Below are positions 1 to 64,000 of a stretch of DNA of 64,000 nt, piece by piece. A program made the translations under genes and the position numbers. Every line of letters begins with the position of its first letter. Within the stretch, counting starts at the first letter, position 1. Below the pieces are notes generated by a model. The model worked only from the letters and a program-made list of their open reading frames with translations. It had not been told where the DNA came from and made no database searches. Location of the stretch: assembly GCA_965112635.1 (NCBI GenBank), contig OZ218778.1, forward strand, positions 2,208,001-2,272,000, written 5' to 3'. The DNA comes from an uncultured bacterium (lineage in GTDB: Bacteria; Oederibacteriota; Oederibacteriia; Oederibacteriales; Oederibacteriaceae).

Positions 1-1
1 G

Positions 2-3000
2 GGACTCAACCGCTATATTGTTCCCCTGATCAAAGGCGCGTCAGTGACCTTCAAGGTTGACGAGGGCTTTGTCAGCGACAATAAGATCAAGGTGGGACGG
101 TATGACTGGTCTGATATCGCCAAGATGGAGCACTCGGTGCGGGCCTACCAGGAAGCAGGCAAGGGGGTGCTGGAGCTGCACCTGACCGTGCCTGTGGCAG
201 CACGGAGCGAACAGGTCATAGACCCTACTTACGACCTGGCGACCCTCACCAACTATCTTACCCGTTATTCCGGCGCAGTAGATAGTTATGTCGCCGGTGT
301 CCTATCGGTGGCTGTAGGCGACCTGAACAACGACGGCATCAATGACCTGGTTGTTGCTGTGTCGGGCAGCAGAAGAGATAGTTCGGTATATGTGATTTAC
401 GGCCAGCTTCCCGGTGCTACTCCTGGCTTGGATAAAGACCTGGATATAACAACCAACTGGAATGTGCGTTGGCACTGTTCAGATGATAACAATTACCTGG
501 GGACTTCCCTGGCTATCGGTGATCTGGACGGTGATGGTCATAACGACCTGGTCATTGGGACTACAGGGTCCAGCTATTTTTCCGGCAGAGTGGGCGCTGT
601 ATTCGTCATGTTCTACTCCTCAGGCTGGTTCGTTAATGGGCCGGGCGTGACGTATGACATAACCAATCCCGCTAATTATAATATTCGTTTTGACGCTCCA
701 GATGCAAATTATAACTACGCAACTTTTGGATGGAAGGAGGCCATAGGAGACCTGAACAATGACGGGCATAACGACCTGGTCATGGCGGATGCTGCTGGAT
801 CGCCGTATGGTGGTGCCAGAGATATGTGCGGGTCTGTTTATGTGGTTTATGGGAACCTGACTTTGACAGGTACAGGCAATGTCGTAGATATGTCCAATTC
901 GGCTAATTGGAATGTGCGCTTTGACGGGGACACCGGTAATAACACTTATCCTAATCTGGGTTCTGATATAGCCATTGGCGACATAAACCACAGCGGTTAT
1001 CCGGATTTGATCATGGGGGAAGACAATGGCGGCATTACTTATATTGTTTATAACACACAGGACACACCCGCTAATTTTCCCGCTGGTTTTGGGAATGTCG
1101 TTGACCTTATGGGGGCATCGTCAAACTACAATGTAAAGATCACTTCTGGTGCAGGCACTACCTATAATGTAGGGACTTCGGTTGCTGTCGGGGACCTGAA
1201 CAATGACGGTGGGGCTGATCTGGCGGTTGGAGGGCCAAGATCCTGGGATGGGGTCAACTGGGGCGGGGCCGTCCGGGTGGCCTATTTTGATCCCTCAAGA
1301 TTTCCGTCCGGCAGTTCCACAGGCTATACCTGGGATATCACTACTGTGGGTAATTATGATGTGGAATATATTTCTGCAGGGGCCAGCGATAGTGGCCAGC
1401 ATTTTGGCAGTGCCTTGGCCATCGGCAATTGCGGCTGCAACGGGTTGAACGCCCTGGTCATCGGCGGCGACCAGATGAGCACGCTGGGCAGAACAAATAA
1501 TGGCTGTGTTTATGTAATAGGCCAGCCTCTAGGCTCTGGCAGTGTAGACCTTTCTGCGGGCGGTTATGCTGCACGCTATGATGGAGATGTCTCGAACGGG
1601 GGGAACGGATTAGGCGCTCCTAACTCCATAGCCATTGGCAGTTTATGCGGCAACAGCTCTCCTGAACTGGTCATGGGCAGCTTAGGTGTTAGTACGGACA
1701 GCAGGTCCGGCAACGGCGCGGTGTACGTGATGAATGAGTGTTTGCCTACGAGTACACCGACACCGACCCCTTCTGAGACAGCTACAGAAACGGCGACGGA
1801 GACGGTCACGGAGACTGCCACACAAACGGCTACTGAAACCGAAACCCAGACGACCACTGAGACAACCACTGTGACGGCTACGGATACGGCGACTGAGAGT
1901 TATACTCCAACTGCGACGCCAACAGAAACGGAGACCCCTACGGGAACAAACACCCTTACAGAAACAGGCACTTCTACCAAGACAGACACTGCTACTGAAA
2001 CAGCCACATCTTCTGGCACTGAAACGGCCACCGCCACTGAAACCGAGACGGCTACCTCGACTCAAACGGACACTGGAACGAATACCACCACTGAGACCGT
2101 CACGGAAACAGGGACACTCACTGAAACCGGAACCGGAACCACTACAGAGAGTGTTACGGAAACTGCGACCGCCACAAATACCAATACGGAGACTGCTTCA
2201 GGTACGGTGACTCAGACAGCGACTGAATCGGCAACTCAAACGGCTACGGAAACAGGAACGGCAACAGCCACCGGCACCGATACGCCTGTAAATAGTTCGA
2301 CAGCAACAGCGACCCAGACAGCAACCAACACGGGCACGGAAACTGCGACTGCCACAAATACAAACACGGCGACGGCCACGGGTACAGTGACTCAGACAGC
2401 GACTGAATCGGCAACTCAAACGGCTACGGAAACAGGAACGGCAACAGCCACCGGCACCGACACACCTGTAAATAGCGTGACAGCAACAGTGACACAGACA
2501 GCAACCAACACAGTTACGGAAACTGCGACCGCCACAAATACAAATACGGAGACTGCTTCAGGTACAGTGACTCAGACAGCGACTGAATCGGCAACTCAAT
2601 CTGCAACGGAAACAGTAACGACAATGGCTGCTGGAACCGACACGCCTATAAATAGCGCAACAGCAACGGCCACCCAGACGGCGACGAGCACAACTACGGA
2701 AACCTTGACTCTGACCGCTACCGCCACGAATACCAATACCAGCACGGCAACTTCTACGGTTACTAACACCGTAACTCAAACCAGTACTGCCACCAGCACA
2801 AATACCAATACTGCAACGGCTACCATAACTGTTACCGTCACCAATACAGGTACAGTAACCTCTTCTTCAACTCCCACCCAGTCTACTTCTCCAACCGCAA
2901 CCCAGACAGCCACCCAAACGGCGACCCAAACCGCCACCAGCTCGCCCTCAGTGACAGGGACAAATACGGATACGGTTACTGCGTCTGCGACCGTGACCCA

Positions 3001-3826
3001 AATTTTGACCTCCACGCTGACCGCGACAGCGACCTCAACGAATACCATCACGGGAACAAGTACTGCCACAGCGACCGCGACGCAAACCGGGTCTGCTACC
3101 CAGACCAATACGTCTACTTCCACGGGTACGGTTACAAACACTACGTCTGCGACCGTTACTGCCACCCAGACTGCAACGGCGACTCAATCCGGGACGGTTA
3201 CCTCGACCGGTACCGCGACCAATACGGCAACTGTCTCAGCCACTGTGACCCAAACCGCCACGATCACCGTCACAGCCACCATTACTCAAACCGGCACAAT
3301 TACCTTGACGAGCTCTGTCACTAACACCGGGACGGAGACCGCCACCTTGACGCAAACAGGAACGCAAACGCAGACCGGCACGATCACGAATACTTCCACT
3401 CAGTCGCCCACACCAACGCAAAGTGGGACAGGGACAGAAACCATGACCATCACTCTGACCTTGACGTCCAGTGAGACACCCACATCGACGATGACGGGTA
3501 CCATTACCAATACACCTACAAACACAACGACTGTGACCAATTCTCCCACTCCGGGAGATTTGAGCACTACATACATCAGTTCAAATATCATCACAAACTA
3601 TGTCTCTGGAGCGAGCAAGATCTCCATCAAGAGCATTCCCAAGGGCACCACCATTGAGATTTATAATGTGAACCGCGAGAAAGTTTACAGCTGTTATGTA
3701 ACATTGGACCACGCCGATTGGTATTTAAAAAATTCCAACAACGACGAGGTCAGTTCCGGAGTTTACTTTATGATTCTTGTCCATAATAACGAAAAGCGGA
3801 TCAAGCGGATTGTTTTGGTGAAATAG
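2..3826 (+). CDS. Large surface/secreted protein: FG-GAP (integrin-alpha-like) beta-propeller, about 600-aa Thr-rich stalk, C-terminal T9SS-CTD/FlgD-Ig-like domain; 5' end lies outside the window
   Basis: Repeated GDLNNDGxxDL(V/I) FG-GAP motifs, alternating T-x-T-x region, C-terminal IEIYN...W...SGVYF...KRIVLVK motif. The frame is open from base 2, upstream of the GTG at 44. Confidence 0.85.
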   Translation, partial: GLNRYIVPLIKGASVTFKVDEGFVSDNKIKVGRYDWSDIAKMEHSVRAYQEAGKGVLELHLTVPVAARSEQVIDPTYDLATLTNYLTRYSGAVDSYVAGVLSVAVGDLNNDGINDLVVAVSGSRRDSSVYVIYGQLPGATPGLDKDLDITTNWNVRWHCSDDNNYLGTSLAIGDLDGDGHNDLVIGTTGSSYFSGRVGAVFVMFYSSGWFVNGPGVTYDITNPANYNIRFDAPDANYNYATFGWKEAIGDLNNDGHNDLVMADAAGSPYGGARDMCGSVYVVYGNLTLTGTGNVVDMSNSANWNVRFDGDTGNNTYPNLGSDIAIGDINHSGYPDLIMGEDNGGITYIVYNTQDTPANFPAGFGNVVDLMGASSNYNVKITSGAGTTYNVGTSVAVGDLNNDGGADLAVGGPRSWDGVNWGGAVRVAYFDPSRFPSGSSTGYTWDITTVGNYDVEYISAGASDSGQHFGSALAIGNCGCNGLNALVIGGDQMSTLGRTNNGCVYVIGQPLGSGSVDLSAGGYAARYDGDVSNGGNGLGAPNSIAIGSLCGNSSPELVMGSLGVSTDSRSGNGAVYVMNECLPTSTPTPTPSETATETATETVTETATQTATETETQTTTETTTVTATDTATESYTPTATPTETETPTGTNTLTETGTSTKTDTATETATSSGTETATATETETATSTQTDTGTNTTTETVTETGTLTETGTGTTTESVTETATATNTNTETASGTVTQTATESATQTATETGTATATGTDTPVNSSTATATQTATNTGTETATATNTNTATATGTVTQTATESATQTATETGTATATGTDTPVNSVTATVTQTATNTVTETATATNTNTETASGTVTQTATESATQSATETVTTMAAGTDTPINSATATATQTATSTTTETLTLTATATNTNTSTATSTVTNTVTQTSTATSTNTNTATATITVTVTNTGTVTSSSTPTQSTSPTATQTATQTATQTATSSPSVTGTNTDTVTASATVTQILTSTLTATATSTNTITGTSTATATATQTGSATQTNTSTSTGTVTNTTSATVTATQTATATQSGTVTSTGTATNTATVSATVTQTATITVTATITQTGTITLTSSVTNTGTETATLTQTGTQTQTGTITNTSTQSPTPTQSGTGTETMTITLTLTSSETPTSTMTGTITNTPTNTTTVTNSPTPGDLSTTYISSNIITNYVSGASKISIKSIPKGTTIEIYNVNREKVYSCYVTLDHADWYLKNSNNDEVSSGVYFMILVHNNEKRIKRIVLVK
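2153..2690 (+). repeat. Intragenic tandem repeat, about 3 x 180 bp (60 aa), within the Thr-rich stalk
   Basis: The lines starting at 2161, 2341 and 2521 are near-identical, and 2221-2280 is identical to 2401-2460. Confidence 0.9.
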
Positions 3827-3839
3827 GAAGGATGAAACC

Positions 3840-4775
3840 GTGAATAAATTTAGATTGATAGTCCTTTTAGCGGGGTTGTTCTTAGTCCCAGGGAACCTAC
3901 TGGCCCTTGGGATAGGCGAGACCGGCGCCCCTTTCTTAAAAATAGGAGTTGGCGCTAGAGCTGCCAGCATGGGTGAAGCCTACACGGCCGCGGCGGATGA
4001 CGTCACATCGCTTTACTGGAACCCAGCCGGCCTTTCTTTTTTGCAGGACCGTCAAGCAATATTTATGCATGACATATGGGGCGAGCAGGTTTATCTGGAT
4101 TATCTAGCCTATGCACAGACAATAGGGAATGATGACGCTCTGGGAGCCTCGGCAACCTATTTTTGGATGTCTCCCGTTGACGTCAACGATGATTCAGGAA
4201 AACTTACGGGACAGACCTGGAGCGTTTATGATATCTGCGGGACCCTGGGGTATTCACGGAAATTAGGGGACAAGTTCAGCCTGGGGATTACCGCAAAATA
4301 TATCCAGGACCAGCTGGGGACCTTTCAAAGCATAGGGTTCGCCGGGGATTTTGGACTTCTCTGCAAGATTATCTCAGACCCAGATGTCAGAATAGGCGCG
4401 GTCATCCAAAATATTGGCACCCCGATTCAATTTATCAGCGCCTCAAGTGTTCTACCTTTGGTCGGCAAAGTGGGCGCCTACAGTCTGATTTACCGTGACG
4501 CGGATAATGCCGTCGGGATCGCGGCGGATATGGTGGTACCTAACGATAATTATATTTACGGTGATTACGGTTTGGAATATTCGTTACAAAACGTTCTTAT
4601 TTTCCGAGGAGGATACATGAGCAGGCCCGATGCTCCTTCGCTGAGCCTGGGGGTAGGCATCAAACAGGCCACGGAGGACTTCATGGCGGAGTTGGATTAT
4701 TCCTTCACCAGTCAAAATGCCACCTCGCAAGGGATGGGTGCCATTCACAGGATCTCCCTGCTATACGGTTTTTAA
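3840..4775 (+). CDS. PorV/PorQ-family (UPF0164-like) outer-membrane beta-barrel
   Basis: Signal peptide, FLKIGVGARAASMGEAYTA...YWNPAGL motif, C-terminal HRISLLYGF ending in Phe. Confidence 0.85.
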   Translation: MNKFRLIVLLAGLFLVPGNLLALGIGETGAPFLKIGVGARAASMGEAYTAAADDVTSLYWNPAGLSFLQDRQAIFMHDIWGEQVYLDYLAYAQTIGNDDALGASATYFWMSPVDVNDDSGKLTGQTWSVYDICGTLGYSRKLGDKFSLGITAKYIQDQLGTFQSIGFAGDFGLLCKIISDPDVRIGAVIQNIGTPIQFISASSVLPLVGKVGAYSLIYRDADNAVGIAADMVVPNDNYIYGDYGLEYSLQNVLIFRGGYMSRPDAPSLSLGVGIKQATEDFMAELDYSFTSQNATSQGMGAIHRISLLYGF

Positions 4776-4794
4776 CCTTCTGCGCCTCCTATTC

Positions 4795-5881
<1,087 letters not shown>

Positions 5882-5883
5882 AA

Positions 5884-7077
5884 ATGGCAAAACTATCCCT
5901 CGAGGGTTATAACCCCGCAGGTAAGAAAGTCCTGGTGCGTGTTGATTTCAATGTACCGCTGGACGACAAACAAAAGGTGACGGACCAGACCAGGATTGTC
6001 GCGGTCCTGCCGACCATCAAATATTTGGTTGAAAGGAAAGCCAAGGTCATCCTGATGTCCCACCTGGGGCGCCCCAAAGGCAAGCCGGACGACAAGGCCA
6101 AATTCAGCTTGAAACCTGTGGCTGAAAAACTTTCCGAGATCCTGAAAAAGCCCGTTCTTTTCGCCGAGGATTGCATTGGTGACGCGGTAAAGTCCATGAT
6201 TAACGGCCTCAAGGACGGAGACATTATCCTCTTAGAGAACCTGCGCTTTCATAAAGAGGAGGAGGCCAACGACGAAGGATTTTCCAAACAGCTGGCCTCA
6301 CTCGGCGATGCCTATGTCAACGACGCTTTTGGTACCGCGCATCGGGCCCATGCCTCAACAGCCGGGGTGACCAAGTTCATCAAGCCTTGCATGGCGGGCT
6401 TCCTGCTGAACAAGGAGTTGAGCGTCTTGAGCCAGGCTATGGACAATCCTCAGAGACCTTTTGTCGCCATTCTAGGGGGGGCCAAAATATCAGACAAGAT
6501 CGAAGTCATTAAGAATCTTCTTAACAAAGTGGATACGTTGATCGTCGGTGGCGGCATGGCCTATACCTTTTTCAAGGCCATGGGTAGGGAAGTCGGGAAA
6601 TCCCTGCTGGAGGCAGAAAAAGTGGACCTCGCCAAGGAGATCATGAAAGAAGCCGAGCAGAAAAAGGTCAACTTCCTGTTGCCTGTTGATAATGTTATCG
6701 CGGACCGTTTCGACCCAGCTGCGACCGTCAAAATCCAAAAGGGTGGCGATATCCCAGCGGACTGGCAGGGATTGGATATTGGGCCTGATAGCATCAAACT
6801 TTTTGGGGATACTCTCAAAAACGCAAAGACCGTGATTTGGAACGGTCCTATGGGTGCTTTTGAAATGGCGCCTTTTGCCAAGGGCACTCTCGAGGTCGCC
6901 AAGGTCCTGGCCGGTTTGAAGGCCACTACTATCATCGGCGGCGGTGACTCGGCCGCGGCTATCACCAAGATGGGCCTGGCTGACAAGATGACCCATATCT
7001 GCACCGGCGGGGGAGCCTCCCTGGAGTTTCTGGAAGGCAAAGAGCTGCCCGGTGTGGCCGCTCTTACGGATAAATAA
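5884..7077 (+). CDS. pgk: Phosphoglycerate kinase
   Basis: [39 protein letters not shown]. Start moved to the ATG at 5884, just after the gap stop. Confidence 0.98.
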
Positions 7078-7096
7078 ATCTTCGCACTAAAAAGGA

Positions 7097-7858
7097 ATGA
7101 ACTTGCGTAGACCGATCATAGCCGGCAACTGGAAAATGAATAAAACGGCCACCGAGGCCAAAGATCTTACCGAAAAAATAGTCCACGCCTGCAGCAATGT
7201 CACCCATGCAGACGTGGTGTTGTGCCCCCCTTTCACCTGCCTATGGGCTGTCCAGGAGCTTTTACGAAATTCCTCCGTGCGACTGGGAGCCCAGAACATG
7301 CACTGGGAGCAGAATGGAGCCTTTACCGGAGAGATTTCTCCCGCGATGGTCAAAGACGCGGGCTGCCACTATGTCATCCTGGGACATTCGGAACGCCGCC
7401 AATATTTCAAAGAGGATAACGCCCTCGTCAACAAGAAGGTCAAGGCCTCCTTGGGATTCGGGATAACACCTATCCTGTGCCTAGGCGAAACTTTAGAGCA
7501 AAGGGAAAAAGGGGTCACGGAAAGCGTGGTCAAAGACCAGTTGCTGGGCGGGATCCAGGGATTGACCCCCGCCCAATTGCCCAAGATTGTGGTCGCTTAC
7601 GAGCCTGTTTGGGCCATTGGCACGGGCAAGACCGCGACCTCAGCCCAGGCTCAAGAAGTCCATTCCTATATCCGCAAACTATTAGGCGAGGCTTCAACCG
7701 AAGAGGTCTCCAAACAGGTCAGAATCCAATATGGAGGCAGTGTCAAAGTCGAGAACATCAAAGAGCTCATGGCCCAACCTGATATCGACGGAGCCCTGGT
7801 GGGAGGCGCGAGCCTGGATGCCGGTTCTTTCGAGAAAATAATCAAATACAATGTTTAG
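7097..7858 (+). CDS. tpiA: Triosephosphate isomerase
   Basis: AGNWKMN, GHSERR, AYEPVWAIGTG, YGGSVK, LVGGASL. Confidence 0.98.
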   Translation: MNLRRPIIAGNWKMNKTATEAKDLTEKIVHACSNVTHADVVLCPPFTCLWAVQELLRNSSVRLGAQNMHWEQNGAFTGEISPAMVKDAGCHYVILGHSERRQYFKEDNALVNKKVKASLGFGITPILCLGETLEQREKGVTESVVKDQLLGGIQGLTPAQLPKIVVAYEPVWAIGTGKTATSAQAQEVHSYIRKLLGEASTEEVSKQVRIQYGGSVKVENIKELMAQPDIDGALVGGASLDAGSFEKIIKYNV

Positions 7859-7867
7859 GGGAAAATT

Positions 7868-8197
7868 ATGATTGGATTTTTGAATTTTGTACTGGTCATC
7901 ACAAGTTTTGCCCTTATCATCGCGATCCTGATGCAGTCCGGCAAAGGTTCAGGCATAGGCGATATTTTCGGAGGAGGGGCGACCCAATCCCTTTTGGGGA
8001 CTTCAGGAGGTAAAAACATCCTGACCAGGGCTACCTACATTTTATTCGGGGTTTTCCTAGCGACCACCCTGTTGTTGGCCATTTTGCCGCATCAAACCGT
8101 CACCTCGCAGCTCCAAAACGAGCTTAAATCCGAGTTCATGGTCACTCCCACTTCCGCTACAGCCTCCAATACACCCATCCCGCTGCCTCAACACTAA
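7868..8197 (+). CDS. secG: Preprotein translocase subunit SecG
   Basis: Two TM segments flanking LMQSGKGSGIGDIFGGG; conserved tpiA-secG synteny. Confidence 0.93.
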   Translation: MIGFLNFVLVITSFALIIAILMQSGKGSGIGDIFGGGATQSLLGTSGGKNILTRATYILFGVFLATTLLLAILPHQTVTSQLQNELKSEFMVTPTSATASNTPIPLPQH

Positions 8198-9813
8198 TGT
8201 TGGGGAAAAGTCCGCTAGCCCGCTTTCTTTGCCGATTCTTTCTTTGCGCTTTTTTCGTTTTAGCGAATTTGCCTCTTTGCGCGGAAGACAAGCCCTCTTA
8301 CGGCGATACTTTGGTGGATTCTTCCATTGGTGACGCCTCTAAACTTAATCCCATTCTTTTAACCGATTCAGCCTCAGGTGACATTGTCGGGCTGGTGTTC
8401 AACGGGCTGGTTAAATACGATAAGGACCTTCATTTGGTGGGGGACCTGGCCAAGTCCTGGAAAATTTCTTCAGATGGATTGACCATCACCTTTTACCTTC
8501 GCCAGAACGTACGCTGGCATGATGGCCAGCCTTTTACGGCCGAGGACGTGAAGTTCACCTGGGACAAGCTGGTGGACCCAAAAACACAGACGCCCTATGC
8601 AAGCAGTTACATCTTGGTCAAAAGAGCCACGATCCTGGAAAAATACACCTTTCAGGTAGAATACAGCGAGCCTTTTGCGCCGGCTTTAGACAGTTGGGGT
8701 ATCGGCATTCTGCCCAAGCATATTTTGGAAAACCAGGACATCAATACTTCAGGTTTTAACCGCAAGCCTATCGGCACGGGGCCTTTCAAGTTCAAAGAAT
8801 GGAAAACCGCTGAGAAGATAGAACTGGAGGTCAACAAGGATTATTTCGAAGGCCGGGCGTACCTGGACCGTTACGCTTACCGAGTTATCCCCGACCAGTC
8901 GGCCCAATTTCTTTCCCTACAAAAAGGGGAGGTAGACCAGATGACTCTGACCCCAGACCAGTTCACCGGACAGGAAACCTCAGAAAAGGGTTTTTTGGAC
9001 AAATTCCACAAGTTCAAGTATCCGAGTTTAAATTACATTTACATGGGCTTTAACTTAAAGAGGGAGATCTTCCAGGACCGGCGGGTGCGTGTGGCCATCG
9101 CCCATGCCATCAACAAAGACGATATCATCCAAAAGATCTTGCATGGCTTGGGCCATGGGGTCACAGGGCCTTATCCCACGACCTTCTGGGCTTACAACTA
9201 CGACGTGAAACCGTATTCATATGATCTCAAGGAATCCGAGATGCTGCTCAGCCAGGCTGGATGGAAAAAAGACAAGTCTGGGAAACTGGTCAAGGACGGC
9301 AAAGTTTTCGAGTTCAACTTGATGACCAATCAGGGCAACCAAGCCAGGGAACAGTGCGCTACAATTATCCAGCAACAGTTAGCCAAACTAGGCATCCAGG
9401 TCAATATCAGGATCCTGGCCTGGACCGCTTTTATGGACATAGTGGATCGCCAGCGTAATTTTGACTCCGTGGTGCTGGGTTGGAGCCTGGGCCTGGACCC
9501 AGACTGCTACGACATCTGGCATTCCAGCAAGACAGGGCCCAATGAGTACAATTTCATTTCATATAAGAACAGCAAAGTGGACCAGCTCCTTTTGGATGGT
9601 CGCAAGACCTTTGACCAAGAAAAACGAAAGAAGATCTACAATAAGATCCACGAGCTAATCGCTTATGATGAGCCGTATGTTTTCTTGTATGTTCCGGATA
9701 ATCTTGTGGCCATAGACAAAAGGTTCCGCAACATCAAGGTTGCACCCCTAGGGATCAGCTATAATTTTATAAGGTGGTATGTCCCAAAATCTGAGATAAA
9801 ATACGCGTATTAA
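8197..9813 (+). CDS. ABC transporter peptide-binding protein (SBP family 5, AppA-like)
   Basis: Signal peptide, LRQNVRWHDGQPFTAEDVKFT, PIGTGPFKF, DRRVRVAIAHAINK. Confidence 0.92.
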   Translation: MLGKSPLARFLCRFFLCAFFVLANLPLCAEDKPSYGDTLVDSSIGDASKLNPILLTDSASGDIVGLVFNGLVKYDKDLHLVGDLAKSWKISSDGLTITFYLRQNVRWHDGQPFTAEDVKFTWDKLVDPKTQTPYASSYILVKRATILEKYTFQVEYSEPFAPALDSWGIGILPKHILENQDINTSGFNRKPIGTGPFKFKEWKTAEKIELEVNKDYFEGRAYLDRYAYRVIPDQSAQFLSLQKGEVDQMTLTPDQFTGQETSEKGFLDKFHKFKYPSLNYIYMGFNLKREIFQDRRVRVAIAHAINKDDIIQKILHGLGHGVTGPYPTTFWAYNYDVKPYSYDLKESEMLLSQAGWKKDKSGKLVKDGKVFEFNLMTNQGNQAREQCATIIQQQLAKLGIQVNIRILAWTAFMDIVDRQRNFDSVVLGWSLGLDPDCYDIWHSSKTGPNEYNFISYKNSKVDQLLLDGRKTFDQEKRKKIYNKIHELIAYDEPYVFLYVPDNLVAIDKRFRNIKVAPLGISYNFIRWYVPKSEIKYAY

Positions 9814-9833
9814 TTCTTTAAAAGGCCGATCGC

Positions 9834-10409
9834 ATGCCCAAGACTGTTTACAACAAGCAATTAGCCGCCAAAATATCCGGTTGGCTTTCCGATAACCTCA
9901 CCAGGAAAAAATACGTCCACTCCCTCAATGTAGGGATATTGTCCAAGACCCTGGCGGTCAATTACGGGCTGGATCCAATACAAGCTCATATTGCGGGCTT
10001 GCTCCATGACGCCGGGTATTGCCGGAAAAACGGAAATTGGTTCAAGAAAATGAAAAAGGAAGGTTTTCCTTTCATCGGACTGGAACAAAACAACCGCGGC
10101 TTGCGCCATGCGGCCATCAGTTATGAGATAGCCCGGAAAAGATTCAATATAAGCGATAAAGCGGTCTTGGATGCCATCCGCCACCACAGCACAGGCCGGC
10201 CCTCTATGTCCAAGCTGGAAAAGATCGTTTATGTGTCCGATTATTCCGAGCCGTTCCGAAAATATCCAGATGTGGATATGATCAGGACGCTGTCCTTTGA
10301 CAACCTGGACAGGGCAGCCAAAAAGACTTTGCTCCACAAGACAGCCTATTTGAAAAAAAATAAATTGCCCGTTGATCCAAGGTCCTTATGCTGGCTCAAA
10401 AATATTTAA
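9834..10409 (+). CDS. yqeK: HD-domain hydrolase, YqeK-like symmetrical Ap4A hydrolase
   Basis: HSLNV, AGLLHD, AIRHHSTG, KIVYVSDYSEP; adjacent to an LCP gene as is typical. Confidence 0.85.
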   Translation: MPKTVYNKQLAAKISGWLSDNLTRKKYVHSLNVGILSKTLAVNYGLDPIQAHIAGLLHDAGYCRKNGNWFKKMKKEGFPFIGLEQNNRGLRHAAISYEIARKRFNISDKAVLDAIRHHSTGRPSMSKLEKIVYVSDYSEPFRKYPDVDMIRTLSFDNLDRAAKKTLLHKTAYLKKNKLPVDPRSLCWLKNI

Positions 10410-11524
10410 GGCTTTTCATATTTTTTGTAATCCTTGGTGTTTTTTTCTGGGCGTGCCATTTCCTCAGCGTGACTATCCCGGTCTTGTTGCTGGGCACGGA
10501 TTTTGACGATAATTCCCAGCACACTGACACTATGATCCTAGCCGAATTTCAGCCCTTTACACGACAGATCCATTTGTTGTCCATTCCGCGGGACACCTTG
10601 GTCTCCATTCCGGGTGCCGGCTATGCCAAGGCCAACTACGCTTATGCTTACGGTTTCAGCATAGGCAGGACGCCAAAGGCTGCCCAGTTGACCTTGCAGA
10701 CCACTGATGACCTACTGGGCAAAAAGATCTTTTTCTATATCCACCTCAATTACAAAAGCTTTATAGGCCTGGTGGATTCCTTGGGAGGGGTCTATATCAA
10801 CATCGACAGACCGATGGATTATGAAGACCACGCCAACAAGCTTTACATCCACCTAAAGCCGGGATACCAATACCTGTCCGGTATGGACTCCCTCAAATAT
10901 GTCAGGTTTAGGGCGGATGGCAAGGGAGATATCGGCAGGTTGAAACGCCAGCAATTATTCTTAAAAGCTTTATGGGGCAGGGTGGGCAGACCCCTTGTGA
11001 TCTTCGGGCTGCCAGCCACCCTCTTTGATCTTACCTCACAGATGGATTCAAATTTGTCGGTTTTTGATGTTTTATGGTTGATGAAAAAGTGCGCGCTAGT
11101 CTCGTTCCAGAAGGTTGATTCCGCGACCCTGATTGGAGAGCCTTTATGGCTCCACGGTGTCTCCTATTGGAAAGCCACCAGCAATGCCTCAGCGCTACCG
11201 GTAGCAGCCAACAAGAATAAGACGGCACCCGTTCAGCAATACAAGGCCGAGATATGGAACGGCTGCGGGGTAGTTAAATTGGGCAGGAAAATGCAGGCAG
11301 CCATGGCCGACCTGGACCTGGATTTTATTTTTGTAGGCAATGCAGATAATTTCCATTACAAAAAGACAAAAATACTTACCCGTTTGAAGGACAAGTCTTT
11401 TTTAAAGAAGCTCTCCAAAAAGATAAAAAGCAAGAGCATCCAATATGCTCCCCATGTTTCAAGCAGGGACGCCGACCTGGTGGTCATCATCGGCAGGGAT
11501 TGGGCGGGGAAGAGAGGCCGTTAA
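10388..11524 (+). CDS. LCP (LytR-CpsA-Psr) family protein with LytR_C domain
   Basis: N-terminal TM, TDTMIL, LSIPRDT, YVRFR...GDIGRLKRQQ, C-terminal EIWNGCG...VIIGRD. Confidence 0.92.
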   Translation: MLAQKYLRLFIFFVILGVFFWACHFLSVTIPVLLLGTDFDDNSQHTDTMILAEFQPFTRQIHLLSIPRDTLVSIPGAGYAKANYAYAYGFSIGRTPKAAQLTLQTTDDLLGKKIFFYIHLNYKSFIGLVDSLGGVYINIDRPMDYEDHANKLYIHLKPGYQYLSGMDSLKYVRFRADGKGDIGRLKRQQLFLKALWGRVGRPLVIFGLPATLFDLTSQMDSNLSVFDVLWLMKKCALVSFQKVDSATLIGEPLWLHGVSYWKATSNASALPVAANKNKTAPVQQYKAEIWNGCGVVKLGRKMQAAMADLDLDFIFVGNADNFHYKKTKILTRLKDKSFLKKLSKKIKSKSIQYAPHVSSRDADLVVIIGRDWAGKRGR

Positions 11525-11525
11525 A

Positions 11526-12572
11526 ATGAAAAAACCAGTCGCCCTGGCCATGTTGTCCGGCGGCCTGGACAGCATGCTAGCCACCAAGATCATCCAGGAG
11601 ATGGGTATCGAGGTCAAAGCTATCAACTTTTACACAGGCTTTTGCATGATCGAGCAAAAACGGAGATTGGGTCTCAAAGACAAAAAAGGCGGTTATATCC
11701 AGAACGAAAGTTTGGCAGCCGGCGCCAACCTGTCCGTCCCTGTGGACCTTGTGGACATTTCCGCGGATTATTCCGAAGCGCTCCTCAATCCTCGTCACGG
11801 GTACGGTTCGGCTATGAACCCCTGCATCGACTGCCGCATCTACATGCTCAAAAACGCCAAAAAATTGATCCAAGAGGGCCAAGCTGATTTTGTAGTCACC
11901 GGCGAGGTAATAGGACAGCGGCCTATGTCCCAGCACTTGCGTGCGCTCAATATCATTGAGGAGGAAAGCGGGCTGCAGGGATTGATCGTCCGTCCATTGT
12001 CCGCCAAAGTATTAGCTCCCACTATTCCGGAAACCAAAGGCTGGGTCAAAAGGGAACAGATGTATGCCATCAAAGGCCGTGGCCGCAAGGAGCAGATAGC
12101 CCTGGCCCAAAAGTTTGGTATTCAAAATTACCCCCAACCAGCAGGCGGTTGTTGCCTTTTGACGGACCAGAACTTTTCTGAACGGCTCAAGGACTATTTG
12201 AACAATGAGTTTATAACTGACAAAGACCTTTCCGCGGAAAAGGTCATCCTGCTCAGGACAGGAAGGCACTTTAGGATCAACAAGAACTTGAGGATCGTGG
12301 TTTCCCGCAATGAGGCTGAATCCAGGCTTTTAGAGCCCTATAAACAGCATGGCTGGGCCTATTCCATCCCGGCTGGGCCTGGACCCCTCACAATCACCTT
12401 GGGTGAGCCTTCTTCCGGCGAGCACGAGATGATCGCCAGTATAACGGCCCGTTATAGCGACCTGAGAACGCAGGCAAAGGTCGAGGTCCTTTGCTCAGGC
12501 CATGGCCGCCAGGACAAGCTGGTTGTCCAACCCTGGACTGATGAACCTCATTTGGAAAAGATGAAGATATAG
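11526..12572 (+). CDS. PP-loop tRNA sulfurtransferase-like protein (ThiI/MnmA-like)
   Basis: SGGLDS PP-loop, NPCIDC, TGEVIGQRPMSQ, PAGGCCLLTD, GRHFR. Start set at the ATG at 11526. Confidence 0.85.
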   Translation: MKKPVALAMLSGGLDSMLATKIIQEMGIEVKAINFYTGFCMIEQKRRLGLKDKKGGYIQNESLAAGANLSVPVDLVDISADYSEALLNPRHGYGSAMNPCIDCRIYMLKNAKKLIQEGQADFVVTGEVIGQRPMSQHLRALNIIEEESGLQGLIVRPLSAKVLAPTIPETKGWVKREQMYAIKGRGRKEQIALAQKFGIQNYPQPAGGCCLLTDQNFSERLKDYLNNEFITDKDLSAEKVILLRTGRHFRINKNLRIVVSRNEAESRLLEPYKQHGWAYSIPAGPGPLTITLGEPSSGEHEMIASITARYSDLRTQAKVEVLCSGHGRQDKLVVQPWTDEPHLEKMKI

Positions 12573-12608
12573 GATTGGTTCTGCAGGTATTAGAATTGAT
12601 AGGCGAGA

Positions 12609-15600
12609 TTAGACGTTAAATGTTTGCAGGGGCATGCGTATGGTCTGGCCAGACAGGCTGTGCATGCTCAGGCGATAGTGGTAGGTTCCTGCCACGAGTT
12701 TGACAGGGCATTTCCATTCCAAACCGCTGTACTCCTTGGGATACACATTCCCCTCGATCTTATCCAGCTTATTACCTTTGAGGTCCGATATCTCAATGGT
12801 CACCAGTCCGTTCTCCAAGGCCAGGTAGTAGAACTTCACGCTGTTTTCCACGGGATGATAATAAGCAAAAATATCCCGGTTAATGTTCAGGTTGACCACG
12901 GGAGCTTCCACAAATACCTTGGATAATTTCAGTATGGGCTGATTGGGGATAGAGACCAGCAGGTCATACTCGCCTTTAAGTATTTTCCCGGAGAAATACT
13001 GGCCATTGGTGTTGGTGTTTATGGTCCGAATAAGCTGGCCTTTTTGCATCAGGTCTATCCTGGCCTGGTTCACGGGCTTGGTTCCGTACTCATCCAGCAC
13101 CCTGCCGCACACAATGGAGTATTTTTGCTTTATTTTGATGGCAACGTGGCTGGCGATCTTTCCTATGCCCTGCTGGGGGTTGTAGGAAACGATATGGAAA
13201 TACCAGTTCCCCTCGCTGATATTGTTAAAAGTTGCGTTAAAGAGCTGGGTTTTAGTGCTTTGTTCCGTGGGGATTGTTTCCGGGTTCTGGTCCAGCAGGT
13301 AATAATAGGCGTTGACCCCGTCCTTGAAGTTGGGCGCGATCCAGCTGAAGATGGGATTGTCGTTCTCGTAGCTTTCCAGGCTGTTGGGGTGGGTAGGCGA
13401 CTGGGCTTCGGGAGGCGGGGGCGTTTTGGAGATAAAAACAGGGTAATGTGCCGCGATCTCCCCGGTCAGGCCGCTGGAGGTGACCACCACCACATGGAAA
13501 TACCACTTGCCCTCCTTGACGTTGGACAGGAACAGGCTGTTTTCCAGGGTCCAGGTGCCGTCGTTGCTGGAGGGAACGGTCTTCTCGTTCTGGTCAAATT
13601 TGTAGTAGTAACCCTCGATGCCACCCACCGAGGCCGAACATCCCCATTTGAACAGGATATCGGTTTCAGCGTACCACGTATTCCGCAGCGGGTGCGTGGG
13701 AGAGAACACGATGGGCACTTTGGGCTTGTTGCTGTCGATATTGACTTTAAAGTGCGAGGTGGAGCTTAGGTTTCCGGTGATGTCTTTGGAAGCTAGGTGC
13801 AAGTACCAAGTGCCCGATTTCATGTTGGAAAGGGTCAGGTTGGTGTCCTTGGTCCACAGGGCCATGGGTGGCCGTGGGTCGGTCGAAGGAAAAGCGTCCA
13901 GGGCGTAGTAAAACCCGGTAATGCCGCCTTTGTTCTCCGGCGTGGTCCAGTTAAAAACGACCGTGTCCTCGTAGTACCATTTTTGCTGGTCCGGATGCGT
14001 GGAGGAAGTGACGGCCGGCGCCGTGGAATACTTGTCGCAAAGCGCTTTGGCCTGTTTGTTGCCCATAGTCTGCTCGTTGCCCGCCTTGTCCACGGCGTGG
14101 ATGGTGTAATAGTAGGTCTGCCCGTGCTCCAGATTGTTCGGGGAGTCCATGAACTTTTCGTCGGTCAACTTTTGGTCCTGCGAGATAAGGTCACCGGTTA
14201 GCCCCATTTCGGTGGAACGGTAGACCCTGTAGAAATGGGTGCCGCTCACCGGGTCGCTGACCTTTTCCCAGGAGAGTTCGATGTAGCCTTCAGCCAGGGA
14301 AACGGATTTGGGGTTGACCACGGGAGGCGGCGGGGTCACGTCGATGGTGGTCGTTACCAGGGCCTCGGCCTCCGGGAAATTCTCCTGGTTGCCCGCCTTG
14401 TCCCGGCCCCTGGCCCTGAAACTGTACTGGAACGCATCCATGCCGAAAAAAGTGGCCGAGGTCAGGGTGGTGTGGGTCAGCCAGTCCTGCCAGGTGCCAT
14501 TGACGCCTTCCTTGACCTGGACGTCGTAGTAGTCCACCAGCGAGAAATTGTCGTTGCTGCTCCATTGGATGGTAAAGGCCAGGGAACGCTGGAAGTTGCC
14601 CAGGGGATGCACGGTCGTGTGGGGCGCCAAAAGGTCCAGGCAGACCTTGTGGTGGCTGGCCTGGCTCAGGTTGTCCGTGTTGTCGACCGCGCAAAGGTGG
14701 AAATAATATAGGCCTTCCTTGTCCGCCCTGACCGTGGCGCTGGTGTCCGGGGTAAAGATGCCGTTCTCCTGGGTCGGCACGGTCTGGGGATGGTTGTCCA
14801 GGGAATAATAGAAACCCTTGATGCCGGACAAGTCCTCCGGCATGGTCCATTTCATCCTGATCTCCGGGTCGGAATACCAGCGGCCCTGGTCGGGATGCGA
14901 ATCCGACAGGAGGCTGGCGGACTGGCACTGGGTGTCGATATTGAACCGGAAGTGGACGACTTCGCTCTTGTTGCCCGCCTGGTCTTTGCTCACCAGGTGG
15001 AAATACCATATTCCGTCCCGCAGGGCCGTGAGCTGGATCTCGGATTTGAGGGCCCACAGGCTGGTCTCTTCCACCGGCACGGTGTCAGGATTGGAGTCCC
15101 AGCAGTAGAGGTAGCCCACCACGCTGGACAGGCTCACTGCTTCGCTCCATTTCAGGAGCGGACGGGTCTCGCTGTACCACTGGCCGGGTTCGGGGTGCGT
15201 GGGGGAGAATATCTTTGGCGGCGTGACGCTGGTGGAGATCTGGATCTTGTAGTGGAACGGCAGCTTGCTGAGGTTACCCGCGAAATCGGCGCTGGTGATG
15301 TGGAAATACCAGGTCCCCTCGCTCAGGTTGTCGAATTTGATTTCGGTCCCTTCTAGAAAATCAGCCGTGGCCGGGTCAGGCACCGTGTCTTTTTCCTGGT
15401 CCAGGCAGGTGTAGTAGCCCTTGATCCCGGATAGGTCCGGAGGGCAAAGCCAGGTCAAGACCGCTTCGGTCTGGCGGGACCAGTCGTTTTCGCTGGGATG
15501 GGTCATGGAGGTCACGGTCGGTGCTAGGGCCACGGTGTCGATATTGATCTGATAATGGGCAGGTTCGCTCACGTTATCGGCCATATCCTTGGCCGCCAGG

Positions 15601-18143
15601 TGGAAATACCAGGACCCGTCGTTCATGTCCTGAAAACTGGCGCTGGTACCCGTGGTCCAGACGCTGGTGGTGGCGTGGGGGATGGTCTGAGGGTTCTGGT
15701 CGAACGCAAAATAGTACCCCGCGATGCCGGACAGGTCCTCAGGTGCGTCCCATTCAAAGACCGACTTGGTCTCCGTGTACCAGGCCAGGTTGTCAGGGTG
15801 CGTGGGCGAATATATCTTGGGCGTATCCACGTGCGTGTCGATACGGACAGGCAGGGTCACGGCAGGGCTCACGCATCCGGCCTGGCTCTGCACCATCACA
15901 TGGAAATACCAAACGCTGTCCTCTTTCTCGCCGAAGTTGATGGTCTGGTTGTTGGTCCAGATCCCCTTGCTCGGTTTAAAATCAAAATCCTGCTGCTGGT
16001 TGAGCTGGTAGAAACAACCGCGGATGCCCGACTTGGACCTGGCCGACTGCCAGTGCACCACAGGCTGGTTATGGCTGTACCATTTCTTGGGGTCCTGATG
16101 CGTCAGAGAGCTTACCGTGGGCTGACCTACCGTCAGGTCAATGCACACGCCGTAGTGGGCGGGTTCGCTCAGGTTGTTGGCCTTGTCCTTGGCTACGACG
16201 TGCATGTGCCAGATGCCGTCCTCGATGTTCTTGAACTGGAACCCGGTCTGGGTGGTCCAGATGGAGTTCCTCTCGTCCGGGACCGTATCGCGATTCTTGT
16301 CCAGACAGAGGTAGTAGCCCTCGATCCCGGAAAGGTCGTGAGGGGTGGCCCAGGTGAACTGCGGCTGGTTGTGGCTGTACCACTCCTGCTGGTCCGGGTG
16401 TGAAGGCGAGTTGATGACCGGGATAGGCGCGACGGTGTCGACCTTGATCTGGTAGTGGCAGCAGGTGTCAGCCATGTTGCCCGAGGTGTCTTTGGGTCTT
16501 AGGTGGAAATACCAGACGCCGTCGGCGATGTCGCGGAAGATATGGTTGTTCTTTTTGGTAAAATGCGCTTCCTCCATGTCCGGGATGGTGTCCGAGAAGG
16601 CGTCCAGGATGTAGTAGTGGCCGTCGATCTCAGACGAGTTTTCCCACTGGAACATAAAGTCACGGTGGTTGGACCAGCCGTCGGCCGAGAGCAGGTTGGG
16701 GGAACTGATTTTAGGCAGGACCGGGGTCTTGGTGGTGAAACTGCCTTCCTTGACCTCCTGGAACGAGCCGCCGGTCAAGGAACTGACCAGTCTATAATGG
16801 TAGGTCGTGTTGGACTTGAGGTCCCCTAGGGCCACCGCATGCTTGTAGGTATCGGTCTGGTCCGTGACCATGCGGTCCAGCAGGCCGCTGGTACCGTACT
16901 GTACGATGGTCGGGGCAGGTTCCGTGGTGGTCCAGTTCAGAGTAGCCGAACAGGAGGTCAGCTTGGTGATCAGGGGCTCGGACATCTCCACGGGCGAGGG
17001 GCTGTCCGAAAAACCGGATTTGTAGAGCTTGCCGGAGTTTTCCGTGGCCACGTAGAGCCGGCGGCCGTAGACCGCCATGCTGCGGACCCCATCGTCGGGC
17101 AGAGTAAAGGCCGTCTCCCATTCCTCGCCGTTGCTGGTCTTGTAGACTTTGCCCTTATCGCCGGTGCCGGCGTAGAGCGTGTTGTTGAAGGAAGTGAAGC
17201 AAAAAAAGTTGATGTCCTCCGAACTGCTGAAGCACGAGCTCCAGGTTTTGCCGTTGCCGGAGCAGAAGACCGCGCCGCCGGCAACCTTGTTGCTGGTGCC
17301 GGCATAGATCTTGTCCCTGAAAACGTGGAAGGCCTGGACAAAGGACTGGTCGGTCTGCCAGACCTTTTCCCAGGTCTTGGCGTCGTAGGAGCGGTAGATG
17401 ATGCCGTTGGGATAGGTGCCGCAGAACAAGGCCCGCTCGAAGATCGCCAGGGAGCAGCAGCTGGCCTCGCTGGTCTCGAACACCACGGACCAGCTCTTGC
17501 CGTTAAATTGCAGGATCCTGCCGGGCGTGGACGAGGCCGCGTAGAGCTTGTCCCGGAAATGGCACAGGCTGTGGATGCGGTCCTGCTTGGTCTCGGCCAG
17601 GCAGTTCCAGGAAAGGCCGTCCTTGGTGGAATAAACCCTTCCGTAAGAATTGGTACCGGCAAAAAGCAGGGGAACCCCGTCCAGGGTGCCGGATTCCAGG
17701 CAATACACCTGAGGGGTCAAGTCTTCGGCGTTTTCAGGTTCCTTGGGCTTGTTTTTGCCGCTATTTTTCTGTTTCAGGGGGTTAAAGAACTGGGAAGTGG
17801 CTTGGGTCAGCAGGATGGTCTTCCAGGAACCAGGGTCACCGGTTTGGGAGAACATGACGCCATCCCTGTTGCTGCAACAGAAGATCTTGCCGTTAAATTC
17901 ACGCAGAGAATACAAGCAAGGATGGCTTGACTCTTGATAAACCACATCAAACGCCGGGGACGCGCTATTTTGCAGGAAAAGCTCGATGGCCCGGGAGATA
18001 TTTTGGAAGGCTTCTTTTTTGGTCTTGCCCTGGCTGACACAGCCGGGGAGCAGGGGGCACTCGGCGGTAAAGGTCTCTTTGTCAGTTTTTTTGATGGAAA
18101 TAGGAAAACTCTTTTTTACTTCCGCGGATGGCACGAAAAGCAT
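12609..18143 (-). CDS. 1844-aa multidomain protein: HicB-like (UPF0150) N-terminal domain, beta-propeller, Fn3/Ig-like repeats, carboxypeptidase-regulatory-like domain, FlgD-Ig/CTD-like tail
   Basis: FTAECPLLPGCVSQGKTKKEAFQNISRAIELFL (HicB-like); Asp-box-like S-x-D/N-G-x-T/S-W repeats; ten ~100-aa SPTHP..WY..W..SGI.GYY..D..WYFH repeats plus three Fn3-like domains; GGAG RBS upstream. Confidence 0.8.
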   Translation of the reverse strand: MLFVPSAEVKKSFPISIKKTDKETFTAECPLLPGCVSQGKTKKEAFQNISRAIELFLQNSASPAFDVVYQESSHPCLYSLREFNGKIFCCSNRDGVMFSQTGDPGSWKTILLTQATSQFFNPLKQKNSGKNKPKEPENAEDLTPQVYCLESGTLDGVPLLFAGTNSYGRVYSTKDGLSWNCLAETKQDRIHSLCHFRDKLYAASSTPGRILQFNGKSWSVVFETSEASCCSLAIFERALFCGTYPNGIIYRSYDAKTWEKVWQTDQSFVQAFHVFRDKIYAGTSNKVAGGAVFCSGNGKTWSSCFSSSEDINFFCFTSFNNTLYAGTGDKGKVYKTSNGEEWETAFTLPDDGVRSMAVYGRRLYVATENSGKLYKSGFSDSPSPVEMSEPLITKLTSCSATLNWTTTEPAPTIVQYGTSGLLDRMVTDQTDTYKHAVALGDLKSNTTYHYRLVSSLTGGSFQEVKEGSFTTKTPVLPKISSPNLLSADGWSNHRDFMFQWENSSEIDGHYYILDAFSDTIPDMEEAHFTKKNNHIFRDIADGVWYFHLRPKDTSGNMADTCCHYQIKVDTVAPIPVINSPSHPDQQEWYSHNQPQFTWATPHDLSGIEGYYLCLDKNRDTVPDERNSIWTTQTGFQFKNIEDGIWHMHVVAKDKANNLSEPAHYGVCIDLTVGQPTVSSLTHQDPKKWYSHNQPVVHWQSARSKSGIRGCFYQLNQQQDFDFKPSKGIWTNNQTINFGEKEDSVWYFHVMVQSQAGCVSPAVTLPVRIDTHVDTPKIYSPTHPDNLAWYTETKSVFEWDAPEDLSGIAGYYFAFDQNPQTIPHATTSVWTTGTSASFQDMNDGSWYFHLAAKDMADNVSEPAHYQINIDTVALAPTVTSMTHPSENDWSRQTEAVLTWLCPPDLSGIKGYYTCLDQEKDTVPDPATADFLEGTEIKFDNLSEGTWYFHITSADFAGNLSKLPFHYKIQISTSVTPPKIFSPTHPEPGQWYSETRPLLKWSEAVSLSSVVGYLYCWDSNPDTVPVEETSLWALKSEIQLTALRDGIWYFHLVSKDQAGNKSEVVHFRFNIDTQCQSASLLSDSHPDQGRWYSDPEIRMKWTMPEDLSGIKGFYYSLDNHPQTVPTQENGIFTPDTSATVRADKEGLYYFHLCAVDNTDNLSQASHHKVCLDLLAPHTTVHPLGNFQRSLAFTIQWSSNDNFSLVDYYDVQVKEGVNGTWQDWLTHTTLTSATFFGMDAFQYSFRARGRDKAGNQENFPEAEALVTTTIDVTPPPPVVNPKSVSLAEGYIELSWEKVSDPVSGTHFYRVYRSTEMGLTGDLISQDQKLTDEKFMDSPNNLEHGQTYYYTIHAVDKAGNEQTMGNKQAKALCDKYSTAPAVTSSTHPDQQKWYYEDTVVFNWTTPENKGGITGFYYALDAFPSTDPRPPMALWTKDTNLTLSNMKSGTWYLHLASKDITGNLSSTSHFKVNIDSNKPKVPIVFSPTHPLRNTWYAETDILFKWGCSASVGGIEGYYYKFDQNEKTVPSSNDGTWTLENSLFLSNVKEGKWYFHVVVVTSSGLTGEIAAHYPVFISKTPPPPEAQSPTHPNSLESYENDNPIFSWIAPNFKDGVNAYYYLLDQNPETIPTEQSTKTQLFNATFNNISEGNWYFHIVSYNPQQGIGKIASHVAIKIKQKYSIVCGRVLDEYGTKPVNQARIDLMQKGQLIRTINTNTNGQYFSGKILKGEYDLLVSIPNQPILKLSKVFVEAPVVNLNINRDIFAYYHPVENSVKFYYLALENGLVTIEISDLKGNKLDKIEGNVYPKEYSGLEWKCPVKLVAGTYHYRLSMHSLSGQTIRMPLQTFNV

Positions 18144-18344
18144 ATTGCTCCTATAAATAATTGCTTGGTTTTGAGGAACACATTTTAAAATTGTCTAGTG
18201 GTAAAGTCAATGAATGATGAGTAATATATTAATATAACCTTTAAAGGTTAAGTCATTTTTTTTCTTGATAAAAAAATATGCCATAAAAAAATTATTGACA
18301 ATCGGCCGCCAAATCACCTAGCAAACGGCTGAGAGGGAGTTGCT

Positions 18345-18968
18345 TTGAAAATATTGGTTTTAGACAGTGGGGAGCCCTTTTTCGAGAATACTTACCTGGT
18401 TTATGACCAGGATTCATTGGAGGGAGTGGTTATTGATCCAGGCTGCAGTCCTGCCAAAATACTTAAGGAGATCAAGGATAACAAGCTCAAGATCAAGTAT
18501 ATTTTGCTGACACATGGACATGCTGACCATATCGCTGGCCTGACCGGCCTGGCCCAGGAGACCAAGGCGCCGGTCCTGGTCCATGAGTTCGATGCCCCGT
18601 ATTTGGAAGACCCGGCCAAGAACCTTTCCGGGTTCATGGGAGCGCCGGTTATAGCCCCCAAGCCCCAGCAACTGCTCAGGGACGGCTCAGAGGTGAGTGT
18701 CCAGGGCATCACTTTCAGGGTCCTGCACACGCCGGGCCATACTCCGGGCAGCGTGTGCTACCTGACCCAGGCCGGTCTGTTCTCCGGCGATACTATCTTC
18801 CAAGAATCCATTGGACGCACAGACTTTCCCGGCAGTTCCTCTGATAATATTATAAGGTCCATCAAGGAAAAGATTTGGGCCTTGCCGGGATCAACGGCGA
18901 TCTATTCAGGCCACGGCGAACCGACCACTGTGAGCCACGAAAAAAAACACAACCCGTTCATCGATTAG
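18345..18968 (+). CDS. MBL-fold metallo-hydrolase (glyoxalase II/YcbL-like)
   Basis: THGHADH, HTPGHTPG, FSGD, GHG, NPF. Confidence 0.93.
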   Translation: MKILVLDSGEPFFENTYLVYDQDSLEGVVIDPGCSPAKILKEIKDNKLKIKYILLTHGHADHIAGLTGLAQETKAPVLVHEFDAPYLEDPAKNLSGFMGAPVIAPKPQQLLRDGSEVSVQGITFRVLHTPGHTPGSVCYLTQAGLFSGDTIFQESIGRTDFPGSSSDNIIRSIKEKIWALPGSTAIYSGHGEPTTVSHEKKHNPFID

Positions 18969-18986
18969 CTAAGAAGGAGTGGTTCA

Positions 18987-20807
18987 TTGCCCAGCAAGAT
19001 CAAAGTTTTGCCTGACCATATTGTCAACAAGATCGCGGCAGGCGAGGTAATCGAAAGACCGGCCTCAGTCCTGAAAGAACTTATCGAGAACAGCCTGGAC
19101 GCGGGCGCTAAAAATATTTTCGTTGAGATCGCAGGGGATGGAACCAAGCTTATTAAAGTAAAAGATGATGGCTCAGGTATGACGCCTGAGGACGCTCTTT
19201 TGTGCCTGGAACGTCACGCCACCAGCAAGATCTCAGGTTTTGACGACCTGGAAAGCCTGCGCTCCTTCGGTTTCAGGGGAGAGGCCCTGCCGTCTATCAG
19301 TTCGGTTTCGCATTTTGACCTGCTGACCAAGCCCAAAGGAGTTTTGGGCTCTGCGGTCAGGGTGGTCGTGGAAGGCCACAAACCGCCCCAAAAAAGTGAA
19401 ACCTCAGGCCCTGACGGCACCACCATTGAGGTCAGGCATTTGTTCTTTAATACGCCGGCGCGCCTCAAATTCCTCAAATCCCGGTCCACCGAGATCTCCC
19501 ACCTGATGCAGGTGGTCACTTTATACAGCCTGGCCAGCCCAGAGGTGAGTTTTGAGGTCCATCTGGACGGCAAGACCAGCCTCAAGCTAGTGCCAGCCAA
19601 GAACAAAAAAGACCGTTTGGCCCAGGTGTTCGGAAAGAGTTTCTGCGACCAGCTGGTCGAGGTCGTTCCCCAGCCTGACCTGCGGTCGGACGCTGGGATG
19701 CCGGCAATCAACGGCTATATCGGAGAACCGGCTTTAACCAGGCCCAACCGCAACACCCAGTACTTTTTTGTGAACAACCGGCCTATCGAGAGCCGGGTTT
19801 TGAGCCATGCCCTTTACAGCGGATACCGGACCCTGCTCATGTCCGGCCGTTATCCCGTGGGAATCCTTTTCCTGGAGCTGGATCCGGCCTATTTTGACGT
19901 GAACGTGCATCCGGCCAAAAAAGAAGTGCGTTTCAAGGACGAGAGCGCCATTTATCGCGAGCTCAGCACATTGATCCAAAAATCACTGGCCAAAGCCAAC
20001 TATATCCCCACAATCCCCTCTGACAGCCCGTCCAGCAGCCAGGCTTTTTACGGTTCTCTGCGTTCCAGCCAGAAGTACCCAAAGGCCATAAGAACAGCTT
20101 TAACGGATAATAGCCATCTCGCTTTAAATGAACCGGTTGCTTTGTATAAAACCAGCGGAACTGGCTCGACCTCTGAACCGGAATCTCCAGCCCAGCAGGG
20201 GAGACCCAGCCAGACTGGCCTGGTTGTCCAGCAGTTCACCCGAGTGTTCGGACAGCTGCACGCTACCTACATCCTGGCTGAGAACAGCGAAGGCCTGTGG
20301 GTGATCGACCAGCACGCGGCCCACGAGCGCGTGCTCTACGAACAGGTACTGTCCAAATACAGCCAAAAGGGCCTGGCTTCGCAAAATCTGTTGCTGCCCA
20401 TCACCCTGGACCTGACCCCGAGCCAAAAAAGCATTGCCGCGGGCAACCAGGAGGTATTGGCCAAACTCGGCTTTGAGCTCTCCATGCTCGGCGGGCAGAC
20501 CTGCAGTCTGCAGGCCGTGCCGTCCATGCTCCAACAAAAGAATTTGAAGGAGTTATTCATCACTCTCTTAGAGAACATCTTAGAGAAACCCAGGCCGCCT
20601 CAAACCTCGGAATTTCTGGATCGTATGCTCTATTACATGGCCTGCCGCTCAGCAGTGATGGCCGGGGACAACCTGACGACCGAACAGATCTACGGTCTCC
20701 TGGAGGCCCTGGTCAAGACCCAGCACCCGTTCGCCTGTTCCCACGGCCGGCCGACCATGGTCAAGATCACGGTCCCTGAAATTGAAAAATGGTTCAAGAG
20801 AACTTAA
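18987..20807 (+). CDS. mutL: DNA mismatch repair endonuclease MutL
   Basis: KIAAGEVIERPASVLKELIENSLDA, GFRGEAL, DVNVHP, DQHAAHERVLYE endonuclease motif, ACR, CSHGRP. Confidence 0.98.
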   Translation: MPSKIKVLPDHIVNKIAAGEVIERPASVLKELIENSLDAGAKNIFVEIAGDGTKLIKVKDDGSGMTPEDALLCLERHATSKISGFDDLESLRSFGFRGEALPSISSVSHFDLLTKPKGVLGSAVRVVVEGHKPPQKSETSGPDGTTIEVRHLFFNTPARLKFLKSRSTEISHLMQVVTLYSLASPEVSFEVHLDGKTSLKLVPAKNKKDRLAQVFGKSFCDQLVEVVPQPDLRSDAGMPAINGYIGEPALTRPNRNTQYFFVNNRPIESRVLSHALYSGYRTLLMSGRYPVGILFLELDPAYFDVNVHPAKKEVRFKDESAIYRELSTLIQKSLAKANYIPTIPSDSPSSSQAFYGSLRSSQKYPKAIRTALTDNSHLALNEPVALYKTSGTGSTSEPESPAQQGRPSQTGLVVQQFTRVFGQLHATYILAENSEGLWVIDQHAAHERVLYEQVLSKYSQKGLASQNLLLPITLDLTPSQKSIAAGNQEVLAKLGFELSMLGGQTCSLQAVPSMLQQKNLKELFITLLENILEKPRPPQTSEFLDRMLYYMACRSAVMAGDNLTTEQIYGLLEALVKTQHPFACSHGRPTMVKITVPEIEKWFKRT

Positions 20808-20809
20808 AC

Positions 20810-20915
20810 AAGTCCAAGGTCAAAAGTCCAAAGTCCAAGGTAAGAAAAAATTCAAAGCTGAAATATCGAAAAAAGAATTATGTTGAGATTTTTAGCGCTA
20901 TACTTTAAATGTTTA
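20810..20915 (+). repeat. Direct repeat copy 1 (about 90-100 bp, imperfect), starting with AGTCCAA-type heptamers
   Basis: The 27-bp core TTGAGATTTTTAGCGCTATACTTTAAA (20883-20909) is identical to 22118-22144. Confidence 0.85.
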
Positions 20916-21000
20916 CGGCATAGTTAATGTGCTATGGATTGAGTTTGTATTTTAACTTTGGACTTTGGACCTGAGACCTCGGACTGTATTTAGGAGCGAT

Positions 21001-22050
21001 ATGGCTGATACATTAAAACGCTGTCTTGATGACCTGGAATCCCGGCTGGATGAAAAGGTCGAGACCCAGCTTTACACCCAATGGGTGGAATTCACGGAAA
21101 ACCAGTCCAAGAGCGAGGTTTTCGAGCCCAGGAGGCTCCAGAGGTCGGTCCCGCGGGTCGAATGGCCCAAGGTCCTTATTAACGACACCCTGGAAAACAC
21201 CGAACTCATGGCCCTGCGGGAATACAAAACCTGCTCCGACCTTTTGGAGAACGGCGAGGGTTACCTGCTGTGCGTGCGGAGCAACTACGGCACAGGCATC
21301 ATCTCCAGCCTGTTCGGGGCAGAGTTGTTTTTGCTGGATAAGGAACTGGATACGCTTCCCACGGTTAAACCCTTGGGGGACAACAAAAAGATCAGGGATC
21401 TGGTGGACAAAGGCGTGCCTGACCTGGACGCCGGTTTTGGGGCCAAGGTCATGGACATGGGACGATTTTTCAGGGATGTGGCCCAACGCTACCCCAAGAT
21501 CGGGAAATTCGTGTACCAGTACCATCCTGACCTGCAGGGGCCCATGGACAGCGCCGACCTGGTCTGGGGCAGCGACATATTCCTGGCTATTTACGACGAG
21601 CCGGACCTGCTGGACAGCTTTTTGGGGCTCATGACCGACACCTACATCAAGTTCATGAAAAAATGGCAGGAATCCTTCCAGCCCGCGGGACCTTACACCT
21701 TTCACTGGGGCTTTATGCAAAAGGGGAGCCTGATGATCCGCGAAGACTCCTGCACCAACCTTTCGCCGGATAATTACGCTCGTTTTATTAAACCTTACGA
21801 CCAGACCCTGTTGGATATTTTCAACGGCGGGTGCCTCCACTTTTGCGGTAAGGGCGACCATATGATTGGGCAGTACTCAAGCCTCAGTGGCCTCTACGGC
21901 ATCAACATGACCCAGCCGGAATACAACGACATGGAGGTCATCTACAAGAACACCGTGGACAAGGGCATCAAGCTCCTCAATTTCAAGACCGACGCGGCCC
22001 GCCTCAGCCAGGAGCAGGGACGGCCCCTCAGGGGACAAGTGCACATCTAA
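21001..22050 (+). CDS. Uroporphyrinogen-decarboxylase/methyltransferase-like TIM-barrel protein
   Basis: DLQGPMD, EDSCTNLSP..Y..FIKPY, LHFCGKG motifs; AGGAG RBS before the ATG at 21001. Confidence 0.7.
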   Translation: MADTLKRCLDDLESRLDEKVETQLYTQWVEFTENQSKSEVFEPRRLQRSVPRVEWPKVLINDTLENTELMALREYKTCSDLLENGEGYLLCVRSNYGTGIISSLFGAELFLLDKELDTLPTVKPLGDNKKIRDLVDKGVPDLDAGFGAKVMDMGRFFRDVAQRYPKIGKFVYQYHPDLQGPMDSADLVWGSDIFLAIYDEPDLLDSFLGLMTDTYIKFMKKWQESFQPAGPYTFHWGFMQKGSLMIREDSCTNLSPDNYARFIKPYDQTLLDIFNGGCLHFCGKGDHMIGQYSSLSGLYGINMTQPEYNDMEVIYKNTVDKGIKLLNFKTDAARLSQEQGRPLRGQVHI

Positions 22051-22054
22051 ACAG

Positions 22055-22150
22055 GGTCCAAAAACAGTCCAAGGTCCAAGGCCTAAAATCCAAAGCCGAA
22101 ACATCGAAAAAATTACATTGAGATTTTTAGCGCTATACTTTAAAAGTTTG
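22055..22150 (+). repeat. Direct repeat copy 2
   Basis: GTCCAA units, CAAAGCCGAAACATCGAAAAAATTAC, then the same 27-bp core as 20883-20909. Confidence 0.85.
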
Positions 22151-22184
22151 CGAGTGATTTGAAGTGCAACACACCGAGGTATAA

Positions 22185-23117
22185 ATGAATAATCAAAAAT
22201 TTAAACATAGAATTCTAATTATTTCCGGACCGACCGCGGTCGGCAAGACCAGCCTGGCCTGCGAACTGGCCGAGGAGCTCGGGGCTGAGATCATTTCGGC
22301 GGACGCTTTCCAGATCTACACCGAGCTCAACCTCGGCACGGCCAAGCCCAGCCGGGAGGAGCGGGCCCGCGTAGCGCACCATTTGCTGGACATTATTTCC
22401 TTTGACCAGCCTTTTAACGCGGCGGAGTTCAGCGCCAGGGCTTTGGTGGCCATCCGCGACATCAGTAGCCGGGGCAAGATCCCCATGCTGGTGGGCGGCA
22501 CCTATCTTTACCTGCGGGCTTTGCTGGAGGGATTTTTCCCGGCCCCAGCCGCGGACAGCGCGGTCCGTGACCGTCTCCTGGAGACCTCCAAAAAACAGGG
22601 GAATGAGGCCCTGCATCAAAAATTACAGCTCGTGGACCCCGTAGCCGCCAAGGCCATCCATGCCAACGACACTTTGAGGCTCACCCGGGCCCTGGAAGTC
22701 TATGAGATCACCGGTAAACCCATTTCCGAGCATTGGAAAAAGGGCCAAACCGCGCCCAAACCGTTGTCCGGCTTTGATATCACGGCTATCGCGTGTTTAA
22801 GGCCCCGGCAAAAGCTTTATGACCTGGCGGACCAGCGGGTGGACCGGATGATGGAGGCCGGCCTGCTGGCTGAAGTCAAAAGCCTGTGCGAAAAGGGTTT
22901 TAACGAGACCATGCAGTCTTCTTTCGCCCTGGGGTACCGGCACCTTTTGCCCGTGGCCAGGGGAAAAGGGGATTTGGGCAAGGCCGTGGAAACTTTTAAG
23001 CGGGATACCCGGCACTTTATCAAACGCCAGCTCACCTGGCTCAAAAATGAGTTCAACTTCACGCCTGTCAATCTGGATAAAACGACCAGCCATCAAGTCC
23101 TCGAGTTATTGGCCTAG
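22185..23117 (+). CDS. miaA: tRNA (A37) dimethylallyltransferase
   Basis: GPTAVGKT, IISAD..QIY, GTAKP, VGGT.LY, RALEV, KRQLTW. Confidence 0.97.
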   Translation: MNNQKFKHRILIISGPTAVGKTSLACELAEELGAEIISADAFQIYTELNLGTAKPSREERARVAHHLLDIISFDQPFNAAEFSARALVAIRDISSRGKIPMLVGGTYLYLRALLEGFFPAPAADSAVRDRLLETSKKQGNEALHQKLQLVDPVAAKAIHANDTLRLTRALEVYEITGKPISEHWKKGQTAPKPLSGFDITAIACLRPRQKLYDLADQRVDRMMEAGLLAEVKSLCEKGFNETMQSSFALGYRHLLPVARGKGDLGKAVETFKRDTRHFIKRQLTWLKNEFNFTPVNLDKTTSHQVLELLA

Positions 23118-23407
23118 TCCAAAAAGTCAGAAAAACCCACCTTTGGTTGCCACAAAACAGCTACATTTTAATATGCAGTTTTAAAGGAGTTAGTTGCTAA
23201 TTGCGATAGCGTGAAACTAGAAATACGCCTATTGCTAATATTTCCAATACTAAAATAATCTTCAGAAATTGCTTCAAATTTGAAAAATTTAACAAATTAA
23301 TCCACTTACGCCCATAGGTCTTACACCCGCCTCAATTTGGACACAAACGCTGTTTATCCCCTGGGAGCAGGCACGGTCAGGTATCTGGCTGTTCCCCAAA
23401 TCAGCCC

Positions 23408-24595
23408 AAAACTCTGATAGGATAAAGGTTTTACACAGATCAGGCTCTCAGCAGCCCGGAAACTCCCGAGGCTATATATATAAAGAAAGAGACTACGGCG
23501 GGAGAACAGGGTGTAGGCTGTAAAGCGATTGTGTTATAAGGGTTTTGTGTAGAATGTCCCATAGAACGGCGACAAAACTCTTATATTATAAAGGCTTTTT
23601 AAAGTTTTCCCGGGTTCTGGGCCTCAACAGGGCTTCCCAGGTTTTCTCCTTATTCTGGAACGGGAAAAATGGGCGATTTCGCATTTAAATAGGCCTAATT
23701 TGAAAAAATCCTAGAGACACATGCAATTACCCTAGCTTCAAAAAACCCAGAACGGTTAGTTTCCGCCACCTCCAACCCTGGTCAATCTCTAGCCACCGGC
23801 CCGGATCCAGCCCGGTCCAGCAGGGGAATTTAGTATGGAATAACGGAACTTAGCTGTCGTAAACAGACAGGCATCCCTGGTCAGCCCTGGAAAACCCTTA
23901 ATTCATGAGGCTTTTACAGGCCTATCGCTTTAATAAGCTGGCCCTGTCTGGACAGGAAGCAGTTGTTTCGTGGACATTTGGGGGCATAGGATAGCTTTCC
24001 AGCAGGGGGAAAGCCCTCTAAACACGAGAGTTGCTTTAAAATATATGTATTTAGGGGTTGTTTCTGCCGAATCTCCTGCAAATGCAACGGTTTTCGTATT
24101 AAATAACAATTTATTAGGTAGGCAAATCTGGGTTGTTAGAACGGGTATATCTCTCTAAGCCCTTGATTTAATGGTCCTTTTTGACGGCTGGGCCGGTTCT
24201 CCCAATACCCTGAATTCGCATCAGAATGAACTAATTTGAGAAAAAACTATGGAATTAATGAAGTTATATTGCTCTTAAAAGTGGTCTTTTTCTGGACAAA
24301 AGGCGGCAAACCAATCCTTAAAGGGACCTTAGCTGGCTACAGAAACTTAGGAAATGTCCAGGAAATAAGGTATTTCCCAGGTCAGGAACCAGGGTCCCTG
24401 ATCCACAGGGATTAAAGCCTGAAAACAGGCCAGGAAATAAGAGATTTGCAGGATGCCGCCTAAATAACAAAGCGGGATTAGGTGAAAAAAGGGAGTATGG
24501 GATGAAGAGCGGTAAAGTGCAGAAAAGGCCATAAAAACAAGGGTTTTCGCATGAAAATGGCCCTAATTTCGAAGTTTATCGAGAATAAGGGTATA
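23408..24595. repeat. Dispersed array of degenerate 25-bp palindromes (AAAACCCTTR-N5-YAAGGGTTTT) in a 2.36-kb non-coding region
   Basis: Copies at 23408, 23522, 23574, 23891, 24156, 24391, 24523; weaker ones at 24010, 24037, 24571. Confidence 0.65.
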
Positions 24596-25478
24596 TGGGT
24601 TAGGTCCGAAAAACACCATTTTCGCTTGTATTGATAAGGGGAATATACGGGCTGGGGAATAGGTAGACAAGACTCCCCAACGAGCAACAAATCTATTAAA
24701 TATAATAGATATTATATGTAACAAAATAATTATAGTTGAAGTCATTTCTTAGAAATATTAAGAATAGATTTTGTTGCAAATCCAAGCCGAAATTAAACCC
24801 TGATTTACAGACTATAATTGGCTTTGGCGGGGAATTGGGATAACTTCAGCAAATCCAATAGTTTTTGATAACCTAATTCCCAACAAACCATATTAGATAA
24901 TACCGGTTAACGCTTGCGATAACAAACAAAATAATAGTTACTTTTACTAAAACAGAAAGAGACTAGTTTTCCAAGATAGAAAGAGTAAAGCTTAGGTAAA
25001 TTAGCCTAGCTGCGAACCCTGATCCGGTTAGGTTGGCAGGGACGGTCTAGAGCCTTGGGTCAAGACCTAGGGCTGGGAGGCTGACCAGGGTCAAGGCCAA
25101 CGGCTGACCGGACCCGGCCGGCTAGGTGGCCTTGGTTGGTTCCGGGGGCTGAGGCTAGCTTGACCCCGGGGCTAACTGGAACCCAGAACCGGGAGCTTGG
25201 GGTCCAAGGATTGGAAGCCAGGGGAGCCTAAACTATCCTGCAGCTGCCTGTTAGGAACCCTTTAAAACTACCTATTATTACAACGTTTATTATCCACAAG
25301 ATTTCGCAGGTAGTTTGTTAAATAAGGGAATAAGGGTATCCTGGCCTTAGGTTTTAAATTAAAGCAAAACATTTATACCCTGACTTTAGAAGTGCTGATT
25401 CAATGCTTGTCATTACAGCGCTATTATGAACGAATAATTTAGACCCTTGTTTTTGTGTTTTCGTGTATAATCTGAACC

Positions 25479-26399
25479 ATGCAAAACATACCCAACATAC
25501 CTAAACCAACCTTAAAGTTACTCTTAACCTTGGTCGGAGTCCTTAACCTGGCCTTTATAGTTTTCCAGCTTCGAGCCTATGACATCCTGACCTGGGTAAG
25601 CCAGTCCAGCCTAGACTCGGCCTTTTATCCCTATAACACGACCCTATTACTGCGATATTTCATCAGAACCAAGGTTTTCACTCAAGTTTATTTGGTTTTT
25701 TTGGCGATTTGGATCGTCCAAATAGAAATCCAAGGTCAGGAACCCAGAACAACCGCCTGGAGGAACCTGTTCTCGGTCAAAACCTTATTTTTGTGGTTAG
25801 GGGCGGGTATAGCCCTCAAAAGCCTGGTTTGGGCGGGCATCATCTCCGCAACGCCTGTTTACGGCCATAGGCCTATGGCCAGCCTGGGAATCACTATAGA
25901 AGGTTGTTTTGTATTAGCTCTAGCCCAAATAGCCTACAGGACCTATTTTAGCTCTGCAATAGGGGCAGATAGCCCCAAACAGGTGAACCTATTGCTCAAG
26001 GTCGTCCAAAGACCAGGAAAGCTCATCCAGGTGCTTTTGGAAGAGTTCAGCCTCATCCCTCACCAGGTCTATCAACCTAGTGGGGCAAGGACCGCCCCTG
26101 AGCCGGTTCCCAGCCCCCAGTCCGCCAGCCATGCTGGCGAGACCTCTCGGCCCCCCAAACTGCCTAAGGGCCAGGTCATGGCCAATCTCATCCTGGAATT
26201 GGGCCGGTCCAAGGGGACTTTCAAGATGAGGGATTTGACCCGCACCTTCCGCAAACACCCCAACTCCATCCTGTATCATCTGAATAAACTCGTAAAAACA
26301 GGCCATCTGGCCCGCAAGGGCTCCCGCAGGGCAACAGTGTATGAGGTGAGCGTTCCTTTGGCCCCAGAGTTGCCTAAGGACCAGGTTTTGTTGGGGTGA
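25479..26399 (+). CDS. Membrane protein (about 4 TM) with a Pro-rich linker and C-terminal winged-helix DNA-binding domain
   Basis: Hydrophobic N-terminal half; C-terminal FKMRDLTRTFRKHPNSILYHLNKLVKTGHLARKGSRRATVYEV matches a wHTH pattern. Confidence 0.7.
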   Translation: MQNIPNIPKPTLKLLLTLVGVLNLAFIVFQLRAYDILTWVSQSSLDSAFYPYNTTLLLRYFIRTKVFTQVYLVFLAIWIVQIEIQGQEPRTTAWRNLFSVKTLFLWLGAGIALKSLVWAGIISATPVYGHRPMASLGITIEGCFVLALAQIAYRTYFSSAIGADSPKQVNLLLKVVQRPGKLIQVLLEEFSLIPHQVYQPSGARTAPEPVPSPQSASHAGETSRPPKLPKGQVMANLILELGRSKGTFKMRDLTRTFRKHPNSILYHLNKLVKTGHLARKGSRRATVYEVSVPLAPELPKDQVLLG

Positions 26400-26498
26400 G
26401 AGTGCCCGCGTCCAGGTCCTAGGGACGAGTGGGCAAACCGGATTTTTGAGGAGTAGAATTTGTCCAAAGCCCAGGTGCGCGGATGGGGAGATGGAAAA

Positions 26499-26918
26499 AT
26501 GAAATTATCAAAATTAGGCGACTTATTTAAAAAAAGAACGCATAGAATTTTTGCTGCCTGTTTTATTGCCACAACAATTGTTGTGCTTATTTCTGTCAAT
26601 TTTTTTAAAGCCCATAGCGACATTGCCGTTTGGTCAATCATATTCATTTTAATTGTTCAATATTTTTTAAGTTTAAGCTTCCCAAAATATTTCTGGATAT
26701 AGCCTCTTGGTGTCTTTTTGGGATGTTTTATAATTTTTGTCGGAGCGGTTTTTTTTACGTTTAAGTTCGGTCTTTCTGGAATTAGTTATCCATTTTATAT
26801 TTCATCTCTTATAGGTCTTTATTCATATGTTGCATCGCTCGGTGGATTTTTAACCAGAATAATAGCAAGTAAAATGGGTAACTTAATTTTTCGAAATAAA
26901 TTTAATAAATCAGTTTAA
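26499..26918 (+). pseudogene. Small 4-TM membrane protein interrupted by one in-frame TAG (26700-26702)
   Basis: ORFs 26460-26702 and 26718-26918 share a frame, reading ...KYFWI*PLGVFLGCFIIF... Confidence 0.55.
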
Positions 26919-26932
26919 GTGATAGTTGTTAT

Positions 26933-26959
26933 CTGGATTCCCGCTTTCGCGGGAATGAC
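26933..26959. repeat. dRS3/REP-like palindrome CTGGATTCCCGCTTTCGCGGGAATGAC
   Basis: ATTCCC-N8-GGGAAT hairpin just downstream of a stop codon. Confidence 0.75.
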
Positions 26960-27008
26960 AAGTGAGCCCAGGGGCGCGGATGGAGAAAAATAAAGGTAGG
27001 AGTGAGTT

Positions 27009-27878
27009 TTGAAATATTGGATGTTCGTCCTGCTTTTTGCTGTTTTCTTTTGCCCGCTCTTCGTTTGCGCGGAGTCTGTATGGTCAAAGAACGGCAAAAG
27101 CTTGTTCTATGCAGAGAAATATAAGGAAGCCTTTTATGACCTGCAACAGGCCGTAAGCCAGGGAGATGCGCAAGCCGTTGAATTAGTGGGAGTCATGTAT
27201 TTGGACGGGTTAGGAATTAAAAAGGACCCTAAGAAGGCCCTCTGGTATTACAAAAAAGGGGCCAGGCTGGGCGAGCCCTACTGTATGAATAATTTGGCAA
27301 CCATGTATTTCAACGGGATTGCTGTAAAGCGAAATGAAAAAAAAGCGTTTGAGTTGTATAAAAAGTCCGCGGACAAAGGTTGTTTTTATGCCCAAACCAA
27401 TATAGCCGATTCTTATTTAGCAGGGCATTTTGTGAAAAAAGATTATAAGAAGGCTTTGGAGTTGTTTCAAAAGGCAGCGGACCTGGGAGATAGCTACGCG
27501 CAAAGGAAAATAGGGGATATGTACATGAGGGGATGGGGCGTGCCCATAGATTACGACAAAGCCTACTCGCAGTTTTACGAAGCGTCCCAAAAGAACGACG
27601 ACATTGCCGAGCTTAACCTCGGTTTTCTTTATCATGATGGCCTTGGGGTAACGAAAAGCGCGCGGCAAGCCCTGGAATGGTTTGGCAGGTCAGTGGAACA
27701 CGGAGATGGTTTAGCCGCGAAATTTATAGGTGATATGTATGAACGCGGGGATGGTGTGAATCCGAATATGCGCGAAGCCTTGCGCTGGTATAAAAAAGCC
27801 AAAAAATTAGGTTTCGATGATGTAGGCAAAGATATCGCGCGAGTTGGTTATGCCATCGTCAAGCCTATTGGTGAGTAG
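27009..27878 (+). CDS. Secreted Sel1-like repeat protein
   Basis: Signal peptide; about six A...LG.MY..G.GV..D..KA..WY.KAA repeats. Confidence 0.92.
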   Translation: MKYWMFVLLFAVFFCPLFVCAESVWSKNGKSLFYAEKYKEAFYDLQQAVSQGDAQAVELVGVMYLDGLGIKKDPKKALWYYKKGARLGEPYCMNNLATMYFNGIAVKRNEKKAFELYKKSADKGCFYAQTNIADSYLAGHFVKKDYKKALELFQKAADLGDSYAQRKIGDMYMRGWGVPIDYDKAYSQFYEASQKNDDIAELNLGFLYHDGLGVTKSARQALEWFGRSVEHGDGLAAKFIGDMYERGDGVNPNMREALRWYKKAKKLGFDDVGKDIARVGYAIVKPIGE

Positions 27879-27991
27879 GAAAAAGGCGATCTGTCGATAA
27901 ACTCGAGGCGCGGAGGGGGAGAAGTGGAATAAATGAATAAAAACCATTTTATAGGCGGAATTTTGGTTAAGAAGGGATTAAAATTACTTAC

Positions 27992-29683
27992 ATGAGAAAA
28001 ATATTCCTACCCATATTTTTATCTTTTACTATCTTTGTTTTCTCAACGGGAACTTTGCTCGCCGAGGATGGAGCAGATGCAAAGGCCGCGCTAACGACAG
28101 GGATGAAATACTTTTATCAAAAAGATTTTGCGGATGCTTACAAATGGTTCAAGATAGCGGCTGACCAGGACAACAGCGATGCAGAAAGGGTCCTGGGCTT
28201 TTTGTATCAATACGGCCTGGGCGTGGATAAAGATTACCAAAAGGCATTTGAATACACAGAAAAATCAGCGATGCAGGGCAATGCGTTGGGAGAGAGCGCT
28301 CTGGGTTCCTTGTATGAGGTTGGTATGGGTGTAAAACAGGACCAGGGAAAGGCGTTCGAATGGTTCAAAAAATCCGCGGAGCAAGGCAACAGTACGGGCC
28401 AAGCCTATTTGGGTTTCTTTTATTTTAACGGGGTGGGGGTGGCGCAGGATTATGTCAAAGCGCTGGAATGGTTCAAAAAATCCGCGGAGCAAGGCGATGC
28501 CTCGGGCGAATGCGGCCTGGGGATGATGTATGGGAACGGTCTGGGCGGAGTTCCCAAAGACATGGCCAAAGCTTTTGAATGGACGATGAAATCCGCGAAT
28601 CAGGGAAGCATGGACGGGGAGTGCAACCTGGGTTTAATGTTCCAAAATGGCCTGGGTGTGGAAAAGGATTATTTAAAAGCGTTGGCTATGTTTACCAAAG
28701 CCGCCAAGGATGGCAATGTAAACGCGATCTATTACCTGGCTGGCATGTATGAAAACGGCCAGGGTACTACCGTGGATATGGAGCTGGCCAAGAAGCTGTA
28801 CCAGGCGGCGGCACAGAAGGGCAACAGTTTGGCCGAAGACGCTTTGCAAAGACTGGAGCATGCTGCGTCCACCCCGGGCCAAATCACCTATCCTGATTCG
28901 GATGTGGACAGCCAAATCCCTTCCGGCGGGGACAAAAACCCGGACGGGGTGGCCGTTGTCCTGGGAGTGCGGGACTACGATGAAAAAGACGTGCCCGCCG
29001 TGGACTATGCCATCCATGACGCCATGACTTTCAGGACATACCTAGTCAGGACCCTGGGATTCAAAGAGGACAACATCCTTTATTATGAAAATCCCAGCAA
29101 AGGAAAGCTGGAGGCCATCTTTGGCACGGAGACCAACCCCCAGGGTAAACTGGCGGATTGGGTCAAGCCGGGAAAGTCTCCGGTTTTCGTTTACTACGTT
29201 GGGCACGGCATACCCAGCCTGGAGGATGGCCGGGCTTATTTAGCCCCGGCGGATTGTGACCCGTCCAAGATAGCGTTGACAGGATATCCCCTTAATACTT
29301 TTTACAAAAATTTAGCGCGCCTCAAGGCCGTATCGGTCACCGTGGTCATCGATGCCTGTTTTAGCGGAGGGTCGAACAAAGGTACCTTGGTCAAAGGGGC
29401 TAGTCCTTTGGTCCTGTCGTCAAAGGCCGGCGGGATAGTTCCCAAAGGGATAGAGGTTTTTACGGCCAGCGAACCGGACCAGGTGGCTTCGTGGTATGCC
29501 GATAAGAGTCACGGCTTGTTCACCTATTTTTTCCTGAAAGGCCTTCAGCAAGGCATCAAGACCTGCGGGGATATGGACCATTACTTGAAAGAGCAGATCC
29601 CCCCCCTGGCGCGCCGGTTGTACGGGGACCGCCACCAGATGCCCTTCTTCACCGGCAACGCGGACAGGAACATAAAACCATGA
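27992..29683 (+). CDS. Secreted Sel1-repeat protein with a C-terminal caspase-like (peptidase C14) domain
   Basis: Signal peptide, about 7 Sel1 repeats, YYVGHG (His) and IDACFSG (Cys) dyad, HGLFTYFFLKGL. Confidence 0.9.
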   Translation: MRKIFLPIFLSFTIFVFSTGTLLAEDGADAKAALTTGMKYFYQKDFADAYKWFKIAADQDNSDAERVLGFLYQYGLGVDKDYQKAFEYTEKSAMQGNALGESALGSLYEVGMGVKQDQGKAFEWFKKSAEQGNSTGQAYLGFFYFNGVGVAQDYVKALEWFKKSAEQGDASGECGLGMMYGNGLGGVPKDMAKAFEWTMKSANQGSMDGECNLGLMFQNGLGVEKDYLKALAMFTKAAKDGNVNAIYYLAGMYENGQGTTVDMELAKKLYQAAAQKGNSLAEDALQRLEHAASTPGQITYPDSDVDSQIPSGGDKNPDGVAVVLGVRDYDEKDVPAVDYAIHDAMTFRTYLVRTLGFKEDNILYYENPSKGKLEAIFGTETNPQGKLADWVKPGKSPVFVYYVGHGIPSLEDGRAYLAPADCDPSKIALTGYPLNTFYKNLARLKAVSVTVVIDACFSGGSNKGTLVKGASPLVLSSKAGGIVPKGIEVFTASEPDQVASWYADKSHGLFTYFFLKGLQQGIKTCGDMDHYLKEQIPPLARRLYGDRHQMPFFTGNADRNIKP

Positions 29684-31068
29684 GGAAGTTTAAGATTAGA
29701 AATTTTAGGGAATACAAAAAAAAGCAAATAGCAGTTTCTGTCATCCTGATATTTTCAGCGATGTTTTTGTGTCTTGAGCACGGGATTTGCCAGAACAGCG
29801 GGAATAGTGTTCTGACCGTCACGCCTCAGGCTATGACCAATACAAGCGTTGTGGCGGGGCTTATCCAAAACCTGACCGGAAAAGACGACCAGGCTGCCAG
29901 CCGAGCGGCAGACCAACTAGGTGATATGTCTATCGAGGCCAGGGACGCCGTGCCTAGCCTAATTGAGACGCTCAAAGATCAGCAGCGCTCCGTGGTCGTG
30001 GGTTCAAGCGCAGCCAGGGCGCTGGCCAGGATTTGGCCCTACGAGAAAGGGACTATCAATGCTTTGGTGGATGCTCTCAAGGACAGCCGTCCACCTGTGC
30101 GCATTGCCGTGGTCAATGCCGCGGGTTCAATCCAACCGGTCCGCAAAGAGGTTTTTGACGCATTTTTGGATATGCTGAAAAGCAGTAGCGAGTCCGACGG
30201 CATCAAGATGAATGTCGAGGATAAGCTAGGGGAAATGTGGCCCTATGATAAAAAAGCGGTCTTGCGGGCCTTGTATGGCGCATTAAAAGACCGCAGTCCT
30301 TATGTCCAAAAAGAGGCTATCCATGTGTTTGGTCAGATGGGGCCTGAAGCCAAGATTTTGCTGCCCATTATTCAGGAGGCCAGGAAAGACCCGTCCCTGG
30401 TTCCTGATATAGATGAAGCTGTGCAAAAAATAAATACTCCTGCTCACCTCGCAAAACCAGACCCAGGGGTCGTGGACTTGTACGGTGGGATCAATTTCAA
30501 GTACATGGTGTTCATGCATTTAAAAACAGAGGGGGACAGATTGACCGGGGATTACAATTACGGCAATCCCAATGATTATTTGCTAGTTCATGGAAACATG
30601 AACGAGTTTGATGAGTTCGATATGGACGGGAACTATGAAGGAACAATGCATTTCACCAAGGTGTACGGCCTTTACAAGGGGGAGTGGCAAAACGCAAATA
30701 AAACCAAAGTCTATCCTTTTTTCGCGGTTCCCCAAAAAAATATTTTCAGCACTTCCTATGATCTTTTTAGGGAACAATACACGGTACAGGTCGTGGGCAG
30801 CATCAAGAACATGGCTGACATGCAATCCCTGGAGATTACCCGCAATGGACAGTCGTTCACCGGGAACCACAAAAAGAACGGCCGCTTCCTGGCACTGGTT
30901 GGCCGCATCCAGTCGTCGGGTCTTGTTTCTCTAAGGGAAGTGGATGCCCAAAAAAAGGTAATAGGTTCATTCACGGGAAAAATTACGAATAGGGGGAGCT
31001 TTTACGGGGAGTATCAGGACTTTTCAAGCATGTCTTCCTGCCCGTTCTTTTTTGTAGTTTCGAATTGA
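29680..31068 (+). CDS. Exported HEAT/PBS-lyase repeat protein with C-terminal beta-rich domains
   Basis: N-terminal hydrophobic segment; AVPSLIETLKD, ALVDALKD..P.VR repeats; ATGA overlap with the upstream gene. Confidence 0.75.
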   Translation: MRKFKIRNFREYKKKQIAVSVILIFSAMFLCLEHGICQNSGNSVLTVTPQAMTNTSVVAGLIQNLTGKDDQAASRAADQLGDMSIEARDAVPSLIETLKDQQRSVVVGSSAARALARIWPYEKGTINALVDALKDSRPPVRIAVVNAAGSIQPVRKEVFDAFLDMLKSSSESDGIKMNVEDKLGEMWPYDKKAVLRALYGALKDRSPYVQKEAIHVFGQMGPEAKILLPIIQEARKDPSLVPDIDEAVQKINTPAHLAKPDPGVVDLYGGINFKYMVFMHLKTEGDRLTGDYNYGNPNDYLLVHGNMNEFDEFDMDGNYEGTMHFTKVYGLYKGEWQNANKTKVYPFFAVPQKNIFSTSYDLFREQYTVQVVGSIKNMADMQSLEITRNGQSFTGNHKKNGRFLALVGRIQSSGLVSLREVDAQKKVIGSFTGKITNRGSFYGEYQDFSSMSSCPFFFVVSN

Positions 31069-31457
31069 GATTAAATAAATTGATACAACCATTCCGAGTT
31101 GATTCAACTGGAGTTGATATTTTTGATTCTTATTTAAAGGATATGGAGAGAGCTGCTGCAAGCGGTGTGTTTCTTGAAATTAGGTGGATGTCACCAAGGG
31201 AGTATTTTCAAATACTTAAAAAGGAATGGCACCCCAAATATATAAGATGGTTGTGGATGAGTTTGATGACATGGTATTGGTGTAGGCAGATTAAAAAAGA
31301 AATGCAAAAGGGCATTATGTTTAATTTGCCTTGGATAGATTATTCTCCAGATTACGGAATGCATCAGGATGGTGGTCATCGTATTAAAGCAGCTTGGCGA
31401 TTAGGAATTAAATCTATGCCAGTTTTAATCATTACTCATTCTGAAAAGTTAACCTGA
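31065..31457 (+). CDS. Small ParB/Srx-like domain protein
   Basis: QDGGHRIKAAWRLGIKSMPVLII resembles the DGxHR..A...LG...PV motif of ParB/sulfiredoxin domains; low GC. Confidence 0.55.
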   Translation: MRLNKLIQPFRVDSTGVDIFDSYLKDMERAAASGVFLEIRWMSPREYFQILKKEWHPKYIRWLWMSLMTWYWCRQIKKEMQKGIMFNLPWIDYSPDYGMHQDGGHRIKAAWRLGIKSMPVLIITHSEKLT

Positions 31458-31618
31458 ATTTGATAAAAAGGGTCGGGTTGGACTTGCAAAAAGAAATAGA
31501 CCCTAGGCAAACATTGAAAATCTCCGCATCACAAAATATCACATTTTTAAGTATTCCTTCGATCTTTCTGAAGTGGAACTTTACTGTGATAGTCTTGTCT
31601 AATTTTTCAGGAGCACGG

Positions 31619-33877
31619 ATGCGCGTAAAACTACTGGTGTTGGCAGTTTTTGTAATTACAAATGCGGCTTTGCTGCAGGCCAATATTTATACGGTGGGTC
31701 CCGGCAAAACCTATGCCAGTTTGACCGCCATGCATACCGCGGTGGGGAATTTGCAGCCCGGGGATATTGTGCAGGTCTATTATAAGGCCTCCCCGTATTT
31801 TAATGAGGCCATCAAATGGACGGAGAGCGGAACAGCCGTCAGCCCCATCACCATCGTGGGCATAGGTTCGCCAAAGCCGGTCATCGATGGGACAGGTCTT
31901 GACGTGACCGGTGCCGGGGCTGTCCCCAGGGCGCTTTTTCAGATCAACGGCAGCCATTGGGTCATAGACAATATCGAATTCCAGAACGGCTGGAACGATT
32001 CGGGCAACGGCTCCGGGCTGCGCATCACCGGCGGGGCCGACGATACGACCATCCAGAACTGCTATATCCATGACAACCAGATGGGATTGATGTGCGACTC
32101 CAACGACCACCTGCTCATCCAATACTGCGAGTTCAACTACAACGGCGCGCTGGGCAGCGGGCCTCCGCACAACATCTATATCGACACCTGCCAGAACGCG
32201 ACCATCCAGTATTGCTACATCCATGACGCGCCCAATGGGTTCAATGTGAAGAGCCGCGGTCATTTCACGGCCCTTTTATACAACTACATCGCGAATTCAG
32301 CCAACGGGGAAGTGAATTTTGTCGATGACACCACGACCACGCCGGCCAACAGCAACGCGGTCTTGATCGGCAACACCCTGGTCACTCTGGCAGGCCGTTC
32401 TGGAAATGACTGGCAGAATGTCAATTTCGGCCAGGATATCGGAGGCGCCCATAATGGGACCATGTATGTCATAAACAATACGATGGTCGCCAACGATACG
32501 CACATCGCGTTCTTAAATGCCTCTGCCGCCGGGGCCTCTATCGTGGCGACTAACAACATCATGGTAGGGAGCAACATTTTGGTCAACACCACCAACGGCC
32601 CCAATTTTCCGGCCAATGTCTCAGGTTCCTATAACTGGGTCCCTAGTACGGCCACGATACCCGGCACCTTTGCCAACAGCGTCCTGGGGGCAGCGCCCGG
32701 GTTTGTGAATCCCGGCGCTAACAATTATCACCTGCTGGCCTCTTCAGGATGCATCAATCAGGGGAAGAATCCGCCCCTTAATTATGTGGACGGCAGCGGG
32801 AACTCCCAGTCAGGGGTCCCGGTCTACGAGTATGTACAGCAGCTCACCTTCACGGCCAGGGTCAGCGACGGCGCCCTGGATATCGGCGCTTATGAATATG
32901 TGCCGAACCAAACGCCGACTTTTTCAGCGACGCCTTCTGCGACCCCCACGACGACCGCTACCAGGTCCGCAACCGCGACCACAAGCCAAACCCCGACCGC
33001 CAGCCAGACACCGACAGCCTCCAGCACGGCCACCCAGACCGCCACCTATACCATCACCCTGACCCCTTCCCAGACCCTGACTTCCAGCCAAACGTTTACT
33101 CCCAGCAATACGGCCACGATCACCAATACCTCTACCCAGACCAACACCTCTTCCCTGACCTTGACCTCGAGCCAGACCTCTACCCAAAGCCAAACCGGGA
33201 CGGCCACAACTACCTCAACCACGACCGCCACTAAGACGCAGACAGCGACCTCCACTCAGACCGGCACGGCCACCATGACCGGAACAGCTACGCTTACTTC
33301 CAGCCAAACCCTGACCTCCAGCCAGACCAGCACCGTGACCCAGACAGGAACAGCGACTAATACCCCCACGGTGACAGCCACGGCCACGCAGACCTATACA
33401 GCGACCCAGACTGCCACCATCACGCAGACTTTTACGGTCACTATGACCTCCACGGTGACCATGACCTCGACGCAGACCTATACCTCGACCCAGACCTCCA
33501 CGCCTTCGCAGACTCAGACCCCGTCCATGACCTTCACGCCTTCGTTGACTTTTACCAATACGCCGACTTTTATTACCACCCCGCCCACAATAGGCACCTC
33601 GTTTATTTACCCTTCGCCGGCAACAGGTGATTCAGCGACCATTGTTTACCTGATGCTAGGACCGGGGACTGTGAAGATACGGGTTTATAACGAAGCCGCG
33701 GAACTGGTGGCGACCATAGAAGAGCCAAGGCAGGGAGGGCCGCAGGCGAGTATTTTGGATGTCAGAAATTTTGTTTCCGGTGTTTACCTGTACATGGTCA
33801 GCATCAAATACAATTCCACATACACTTACCAGGGTTCTACCAAGATAGGGCCGAAAAAGTTTATAGTCCTTCGTTGA
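31619..33877 (+). CDS. Secreted right-handed beta-helix protein with Thr-rich linker and T9SS-CTD-like tail
   Basis: Signal peptide from the ATG at 31619, TIQNCYIHDN/HNIYI/NVKSR strands, YHL...SGCINQG...DIGAYEY, IYPSPA...IRVYN...SGVYLY...KKFIVLR. Confidence 0.85.
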   Translation: MRVKLLVLAVFVITNAALLQANIYTVGPGKTYASLTAMHTAVGNLQPGDIVQVYYKASPYFNEAIKWTESGTAVSPITIVGIGSPKPVIDGTGLDVTGAGAVPRALFQINGSHWVIDNIEFQNGWNDSGNGSGLRITGGADDTTIQNCYIHDNQMGLMCDSNDHLLIQYCEFNYNGALGSGPPHNIYIDTCQNATIQYCYIHDAPNGFNVKSRGHFTALLYNYIANSANGEVNFVDDTTTTPANSNAVLIGNTLVTLAGRSGNDWQNVNFGQDIGGAHNGTMYVINNTMVANDTHIAFLNASAAGASIVATNNIMVGSNILVNTTNGPNFPANVSGSYNWVPSTATIPGTFANSVLGAAPGFVNPGANNYHLLASSGCINQGKNPPLNYVDGSGNSQSGVPVYEYVQQLTFTARVSDGALDIGAYEYVPNQTPTFSATPSATPTTTATRSATATTSQTPTASQTPTASSTATQTATYTITLTPSQTLTSSQTFTPSNTATITNTSTQTNTSSLTLTSSQTSTQSQTGTATTTSTTTATKTQTATSTQTGTATMTGTATLTSSQTLTSSQTSTVTQTGTATNTPTVTATATQTYTATQTATITQTFTVTMTSTVTMTSTQTYTSTQTSTPSQTQTPSMTFTPSLTFTNTPTFITTPPTIGTSFIYPSPATGDSATIVYLMLGPGTVKIRVYNEAAELVATIEEPRQGGPQASILDVRNFVSGVYLYMVSIKYNSTYTYQGSTKIGPKKFIVLR

Positions 33878-33895
33878 GCGCTAAGCGATCTTCCG

Positions 33896-34486
33896 CTACT
33901 TTACGGTTTTGTGGCTGATCTTCTTGACGAGGGCTCCCTGGTTGCTGGCGACAGCGAGAATTTCCGAGGCAATTTGGTCGGCAATCTCCAGGCTCGCAAA
34001 AACAATGGCATACCTTCCCGTGATGGTCTGTCCGTCTGTGGTGGTGAATGCTGTCCGATAAACCGTCTGGGATTGGTTGTCCGGCTGGATGCCAAAACCG
34101 GGGTCGGTCACGACCGTGATGGAATTGATATAGTTCAAATCCACAAAAATGTCATGCTTGATGAGCTGGCCCGCCGAGTTGGGGTCGTTGTCCCACTCCC
34201 CAAAAGGCTGCCTGGTCGTGCTGTCCCCGCCGTTGATATCCGTGACCGAGGATTCGCCGTGCAACTGTATCCTGGCGTCGGTCACATACTCCGCGCTCTG
34301 GTTGTAGTACTGTTTGCACAGGCGATGGGTGTTGCCGAGGAAGAAATCCACCACAGCGGTAAAATTTCCATTGTCGTTTATATCGTTGACCAGCTGCTGT
34401 GCCGTGATCTCGCTATCGTCGGCCAGGGCCAGCCCCGCCAGATCAAACATGGCGGCTAATAAAATAAGTGCCATTATTTTTTTCAT
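33896..34486 (-). CDS. Hypothetical secreted protein
   Basis: GGAGG RBS, MKKIMALILLAAMFDLAGLALA signal peptide. Confidence 0.7.
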   Translation of the reverse strand: MKKIMALILLAAMFDLAGLALADDSEITAQQLVNDINDNGNFTAVVDFFLGNTHRLCKQYYNQSAEYVTDARIQLHGESSVTDINGGDSTTRQPFGEWDNDPNSAGQLIKHDIFVDLNYINSITVVTDPGFGIQPDNQSQTVYRTAFTTTDGQTITGRYAIVFASLEIADQIASEILAVASNQGALVKKISHKTVK

Positions 34487-34595
34487 CAGGGAACCTCCTT
34501 TAAATAATTTGCGGCCTTTCATTGAAATGAATTACAGATATTAAGTATATCAAAGGCAAACATCGAAGGTAGCCCTGCCCACCAATCATGAATTT

Positions 34596-35468
34596 CTAAA
34601 AAGCGAAAGTTGGGCCGATAAAGAAGAATTGGTTGGTTTCCATGGGATCTTCAAAATAATCGATCTTTAGGGAAACACCGATGTCCCTGGTCACCAGAAT
34701 ATCCAGCCGGTTGCGGGTGGTGAAATAGGCCCGCTCGCCGGGGGCCATGCGGAAATAAAATCTATGGTCCAGCCTGATGAAGCGCATGATATTCAGCTCC
34801 AATTTTGCTCCCAGGGATAGGTAATTAAGCCAAGCACCCGTATTATCCATGGTGTAACCCTCCATGCCTCCCGTGCCGGTTGCCACCATGGTCATGCCGT
34901 ACTCTTCGCTGAAATATCCCACGAAAGGGGTCAGACGCATGAAATCATTTTTGTAAGACAGTCCCAGGGTGGGGTGAAAAGCAAACACAGAGGTATTCAA
35001 AGCTATTGAATCCGTACCCATGGTCTGAGCGATATTTCCCTGGAGGACCGAGTTAGTATCCAGGTAGTCCATCGCAAAACCAAAGGCTGGCTGCCAGATC
35101 TGGTCGGCAAACATATAGTAGTTTACATAGAACATAAAACCGTTCTCTACGGTGTTGTCCAATATAGAATAGTGGCCCAAGCAGCCGATGGACAGGCTGG
35201 GATTGGCATACATCATAAAAATCCCATAGAGTGGGCCGGATAGGCTGAGATTGGATGACCCCGGGATCACCACCGTATCGCTGGTCCAGCCCATCTGCGG
35301 AGCAAATAATACAACGGAATGTTTGGGCGATCCCTGGCTCTGCGCCGCGAGGGTGACCGGACTGGGGGCGGATAACATTTCTTGGGCATAAAGGCTTAGA
35401 TGAGACATAAAAGCCAAAGTGATTAAAATGCCCAATATGAGGCATAGATAGTTTTTACTGTTAATCAT
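34596..35468 (-). CDS. Hypothetical outer-membrane beta-barrel protein
   Basis: Signal peptide, amphipathic beta-strands, terminal FFIGPTFAF. Confidence 0.65.
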   Translation of the reverse strand: MINSKNYLCLILGILITLAFMSHLSLYAQEMLSAPSPVTLAAQSQGSPKHSVVLFAPQMGWTSDTVVIPGSSNLSLSGPLYGIFMMYANPSLSIGCLGHYSILDNTVENGFMFYVNYYMFADQIWQPAFGFAMDYLDTNSVLQGNIAQTMGTDSIALNTSVFAFHPTLGLSYKNDFMRLTPFVGYFSEEYGMTMVATGTGGMEGYTMDNTGAWLNYLSLGAKLELNIMRFIRLDHRFYFRMAPGERAYFTTRNRLDILVTRDIGVSLKIDYFEDPMETNQFFFIGPTFAF

Positions 35469-35557
35469 AAAACTTCTTTCATAGCGACATTTAAATACAG
35501 GCGTAATTTTACATTTTTTTCCAGATTTTGGTAGGTGCAATAAAAATTGGTTTAAGT

Positions 35558-35585
35558 TTGACAGATATCTGAAGGGGGATAGAAT
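35558..35585 (+). promoter_or_regulatory. Putative sigma70 promoter of the GH32 gene
   Basis: TTGACA, 16-bp spacer, TAGAAT. Confidence 0.55.
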
Positions 35586-35654
35586 TGTTGCTGGGCCGTA
35601 AATTATAAAACGCACACCCTTAAAGTGAGATGTATATTGGAAAATGAAGATAAC

Positions 35655-37178
35655 ATGAGTTCAAAAATACCTGCTATGTCTCATGGCCGGGCTTTGGTCT
35701 ACCAAAAAATATTGGACGCCTCAGCCAGGGATCCCCGGCGCTATACCGAACGGTACAGGCCGCAATACCACTTCACGCCGGTGGAGGGCTGGATCAACGA
35801 CCCCAACGGCCTGGTGTTCTTCAACGGGGAATATCACCTTTTTTACCAGCACAAGCATCCCGGGCTAACAGACCCCCTGACCTGGGGAAAGCATACCGGG
35901 TTGGCAGACCAGATGCACTGGGGCCACGCGGTCAGCCCTGACCTGATCCATTGGACCCATCTGGCCCCGGCCATCGAACCGGACAGCCTGGGCGCTATCT
36001 GGTCAGGAAGCGGCGTGGTGGATCAAAAGGACTCCAGTGGATTTTTCAACGGTAAACCCGGCCTGGTCTGCCTTTATACCTATATGGACCCCCAGGAACA
36101 GGGCCGTCAATCCGGCGCATTGGCTTACAGCGCGGACGGACGGCAGTTTTTTAAGTACGAAAAAAACCCGGTCATTCCGCAGCTGCGTTACTGGCCAGGA
36201 CAGGCCGATATTGTTGATTTCCGGGATTTCAAACTGTTCTGGCACGAACCGACCCAGCGCTGGGTGACCATCGTGGCCGGCGGAAAGGTGCGGTTTTTTT
36301 CCTCGTCAAACCTCGTCGAATGGAAGTTCGAAAGCGATAATGAGGGGCTGGATACCGAGTGCCCCGACCTTTTTGAACTTAGCGTGGATGGTGACCCTGG
36401 ACAGACCAGATGGGTGCTCAATGGCGCGGGACGCTGGTATGTGGTGGGCCGTTTTGACGGGCACAAATTTCTGCCTGAGTCCGCCAAGATACCCATGAAC
36501 TTCGGCCCTGATTCCTATGCCTCCCAGACCTGGAGCCACGAGCCCCAGGGCCGCTGTTTGATGACCTCCTGGCTTTTTTATTGGAGCTATCATAATGTCT
36601 GGCCGACCAAGCCGTTCGAAGGGGGCTGCCTGACCCTGACCCATGAGCTTAAATTGAAAACTTTTCCGGAGGGCTTGCGGCTGACCCAGACGCCCATCGA
36701 GGAAATGAAAAAAATACGCGGGAAGCCAAGGCAATGGAAGAGTCAGTTGGTCAAGCCTGGTATAAATTTGCTGGAGGTTGTCCATGGCACCGCGCTGGAG
36801 ATCGTGGCGGAATTTGAACTGGGTACGGCCAAGGAGTTTGGATTTAATGTATTCAAGGGTAAGATGGAGTGTACAAAGGTAGGGTATCGCGCCGGGGAAG
36901 GCAAACTTTTTGTGGACCGCCGTGAGTCAGGCCAGATGGTGGCCCCGGATTTTGGAAAAGTATTTGAAGCGTCGCTGGCTCCTGTGGCTAACCGGATCAA
37001 AATGCATATTTTTATCGATGAGTGCACGGTCGAGATTTTCGGCAATGAGGGCAGGGAAGTCATCACCTGCCTGGTACTGCCCGCGGCCGGGAGCGATGGA
37101 CTGGAACTTTTTGCCGTGTCCGGCGAGGTGCGCCTGTGCTCCCTAGAGGTCTATCCGCTGCATAGTATTTGGCACTAA
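35655..37178 (+). CDS. Glycoside hydrolase family 32 (levanase/beta-fructofuranosidase), no signal peptide
   Basis: WINDPNG, WGHAVS.DL.HW, WSGS, FRD, ECPD. Confidence 0.95.
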   Translation: MSSKIPAMSHGRALVYQKILDASARDPRRYTERYRPQYHFTPVEGWINDPNGLVFFNGEYHLFYQHKHPGLTDPLTWGKHTGLADQMHWGHAVSPDLIHWTHLAPAIEPDSLGAIWSGSGVVDQKDSSGFFNGKPGLVCLYTYMDPQEQGRQSGALAYSADGRQFFKYEKNPVIPQLRYWPGQADIVDFRDFKLFWHEPTQRWVTIVAGGKVRFFSSSNLVEWKFESDNEGLDTECPDLFELSVDGDPGQTRWVLNGAGRWYVVGRFDGHKFLPESAKIPMNFGPDSYASQTWSHEPQGRCLMTSWLFYWSYHNVWPTKPFEGGCLTLTHELKLKTFPEGLRLTQTPIEEMKKIRGKPRQWKSQLVKPGINLLEVVHGTALEIVAEFELGTAKEFGFNVFKGKMECTKVGYRAGEGKLFVDRRESGQMVAPDFGKVFEASLAPVANRIKMHIFIDECTVEIFGNEGREVITCLVLPAAGSDGLELFAVSGEVRLCSLEVYPLHSIWH

Positions 37179-37228
37179 ATAAAAGTTATACTAGTTAATA
37201 TAGTGAGTGGATCCGAAAAAGGAGACTT

Positions 37229-37705
37229 ATGGTTCTAATAACTTATTTTACCCGCACTGAGAATAGCCGGGTGATCGCTGAAATGATCCGTCAGGCGACC
37301 GGGGGAGATATTTTTGAAATAAAGTCCGTCCAGCCCTATCCCGAGGACTATGACGCCTGCGTGAAGCAGGCGAAGAGCGAGCTCGAATCCGGCGCCCTGC
37401 CGGCTTTGCAGGGCAAAGTGGCGGAACTTAAGAAATACGATGTGGTCGTTATCGGATATCCCTGTTGGTGGAGTACTTTCCCGATGCCGGTCAAAACCTT
37501 TTTGACGGAAAACGATTTGTCCGGCAAGACCATCCTCCCGTTTTGCACGCACGAGGGCAGCGGCATGGGGAACAGCGTCGAAGACATTAAAAAGTTCTGT
37601 CCAAAAGCCAGAGTGCTGGAAGGTCTGGCCATCCGCGGGTCGAGCGTCAAATCCAGCCAAAGCAGGGTGCTGGACTGGCTCAAAGCCCTGAAAGTCATCA
37701 AGTAA
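37229..37705 (+). CDS. Flavodoxin
   Basis: YFTRTENS, IGYPCWW, PFCTHEGSG. Confidence 0.9.
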   Translation: MVLITYFTRTENSRVIAEMIRQATGGDIFEIKSVQPYPEDYDACVKQAKSELESGALPALQGKVAELKKYDVVVIGYPCWWSTFPMPVKTFLTENDLSGKTILPFCTHEGSGMGNSVEDIKKFCPKARVLEGLAIRGSSVKSSQSRVLDWLKALKVIK

Positions 37706-37726
37706 ATATAAGTGGAGGCCTAGGCA

Positions 37727-38017
37727 ATGTCAGTCTATCTGATCGTGGAAGCCACCAAGATCATCGACAAGCATAAATACGACGAGTATATCCGCAGGGC
37801 CCCGCAAACCATCCACAAATTCGCCGGAAGATACCTTGTCCGCGGGGGCCAGGTCAAGTTTTTAGCCGGAAAATGGAAGCCCGAACGCCTCATCATCATC
37901 GAGTTCCAGACCATGCAGGAGTTCGAGGGCTGGTGGAATTCGCCTGAGTACGCCGCTGTGGCGCCCTTGCGCGAGCAGGGAGCCGAGACCAACGCCATCG
38001 TGATCGAGGGCCTGTGA
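37727..38017 (+). CDS. DUF1330-family protein
   Basis: GRYLVRGG...IIEF...WWNSPEY...R. Confidence 0.9.
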   Translation: MSVYLIVEATKIIDKHKYDEYIRRAPQTIHKFAGRYLVRGGQVKFLAGKWKPERLIIIEFQTMQEFEGWWNSPEYAAVAPLREQGAETNAIVIEGL

Positions 38018-39492
38018 GCGGCGTGTTTTTGTCCAAATCAAAGTTCCTCAACGGCCTGCAGTGCCCCAAACTCCTGTGGTACGCCATCCACAAGCCCAGC
38101 GCTTTTCCGGAACCCGGCCCCGCGGTGCAGGCGGCGTTTGACCAGGGTAACCAGGTGGGCGAACTGGCCCGCACTCTTTTCCCGGGCGGGATAAAGCTGG
38201 AAAGGGAACACAATCCCCTGGCCCAGTCCAGGAAATCCCTGGAAGCCGCCAAAGCCCGCAAACCGCTTTTTGAGGCTGGTTTTGTTTTTGGCCGTGCTTA
38301 CGCCCTGGCCGATATCCTTGTCCCTGTTGCGGCCAACCGCTGGGACTTGATCGAGGTCAAAAGCTCCACGGGGGTCAGGGAAGAGCATTTGTTGGACACG
38401 GCCTATCAACGGTGGACTTACGAGGGCGCAGGGCTGTCCATCAACAACTGCTCGGTCATGTACCTGGACAGGGAATATGTGCGTGAAGAAAAGCTGGAGC
38501 CGGAAAAACTATTGGCACAGCAGGATGTGACCAGCCAAACTTTAGAGCTGGTGCCCCAGGTCATCCGGGAGGCCGCCAGGTTGCGGCAAGTGTTGGACCA
38601 AAAGCAGGCGCCGGAGATCAAAATCGGACCTCAATGCCGTACTCCCCACGAGTGCCCGCTGATGGAAATGTGCTGGGGGTTTTTACCCCAGGAAGACGGT
38701 GTTTTTTCCTTGGTCAGCGGGACCCAAAAAGCGTTCCGCTGGATGGGGCAGGGGATATTGAGCCTGGCTGGCCTGCCGGAAAAAGCCAAGCTCTCGCCAA
38801 AGCAGGCCATCCAGGTCGGATGCGTCAGAAGCAAACAGCCCTACGCGGACAAAAAAGGGATCAAAATATTCCTCGGTGGCCTGGCCTACCCGCTTTATTT
38901 CCTGGATTTTGAGACCATGGGGCTGGCTATCCCGCCCTATAGCCGGTCCAGCCCCTATGAAAATATCCCTTTCCAATACTCCTTGTTCGTGGTCAAAGAA
39001 AAAGGGGCCCGGCCGCAGGGCCACGCCTACCTGGCTCCGGGCGATATCGACCCGAGGCCGGAGATCCTCAAACAGCTCAAGTCCCTGCTGGGCGCCAAAG
39101 GCTCTATCGTCGCCTACAACGACGCTTTTGAAAAAGGCGTGCTGCGGGATTCCGCTGAAGCGTATCCGCAATACAAAAACTGGGCGGCCCGGACGAACAA
39201 GAGGATGGCGGACCTGCTGGAGCCTTTTAGGAGGTTCCTCTACTACCATCCGGCACAGCAGGGCAGCGCCTCGCTCAAGGCCGTGCTGCCGTGTCTGACC
39301 AGCCTGAGCTACGAAGGGATGGGGATCGCCAACGGTGCCGTGGCCACCAGCGACTACTGCCGGGTGACCTTTGGCCAAACCGTGGACCCCAGGGACAAAG
39401 AGGCGGTGAGGGCGAACCTGGAAAAATATTGCGACCTGGACACCGCTGGGATGATCGAAATCGTGGAAAAACTCAGGGAGCTAGCCGGTTAA
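38014..39492 (+). CDS. DUF2779-domain protein (Cas4-like PD-(D/E)xK nuclease plus RNase H-like domain)
   Basis: LSKSKF..GLQCPKLLW, ADIL, LIEVKSST, C.....CP....C, FLDFET, IPFQYS, SLKAVLP, YCDLDT. Confidence 0.88.
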   Translation: MSGVFLSKSKFLNGLQCPKLLWYAIHKPSAFPEPGPAVQAAFDQGNQVGELARTLFPGGIKLEREHNPLAQSRKSLEAAKARKPLFEAGFVFGRAYALADILVPVAANRWDLIEVKSSTGVREEHLLDTAYQRWTYEGAGLSINNCSVMYLDREYVREEKLEPEKLLAQQDVTSQTLELVPQVIREAARLRQVLDQKQAPEIKIGPQCRTPHECPLMEMCWGFLPQEDGVFSLVSGTQKAFRWMGQGILSLAGLPEKAKLSPKQAIQVGCVRSKQPYADKKGIKIFLGGLAYPLYFLDFETMGLAIPPYSRSSPYENIPFQYSLFVVKEKGARPQGHAYLAPGDIDPRPEILKQLKSLLGAKGSIVAYNDAFEKGVLRDSAEAYPQYKNWAARTNKRMADLLEPFRRFLYYHPAQQGSASLKAVLPCLTSLSYEGMGIANGAVATSDYCRVTFGQTVDPRDKEAVRANLEKYCDLDTAGMIEIVEKLRELAG

Positions 39493-39495
39493 AGT

Positions 39496-40824
39496 CTATT
39501 TCTTACCCTGCTGGGCCATCCGGTCCTTCACGAAGTAAAGGGTATCCTTGAGGCTGTAGAGCATGGGGATGTATTTGCGCGAAACACGCACCCGGTTGGT
39601 GCGCTCCTCCAAATGATCCATCCGCTCCTTAAGGTCCGGCGTCGGGGGCTTGTTCCCGAGTTTGTTGAGCTCGGATTCCAGCCAGTTGAGCTCGCCGTAG
39701 AGCAAAAATATCCTACGTTGCATTCCCCAACCGTACAAAGCGGTAAGGCCTTTGACCAGAGGGTACATCAGCCCGATGACGGGGATGAGCAGGACCACGA
39801 ATTGCTCCAAAAGGACGGCCAGCCAGAAAGGCAGGAAACGCTGCAGGAAAGGCTTGCCGGACTTGTAGTAGTGCCGTGCCTCCGGGCTCAAGGGGAACTC
39901 CAGGGAATCCGGGGCCGGGAACTCGCCGGCCTTGTGCATCAAGCCCCGGCGGCTGTGCACTTGGCTCATGACCTCCATCAAAAGGTACTGGAGGGCCGGG
40001 TGCATGTCCCCGCGCACGATGAGGCTGGTTTTGGCGGCCAGGAGGTTGAGGTCGTGCGGCGGGTCGTCTTTTTCGAGGTTAAAAACACCGGCCGGCAGGG
40101 TGACCTTGCTGAGCGAGGGAAAGAGCGCCACATAGGCATCCGCGCGGGTGAAGTTGGCCACGTCGATCCCTTCGGTACGCACCAGCTTGCGCACCACGGG
40201 CGAGGCCAGGGAACTCACGATGACCGCCGCGTCGATCTTATCCGACAAGAGGGCCTTTTCGGTCTCCTCGGGCAGGTAGCTCAAAGCCTTGAAAGAGCCG
40301 ATATCAAGCGCGTTGCGTTTCAAAAGTTGGTTGAAAAGCACTCTGGAGTTACTGCCTTCCGGGCCTATGGAGACCCGTTTGCCTTTTAATGAGAAAAGGC
40401 CGCGGTCCGTGATCGTGTGGTGGGCGAAGAACCACATGGGCTCGTAACCAATGGTGCCCAGCGATAATAGTTCTTCTGTGTCGGTTTCTTCGGAAAGGCC
40501 GCTCATGACAAAACCCGCCTGCACTCCGGAACGGGGGTCGTTCAACCGATTGAGGTTGTCCATACAGCCTTCCGTGGGGACGACGATCAGGTCAACGCCT
40601 TGCTTTTCCAGCAGGGCTTTGTAGCGCTTGCCAAAGACCTCGTAGGCGCTTCCCTCGGGGCCGCAGGCCATGATGATGGTGCGGGGAGGCAGGGGATGGA
40701 ATAAAAATATGAGCCAGATGACCGTAGCCAAGATGATCACGCTGGAGACCAGCATGGTTTTGACGCTGTGGTGGGCCAGAAAATGATGGAAACCGTGGAT
40801 ATATTTTTCTTTAAAATCGGCCAT
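39496..40824 (-). CDS. TAXI-family TRAP solute-binding-like protein with N- and C-terminal TM segments
   Basis: PPRTIIMACGPEGSAY, YEPMW, SIGPEGS, FLQRFLPFWLA. Confidence 0.85.
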   Translation of the reverse strand: MADFKEKYIHGFHHFLAHHSVKTMLVSSVIILATVIWLIFLFHPLPPRTIIMACGPEGSAYEVFGKRYKALLEKQGVDLIVVPTEGCMDNLNRLNDPRSGVQAGFVMSGLSEETDTEELLSLGTIGYEPMWFFAHHTITDRGLFSLKGKRVSIGPEGSNSRVLFNQLLKRNALDIGSFKALSYLPEETEKALLSDKIDAAVIVSSLASPVVRKLVRTEGIDVANFTRADAYVALFPSLSKVTLPAGVFNLEKDDPPHDLNLLAAKTSLIVRGDMHPALQYLLMEVMSQVHSRRGLMHKAGEFPAPDSLEFPLSPEARHYYKSGKPFLQRFLPFWLAVLLEQFVVLLIPVIGLMYPLVKGLTALYGWGMQRRIFLLYGELNWLESELNKLGNKPPTPDLKERMDHLEERTNRVRVSRKYIPMLYSLKDTLYFVKDRMAQQGKK

Positions 40825-40967
40825 GAACGACTCCTTTCAGCAAGATGACGGAAATAATTCCAAAAAGATTATAACTCAATCCGTACTGATTAAAAGTCCA
40901 TTAAATGACTTTCATCCACTTGTTTGGCCGGTACAATTGGTTTATCATCAACCCTTGAGGTGACCCG

Positions 40968-41696
40968 ATGAGTATTAAGAAAAGTCAAAACGCGACCCTG
41001 CCAACCCCGGAAACGCATTATCAAGGGAACACCCTGAGGGACGTGATCCTGGGAGGCCAGGACGGACTGGTCAATGTCCTGGGTGTCATCTTCGGGGCTT
41101 CCGCCGCTACCTCGGACCCCAAGATCATCATCGGGGTGAGCCTGGCCGCTACTTTTGCCGAAACCCTGTCCATGACCGCCGTGGCCTATACTTCCTTTAA
41201 ATCCGAGAAAGAACATTACGAGAGCGAACTAGCCAGGGAAAAATGGGAAATAGAAGAGCTCCCGGAAAGGGAGACCGAAGAGATCAGGGAGATCTACCAG
41301 AAAAAGGGTTTTAAAGGCGACCTGCTGAACAGGATCGTCAAGAAGATCGTTTCCGATAAGCAGATCTGGCTGGACATCATGATGAGCGAGGAGCTCGGGT
41401 TTGCCGCGCCGATGCCCTGGTCGGCTGTTTACAAAACAACGGCAGTGGTGGGGATATCCACCCTGCTGGGTTCTCTTGTCCCGCTTTTTCCCTATTTTAT
41501 TTTTCCCCAAGACCTGCGACTTGTTGCTTCCGTTCTAGTCTCCGCCCTGGTTTTGTTCGGGATAGGGTTTTATAAGGCCAAGGTCATGGCCGGCAAATAT
41601 TGGCGAAGCGCTTTGGAGATGATGTTCATCGGCCTCATCGCGGCCGTGGCCGGCTACGCGGTCAGCCTTTTGTTCACCAGGGGCTATACGTCTTAG
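40968..41696 (+). CDS. VIT1/CCC1-family Fe/Mn transporter
   Basis: LRDVILGGQDGLV, E..EIREIY..KG, MMSEELG. Confidence 0.93.
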   Translation: MSIKKSQNATLPTPETHYQGNTLRDVILGGQDGLVNVLGVIFGASAATSDPKIIIGVSLAATFAETLSMTAVAYTSFKSEKEHYESELAREKWEIEELPERETEEIREIYQKKGFKGDLLNRIVKKIVSDKQIWLDIMMSEELGFAAPMPWSAVYKTTAVVGISTLLGSLVPLFPYFIFPQDLRLVASVLVSALVLFGIGFYKAKVMAGKYWRSALEMMFIGLIAAVAGYAVSLLFTRGYTS

Positions 41697-41706
41697 GAGG
41701 GGGAAA

Positions 41707-42207
41707 ATGGCCAGTTGCAGTTATTGCGGCACCACGATCCTTTTCGGAGGGATCCGGCAGGATGAATACCTTTTTTGCGGGGCCAAATGCGCCAGGCAGG
41801 GCGCGGCCCTGGTCCACGCCAAGGACATCTCCCTGAACCTGGCCGAAAAAACGGCGCGGGAGATCTTTTTCGGCGATTGCCCCCGCTGCCATGGCAAAGG
41901 GCCGGTGGACCTCCATACTTCCTACGAAGTGCTGTCCTTCCTGTTTATGACCCGCTACAGCAGCCATCCGTCCATCTGCTGCCGCTCCTGTGGGAACAAG
42001 CAAAGGCTCAAGGGATTCCTCTACACCTTTTTCCTGGGCTGGTGGGGTTTTCCCTGGGGGCTCGTGATGACCCCGTGGTATCTCGCCAAGAACCTTTTTG
42101 GGATCATGCACCCTACGGAAACCAATCTGCCCTCGGAAGCTTTGGTCAGGATCGTGCGCGTCAATATCGCGGCCCAGGCTTTGGCGCAGAAGAAAATGCA
42201 GGCCTGA
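41707..42207 (+). CDS. Cys-rich Zn-finger membrane protein (paralog A)
   Basis: CSYC, FCGAKC, CPRC, CCRSC, LGWWGFPWG. Confidence 0.8.
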   Translation: MASCSYCGTTILFGGIRQDEYLFCGAKCARQGAALVHAKDISLNLAEKTAREIFFGDCPRCHGKGPVDLHTSYEVLSFLFMTRYSSHPSICCRSCGNKQRLKGFLYTFFLGWWGFPWGLVMTPWYLAKNLFGIMHPTETNLPSEALVRIVRVNIAAQALAQKKMQA

Positions 42208-42299
42208 CCCCAATGGCACTGGGTCAAGGCCGTTCCCTGGATGAAAAGATTTTTGGTGGTAAACTAAACAAGGTTATTTAACTCAACAAAGGAGGAATC

Positions 42300-42719
42300 A
42301 TGATGAATTTACTGAAACTAAAATTTTTGGGTAAGTTCAAGGATTTTGGACTGTTGGCGATGAGGCTGGGGGTCGGCGGGATGTTCGTGTTTGTGCACGG
42401 CGCACCCAAAGTCATGGGAGGACCGGACCTGTGGGTCAAGATCGGCGGAGCCATGGGGAACCTAGGCGTCAGTTTTGCCCCGACTTTCTGGGGATTCATG
42501 AGCGCCATGGCTGAATTTTGCGGGGCCATCCTGATCGTCCTGGGGTTTATGACACGGCCCGCTGCGGCAATCCTGTGTTTCAATATGATCGTGGCCATGA
42601 CCATGCACTTCGCCATGCACCAGGGCATTGATGTGGCCTCGCACGCCATTGAGGTTTTTTTCGTTTTCGCTTGCCTTTTGTTCACGGGGCCAGGCAAATA
42701 CAGCATCGACCGGGATTAA
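42300..42719 (+). CDS. DoxX-family membrane protein (paralog A)
   Basis: LAMRLGVG.MF..HG.PK, AEF, LGFMTRPAA, GPGKYSID. Confidence 0.93.
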   Translation: MMNLLKLKFLGKFKDFGLLAMRLGVGGMFVFVHGAPKVMGGPDLWVKIGGAMGNLGVSFAPTFWGFMSAMAEFCGAILIVLGFMTRPAAAILCFNMIVAMTMHFAMHQGIDVASHAIEVFFVFACLLFTGPGKYSIDRD

Positions 42720-42743
42720 ACAAGCTCTTCCAAGCGACCTAAA

Positions 42744-43571
42744 ATGGCCAAAGAACTTCCCCTCATCCTGGGGGGACACAGCTTTATCCAGCAATTGGGA
42801 AACGACCCGCCGGCTTCTCCCAAAGAGCAGTGCGAGATTGTGGCAGAATGTTTGGACAGTGGAGTTGTCTGGTTCGACGTGACATACCAGCCCGAGCGCC
42901 TGGCTCTGGGCAGAGCGCTTCACAAATTGGGACGCCACAAAGAAGCGCGCATCATTGCTTGGAATTTTTTCCACGGGTTTGAGGCCGGCGAGGAAGTGGG
43001 CGGGCCGGTTTATTATCAACCCAGTCATCTCCACCTCATGCTCAAGCAACTGCGCACCGACCATATCGACGCCCTCGTGGTCCATCCGCTCAAAGACGCA
43101 AGGCGCAACGAAAGCCAGCTCAAACTGGCCCGGGCCTGGCAAAAACAGGGAGCCGTGGGAACTCTCGGGCTTTGGGGACCGGAACGCAATGTCGATAAGC
43201 TTTATACTTTGGGTAATCCTTATGCTTTTATGGTCAAACCTTACAATGTCACGACCAAGGATTCGCCGGTTATATTCGAAAAGTGCAGGATGCTGGCCTG
43301 GTTGAACTTTGCCTGTTCTCCTTTTGTGCGCGGCTGGGAACTGGACAGCCTTGTGAAAAGGGCGATGAAAAAGGACAAGGCCGGCGAAAAAGAAATCCGG
43401 CAAAAAATCGCCGACCACATGCTGAGATACTCGCTGTTCCAGCCCTATGTGGACAAGCTCATCGTGGCCATGCGCAAAAAGCAATGGATCAAGAAGAACA
43501 TCCAAAGTTATTGGAAGGGCAAGCTCGCCTCACCGGAAAACCGCTGGCTGATGGGCCTGGTCGGCCGATAA
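42744..43571 (+). CDS. Divergent aldo/keto-reductase-like protein
   Basis: LILGG, G..WFDVTY..ER.ALG.AL, LKQLRTDHID.L.VH. Confidence 0.7.
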   Translation: MAKELPLILGGHSFIQQLGNDPPASPKEQCEIVAECLDSGVVWFDVTYQPERLALGRALHKLGRHKEARIIAWNFFHGFEAGEEVGGPVYYQPSHLHLMLKQLRTDHIDALVVHPLKDARRNESQLKLARAWQKQGAVGTLGLWGPERNVDKLYTLGNPYAFMVKPYNVTTKDSPVIFEKCRMLAWLNFACSPFVRGWELDSLVKRAMKKDKAGEKEIRQKIADHMLRYSLFQPYVDKLIVAMRKKQWIKKNIQSYWKGKLASPENRWLMGLVGR

Positions 43572-43585
43572 AAAGGGGGAATATT

Positions 43586-44638
43586 GTGATAAGACCGCTC
43601 TTAATTTTCGTGCCTTTGCTAATGGTTGCCTTTGCCAGCGTGGCGCAAGCTGGAGGTGGCCGGTCCAATCTGCGGGATTACGCCCAAAAAAGGAATTTTC
43701 TGATCGGAACCTGCGTGGACATGAGAGCCTTTTACAAGGACGCCGCCTACACTGCCATTTTAGCCCGGGAATTCAACGCTCTGGTGGCCGAGAATGCTTT
43801 TAAACAAAAAGCCGTCTGGACGGGGCCACATACTTACAATTTCAAGGATACGGATGCCTTGGTTGATTTTGCCCAAAAGCACAAGATGAAGATAAGGGGG
43901 CATTGCCTGGTCTGGCATCACGAAGTGCCCCAGTGGCTCAAGGAAGGCCATTATTCGGGTAAAGAGGTCAACGACCTGCTCAAGGATTACATCACGGCCT
44001 TTGTTTCCCGCTACAAGGGCAAAGTGGACCAGTGGGACGTGGTCAATGAGGCTATTGACGATAAAACTTTCGGGCTGAGGCTGGACTCTTTTTGGTTCCA
44101 AAAACTCGGTCCGGAATATCTCAGCCTCGCTTTCCAGTGGGCGCATAAGGCCGACCCCAAGGCCAAGCTCTACTATAACGAGTACAGTGCCGAAGATATG
44201 GGAAAAAAATCCGAGACTGTTTACGGATTGCTGGCGGACCTCATGAAAAATAAGATCCCGGTCTCAGGAGTGGGTTGGCAGTGCCATATACTGGAGCAAG
44301 GCTGGCGCACCAGCGAAGATATGACTAAAAATGCCAAGAGGCTGGGGAAACTGGGACTGGAAATCATGGTCACGGAATTGGATGTGTCTATCAAGCTTCC
44401 CACCACCAAGGAGAAATTACTGGAACAGGCCCAGTGCTACAGGGATATGATGGATTTTTGCCTTAAAACGCCCCAGGTCAAAGGCCTGCTGATGTGGGGG
44501 TTCACCGACGCCCATTCCTGGATACCAAGTTTTCAACCCGGCAAGGGAGACGCGCTCATTTTCGACAAGGATTACCAGCCCAAGCCTGCCTACCAGGCCA
44601 TGCTGGAAGAACTAGCCAAGGGGAAGAACAAAAAATAA
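43586..44638 (+). CDS. Secreted endo-1,4-beta-xylanase, GH10
   Basis: ENAFK, RGHCLVWH, WDVVNE (acid/base), YYNEY, VTELD (nucleophile), WGFTD..SW; signal peptide from the GTG at 43586. Confidence 0.95.
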   Translation: MIRPLLIFVPLLMVAFASVAQAGGGRSNLRDYAQKRNFLIGTCVDMRAFYKDAAYTAILAREFNALVAENAFKQKAVWTGPHTYNFKDTDALVDFAQKHKMKIRGHCLVWHHEVPQWLKEGHYSGKEVNDLLKDYITAFVSRYKGKVDQWDVVNEAIDDKTFGLRLDSFWFQKLGPEYLSLAFQWAHKADPKAKLYYNEYSAEDMGKKSETVYGLLADLMKNKIPVSGVGWQCHILEQGWRTSEDMTKNAKRLGKLGLEIMVTELDVSIKLPTTKEKLLEQAQCYRDMMDFCLKTPQVKGLLMWGFTDAHSWIPSFQPGKGDALIFDKDYQPKPAYQAMLEELAKGKNKK

Positions 44639-44655
44639 GAAGGAGGGAAACGGAC

Positions 44656-45156
44656 ATGGCTGTATGCAGTTACTGCGGAACAACGATACTTTTCGGCGGG
44701 ATACGCAAAGATGAATATACATTCTGCAGCGCCAAATGCGCCAAGAACGGCGCTCCTCTGGTCCTGGCTAAGGATGTGCCGCTGGCCGTAGCGGAAAAGA
44801 CCGCGAGGGAGATCTTCTTTGGCACCTGCCCCAGATGCCACGGGAACGGGCCCGTGGATGTCCACAACTCCTACGAGGTATCCTCGTTCATTTTTGTCAC
44901 GAACTCCAAAAGCACTCCGCATGTGTGCTGCCGTTCCTGCGGGAATAAATTCCGTATCAAAGGGCTCATTTATTCTCTGTTCCTGGGCTGGTGGGGAGTG
45001 CCCTGGGGAGTGGTCATGACACCCCTCCAGATCGTGAGGAACCTGACCGGACTCCTGCACCCGGCGGACAACAACACTCCGTCCGCGGACCTCATCCGGA
45101 TAGTCCGCATCGGTTTAGCGTCCCAATCTCTGGCGGACACAAAAAAACCTTCCTAG
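44656..45156 (+). CDS. Cys-rich Zn-finger membrane protein (paralog B)
   Basis: Collinear with 41707-42207; AGGAGG RBS before the ATG at 44656. Confidence 0.8.
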   Translation: MAVCSYCGTTILFGGIRKDEYTFCSAKCAKNGAPLVLAKDVPLAVAEKTAREIFFGTCPRCHGNGPVDVHNSYEVSSFIFVTNSKSTPHVCCRSCGNKFRIKGLIYSLFLGWWGVPWGVVMTPLQIVRNLTGLLHPADNNTPSADLIRIVRIGLASQSLADTKKPS

Positions 45157-45162
45157 TCCTAA

Positions 45163-45756
45163 TTACTCATAGTGATGGGTTGTTTTGGTCCAGGCATAAC
45201 CCAGGCCGAGGCGGAATTCAACGGTAAAAGAATTAACACCTCCTGGGAATGAGTAGTTGGACTGGATATTTTGATTGCCGGCTGAAATCATGAGCAGGTC
45301 AATGCTCCATTGATGGTCAAATATCCATTGATATCCTAATCCTGACGCGAAAGCTGAAATGGTGTCATTTTTTGTCCCTAAATTATCCGCATGAATATTA
45401 ATATCCTGGTAAAGATAACAAAGTAAGAGATAAAACCCATTGGGGGCGTTTTGATAGGTATACATTTTGAAGCCCCCGGTGATCCCGTCAGAAGTTAAAC
45501 CGCATCTATCAGCGCTGGCATTCCAATAATTCCCTTTGACCATGAAAGAAAAATAATTATTAAAATACTTTTCGTACTGGAGGTCCAAGATGGGATAGAT
45601 GGTCTCTGTAGAGTTAAAAGGAGTGTCGAATGTTTTGGGCACGAAATTCAACGTAGCGATCTGGTCCTCATGGACCTGTTCCACCCAATCAGCACAGGAG
45701 CAGGAAGCTGAATAAAGCAAGGCAACAAAGGTGATAATGGAAAAAAATATTTTCAT
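45163..45756 (-). CDS. Small outer-membrane beta-barrel-like protein
   Basis: Signal peptide, GLGYQWIF, FRLGLGYAW; ATGA overlap with the upstream gene. Confidence 0.65.
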   Translation of the reverse strand: MKIFFSIITFVALLYSASCSCADWVEQVHEDQIATLNFVPKTFDTPFNSTETIYPILDLQYEKYFNNYFSFMVKGNYWNASADRCGLTSDGITGGFKMYTYQNAPNGFYLLLCYLYQDINIHADNLGTKNDTISAFASGLGYQWIFDHQWSIDLLMISAGNQNIQSNYSFPGGVNSFTVEFRLGLGYAWTKTTHHYE

Positions 45757-46889
45757 TTTTTGAGGTCTTTGGCCGAAGGGTAGGGACGGCAATCAGGATA
45801 GGAGGACGGGTTAAGATAGGTCTTAAAGGTAATAGCCCAGAGGCCTCCTAGAACAAATGCTACAAGACCACTGCTGGCGTCTTGATGGTTTTTGCCCATG
45901 ACCGCGTATATCCCATAACTAAGCCCAAGCCCGATAGCAAAATAGGGACCAAGATCATAGGCATTTTTTTCTCTCATCCACTGGCATTCTTCACGGGTAT
46001 GGTATTCCTTACCTAGTTCCAGGGATGGCTGCTTGTTGGGGGAGACGTTAGCCTGGTTCTGCTGGGCTGGCTCACTGCCTCCTGTAAATTCTGCGGGTGG
46101 CTTGGAGCAGTCAGGCGCGTAGGTAGATGCCCACCATCCACCCAAAAACTCGCCGATGGTCCCGCCCAGGAGAGCAGTGATGAGGGGTGTAAAATTATAT
46201 TCATCAGGAGCGCTTTTGGGGGAAGCATAATAACCAATAGCTCCTCCCAGGAGCATTCCTCCGATCAGGCCGAGCATGGTACCTCCGAAGATGATATTTT
46301 GTCGGGTATTCAGGCAATCTTTATAACTGGTGAAACGTGGGCCGCTCACAGTTTTAGGGTTTTCAAAATCGTTAGGATGGGCAGCCTTTTCTTTTTGATA
46401 TAGTTCCTCGGTTGTGGGCAAACAATCGCAGGTTGGAATTTTTGAAGGATAGAGCCATTGGGAGATAAAGTAACCGCTGACGCCGCCAACCAGCATGGCG
46501 ACCTGAGGTGTCCAGTTGAAATTAGCACTTTCCGAAAGGGAATCGGAGCTGTTGGCTGGGGATAAAAATACCCCTCCGAGACCGCCCAGCGTCGCACCGA
46601 TACCAACTCCCAGCAGCGTTTCATATCCTGTATCATTGGCGACTAGATATACCCTTTCTTTCTCACATTCCTCTCGTGTTTTAAAACCGCTCCAGTAAGC
46701 CAGAGCGTCCTTTTTTACATCACCAGGATTTTTGGGATTAATGTTCAAGTTATGATCAGCAAAAGCATAAAAATTAAGGTCATGGGAGCTGTTGGCATAA
46801 ACCAAGCCAGGTAAAATGAGGGTACCAATAATAGTGAAAATTAAAAAAATGGATAGTGGTTTTTGGAGGTTTTTAAATACGTAAATCAT
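45753..46889 (-). CDS. Exported membrane protein with three Cys-flanked glycine-zipper hairpin repeats
   Basis: Signal peptide ending LVYA; GxxxG-rich hairpins each preceded by T(R/S)xxxC and followed by PxC. The start is re-assigned because the longer ORF runs antisense to DoxX. Confidence 0.65.
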   Translation of the reverse strand: MIYVFKNLQKPLSIFLIFTIIGTLILPGLVYANSSHDLNFYAFADHNLNINPKNPGDVKKDALAYWSGFKTREECEKERVYLVANDTGYETLLGVGIGATLGGLGGVFLSPANSSDSLSESANFNWTPQVAMLVGGVSGYFISQWLYPSKIPTCDCLPTTEELYQKEKAAHPNDFENPKTVSGPRFTSYKDCLNTRQNIIFGGTMLGLIGGMLLGGAIGYYASPKSAPDEYNFTPLITALLGGTIGEFLGGWWASTYAPDCSKPPAEFTGGSEPAQQNQANVSPNKQPSLELGKEYHTREECQWMREKNAYDLGPYFAIGLGLSYGIYAVMGKNHQDASSGLVAFVLGGLWAITFKTYLNPSSYPDCRPYPSAKDLKK

Positions 46890-47052
46890 AAAAATGATGA
46901 TACCCTCAACTGGGAAAAAAGCAAAACTGTAGCGGATAGGAAAAAGTGGATTAGGCACAATTTTACGGTTTTTATTATGACCTTTGGCATGGTCTGCTTT
47001 TGGATTAGTGCTAAAATAATCATAAAATAATTCGAATAGGGGAGGGAAAAGC

Positions 47053-47472
47053 ATGATGAATTTGATAAAACTGAAATTTTTAGGGAAGTTCAAAGACCTG
47101 GGGCTGCTGATAACGCGCCTGGGAGTCGGCATCATGTTCGTTTTTGTCCATGGCGGCCCAAAAATGATGGCCGGGCCCGACATGTGGGTGAAATTGGGCG
47201 GAGCCATGGGGAACCTCGGCGTCACCTTTGCGCCGACCTTCTGGGGATTTATGAGCGCGTTCGCGGAGTTCGGCGGAGGCATCCTGCTGATACTCGGGTT
47301 TATGACCCGTCCGGCTTGCGCCCTGCTTTGCTTTAACATGGTCGTGGCCATGATGATGCACTACGCCATGCACGATACCATGGCCACTGCTTCGCATGCC
47401 ATTGAGGTGTTTTTTGTTTTTGCCGGCCTTTTGTTCGTCGGCCCGGGCAAATACAGCATTGATAAAGAATAA
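47053..47472 (+). CDS. DoxX-family membrane protein (paralog B)
   Basis: Same length (139 aa) and highly similar to 42300-42719. Confidence 0.93.
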   Translation: MMNLIKLKFLGKFKDLGLLITRLGVGIMFVFVHGGPKMMAGPDMWVKLGGAMGNLGVTFAPTFWGFMSAFAEFGGGILLILGFMTRPACALLCFNMVVAMMMHYAMHDTMATASHAIEVFFVFAGLLFVGPGKYSIDKE

Positions 47473-47486
47473 ATCAGAACGGAATT

Positions 47487-47516
47487 TGTAGGGGCGTATT
47501 GCAATACGCCCCTACA
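47487..47516. terminator. Perfect 30-bp GTAG-type REP-like palindrome between convergent genes; likely bidirectional terminator
   Basis: TGTAGGGGCGTATTGCAATACGCCCCTACA. Confidence 0.75.
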
Positions 47517-47524
47517 TTTACTTT

Positions 47525-49849
47525 TTAGCTGACCGTTACCTTGGAAAAGAAAACAGTTCTTTCAGGAACAAATTTTATTTTACCGACCGCATTGACCCTA
47601 CCCTTTAGGCGAATGTCCGCCGAGGAACTGCCCACCATGACTTTGAAATACCCTGGCTCCACCACCAGTTCCATATTCCTATCCAAAAATGCCATCTGCT
47701 CTAGCGCTAATTCAAAAGTCACTTTTTTCTTCTGTCCCGCTTTGAGATGGATACGTTGGAAACCTTTTAATTCCATATTGGGCCGGGCGAGAGAGGACGC
47801 TTCGTCGGTCAGATATAGCTGGACTACTTCGTCTCCTGCGACCTTGCCCGTATTTTTGAGCGTGAAACTGATCTTGACCACGCCCGAAGTCTGCACAGAC
47901 CGCGGAGTGATGGCCAGACCGCTGTATTCAAATTTGGTGTAGGACAGACCATGGCCAAAAGGGAAGAGAGGCTTCATGTCCATACTGATGTAATCCCCGA
48001 ACGAGGAAGACTTGCGGTTGTAGTTGATGGGGATCTGGCCCGCGTCCTTAGGAAAAGTGTGGGCTAGTTTGCCACCCGGGTTGTAGTCCCCGAAAATGGT
48101 GTCCGCCACGGCGTTGCCGCCCTCCTCGCCAGGATACCAGCACTCCAGGACCGCGTTGACCTTGTCGCGGAGGTATAAAGAGCCGATGGGACGGCCGTTG
48201 GTGAGCACACAGATGACGGGTTTGCCGGTGTCGACCAAAGCTTTGAGCAGGTCCTCCTGCGCGCCCATGAGACGGATGTTCTCGCGGTCGCAGCCTTCGC
48301 CGGATAAACCTTTGAAAAAGATACCGGAATAGTCTCCGATACAAGCTATCACGGCGTCGGCCTGGCGGGCCACCACCGCGGCCTGGGCCAATCCGCTCCG
48401 ATCCATGTCTTTACCGCCCTCGAACATATTGGCTGGAGTTTCAGGCCCGACGGCGGTCGTGACATTGTGCTTGCAGCCCTGGGCATAGAGCACCTGGACC
48501 TTTTTACCGCACTTATTCTTGATGCCTTCGAGGATGGAGACCATGCGGATAGAATCTTTTGGTGCGTTCCAGTGGGCCGTAATGTGGTAATCGCCGAAGA
48601 GGCAGCGGGTGGTATCAGCATTGGGGCCGACCACGGCGAGTTTCTTTATTTTTTTCATATCGAGGGGCAGGACGCCGTCGTTCTTTAAAAGGACAAAGGT
48701 CTTGCTGGCCAGCTCGCGGGCGAATTTGCGGTCCCAGGGAGTGTCAAAATTTTTGGCTGATTTTTTTTCATTTACGAAGGGGTTGTCAAAAAGGCCCAGC
48801 AAGTATTTCACCTTTAACATCCTGGAAACCGAGAGGTTGATGGTCTCGATGGAGATGAGCCCTTCTTTAAAGGCCTGCTTGAGAGGCTTGCCGTAGCAAT
48901 ACCGTTCGGGAAGCTCGATGTCCAAACCGGCCTCGAGGGCGGCCACAGCCGCTTCTTTAAGCGAACCCAGGGCTTTGTGGTGAGTATGCAACATAGGGAT
49001 GGCCATGTAATCCGAAACGATGATCCCTTTGAAACCCCATCGCTCGCGAAGGATTTCGGTCAAAAGCTCCCGGGAGGACGCACAGGGTATGCCGTCCACT
49101 TCGTGGTAGGCGTTCATCAGAGAATAGGTCTCGGCGAACCTGACCGCGACCTCAAAGGGAAATAGAAATTGTTCGTGGAATTCGCGCGGGGTCAGATGGG
49201 CTGGAGCAAGGTTCCTGCCGCCTTCAGACCAGCCGTGGCCGGCGAAATGTTTGACGGTGGCAATGACGCCTGACCGCAAGTCCTTGCCCTGCAGGCCCAT
49301 AATATAAGCTGCGCCCATAGCCGCGACCAGGTAGTGATCTTCGCTGAAAGTCTCCTCAGTGCGTCCCCATCGTGCATCGCGTTGGACATCGAGGACAGGG
49401 GCCAAACCCTGGTGGCCACCCATACCGCGGATTTGCCTCTTGATGATGCTGGTCATTTTTTCAATGGTGTCCGGGTCAAAGGTGCAGCCTAAGCCGATGG
49501 CCTGGGGAAACACCGAGGAACCGTAGCCCAGTGGGCCGGCCAGGCACTCCTCGTGGACCATAGCGGGAATCTTTAAGCGGGTCTTGGTCAGCAGGAATCT
49601 CTGGGCCTCATTGTTCACGCGCGCGGAGATCTTGTAGGCGTCCATATGTTCCGGACCAAAGGAACCGAAGGTCCTGGTCAGCTGGCCGATGCCGTGTTTC
49701 ATATATTTCATGGCCAACTTATTGGAGAACTTTCCTTTTTTATCCCGGATGTAGTCCGCCCTCGCCGAAGTGAGCTGGCTGATCTTTTCATCCAGGGACA
49801 TGCTTCCGAGCAGATCTTTGACCTTCTGGTCGATCAATACTTCTGACAT
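47525..49849 (-). CDS. GH3 beta-glucosidase/beta-xylosidase
   Basis: HEECLAG, DARWGRTEETFSED, KHFAGHG, IVSDY nucleophile, LFPFGHGLSYT, Fn3-like tail; GGAGG RBS before the ATG at 49849. Confidence 0.95.
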   Translation of the reverse strand: MSEVLIDQKVKDLLGSMSLDEKISQLTSARADYIRDKKGKFSNKLAMKYMKHGIGQLTRTFGSFGPEHMDAYKISARVNNEAQRFLLTKTRLKIPAMVHEECLAGPLGYGSSVFPQAIGLGCTFDPDTIEKMTSIIKRQIRGMGGHQGLAPVLDVQRDARWGRTEETFSEDHYLVAAMGAAYIMGLQGKDLRSGVIATVKHFAGHGWSEGGRNLAPAHLTPREFHEQFLFPFEVAVRFAETYSLMNAYHEVDGIPCASSRELLTEILRERWGFKGIIVSDYMAIPMLHTHHKALGSLKEAAVAALEAGLDIELPERYCYGKPLKQAFKEGLISIETINLSVSRMLKVKYLLGLFDNPFVNEKKSAKNFDTPWDRKFARELASKTFVLLKNDGVLPLDMKKIKKLAVVGPNADTTRCLFGDYHITAHWNAPKDSIRMVSILEGIKNKCGKKVQVLYAQGCKHNVTTAVGPETPANMFEGGKDMDRSGLAQAAVVARQADAVIACIGDYSGIFFKGLSGEGCDRENIRLMGAQEDLLKALVDTGKPVICVLTNGRPIGSLYLRDKVNAVLECWYPGEEGGNAVADTIFGDYNPGGKLAHTFPKDAGQIPINYNRKSSSFGDYISMDMKPLFPFGHGLSYTKFEYSGLAITPRSVQTSGVVKISFTLKNTGKVAGDEVVQLYLTDEASSLARPNMELKGFQRIHLKAGQKKKVTFELALEQMAFLDRNMELVVEPGYFKVMVGSSSADIRLKGRVNAVGKIKFVPERTVFFSKVTVS

Positions 49850-49873
49850 TATTACCTCCATTTTCAAACTTTA

Positions 49874-51652
<1,779 letters not shown>

Positions 51653-51689
51653 TCATAACGCGGCTCTTTGGGGCGATCGGAAGGGTGAA

Positions 51690-52280
51690 GTGGAAAAGAA
51701 AACCTTGACCATACCAAACTTTATCACCATCATCAGAGTCCTGTTCATTCCCGTGAACCTCGTTTATCTGATCGAGGAAAATTATAAACTCGCTTTGATC
51801 TGTTTCTTGGTCGCTGCGTTTTCAGATTTTTTAGACGGTTTTTTGGCCAGGGCCTTGGACCAGAAGTCAAGCCTGGGGGGCTTTTTGGACCCCATGGCGG
51901 ACAAGCTTTTGGTTTCTGCGAATTTGGTGACTCTACTTTTTTATAAATTGGTGCCGGCCTGGTATGTTGTTTTTGTGTTCAGCCGGGACCTGTTCATTTT
52001 AATAGGTTTTGTGCTTTCATATATTTTTTATGGCACCGTTTATATTCTGCCCTCCATCCTTGGAAAAATCACTGTTTTTTGCCAGATGATTTCGATCCTT
52101 GCAATTTTATTGAACGCCTCGGGATTATTAGTTGTAACCCAAAGCTGGATGGCGGGCACAATCATCGTGGCTTTTGTGTTGACGATCATTTCAGGGCTGG
52201 ATTATCTATTTAGGTGGCTTATTCACCATAATAAGTCTACGCCGGAAATTACCACTGATATTCGAAAACTAAAAAAATAA
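51690..52280 (+). CDS. CDP-alcohol phosphatidyltransferase (PgsA/cardiolipin-synthase-like)
   Basis: TIPNFITIIR, SDFLDGFLAR...LGGFLDPMADK. Confidence 0.92.
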   Translation: MEKKTLTIPNFITIIRVLFIPVNLVYLIEENYKLALICFLVAAFSDFLDGFLARALDQKSSLGGFLDPMADKLLVSANLVTLLFYKLVPAWYVVFVFSRDLFILIGFVLSYIFYGTVYILPSILGKITVFCQMISILAILLNASGLLVVTQSWMAGTIIVAFVLTIISGLDYLFRWLIHHNKSTPEITTDIRKLKK

Positions 52281-52306
52281 TTTAAAAATAATAAATTGGC
52301 GGACTA

Positions 52307-53701
52307 ATGCATAAATCAAGAAAACTTGGCAGGGAATCAGACCCAATCCAGGCCATACTAGAAGACAACAACGATCTGCCCAAAATTTCAATTATTGGGA
52401 GTCCTAATGTGGGCAAATCCACTTTGTTCAATAGGCTTATTCGTAAAAATATTGCCATTGTGGACAGCACTCCTGGCACAACAAGGGACAGACAAAAAAG
52501 AGCTGTTTCTCTGGGAAATGCGCTTGTCTGGCTGGAAGATTGCGGTGGATTTACAAGAAATAAAGGGGACATTGAAACTGAAATAAACAACAGAGTCATT
52601 CAATCGATTACTGAAGCTGCGATAATTATTTATGTTTTGGACTTTTTACGAGGTATTAGTGATAGTGATAAAAAATTGCTGGACATTATCAGAAAGCACG
52701 AAAATAAATCGGTAATAATTGCTGTAAATAAAGTGGATAACGACAATTTCATCAATAAAAATCCAAGAACTAAAGAATTTTTGAATTTCGGTTTAGGTAT
52801 GACGGTCTTTATTTCCGCGTTGCATAATAGAGGAATACAAGTATTAGAAGACAACTTAAGTGATTTCATTAATAAAAGATTGCAAACGTCGCCCAGCGGT
52901 GAATTGCTGACAAAAACTATTTGCATTATAGGCAGACCAAATGTCGGGAAATCTTCATTGGTCAACGCTCTTTTAGGACAAAATAAAATGATTGTTCACT
53001 CAGTTCCAAACACAACGCGAGATTCTGTTGAATTTAATATAAAGTTAGAATCGAAGATCCTAACTATCGTTGATACAGCCGGAATTCGGAAAAAGAAACA
53101 AATTCAGGGAAATATTGAGGATTTAGCGGTTACTAAGTCTTTACTTTATATCAGAAAAAGCGACATGGTACTTTATGTTGTAGATGCTCTTATGGGGATA
53201 GAGGACCAGGACAAAAAAATAGCAGGGTACATACATCAAGAAGGAAAGAAGTTAATAATTGTTGTCAATAAATGGGATTTAACAGATGGTTTGGAATCAA
53301 CAAAAAAACAATACACTAGTGAAATAAAAAGAATACTATTTTTTGCTGATTACGCACCAATTGTATTCATTTCAGCTCTAAAAAAGGAAGGTCTTGAAAA
53401 TTTGAAACTGATGATTGATAATATAGTAGCTGCTAACGAAAAAACCATCGAACAAAAAGAATTAAATGTAATTTTAAAGGAAATGTCTTCGAAACAAGGA
53501 TTTTCACGTAAAGGGAAATCTTTTACATTAAATTCTTTAACGCAAATTGGGGTCAATCCTCCCAGGTTTTTGATTAAAGTCAGCAGACCAGATCTTTTTC
53601 ATTTTAGCTTAAGGCGTCAATTGGAAAATAGAATCAGAGATAAATTTGGGTTTTTTGGTACAGCTTTGAAAATATATTTGGCTAAAAATCATAAAAACTA
53701 A
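52307..53701 (+). CDS. der: Ribosome biogenesis GTPase Der (EngA)
   Basis: Two G domains (GSPNVGKS, GRPNVGKS, DTAG, NKVD/NKWD) and a KH-like tail. Confidence 0.95.
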   Translation: MHKSRKLGRESDPIQAILEDNNDLPKISIIGSPNVGKSTLFNRLIRKNIAIVDSTPGTTRDRQKRAVSLGNALVWLEDCGGFTRNKGDIETEINNRVIQSITEAAIIIYVLDFLRGISDSDKKLLDIIRKHENKSVIIAVNKVDNDNFINKNPRTKEFLNFGLGMTVFISALHNRGIQVLEDNLSDFINKRLQTSPSGELLTKTICIIGRPNVGKSSLVNALLGQNKMIVHSVPNTTRDSVEFNIKLESKILTIVDTAGIRKKKQIQGNIEDLAVTKSLLYIRKSDMVLYVVDALMGIEDQDKKIAGYIHQEGKKLIIVVNKWDLTDGLESTKKQYTSEIKRILFFADYAPIVFISALKKEGLENLKLMIDNIVAANEKTIEQKELNVILKEMSSKQGFSRKGKSFTLNSLTQIGVNPPRFLIKVSRPDLFHFSLRRQLENRIRDKFGFFGTALKIYLAKNHKN

Positions 53702-53719
53702 ACGATGGAGTGCTAACTC

Positions 53720-54358
53720 GTGTTGTCTGTATTTTTTATTCTTACAGTTTCATATCTAATCGGTTCATTTCCAACGGGGTATATCATAGGAAAACTAAAA
53801 GGTATTGATATAAGAAAACAAGGTAGTGGCAATATTGGATTTACCAATGTTTACAGGATTCTTGGGCCTTTGCCAGGAATAATTGTATTTATTATCGATT
53901 TTTTAAAGGGTTATTTAACTGTCGCCATATTTTGCAATTATTTTGGGATTATTTTAGATTATCCAGTCAATTCTTGGATAAGAACAGGCGTAGGTTGCGC
54001 AGCAATTGCTGGCCATAATTGGAGTGTTTTCTTAGGTTTTAAAGGAGGCAAGGGCGTCCTGACCAGCGCAGGTGTTTTTTTTGCTTTATCCCCATTGTCA
54101 GCAAGCATTACACTAATTTTCTTTATCATTGTCATATTTATCTGGCACATCATATCTTTAGGTTCTTTGATTTCAGCAATTTTGTTGCCATTTTTAATTT
54201 GGATTTTTTCAGAACCCTTACCCGTTCTTTTATTAAGTATTTTGGCCTGTTTTTCAATAATATTAAAACATCGAGATAACATTAGAAGACTTATTGAAGG
54301 TAATGAGTATTACTTTGTTTTGTTCAAAAAAAACAATAAGAAAGCAAAAATATCATAA
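53720..54358 (+). CDS. plsY: Glycerol-3-phosphate acyltransferase PlsY
   Basis: SYLIGSFP, DIRKQGSGNIGFTN, GHNWSVFLGFKGGKGV, KHRDNIRRL. Confidence 0.96.
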   Translation: MLSVFFILTVSYLIGSFPTGYIIGKLKGIDIRKQGSGNIGFTNVYRILGPLPGIIVFIIDFLKGYLTVAIFCNYFGIILDYPVNSWIRTGVGCAAIAGHNWSVFLGFKGGKGVLTSAGVFFALSPLSASITLIFFIIVIFIWHIISLGSLISAILLPFLIWIFSEPLPVLLLSILACFSIILKHRDNIRRLIEGNEYYFVLFKKNNKKAKIS

Positions 54359-54366
54359 AAAACAAG

Positions 54367-55365
54367 CTGAAAATAACAGTATTAGGGGCGGGATCATGGG
54401 GCATTACTTTATCTATTTTGTTAAATAATAAAGGGAATCAAGTTACTTTATGGGATCCTTCTGAAAATTACTTGAAAAAGCTAGGGAAAATAAGGCAAAA
54501 TAAGGAGCATTTACCAGGAATTACCATACCGGATTCTATTAGAATCGAATATAATATTGCTAACACCTTAGCCCTGAGTGATATTATTGTTCTGGCAATA
54601 ATTTCACAAAAAACGAGGTTAATTATAAAAAAGTTTGCTCCATTCTTTCCGAAAAGTGCAATTTTTGTTAATGTTTCTAAAGGAATTGAACGGAAATCGC
54701 TGAAAACATTATCGCAGGTGTTTAAGGAAGAGGTGCCCAAATTAATAAGAAATTATTGCGTTTTATCAGGCCCTAGTCATGCGGAAGAAGTTATTAAAAA
54801 TGTTCCCACAGCTGTAGTAGTTGCTTCAAAATCAAGGAAAATTGCAAAAACAATTCAAAATCTTTTTATAACTCGGAATTTTAGAGTTTACACAAGTAAT
54901 GATGTAGTTGGAGTTGAGTTAGGTTCAGCCTTAAAAAATGTAATTGCTGTTGCGGCAGGAATAGTTGATGGTATCGGACTAGGAAGTAACACCAAAGCTG
55001 CTCTCATTACACGAGGACTTGCTGAAATAACTAGATTTGCTAAAGCAAAAGGCGGGAAAATCATAACAATTACTGGATTAAGCGGTTTAGGTGACCTAAT
55101 AGTAACTTGCAATAGTAAATATAGTAGAAATAGGTTTGTTGGTGAGCAAATTGGGAAAGGTAGCAAATTAATAGATATTCTCAATTCAAGAAAAGATTTT
55201 GTTGAAGGAATTCCAACAACTAAAGCAGTTTATTTACTTTCAAAAAAAAGTAATATTTCAATGCCCATTACCGAACAAATTTACAATGTAATATTTAAGG
55301 AAAAATCACCTATATTAGCCATTAAAGATCTGATGACTAGGGCCGGGAAAGCCGAAAATACTTAA
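54367..55365 (+). CDS. gpsA: NAD(P)H-dependent glycerol-3-phosphate dehydrogenase; probable non-canonical CTG start
   Basis: KITVLGAGSWG lies in frame upstream of the TTG at 54418; SKGIE, LSGPSHA, LKNVIA, GLGDLIVTC, SRN. Confidence 0.95.
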   Translation: MKITVLGAGSWGITLSILLNNKGNQVTLWDPSENYLKKLGKIRQNKEHLPGITIPDSIRIEYNIANTLALSDIIVLAIISQKTRLIIKKFAPFFPKSAIFVNVSKGIERKSLKTLSQVFKEEVPKLIRNYCVLSGPSHAEEVIKNVPTAVVVASKSRKIAKTIQNLFITRNFRVYTSNDVVGVELGSALKNVIAVAAGIVDGIGLGSNTKAALITRGLAEITRFAKAKGGKIITITGLSGLGDLIVTCNSKYSRNRFVGEQIGKGSKLIDILNSRKDFVEGIPTTKAVYLLSKKSNISMPITEQIYNVIFKEKSPILAIKDLMTRAGKAENT

Positions 55366-55401
55366 GTTTAGAATTTATAATATTTTATGAACTAAGGAGG
55401 A

Positions 55402-55686
55402 ATGATGACTAAAGAAGATCTTATAAAAAGTATCGGAACTCTTGGATTTTCAAGAAGAAATTCAGTTCTTGCAGTTGAAGCCATACTAAATTCAATTCGA
55501 GAATCCTTAAAAAAAGGAAAGCAGGTTAAAATTACAGATTTTGGAACATTTTTAATCAAAAAAAGGGCTGCAAGGCAAGGTAGAAATCCCAAAACCGGTG
55601 TTTCAGTTCAGATTCCAGCGAAATTAATACCTCATTTCAAGGCCAGCAAAAATTTAAAGGAGATGGTCAAAGTTGCTCCTAACTAA
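55402..55686 (+). CDS. ihfA: Integration host factor alpha / HU-family DNA-binding protein
   Basis: FGTF, ARQGRNPKTG, FKASKNLK; followed by a MerR gene as in the conserved ihfA-merR pair. Confidence 0.8.
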   Translation: MMTKEDLIKSIGTLGFSRRNSVLAVEAILNSIRESLKKGKQVKITDFGTFLIKKRAARQGRNPKTGVSVQIPAKLIPHFKASKNLKEMVKVAPN

Positions 55687-56023
55687 TTTTGTAAACAACA
55701 AATTATTCTATTCAATAAGTGAAGTAAGTAGGTTAACAAAAATTCCTACTTATATACTAAGATATTGGGAAAAGGAATTTAAAGATCTTAAACCAGAGAA
55801 AAGTTCGACAGGGCAAAGAAGATATCGATATAAAGATATTGAAACAGTTAAATTTATTTATAAACTCTTGTATCAGGATATGTTTTCTATAAAAGGCGCA
55901 AAACGTAGAATTAAAGAGTTAAAGAAAGAGAATAAGCAATTAGGATTTAATCTTGATAGAAAAGAGCCTAATTTATCAAAAGTAATTGAAAAGCTTGAAG
56001 AAATAAGGAATTTAATTCAATGA
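55673..56023 (+). CDS. MerR-family transcriptional regulator
   Basis: YSISEVS...LRYWEKEF..LKP.K...GQRRY. Confidence 0.92.
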   Translation: MLLTNFVNNKLFYSISEVSRLTKIPTYILRYWEKEFKDLKPEKSSTGQRRYRYKDIETVKFIYKLLYQDMFSIKGAKRRIKELKKENKQLGFNLDRKEPNLSKVIEKLEEIRNLIQ

Positions 56024-56031
56024 TAAAGGCC

Positions 56032-56059
56032 ATGTCCGGTAATATATATTATGTTAACC
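56032..56059 (+). other. dif site (XerC/XerD chromosome-dimer resolution site)
   Basis: ATGTCCGGTAA-TATATA-TTATGTTAACC has 11-6-11 architecture with a near-consensus XerD arm; it is intergenic at the gene-orientation switch. Confidence 0.88.
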
Positions 56060-56067
56060 TTCTTGTA

Positions 56068-56637
56068 TTAAAAAACACCTTCACAAAACAAAATTCTATT
56101 AATCAGCTTAATGGTTTTATTTAAGTCCCTGTTCACAACAATATAGTCATATAGAAATATCTTGCTTATTTCTTCATTTATTTTTGATAAACGTTTTTTG
56201 ATTTCGCATTTAACATCAGTGTTTCTTTTTACAAGTCTTTTTTTTAAATACGATCTTGAAGGAGGCAAAACAAAAATAGAAACTGTTTTATTGAAAAACT
56301 TATCAATATGTTTTTTCCCGTTATAATCGACATTTAAAAGAGGGATGTTTCCTAATTTTGTGATACTCCTTAGATTTTGAACGCTTGTGCCATAATAATT
56401 GTTATAAATTTTTGCACACTCAATAAAATACCCTTTATTCAAACGTTTTTTAAATTCATTTGAATTAATAAAGTGATAATCAACATGATCGTTTTCATTA
56501 TCTCTTGGTGGCCTTGTTGTGAATGATATGCTTTTAGTTAACGCTTTGTTTAATTTAATTAAACGGTTGGCAATGGTTGTTTTTCCGGTACCTGAGGGCG
56601 CTGAAATAACTACTATAACTTTTTTGTTCTTTCCCAT
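56068..56637 (-). CDS. gmk: Guanylate kinase
   Basis: ISAPSGTGKTT, SISFTTRPPR.NE...VDYHF, NYYGT, FVLPPS, YDYIVVN. Confidence 0.95.
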   Translation of the reverse strand: MGKNKKVIVVISAPSGTGKTTIANRLIKLNKALTKSISFTTRPPRDNENDHVDYHFINSNEFKKRLNKGYFIECAKIYNNYYGTSVQNLRSITKLGNIPLLNVDYNGKKHIDKFFNKTVSIFVLPPSRSYLKKRLVKRNTDVKCEIKKRLSKINEEISKIFLYDYIVVNRDLNKTIKLINRILFCEGVF

Positions 56638-56638
56638 T

Positions 56639-57511
56639 TTATTCTATGTTTTGCGCCTGTTCTCTTATTTTTTCTATCTCTTCTTTAGCTAGTATTGAAA
56701 GTTCTATTACATTTATATCATGACACTTAGAATTTATAGTATTTAGTTCCCTATTTAATTCTTGGCATAAAAAATCCAAATGCTTGCCGCAATTTTTAGA
56801 GTTTTCCAATAAATTCTTTATCTTTATAATATGTGAGTTGATTCTGTCAATTTCTTCAGAAATAATATTTCTTTCCAAAAATTTGTTTATAATTTCTACT
56901 ACTTGTTTTTTTTCGTTATCTTTAGCTGCCATTAATAACTTTATGCTTTTTTGAGCCTTTATATATTCATTATTCAAATATTGTTCAATTCTAGCTTTTA
57001 ATTTATCAATATATTTATGAAATTTAAAAATATTTAACAGAATACACTTTTTTAAATAAACTCCTTCAATTCCTTTATCTTTTTTTGTTTTATCTATTAT
57101 TTTTACTAGGTATTTAATACACTTCTTCCAAAATAATTTATTTTCAAATAGATTAATATTCAAACGTTCAATTGACCCTGGTAAAGAAAGTAATTGGAAT
57201 TCGCCTATATTTTTATATATGCTTCCCAATTTTGATTTTTTTAATTCATTTAAATAAGCATTAATTTGGTTGGGGTTTAATTTGTAGTTTGTGTTATTGT
57301 TATTAAATATATCTACGGTTAAATCAATTTTCCCTCTATTAAATGACTTTTTTAGTAGTTTAAAAATGAGGTTTTCTTTTTTGAAAGACTTTACGCTTAA
57401 TTTTAGGTTAATTTCAAGAAATTTTGAATTGAGAGAGCGTATTTCAATATTTACAGTATGATTCAAATAATAGAAAGTGCCGTATCCATAACCGGTCATG
57501 CTACTTATCAT
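56639..57511 (-). CDS. yicC: YicC/YloC-family endoribonuclease
   Basis: SMTGYG, EIRSLNSKFLE, RGKID, LDFLCQELNRELNTINSK, EKIREQAQNIE. Confidence 0.93.
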   Translation of the reverse strand: MISSMTGYGYGTFYYLNHTVNIEIRSLNSKFLEINLKLSVKSFKKENLIFKLLKKSFNRGKIDLTVDIFNNNNTNYKLNPNQINAYLNELKKSKLGSIYKNIGEFQLLSLPGSIERLNINLFENKLFWKKCIKYLVKIIDKTKKDKGIEGVYLKKCILLNIFKFHKYIDKLKARIEQYLNNEYIKAQKSIKLLMAAKDNEKKQVVEIINKFLERNIISEEIDRINSHIIKIKNLLENSKNCGKHLDFLCQELNRELNTINSKCHDINVIELSILAKEEIEKIREQAQNIE

Positions 57512-57520
57512 TGCGTGGCC

Positions 57521-58246
57521 TTAGAAAGACAATCCAAAGCAACCACCTTCTTCATCAGTTGCTGAGGCTTTGGGGGCATTACTTAAAGAACTCGATGTTT
57601 TGCTGGTTCCGGTTAGGACCTCAGGTATTTCAACAACAGTATGGCTAAGTTTTTCGCGACTTATTTGAGTGTCTTCCATAGTTACAGAGCCAGTTTGCGC
57701 AAATGTTTTAGCGCCTTCGATTTGACAATGTTGAATCATGCAATCCTTGGTCGATTGTTCTCCAAATAGGATGCCCCCCCAGCTTGAAGTTCCCTCGTTT
57801 GTAGTGAATAGAATGGGTTTATCATGAGTTCCCACAGCTTTTAATGTCCCTAATATCTTTAAAACTAAATCCGGTTTTGTTGATGGAAAAATCACATCTC
57901 CCCCGAATTTAATCACCACTCCTGGTTCAATGCTCAGGGTGACTTGCGGCGGTATGATTATGTCTCCAACTATGACATATGGACTATTAGCTGCCCTAAA
58001 AGTCATGTTCTCTTTGAAATCACCGCCCGTGACGTAAGTTTGTCCATTCACTTTAAACATGGTAATAGGCACATGGACAATCTCCTCTCCTGTGCCTTCC
58101 TCCGTTGATGAGGAAGTGGTAACATTTTGAACCTGTGGATTGTCACCAGGGTTTGGCTGCTGTCCAAATTGTTCCTGGGCATAGAGAGTCGTAAAAGCTA
58201 AAATAAATATTAATAAAAAACATAAACGGCAATAATTTCGATACAT
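57521..58246 (-). CDS. Hypothetical secreted protein with a beta-helix-like cap segment
   Basis: Signal peptide; NSPYVIVGDI..P..TLSIEPGVVIKF...G.LKAVGT...PILFT...WGGI. Confidence 0.7.
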   Translation of the reverse strand: MYRNYCRLCFLLIFILAFTTLYAQEQFGQQPNPGDNPQVQNVTTSSSTEEGTGEEIVHVPITMFKVNGQTYVTGGDFKENMTFRAANSPYVIVGDIIIPPQVTLSIEPGVVIKFGGDVIFPSTKPDLVLKILGTLKAVGTHDKPILFTTNEGTSSWGGILFGEQSTKDCMIQHCQIEGAKTFAQTGSVTMEDTQISREKLSHTVVEIPEVLTGTSKTSSSLSNAPKASATDEEGGCFGLSF

Positions 58247-58289
58247 AATTTCCTCCCGTAGAAAGCAATTAAACCAGATAAATTAATAA

Positions 58290-58961
58290 TTACAAAGACA
58301 AATAATTTTTTTTATAACCTGAGCGGAGTCTGAAAAGGATGTCCTCTGCCTTATCTTTTTCATTAAGCTTAATATAGCATTCCGCTAAGAAAAACAAAGA
58401 ACTTGGTACTAGTTTCGATTGGGGTTGATCTTTTATGAGTTTTTGGAATATTTTAATAGCATTACGAAAATCGTTTTCATAAAAAAAACACTCACCAATT
58501 TTATAGCTAATCATATCAACGCATTCAACATCCCTAAATGTTCTTACGACAAAATTGTAATAATAACAAGACTTCTTAAAATCTTTCTTAAAAAAGCAAG
58601 AATCAGCCAATAAAAGCGAAGCATAACTACAGACAAATCTATCACTATTGCTGTTCTTTTCAAGGAATCTCACAAAATTATCGTAAGAATTATTGAAACT
58701 ATTCCTTTCAAATAAATTAATATATCCCATTAAAATAAGCGCCTTATCTGCATAAGGTGCTTCGTTGCCGTACGAAACAATCTTGCTCAGGCCGGCTTGG
58801 GCGCTCCTATAATCACCTTTTTCAAAATCCCTTAAAGAATCCATATACTGTTTAAGTAATAAATCTTTATCGGCTATTGGCTGGCTGTAGCAACCGAAGC
58901 AAATTAAATAAATTAATAAAAATAAAATAAAATTATATAGAAGATAAAGGAGGCGCTGCAT
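58290..58961 (-). CDS. TPR lipoprotein (BamD/CpoB-like)
   Basis: Lipobox-like CFGC, TPRs such as YKIGECFF...AI..FQKLI..QP.S. Confidence 0.75.
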   Translation of the reverse strand: MQRLLYLLYNFILFLLIYLICFGCYSQPIADKDLLLKQYMDSLRDFEKGDYRSAQAGLSKIVSYGNEAPYADKALILMGYINLFERNSFNNSYDNFVRFLEKNSNSDRFVCSYASLLLADSCFFKKDFKKSCYYYNFVVRTFRDVECVDMISYKIGECFFYENDFRNAIKIFQKLIKDQPQSKLVPSSLFFLAECYIKLNEKDKAEDILFRLRSGYKKNYLSL

Positions 58962-58996
58962 GCGGCCTTATTTTTATCCATTCTTAGAAAGAAATG

Positions 58997-59069
58997 AGCT
59001 GATGGTCGGATTTGAACCGACGACCTATCGATTACGAATCGATTGCTCTACCAACTGAGCTACATCAGC
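58997..59069 (-). tRNA. tRNA-Thr(CGT)
   Basis: GCTGATGTAGCTCAGTTGGTAGAGCA-ATCGA-TTCGTAA-TCGAT-AGGTCGTCGGTTCAAATCCGACCATCAGCT; CCA not encoded. Confidence 0.96.
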
Positions 59070-59072
59070 TTC

Positions 59073-59795
59073 TCAAGCGGTCTCAGCTTGCAAATCGATT
59101 TTAGTAATATTGATATCACTAAATGCTTTATCTTGCCATATGATAATCGATTTAATTCTTATTAATTCAAGTAATGCCAAGAATAAAACTACTTTGTGAA
59201 GTAGGTTCTGTTGTTTGGCAACGATATCGTTGAACTGGACTTTCTCATTGTTTGTAAAATAGTCTAAAAGTTCATTGATTTTTTGGCTTATCGATATGTC
59301 GTCTTTAGCAATTTCATGGATAAACTCCGGTTTAAGCTTGTCAGTGATTTCTTTAAAAGTTCCCAGTAAGTCAAAAAGGTCTAATTTCAATATCTCTGTG
59401 CCTTTGGAAATATAGGCAACCGCTTTTGAGCCGCTCCCAAAGATATCCCTTTGCAGCAATTCTTTTTGTTCCAGAGATGTAGCCAAATCTTTGAACTTTT
59501 TATACTCTATCAGCCGCTGGATCAGTTCGTCCTTAGTTTCGTCAACCTCCTCAGGTTGAGTTTCATCCCTGGGAAGCAACATTTTGGACTTTATCTGCAT
59601 CAAGGTGGATGCCATGACTAAGAATTCTCCTATACCCTCCATTTCAAAAAATTTCATTAAATTGACATAGGCAATGAAATCATTAGTGATCTTTAGAATG
59701 GGAATATCAAAAATATTAAACTCGTTTTTCCGGACTAGGTAAAGCAGAAGATCCAAGGGGCCGTCAAACGTATTAAGTTGTAGTGAAAATTCCAT
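59073..59795 (-). CDS. scpA: Segregation and condensation protein A (kleisin)
   Basis: FDGPLDLLLYL, IFDIPI, EFLVMASTL.QIKSKMLLP, FLALLEL. Confidence 0.96.
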   Translation of the reverse strand: MEFSLQLNTFDGPLDLLLYLVRKNEFNIFDIPILKITNDFIAYVNLMKFFEMEGIGEFLVMASTLMQIKSKMLLPRDETQPEEVDETKDELIQRLIEYKKFKDLATSLEQKELLQRDIFGSGSKAVAYISKGTEILKLDLFDLLGTFKEITDKLKPEFIHEIAKDDISISQKINELLDYFTNNEKVQFNDIVAKQQNLLHKVVLFLALLELIRIKSIIIWQDKAFSDINITKIDLQAETA

Positions 59796-59814
59796 TTAAT
59801 CTCCGCAAATAATA

Positions 59815-60378
59815 TTATTTGCTGGCATTATTCACAAGGCCAGCGTCCCTGGAGAACAATTGATCAAGTTCGTTGATGGTCGGAAGGTCCTTAAGGTCCT
59901 TGAGGCCGAATTGCTGTAAAAATTCCTTCGTGGTGCCGTAAAGAAAGGGTCTTCCTATCCCCTCCTGCCTTCCGACCAACCTTATCAAATTCCTATCCAT
60001 TAAAGTATTTAAGACCCCGTCGGAAATCACGCCCCGAATCGACTCAATCTGGACCTTCGTGACAGGTTGACGGTAAGCGATGATGGCCAAGGTCTCCAAA
60101 GCCTGTTTGGACAGTTTATTTGAGATGTTCGCTTGTAGAAGTTTTTTGATCCAAGGCGCAAAAACCTGCCTAGTGCACATCTGATAACCATTGGCTATTT
60201 CAACAATATGAAACCCTCCGGGGTTTTCCTCGTATTTATTCATAAGTTCCTTAAGGGCGGCTTGTATCAGTTTCGTATCGTTGATGTTTAGCACTTTCTC
60301 TACAGTACGAACATCCAAAGGCCCCTCGGAAACAAATAAAAGACTTTCCAGAATATCCTTTAACTCGTTCTTTTCCAT
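59815..60378 (-). CDS. scpB: Segregation and condensation protein B
   Basis: LESLLF, LSKQALETLAIIAYRQPVT...IESIRGV, GRPFLYGTT.EFL..FGL. Confidence 0.97.
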   Translation of the reverse strand: MEKNELKDILESLLFVSEGPLDVRTVEKVLNINDTKLIQAALKELMNKYEENPGGFHIVEIANGYQMCTRQVFAPWIKKLLQANISNKLSKQALETLAIIAYRQPVTKVQIESIRGVISDGVLNTLMDRNLIRLVGRQEGIGRPFLYGTTKEFLQQFGLKDLKDLPTINELDQLFSRDAGLVNNASK

Positions 60379-60430
60379 ACTTTATCCTCAATACAAAGAA
60401 GTTTTAAGAGTTTGTCACTGAAAAAGCAAC

Positions 60431-61342
60431 TCAGCTCCTGGGATGAAGGTTTTTGTGGTACTTTTTCAAGGAGTCGGCTTCTAAGTGAGTATATATCTGC
60501 GTGGTAGAAATGCTAGTGTGTCCTAACATTTCTTGCACACTTCTTAAATCCGCCCCCCTTTTCAGCAGATGGGTGGCAAACGTGTGACGCAGGGTGTGCG
60601 GGGTGATATTGGCAGGTAAACCAGCCTGTCTAAAATAAAATTTGATTATCTTCCAAATTCCCGTTCGCGAAAATATTTTCCCCGATTTGGTCAGAAACAG
60701 ATAAGAACTGTTGTATGGGTTAAGGTTAGGCCGCTGTTTTTGGATGTACGCCTTTAGTCTGATCATAGATGCTCCGCCAAGAGGTATCATCCTTTCTTTG
60801 TTTCCCTTACCGATGCATCTTAAATATTCGTTGTCAAAGTTTATATTTTCAATCTTTAAATTCATTAGCTCTGAGATTCTGAGCCCTGCTCCATAGAGTA
60901 CTTCCAGCATAGCGATATTTCTTAAAAAAAAAGGATCCTTTGAATTTTCTAAAGATAGCAGATTTTTTATGTCTTTGAGGGAGATCACTTTTGGTAGCAA
61001 CTTGGATTTAGCTGGCAATTCAATTTCGGAAAGTACCGTTTCCCCCAATTCATTCCTAGTGGCCAGGTATTTGTAAAACGATTTAATTGCGCTAATTTTC
61101 TGAGAAAGAGAGGAGGCTTGGAGTTTTTTCTCGCTCAAGTATTTGATATAGAGCGAGACGCCGCGATCGTCCGTGTCTTTAAGTAGGTCGTGATTTTTTT
61201 GCGAAAGATAGGCTTTGAATTCCCTAAGAGTCTTTTCATAGGAGTATATTGTGTTGGCTGACAGCCCTTTTTCCACAGCTAGATAAGTGATAAACCTGGA
61301 GATAGAATCTCCCTTTGAATTTTGGTTTATCCGACGCTTCAT
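60431..61342 (-). CDS. xerD: Site-specific tyrosine recombinase XerD
   Basis: EKGLSANT..SY, LYGAGLRISEL, GKGNKER, TPHTLRHTFATHLL..GADLRSVQEMLGH..ISTTQIYTH, HPR; adjacent to scpAB. Confidence 0.9.
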   Translation of the reverse strand: MKRRINQNSKGDSISRFITYLAVEKGLSANTIYSYEKTLREFKAYLSQKNHDLLKDTDDRGVSLYIKYLSEKKLQASSLSQKISAIKSFYKYLATRNELGETVLSEIELPAKSKLLPKVISLKDIKNLLSLENSKDPFFLRNIAMLEVLYGAGLRISELMNLKIENINFDNEYLRCIGKGNKERMIPLGGASMIRLKAYIQKQRPNLNPYNSSYLFLTKSGKIFSRTGIWKIIKFYFRQAGLPANITPHTLRHTFATHLLKRGADLRSVQEMLGHTSISTTQIYTHLEADSLKKYHKNLHPRS

Positions 61343-61365
61343 GGGCTCATTCCGCTAGAATAATT

Positions 61366-61448
61366 TGCCGGAGGCGGGACTTGAACCCGCATGACCTTGC
61401 GATCGGAGGATTTTGAGTCCTCTGCGTCTGCCATTCCACCACTCCGGC
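61366..61448 (-). tRNA. tRNA-Leu(CAA)
   Basis: GCCGGAGTGGTGGAATGGCAGACGCA-GAGGA-CTCAAAA-TCCTC, long variable arm, GCGGGTTCAAGTCCCGCCTCCGGCA; CCA not encoded. Confidence 0.96.
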
Positions 61449-61533
61449 ATTATCTGATCCACTATAAAAAATAGAATATGTTTTGTTCAGAAACAACGGT
61501 TAACTCAGGCATGTCAAGCAAAAACCAGATGCT

Positions 61534-62340
61534 TCAAATAGAACTCAAATAAAAATCATCGAAGTAAAGGACGGGGTTGCTCGTTTCATTGGTCGTATCC
61601 AGAGAAAATTCTACGGCCTTGATGTCATCCGTACTCAACGAGTTCTGGGTCAATTGGTTCAAGTCCATCACGACTAGGGTGTCTTTGTTCTTGTCAAGCT
61701 TGAAGGTTTGAGAGTAAATATAGTCTTTGCTATCAATGACGGAAAGTTCAAGCGTAAGCGTTTTGTTTTGGGGATTATAGACCGAAACTTTTAGCGATTT
61801 AAAAGTTGACCAGTCATAGACAGACAACGGGGTCAAGGATTGTGTGCTCAGCACCATGGTCGATTTCCAGGTTACGGGTAAATTGCCCTGGGATATGGCG
61901 GTAATGGTCAGAAGTTTAGAATAAGACTTGGCAGAGACAGAAATGTTTGTAATTTCGGTGTAAAACGGAACGGCAGTCGAGTCAGACGAATTAAAATCTG
62001 AGGGGATCTTAAAGGTCGCCTGGCAAGACATCAGTCCGGATTTGACGTGTTGGTTCGACGGTTTTAAAACGACATAACCGTTGGTCTGCCAGTCAAAATC
62101 AGTTTTCGCATCCTCAAAATCATCCAATACCACCGTCTGCTTCTGGGGCTGGCTAAGCAAGGCCCATTTATTTTTTATATAGGTGATGGGTTTCTGTAAA
62201 ATGCTCTGGGTGTTCGGGTGTTTGATTGCTGCAGAGCCTTTTTTTGCTGGGGTGTGCCTTGGTATTGCCAACCACAGCCCAAGGAAAACTATCAGGATCG
62301 CTAGCAAGGTGATAACGATAATCGGTGCTTTTTTGTCCAT
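61534..62340 (-). CDS. Membrane-anchored protein with a carbohydrate-binding-module-like (jelly-roll) domain
   Basis: N-terminal TM; LDDFE, DWSTFKSLKVSVYNP, LYFDDFYL. Alternative start at 62355. Confidence 0.6.
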   Translation of the reverse strand: MDKKAPIIVITLLAILIVFLGLWLAIPRHTPAKKGSAAIKHPNTQSILQKPITYIKNKWALLSQPQKQTVVLDDFEDAKTDFDWQTNGYVVLKPSNQHVKSGLMSCQATFKIPSDFNSSDSTAVPFYTEITNISVSAKSYSKLLTITAISQGNLPVTWKSTMVLSTQSLTPLSVYDWSTFKSLKVSVYNPQNKTLTLELSVIDSKDYIYSQTFKLDKNKDTLVVMDLNQLTQNSLSTDDIKAVEFSLDTTNETSNPVLYFDDFYLSSI

Positions 62341-62368
62341 TTTGGACCCCTGCATAAACCTTAGGATT

Positions 62369-63985
62369 TTATAATGACGTTTCCAGCGAGATATCCCCCA
62401 TCTTCTCGGGGTTCTTTTCGCGCTCCTGGTCTTTCAAATATTTCTTAATGCTGAGACTGATCTTTCTCTCTTCAGGTGAAATTTTGATGATCTTCATAAT
62501 TTTCTGCTCGCCCGCCTTGAGGAAATTTTCCACTTTTGCAACCCGCTTTGTGTCTATCTGGGATATATGAAGCAGGCCTTCAATGCCCGGTTCTATCTCC
62601 ACAAAAGCCCCAAAGGTGGTAAATCTCAAAATCTTTCCCGTAACAATATCGCCCACCTTGTATTTGTTTATCACCATCGACCAAGGGTCTGGTTGCAGTT
62701 GTTTGATCCCAAGAGAGACCTTGCCGTTCTCCTTGTCGATAGACAATATAATAGCATTAACCGTATCGCCTTTTTTCAAAATCTCTTCGGTAGATATCCT
62801 GCCACTCCAGCTTATGTCGGTATTATGCACGAGACCCTCCACGCCCGGCACGATCTCCACAAAAACACCGTAGCGAACCAGGCTGGTCACGGTCCCCGTG
62901 ACCAGAGACCCCACAGAAAGATTCTCCAGGGCCGTTTCCAGGGGGTTGGGCTGCAGCTGTTTTACCCCCAGGGAAATTCGCTTAGCGGTTTTATCCACTT
63001 TTAATATTTTGACATCTATTTCCTGGTCAGCTTTTAGGTATTCTCTGGGATGGGCAGCGCTCTTATCCCAGCTAACTTCCGAAATATGGATCAACCCTTC
63101 GATCTGGTTATCTAAGCTGACAAACACGCCATAGTCAGTAATATGCCTGACGATCCCTTTGACGATCATCCCCGCCTGGTACCGGCTTTCGATCTCCTGC
63201 CAGGGGTCCTGGGCCAGCTGTTTAAGGCTCAGCGAAATTTTTCCCTTCTCCTTATCAATATTAATAACCAAAACTTCGAGCTCGTCCCCAACCTTGAGAC
63301 TTTCTGCTGGATTGCTGATCCGGTTCCAAGATATCTCGCTGACATGGAGCAGCCCGAAAACGCCGCCGATGTCCACAAAAGCACCGAAATCCGTCAAGCT
63401 TTTTACGCGGCCCTTTATCTTGTCTCCCATCTTTAAATTTTGGATCATCTGATCTTGATTTTTCTTTGCTTCTTCTTCCAGGACGGACCGGTTAGAAACC
63501 ACAACGTTCTTCCGTGCGGGGTCATACTTTATTATCCTGACTTTGAGGACACTACCCACTTGGACGTCTTCTTTGGAAGAATGCCTGTAACCAACTTGGG
63601 AGGCTGGAAGAAAAGCTTCCGTGCCAATATTACAAAGATATCCGCCTTTAATCTGCTTGACCAGCTTGGCATCCAGGATTTCCTGGCTCCGGAACTTTTC
63701 TTCCAAAGTCTGCCAGATCTTTTTCCTGTCCACGATGCTCTTGGATAGAATTACCCTGCCCTGCCGGTCTTCCTGTTGACGGATAAAAACCTCGATCTCG
63801 TCTCCTACCTTTGCGGATACCGTGCCGTCAAGCGATTTAAATTCCTCGATAGGGATGTTTCCTTCTGATTTGTATCCGATGTCCACGAATACATCTGAGT
63901 CCGTGATGCGAATAATAGTTCCTTTAACCACGCTGCCAGCCTCTTTATCTTTCATGCTCTCAGCGTAAATTTCATTATCAGGCAT
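62369..63985 (-). CDS. rpsA: 30S ribosomal protein S1; the frame stays open to the window edge, so it may extend further
   Basis: VDIGYKSEG, AFLPASQV, repeated DFGAFVD/GLLHVSEISW/ISLSLKQ S1 domains. Confidence 0.97.
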   Translation of the reverse strand: MPDNEIYAESMKDKEAGSVVKGTIIRITDSDVFVDIGYKSEGNIPIEEFKSLDGTVSAKVGDEIEVFIRQQEDRQGRVILSKSIVDRKKIWQTLEEKFRSQEILDAKLVKQIKGGYLCNIGTEAFLPASQVGYRHSSKEDVQVGSVLKVRIIKYDPARKNVVVSNRSVLEEEAKKNQDQMIQNLKMGDKIKGRVKSLTDFGAFVDIGGVFGLLHVSEISWNRISNPAESLKVGDELEVLVINIDKEKGKISLSLKQLAQDPWQEIESRYQAGMIVKGIVRHITDYGVFVSLDNQIEGLIHISEVSWDKSAAHPREYLKADQEIDVKILKVDKTAKRISLGVKQLQPNPLETALENLSVGSLVTGTVTSLVRYGVFVEIVPGVEGLVHNTDISWSGRISTEEILKKGDTVNAIILSIDKENGKVSLGIKQLQPDPWSMVINKYKVGDIVTGKILRFTTFGAFVEIEPGIEGLLHISQIDTKRVAKVENFLKAGEQKIMKIIKISPEERKISLSIKKYLKDQEREKNPEKMGDISLETSL

Positions 63986-64000
63986 AACTTTAGCGTTAAT

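Follow-up and report, generated by a model that had tools for sequence, protein, structure and literature searches.

Gene and domain architecture

Why does a protein built like a bacterial surface fibre begin with a HicB fold where a Sec signal peptide would belong, and on which side of the inner membrane does it act? The question is raised by one open reading frame in the window, by which we mean the whole 64-kb stretch of DNA that was analysed. The frame occupies positions 12609..18143 (-), starts with ATG, encodes 1,844 aa plus a stop codon and was confirmed to be real. HicB domains are generally viewed as small antitoxin modules that work in the cytoplasm in partnership with HicA, and HicB antitoxins are small proteins, usually with a C-terminal RHH or HTH DNA-binding domain. 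An earlier note on this DNA had described a HicB-like domain running in frame into an adhesin-like array, and profile searches and AF2 modelling support the domain order that it listed. The features are given from the 5' end of the gene.

18182..18210 (-), sigma70-like promoter match TTGACT-17-TAAAAT (10 of 12 positions, consensus match only)
18148..18152 (-), Shine-Dalgarno sequence AGGAG, 4 nt 5' of the ATG
17934..18107 (-), HicB/UPF0150-fold domain (b1 b2 b3 a1 b4), residues 13-70 (profile matches and AF2 model)
17004..17915 (-), Asp-box/BNR-type beta-propeller, residues ~77-380 (DUF6242 match, AF2 model and Foldseek)
16731..16967 (-), Fn3-like domain (Pur_ac_phosph_N), residues 393-471 (28.2 bits, cut-off 30)
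14619..16718 (-), seven ~100-aa OmpL47/Big_13-type repeats, residues 476-1175 (profile matches and repeat starts)
14034..14618 (-), two Fn3-type domains, residues 1176-1370 (fn3 at 1277-1358 with 36.3 bits; Big_3_2 weak at 1201-1259)
13119..14018 (-), three further OmpL47/Big_13-type repeats, residues 1376-1675 (profile matches and repeat starts)
12906..13109 (-), prealbumin-like domain (CarboxypepD_reg/SdrD_B-like), residues 1679-1746 (two matches under the cut-off, at 22.8 and 22.9 bits)
12612..12893 (-), C-terminal beta-sandwich apparently akin to the T9SS-type CTD/FlgD-Ig, residues 1751-1844 (family-tail HMM)

The propeller was modelled by AF2 with a pLDDT of mostly 86-97 and a low-confidence insert at residues 118-141. 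Foldseek searches with the 420-residue model returned generic 7-8-blade propellers only, an ESM Atlas search gave only BNR-like leads (0.78-0.80), and PDB sequence relatives were found neither for the 420-residue profile nor for repeats 476-1175. The repeats matched the Big_13 profile at 69.6 bits and the OmpL47-type domain at 57.7 bits (cut-off 40). Clean S-x-[ST]-H-[PQ] motifs open nine of the repeats, from residue 579 to residue 1582 at a spacing of ~100 aa, and a tenth, degenerate start was placed near residue 479 by eye. In matching both domain types the ~100-aa repeat resembles that of the Leptospira OmpL47/Big_13 repeat proteins, and OmpL47 is reported to be surface-exposed. The giant protein scores too low for an OmpL47 equivalog (45.7 bits, cut-off 250) and differs from OmpL47 in that its ten repeat copies are set between other modules.

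The absence of a leader, also claimed in the earlier note, was borne out. No signal peptide was recognised (maximum KD12 of 1.13 within the first 50 residues), and no hydrophobic or transmembrane segment occurs anywhere in the 1,844 residues (maximum Kyte-Doolittle 19-mer of 1.03). There is no space for a leader upstream, because an in-frame stop sits 17 codons 5' of the ATG (open frame of 1861 aa). The ORFs of orthologs that were inspected in public MAG loci and in further families likewise lack an N-terminal leader. A lipobox reading of 'LPGC' in the N-domain was rejected, the Cys being missing in families f2 and f16-f23. As a separate observation, the cysteine content of the giant-protein family gives no information. 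Pfam and NCBIfam profile searches detected no DNA-binding family in the protein. The sigma70-like match lies in a 200-bp, AT-rich intergenic region (GC 0.39 across 18000-18499) and would place the start of transcription near 18175, with expression predicted to be monocistronic; the gene is flanked by a convergent ThiI-like gene and a divergent MBL hydrolase.

Identity of the N-terminal domain

Pfam HicB_lk_antitox matched residues 13-66 in the protein search (E 6.1e-6, 26.8 bits, cut-off 27) and reached 31.3 bits, above the cut-off, in a six-frame search of the genome. PHROG 497 ('HicB-like') matched the N-domain at an E of 1.4e-9. Alignment of the orthologs' N-domains to 21 small HicB-like proteins with hhalign gave a probability of 99.6% (E 6e-24), and the profile of these 21 proteins matched a solved HicB at 2.7e-9. 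Compared directly with the PDB, the N-domain profile matched HicB/TTHA0281 weakly (E 0.13-0.78); the top match in that search, an S-layer protein at E 0.045, was taken as chance. The N-domain is 32% identical over 47 aa to HicB of the same genome.

AF2 placed strands at residues 16-19, 25-28 and 36-39, a helix at 42-59 and a fourth strand at 65-70, which is the b-b-b-a-b fold of the HicB antitoxin N-domain (PF15919/PF21748), and the signature ...LPG..(x)G.T..EA...(x)AI.L.. is shared as well. Solved structures of such domains include HicB of B. pseudomallei (6G1C/6G26), E. coli (6HPB) and Y. pestis (4P78), and TTHA0281 (2DSY). HicB entries topped the Foldseek list for the isolated N-domain, the best match being the HicB N-domain 6g1c (TM 0.61, rmsd 1.1 A over 48 columns) with an E of only 0.047. 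Failure of the N-terminus to score as HicB, an outcome that the earlier note had allowed for, was tested and did not occur; comparison at the sequence level demonstrates that the N-domain is homologous to HicB. Residues 1-420 were modelled as one body (pTM 0.70, mean pLDDT 81, from an alignment of 12 rows only), in which the fourth strand of the HicB domain appears to abut the first propeller blade at residue 77 across a short junction.

Unlike the HicB antitoxins, this domain opens a 1,844-aa multidomain protein that has no DNA-binding domain and no hicA next to it. A search for further long proteins carrying a relative of this HicB N-domain gave 39 matches, all of them orthologs or fragments of the giant protein. 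Two candidates were rejected: P0027, as a relative of the N-domain, was low-complexity noise, and P0177 (343 aa), as a stand-alone form, ends in a poly-K frameshift.

Distribution and conservation in the phylum

Of 99 FCPU426-labelled MAGs that represent the phylum, 65 contain the giant gene as a single-copy ortholog with the same N-terminus, in agreement with the earlier note's view that the fusion is genuine. Families f3-f8 lack the gene altogether (0 of 28 genomes). The 65 holders gave 68 matches, and the three genomes with two matches contain split pieces; three orthologous genes are split by a frameshift or a contig end, and their N-terminal piece was located separately. Sixty-one matches start within profile positions 1-15 and retain the HicB part, and a HicB domain opens 13 ORFs in public MAG loci and all 11 ORFs in further families. 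Homologs with a signal peptide in place of HicB were looked for and none occurred.

The orthologs share length (open frames of ~1850-2490 aa for whole genes) and domain order. Between families, identity was 33% in the HicB part, 35-44% in the propeller, Fn3 domains and repeats, and 28-29% in the two C-terminal domains; the HicB part is conserved about as well as the remaining domains. A quick gene tree grouped the orthologs by taxonomic family (f2, 100; f13, 99; f22, 99; f16-f23, 100). The gene is single-copy, vertically inherited and situated amid housekeeping genes, and the related loci have nothing in common with the 64-kb window except the giant gene itself. Neighbours were clade-specific and none was universal: a zinc-ribbon/TM protein and a Wzy_C-TPR protein are encoded beside it in f16-f23, and FlgK-like, CTD-protein and PorV-like barrel genes in f9-f10; across the compared loci no transporter, PorV-like barrel or other gene was a constant neighbour. 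The HicB-fibre fusion is real and functional, because it is retained in most of this uncultured phylum.

Export pedigree and secretion machinery

The modules other than HicB all belong to types found in exported proteins, in this genome and elsewhere, and their relatives were shown to be Sec-exported. The nearest non-orthologous relatives of residues ~75-385 are secreted BNR/Asp-box (Sortilin-Vps10/DUF6242) proteins with a T9SS tail (P0192, P0198 and P0205), which are 27% identical to the giant protein over ~55-60% of its first 400 residues and differ from it in their classical signal peptide and their length of 526-723 aa. All three of these full-length relatives, and P0007, bear a signal, and some of the signal-bearing relatives of the propeller also carry Por_Secre_tail. 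Among ORFs of other phyla with the same repeats, 21 of the 22 examined (of 39 such loci) open with a hydrophobic leader.

An HMM of the family tail matched the C-termini of 25 other ORFs in the genome, most of them also Pfam Por_Secre_tail matches. Leader-like N-termini were present in 23 of the genome's 27 other Por_Secre_tail ORFs; of the remaining four, three extend into an upstream frame or have their leader there, and the fourth contains a TM segment internally. The orthologs' tails matched Por_Secre_tail in 9 of 19 cases at E <= 0.1, one above the cut-off and three more at 22.7-25.9 bits. Por_Secre_tail cargo was detected in 94 of the 99 genomes of the phylum, families that lack the giant gene included, so cargo and giant gene have no specific co-distribution.

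T9SS cargo include the gingipains of P. gingivalis (type-A CTD) and adhesins of F. johnsoniae such as SprB. The giant protein resembles type-A CTD cargo in its head-stalk-CTD layout, and its tail appears to be related to Por_Secre_tail/FlgD-Ig. T9SS cargo normally require a Sec signal peptide plus a CTD (PMC9143113), and the giant protein differs in having no such signal. Of ten PorV-like matches in the genome three were above the cut-off, and no PorV-like gene adjoins the giant gene here. SprA_N reached only 21 bits, GldM was not detected by profile search, and a Peptidase_C25 sortase was not detected in the genome, the control for the latter likewise having no match anywhere.

Giant adhesins that have no signal peptide and carry a pre-folded N-terminal retention module occur in T1SS, according to a preprint (bioRxiv 10.1101/2025.09.30.679566). 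T1SS RTX adhesins such as LapA and MpIBP are likewise leaderless giant fibres with a small N-domain able to fold before export and a long Ig-like array. They differ in that their ligand-binding domain is C-terminal, whereas the putative ligand-binding propeller of the giant protein is N-terminal. RTX GG.G.D motifs numbered zero in six of six family members, no NCBIfam T1SS target domain was found, Peptidase_C93 (LapG-type protease) had no match in the genome, and a Pfam scan of flanking genes showed no ABC, MFP or OMF genes at the loci that it covered. Membership of the LapA-type T1SS adhesins was rejected because of the missing RTX motifs, T1SS domain and LapG-type protease, and for the same reasons any likeness of the HicB domain to a T1SS retention module would be an analogy only.

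Where the giant protein acts

The reading that we favour, and to which we give about an even chance, is that this is a surface-fibre gene in which an exapted HicB fold, attached to a propeller head, has taken the place of the signal peptide, the product being exported by a non-Sec route. The giant protein would be a phylum-specific fibrous protein organised like the CTD-type surface proteins in which the organism is rich, with the propeller as head, the Ig/Fn3 array as stalk and a sorting-type domain at the C-terminus. The Sec signal peptide would have been exchanged for the HicB/UPF0150-fold domain in the ancestor of most of the phylum, and the HicB fold, as an exapted small folded module, may serve as a structural cap or a protein-binding piece for the head and not as an antitoxin of HicA. 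The protein would still function as a fibre on the cell surface or in the extracellular space, and its Asp-box propeller probably binds a glycan. From such a function of a leaderless protein it would follow, therefore, that passage through the inner membrane does not depend on an N-terminal signal. The pre-folded HicB domain may serve here as an N-terminal stopper, much as the retention module does in T1SS adhesins. The earlier note's alternative, HicB as a tag for oligomerisation or export, would overlap with this reading. Several observations speak against export by a non-Sec route: no route is known by which a T9SS-tailed protein lacking a leader could pass the inner membrane, no constant neighbour hints at one, the tail in this genome has no Pfam CTD match and that of the family f2 orthologs is different, and the HicB family is otherwise cytoplasmic.

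Alternatively, and with a clearly smaller though still appreciable probability, the signal peptide was lost and the fibre kept inside as a giant cytoplasmic scaffold or ruler, in which HicB and the propeller bind a cytoplasmic protein or RNA and the Ig/Fn3 array is a spacer. Such a location fits a leader that is absent from every ortholog over phylum-level divergence, the missing TM segment, the cytoplasmic family of the N-domain, the lack of dedicated export genes nearby, and a genome in which the classical T9SS motor and the sortase were undetected (with the C25 control also blank). It does not sit well with all the other module types being those of exported proteins, or with a sorting-type tail that is still recognisable among the orthologs, and we know of no bacterial cytoplasmic protein of such architecture.

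Returning to export without a Sec signal, the leaderless state may itself be functional: the fibre would leave C-terminus first, or by another Sec-independent path, with the HicB fold as an N-terminal stopper or anchor that folds in the cytoplasm. We regard this more specific proposal as tentative and rather unlikely.

Relation to hicA and integrity of the junction

The earlier note had proposed a cytoplasmic sensor or decoy, whose HicB-like domain would keep a HicA-type RNase bound in trans for as long as the repeats detect no phage or other signal, as part of toxin-antitoxin or defence functions. This idea found no support overall, and we consider it improbable. In its favour, the N-domain is a true homolog of HicB, HicB N-domains alone can neutralise HicA according to PMC13621843, and more than half of the holders of the giant gene do have a hicA. 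No hicA is present at the giant-gene locus, as the earlier note had observed; the genome carries two hicA genes, both preceded by a 76-aa HicB-like gene of their own so that none is orphan, and the nearer lies at a distance of ~216 kb. These two true HicB-like partners also lack a DNA-binding domain. With hicA scored as a PF07927 match at E <= 0.001, it was found in 35 of the 65 holders of the giant gene vs. 14 of the 34 non-holders. The giant gene, unlike HicB antitoxins, is also kept in genomes without hicA: the toxin gene was undetectable in 30 of the 65 holders, 12 of which are at least 95% complete. None of the PADLOC-DB defence models matched the giant protein (0 families at E <= 0.01), its vertical, single-copy, housekeeping-type distribution is unlike that of mobile defence genes, and across 15 deep orthologs the only N-domain positions retained in 13 or more are F, PG, G and L, which define the fold. 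The giant gene was shown to be independent of hicA, and its product does not count as a conventional HicA antitoxin.

An assembly chimera or a mis-called start, with a separate small HicB gene joined wrongly to the fibre, is refuted for practical purposes and keeps a negligible probability, as the identical in-frame junction recurs in independent assemblies of at least 61 genomes and in 24 inspected ORFs, no stop codon separates the HicB and propeller domains, and the fourth HicB strand abuts the propeller in the AF2 model. Public contigs are identical over 17300-17906 and 18214-18400 and none crosses the HicB-coding stretch (three DNA runs from two studies, the search having turned up no RNA run); over 17300-18400 they fail to bridge 17907-18213, which is uninformative, and the junction is established from independent assemblies of orthologs, not from reads.

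Implications

The earlier note had not recognised this architecture from any described system, and literature searches found no published description of a HicB-Ig/Fn3 or HicB-propeller fusion; those papers on FCPU426 that were listed seem, from titles and opening lines of abstracts, to be surveys of diversity. The orthologs are named in databases only as 'hypothetical protein', 'predicted RNase H-like HicB family nuclease' or 'HicB family antitoxin, partial', and the automatic names 'HicB family antitoxin' and 'RNase H-like nuclease' are misleading for these giant proteins. Each part is familiar; the combination breaks two rules, that HicB is tied to HicA and that T9SS-tailed Ig/Fn3 proteins need a Sec signal. 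In one gene, which most of a candidate phylum has preserved throughout its history, HicB stands where the Sec signal belongs.

If the protein is exported, it would represent a secretion route or an anchoring trick so far undescribed, and the phylum would use a Sec-independent path for at least one CTD-type cargo. A stopper or anchor role would give a toxin-antitoxin domain a new job and would suggest that bacteria equipped with PorV-like barrels and CTD cargo, yet lacking a recognisable T9SS core, use an export route that has gone undescribed. If it is not exported, it would be a bacterial cytoplasmic fibre of a type that, to our knowledge, has no precedent. Exported or not, the giant protein plainly illustrates the exaptation of a toxin-antitoxin fold for a different task.

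Architecture of the protein and its gene

The HicB-headed giant is encoded by a single gene in the window, which lies within one 2.876-Mb contig of a genome with a completeness rating of 96.9%. Pfam and NCBIfam searches reproduced the order of domains proposed in the earlier note.

Features of the gene (window positions) and of its product (residues)
12609..18143, minus strand: coding sequence, one uninterrupted ORF of 1844 codons in the window sequence
18210-18182, minus strand: TTGACT-17-TAAAAT, a sigma70-like match in a 200-bp AT-rich spacer
Residues 13-66: HicB_lk_antitox, E 6.1e-6, 26.8 bits against a Pfam cut-off of 27
N-terminus: UPF0150, 19 bits
After the HicB-like domain: DUF6242/BNR-type propeller (Pfam/NCBIfam)
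Residues 393-471: Pur_ac_phosph_N (Fn3-like)
Repeats: Big_13, 69.6 bits, and an OmpL47-type domain, 57.7 bits against a cut-off of 40
Residues 1277-1358: fn3
Residues 1679-1746: CarboxypepD_reg/SdrD_B domain, sub-threshold

The repeats are arranged as seven plus three with two Fn3-type domains between them. Nine have a clean S-x-[ST]-H-[PQ] start by regular expression (residues 579, 679, 779, 879, 980, 1080, 1380, 1481, and 1582), and a degenerate first copy was seen by eye in the translation near residue 479. The best 19-residue hydrophobicity window scored 1.03 (0.89-1.46 in five homologs), and the first 50 residues reached at most 1.13 over 12 residues. These low maxima across the whole protein indicate that it has neither a signal peptide nor a transmembrane helix, as the earlier note had also concluded. 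AGGAG lies 4 nt ahead of the ATG and the frame is closed by a stop 17 codons 5' of it (open frame, 1861 aa), so the gene has no room for a hidden leader. A lipobox at 'LPGC' was rejected because the Cys is not kept among deep orthologs.

The gene stands alone. A ThiI/NFACT-R-type gene converges on it from downstream, a gene for an MBL-fold hydrolase and mutL lie upstream and diverge from it, and the wider surroundings are housekeeping genes (gap-pgk-tpi-secG, miaA). Elsewhere in the window, positions 23118-25478 (2.3 kb) contain no ORF of at least 100 aa; GC content is low and uneven (0.33-0.53), no Rfam family at gathering score and no tRNA were found there, and its repeats are only short and chance-like. 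Positions 27009-31068 (plus strand) encode, in a row, a Sel1-repeat protein, a fusion of Sel1 repeats with a caspase (Peptidase_C14) and a HEAT-repeat protein, the last two genes overlapping by 4 nt.

Fold of the N-terminal domain

The N-terminus of the giant is truly HicB-like, on several lines of support that are partly interdependent. In a six-frame search of the genome the domain scored 31.3 bits, above the Pfam cut-off, and N-terminal domains of three deep clades matched PHROG 497 ('HicB-like') with E-values of 1.4e-9, 7.6e-6, and 3.7e-5. A profile of 12 orthologous domains retrieved 3953 proteins at E <= 0.001 from 1.84 billion representatives; nearly all of the best 150 were 58-165 aa long, and PF15919 was present in all 19 short relatives scanned. 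Aligned by hhalign with 21 small HicB-like proteins, which except for the genome's own HicB (locus L001) were the profile's own matches, it gave a probability of 99.6% (E 6e-24, 50 columns). The small-protein profile in turn matched the solved HicB structures 6G1C (2.7e-9), 6G1N/6G26 (5.7e-9), and 6HPB (1.2e-4), and the giant's domain shared 32% identity over 47 aa with the genome's bona fide HicB.

An AlphaFold2 model of residues 1-420 (12-row alignment, mean pLDDT 81, pTM 0.70) placed strands at 16-19, 25-28, and 36-39, a helix at 42-59, a fourth strand at 65-70, and the first propeller strand at residue 77. This order is that of HicB in the excerpted text of PMC13621843, namely three strands, a helix, and a further strand. 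Modeled in isolation (core pLDDT 71-83), the domain had as its best Foldseek match the HicB N-domain 6G1C (TM 0.61, rmsd 1.1 A, 48 columns), followed by TTHA0281, 6G1N, 6G26, 6U0I, 4P78, and 6HPB; all E-values exceeded 0.04, which is unsurprising for a domain of about 50 residues. Among 15 deep orthologs, the only residues shared by 13 or more are F (first strand), PG (turn between second and third strands), G, and L. The short junction between the fourth strand and the blade, together with the single-body model, suggests that the HicB fold is part of the propeller head.

Export-type features and secretion machinery

Judged from its relatives, all of the giant except its HicB part appears to be of an exported kind. 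The propeller's nearest non-orthologous relatives, P0007, P0192, P0198, and P0205, have a classical signal peptide, and the last three also end in a textbook Por_Secre_tail, the T9SS-type C-terminal domain (CTD). In contigs sampled at one genome per species, the repeat region alone was matched at 39 loci in other phyla; repeat-bearing ORFs were examined from 22 of these, and all but one (21/22) have a strongly hydrophobic start. An HMM built from the ~95 C-terminal residues of the giant and of five orthologs matched 25 other ORFs of the genome, always 4-35 residues from the C-terminal end, and most of them were also among the genome's 27 Pfam Por_Secre_tail matches (11 above cut-off). Tails of 19 orthologs matched Por_Secre_tail (9, one above cut-off at 29.1 bits), FlgD_ig (14), and CHU_C (7); the giant's own tail and three tails from family f2 (families of the phylum are numbered f1-f23) had no Pfam match. 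A leader-like N-terminus was found in 23 of the 27 Por_Secre_tail ORFs. Two of the remaining four continue upstream in another frame, one has a leader in an upstream frame, and the last, which has a transmembrane segment in its interior, resembles an anti-sigma protein. By this crude leader test, the giant would be the sole leaderless CTD-type protein in the genome.

CTD cargo occurs in 94 of 99 phylum genomes. The window's own genome has 10 PorV-like matches and only a 21-bit match to SprA_N; GldM was not found, and C25 sortase had no match, in a search whose control likewise matched nowhere. Several other large or CTD-bearing ORFs were observed. An ORF that is open at its 5' end (window 2-3826, plus strand) encodes at least 1274 aa, including FG-GAP repeats, and is followed after 14 nt by a PorV/FadL-like outer-membrane barrel gene (3840-4775, plus strand; PorV 50 bits), which looks like a large-protein-plus-barrel pair. 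An 805-aa ORF (31460-33877, plus strand) has a signal-peptide-like start, a C-terminal Por_Secre_tail-like domain (23.6 bits; tail HMM E 6e-5), and no further Pfam family. An 8355-aa open frame with Ig-like repeats and a weak CTD match (29359-54426 of the contig, minus strand) goes on upstream in another frame, so that gene is still longer or frameshifted.

We give about an even chance to the giant being a fibre outside the cytoplasm, capped by an exapted HicB domain. To our knowledge, well-known giant fibres that lack a leader are found only among the T1SS adhesins. In these, according to the excerpt of bioRxiv 10.1101/2025.09.30.679566, the retention module at the N-terminus is early to fold and plugs the channel; the giant lacks every defining part of these adhesins, and the likeness is one of analogy only. 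T9SS cargo needs both a Sec signal and a CTD, according to the excerpted text of PMC9143113, so an exported giant implies another route across the inner membrane. The alternative, a cytoplasmic scaffold, agrees with the missing leader and sits poorly with the exported-type relatives; it is possible but rather unlikely.

HicA genes and gene neighborhoods

The giant is very unlikely to be part of a working HicAB pair. The genome does carry hicA genes, at two loci:
C1:1455480-1456119: hicB-hicA pair (L001)
C1:2442267-2442735: hicB-hicA pair (L005)
Each lies directly 3' of its own HicB-like gene. These pairs are ordinary, with minimal 76-aa antitoxins that have no DNA-binding domain. Across the phylum hicA is patchy (49/99 genomes), being present in 35 of 65 genomes that hold the giant gene vs. 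14 of 34 that do not, and it is missing from 12 holders at least 95% complete (G043, G046, G050, G062, G065, G068, G069, G074, G078, G087, G090, and G092). PADLOC gave no family match for the giant. The proposal of the earlier note that the giant holds a HicA-like effector, as a sensor or decoy, is very improbable.

Nor does gene context offer a constant partner. Of the six f13-type loci scanned, five have MutS upstream, as does the f12 locus; the genes downstream are mobile or toxin-antitoxin genes. In f16-f23 the gene belongs to a series of genes with the same orientation. Upstream in 3/4 loci, those whose scanned flank extended there, are 2-oxoacid:ferredoxin oxidoreductase genes, and a GNAT acetyltransferase gene is directly upstream in 3/4; in two loci this gene and the start of the giant overlap by 4 nt. 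The gene directly downstream encodes a ~280-aa protein that has a zinc ribbon at its N-terminus, one transmembrane helix, and a ~210-aa outer part (4/4 loci by Pfam, 7/7 by sequence, L077-L083); this protein has no BLAST relative in the window's genome. The gene of a protein combining Wzy_C (O-antigen-ligase-like) with TPR (3/4 scanned) and then purN follow. In f9-f10, two co-directional ORFs of ~420-560 aa each precede the giant at all four loci (L074, L085, L086, and L087); the first has a CHU_C/FlgD_ig tail in 2/4, the second has PorV/FadL-type matches in 2/4, some with Fn3, and a FlgK-like gene lies ahead of the run in both loci extending that far. A squalene/phytoene synthase gene is downstream in both f2 loci.

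Conservation and history of the fusion

The fusion of HicB and fibre, as first described, is genuine, since orthologs across the phylum have a common N-terminal start, and there is practically no chance that the giant is an artefact. Five metagenomic homologs (1857-1874 aa) share this start and are 39-41% identical over the first 400 residues. The contigs sampled at one genome per species gave 22 loci (L006-L027) with a match to most of the giant, eight of these loci being labeled 'candidate division FCPU426'; all 13 ORFs that reach the N-terminus begin M-K-K-D-D-K-I-Q-K-K-x-F-P-Y... and continue into HicB-like sequence. A scan with a 420-residue N-terminal profile found the gene in 65 of 99 phylum genomes, in f1, f2, and f9-f23, with open frames of ~1850-2490 aa where the contig permits, and did not find it in f3-f8 (0/28 genomes). 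Sixty-one matches start at profile positions 1-15 and so include the HicB part; the two matches in each of G053, G056, and G073 are one gene in two pieces, with the HicB part on a separate piece. The domain also starts 11 of 11 further ORFs (f2, f9, f12, f13, f16, f18, f20, f22, and f23). No published description of a HicB-headed giant was found in the sources searched, as far as their text extended; database names are 'hypothetical protein', 'predicted RNase H-like HicB family nuclease', and, for one fragment, 'HicB family antitoxin, partial'.

Between-family identity (98 pairs of 15 sequences) was 33% for HicB, 44% for the propeller, 35-37% for Fn3 and repeats, and 28-29% for the last two domains; the HicB part is under constraint, as the other domains are. 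A quick maximum-likelihood tree clustered by family (f2 100, f13 99, f22 99, f12+f13 100, f16-f23 100), with the window's giant on a long branch. For a fibre with a HicB cap, the simplest history would begin with a surface protein composed of signal peptide, propeller, stalk, and CTD. In an ancestor of most of the phylum, the leader would have given way to a HicB-fold domain, and the product would have remained useful after the leader was lost.
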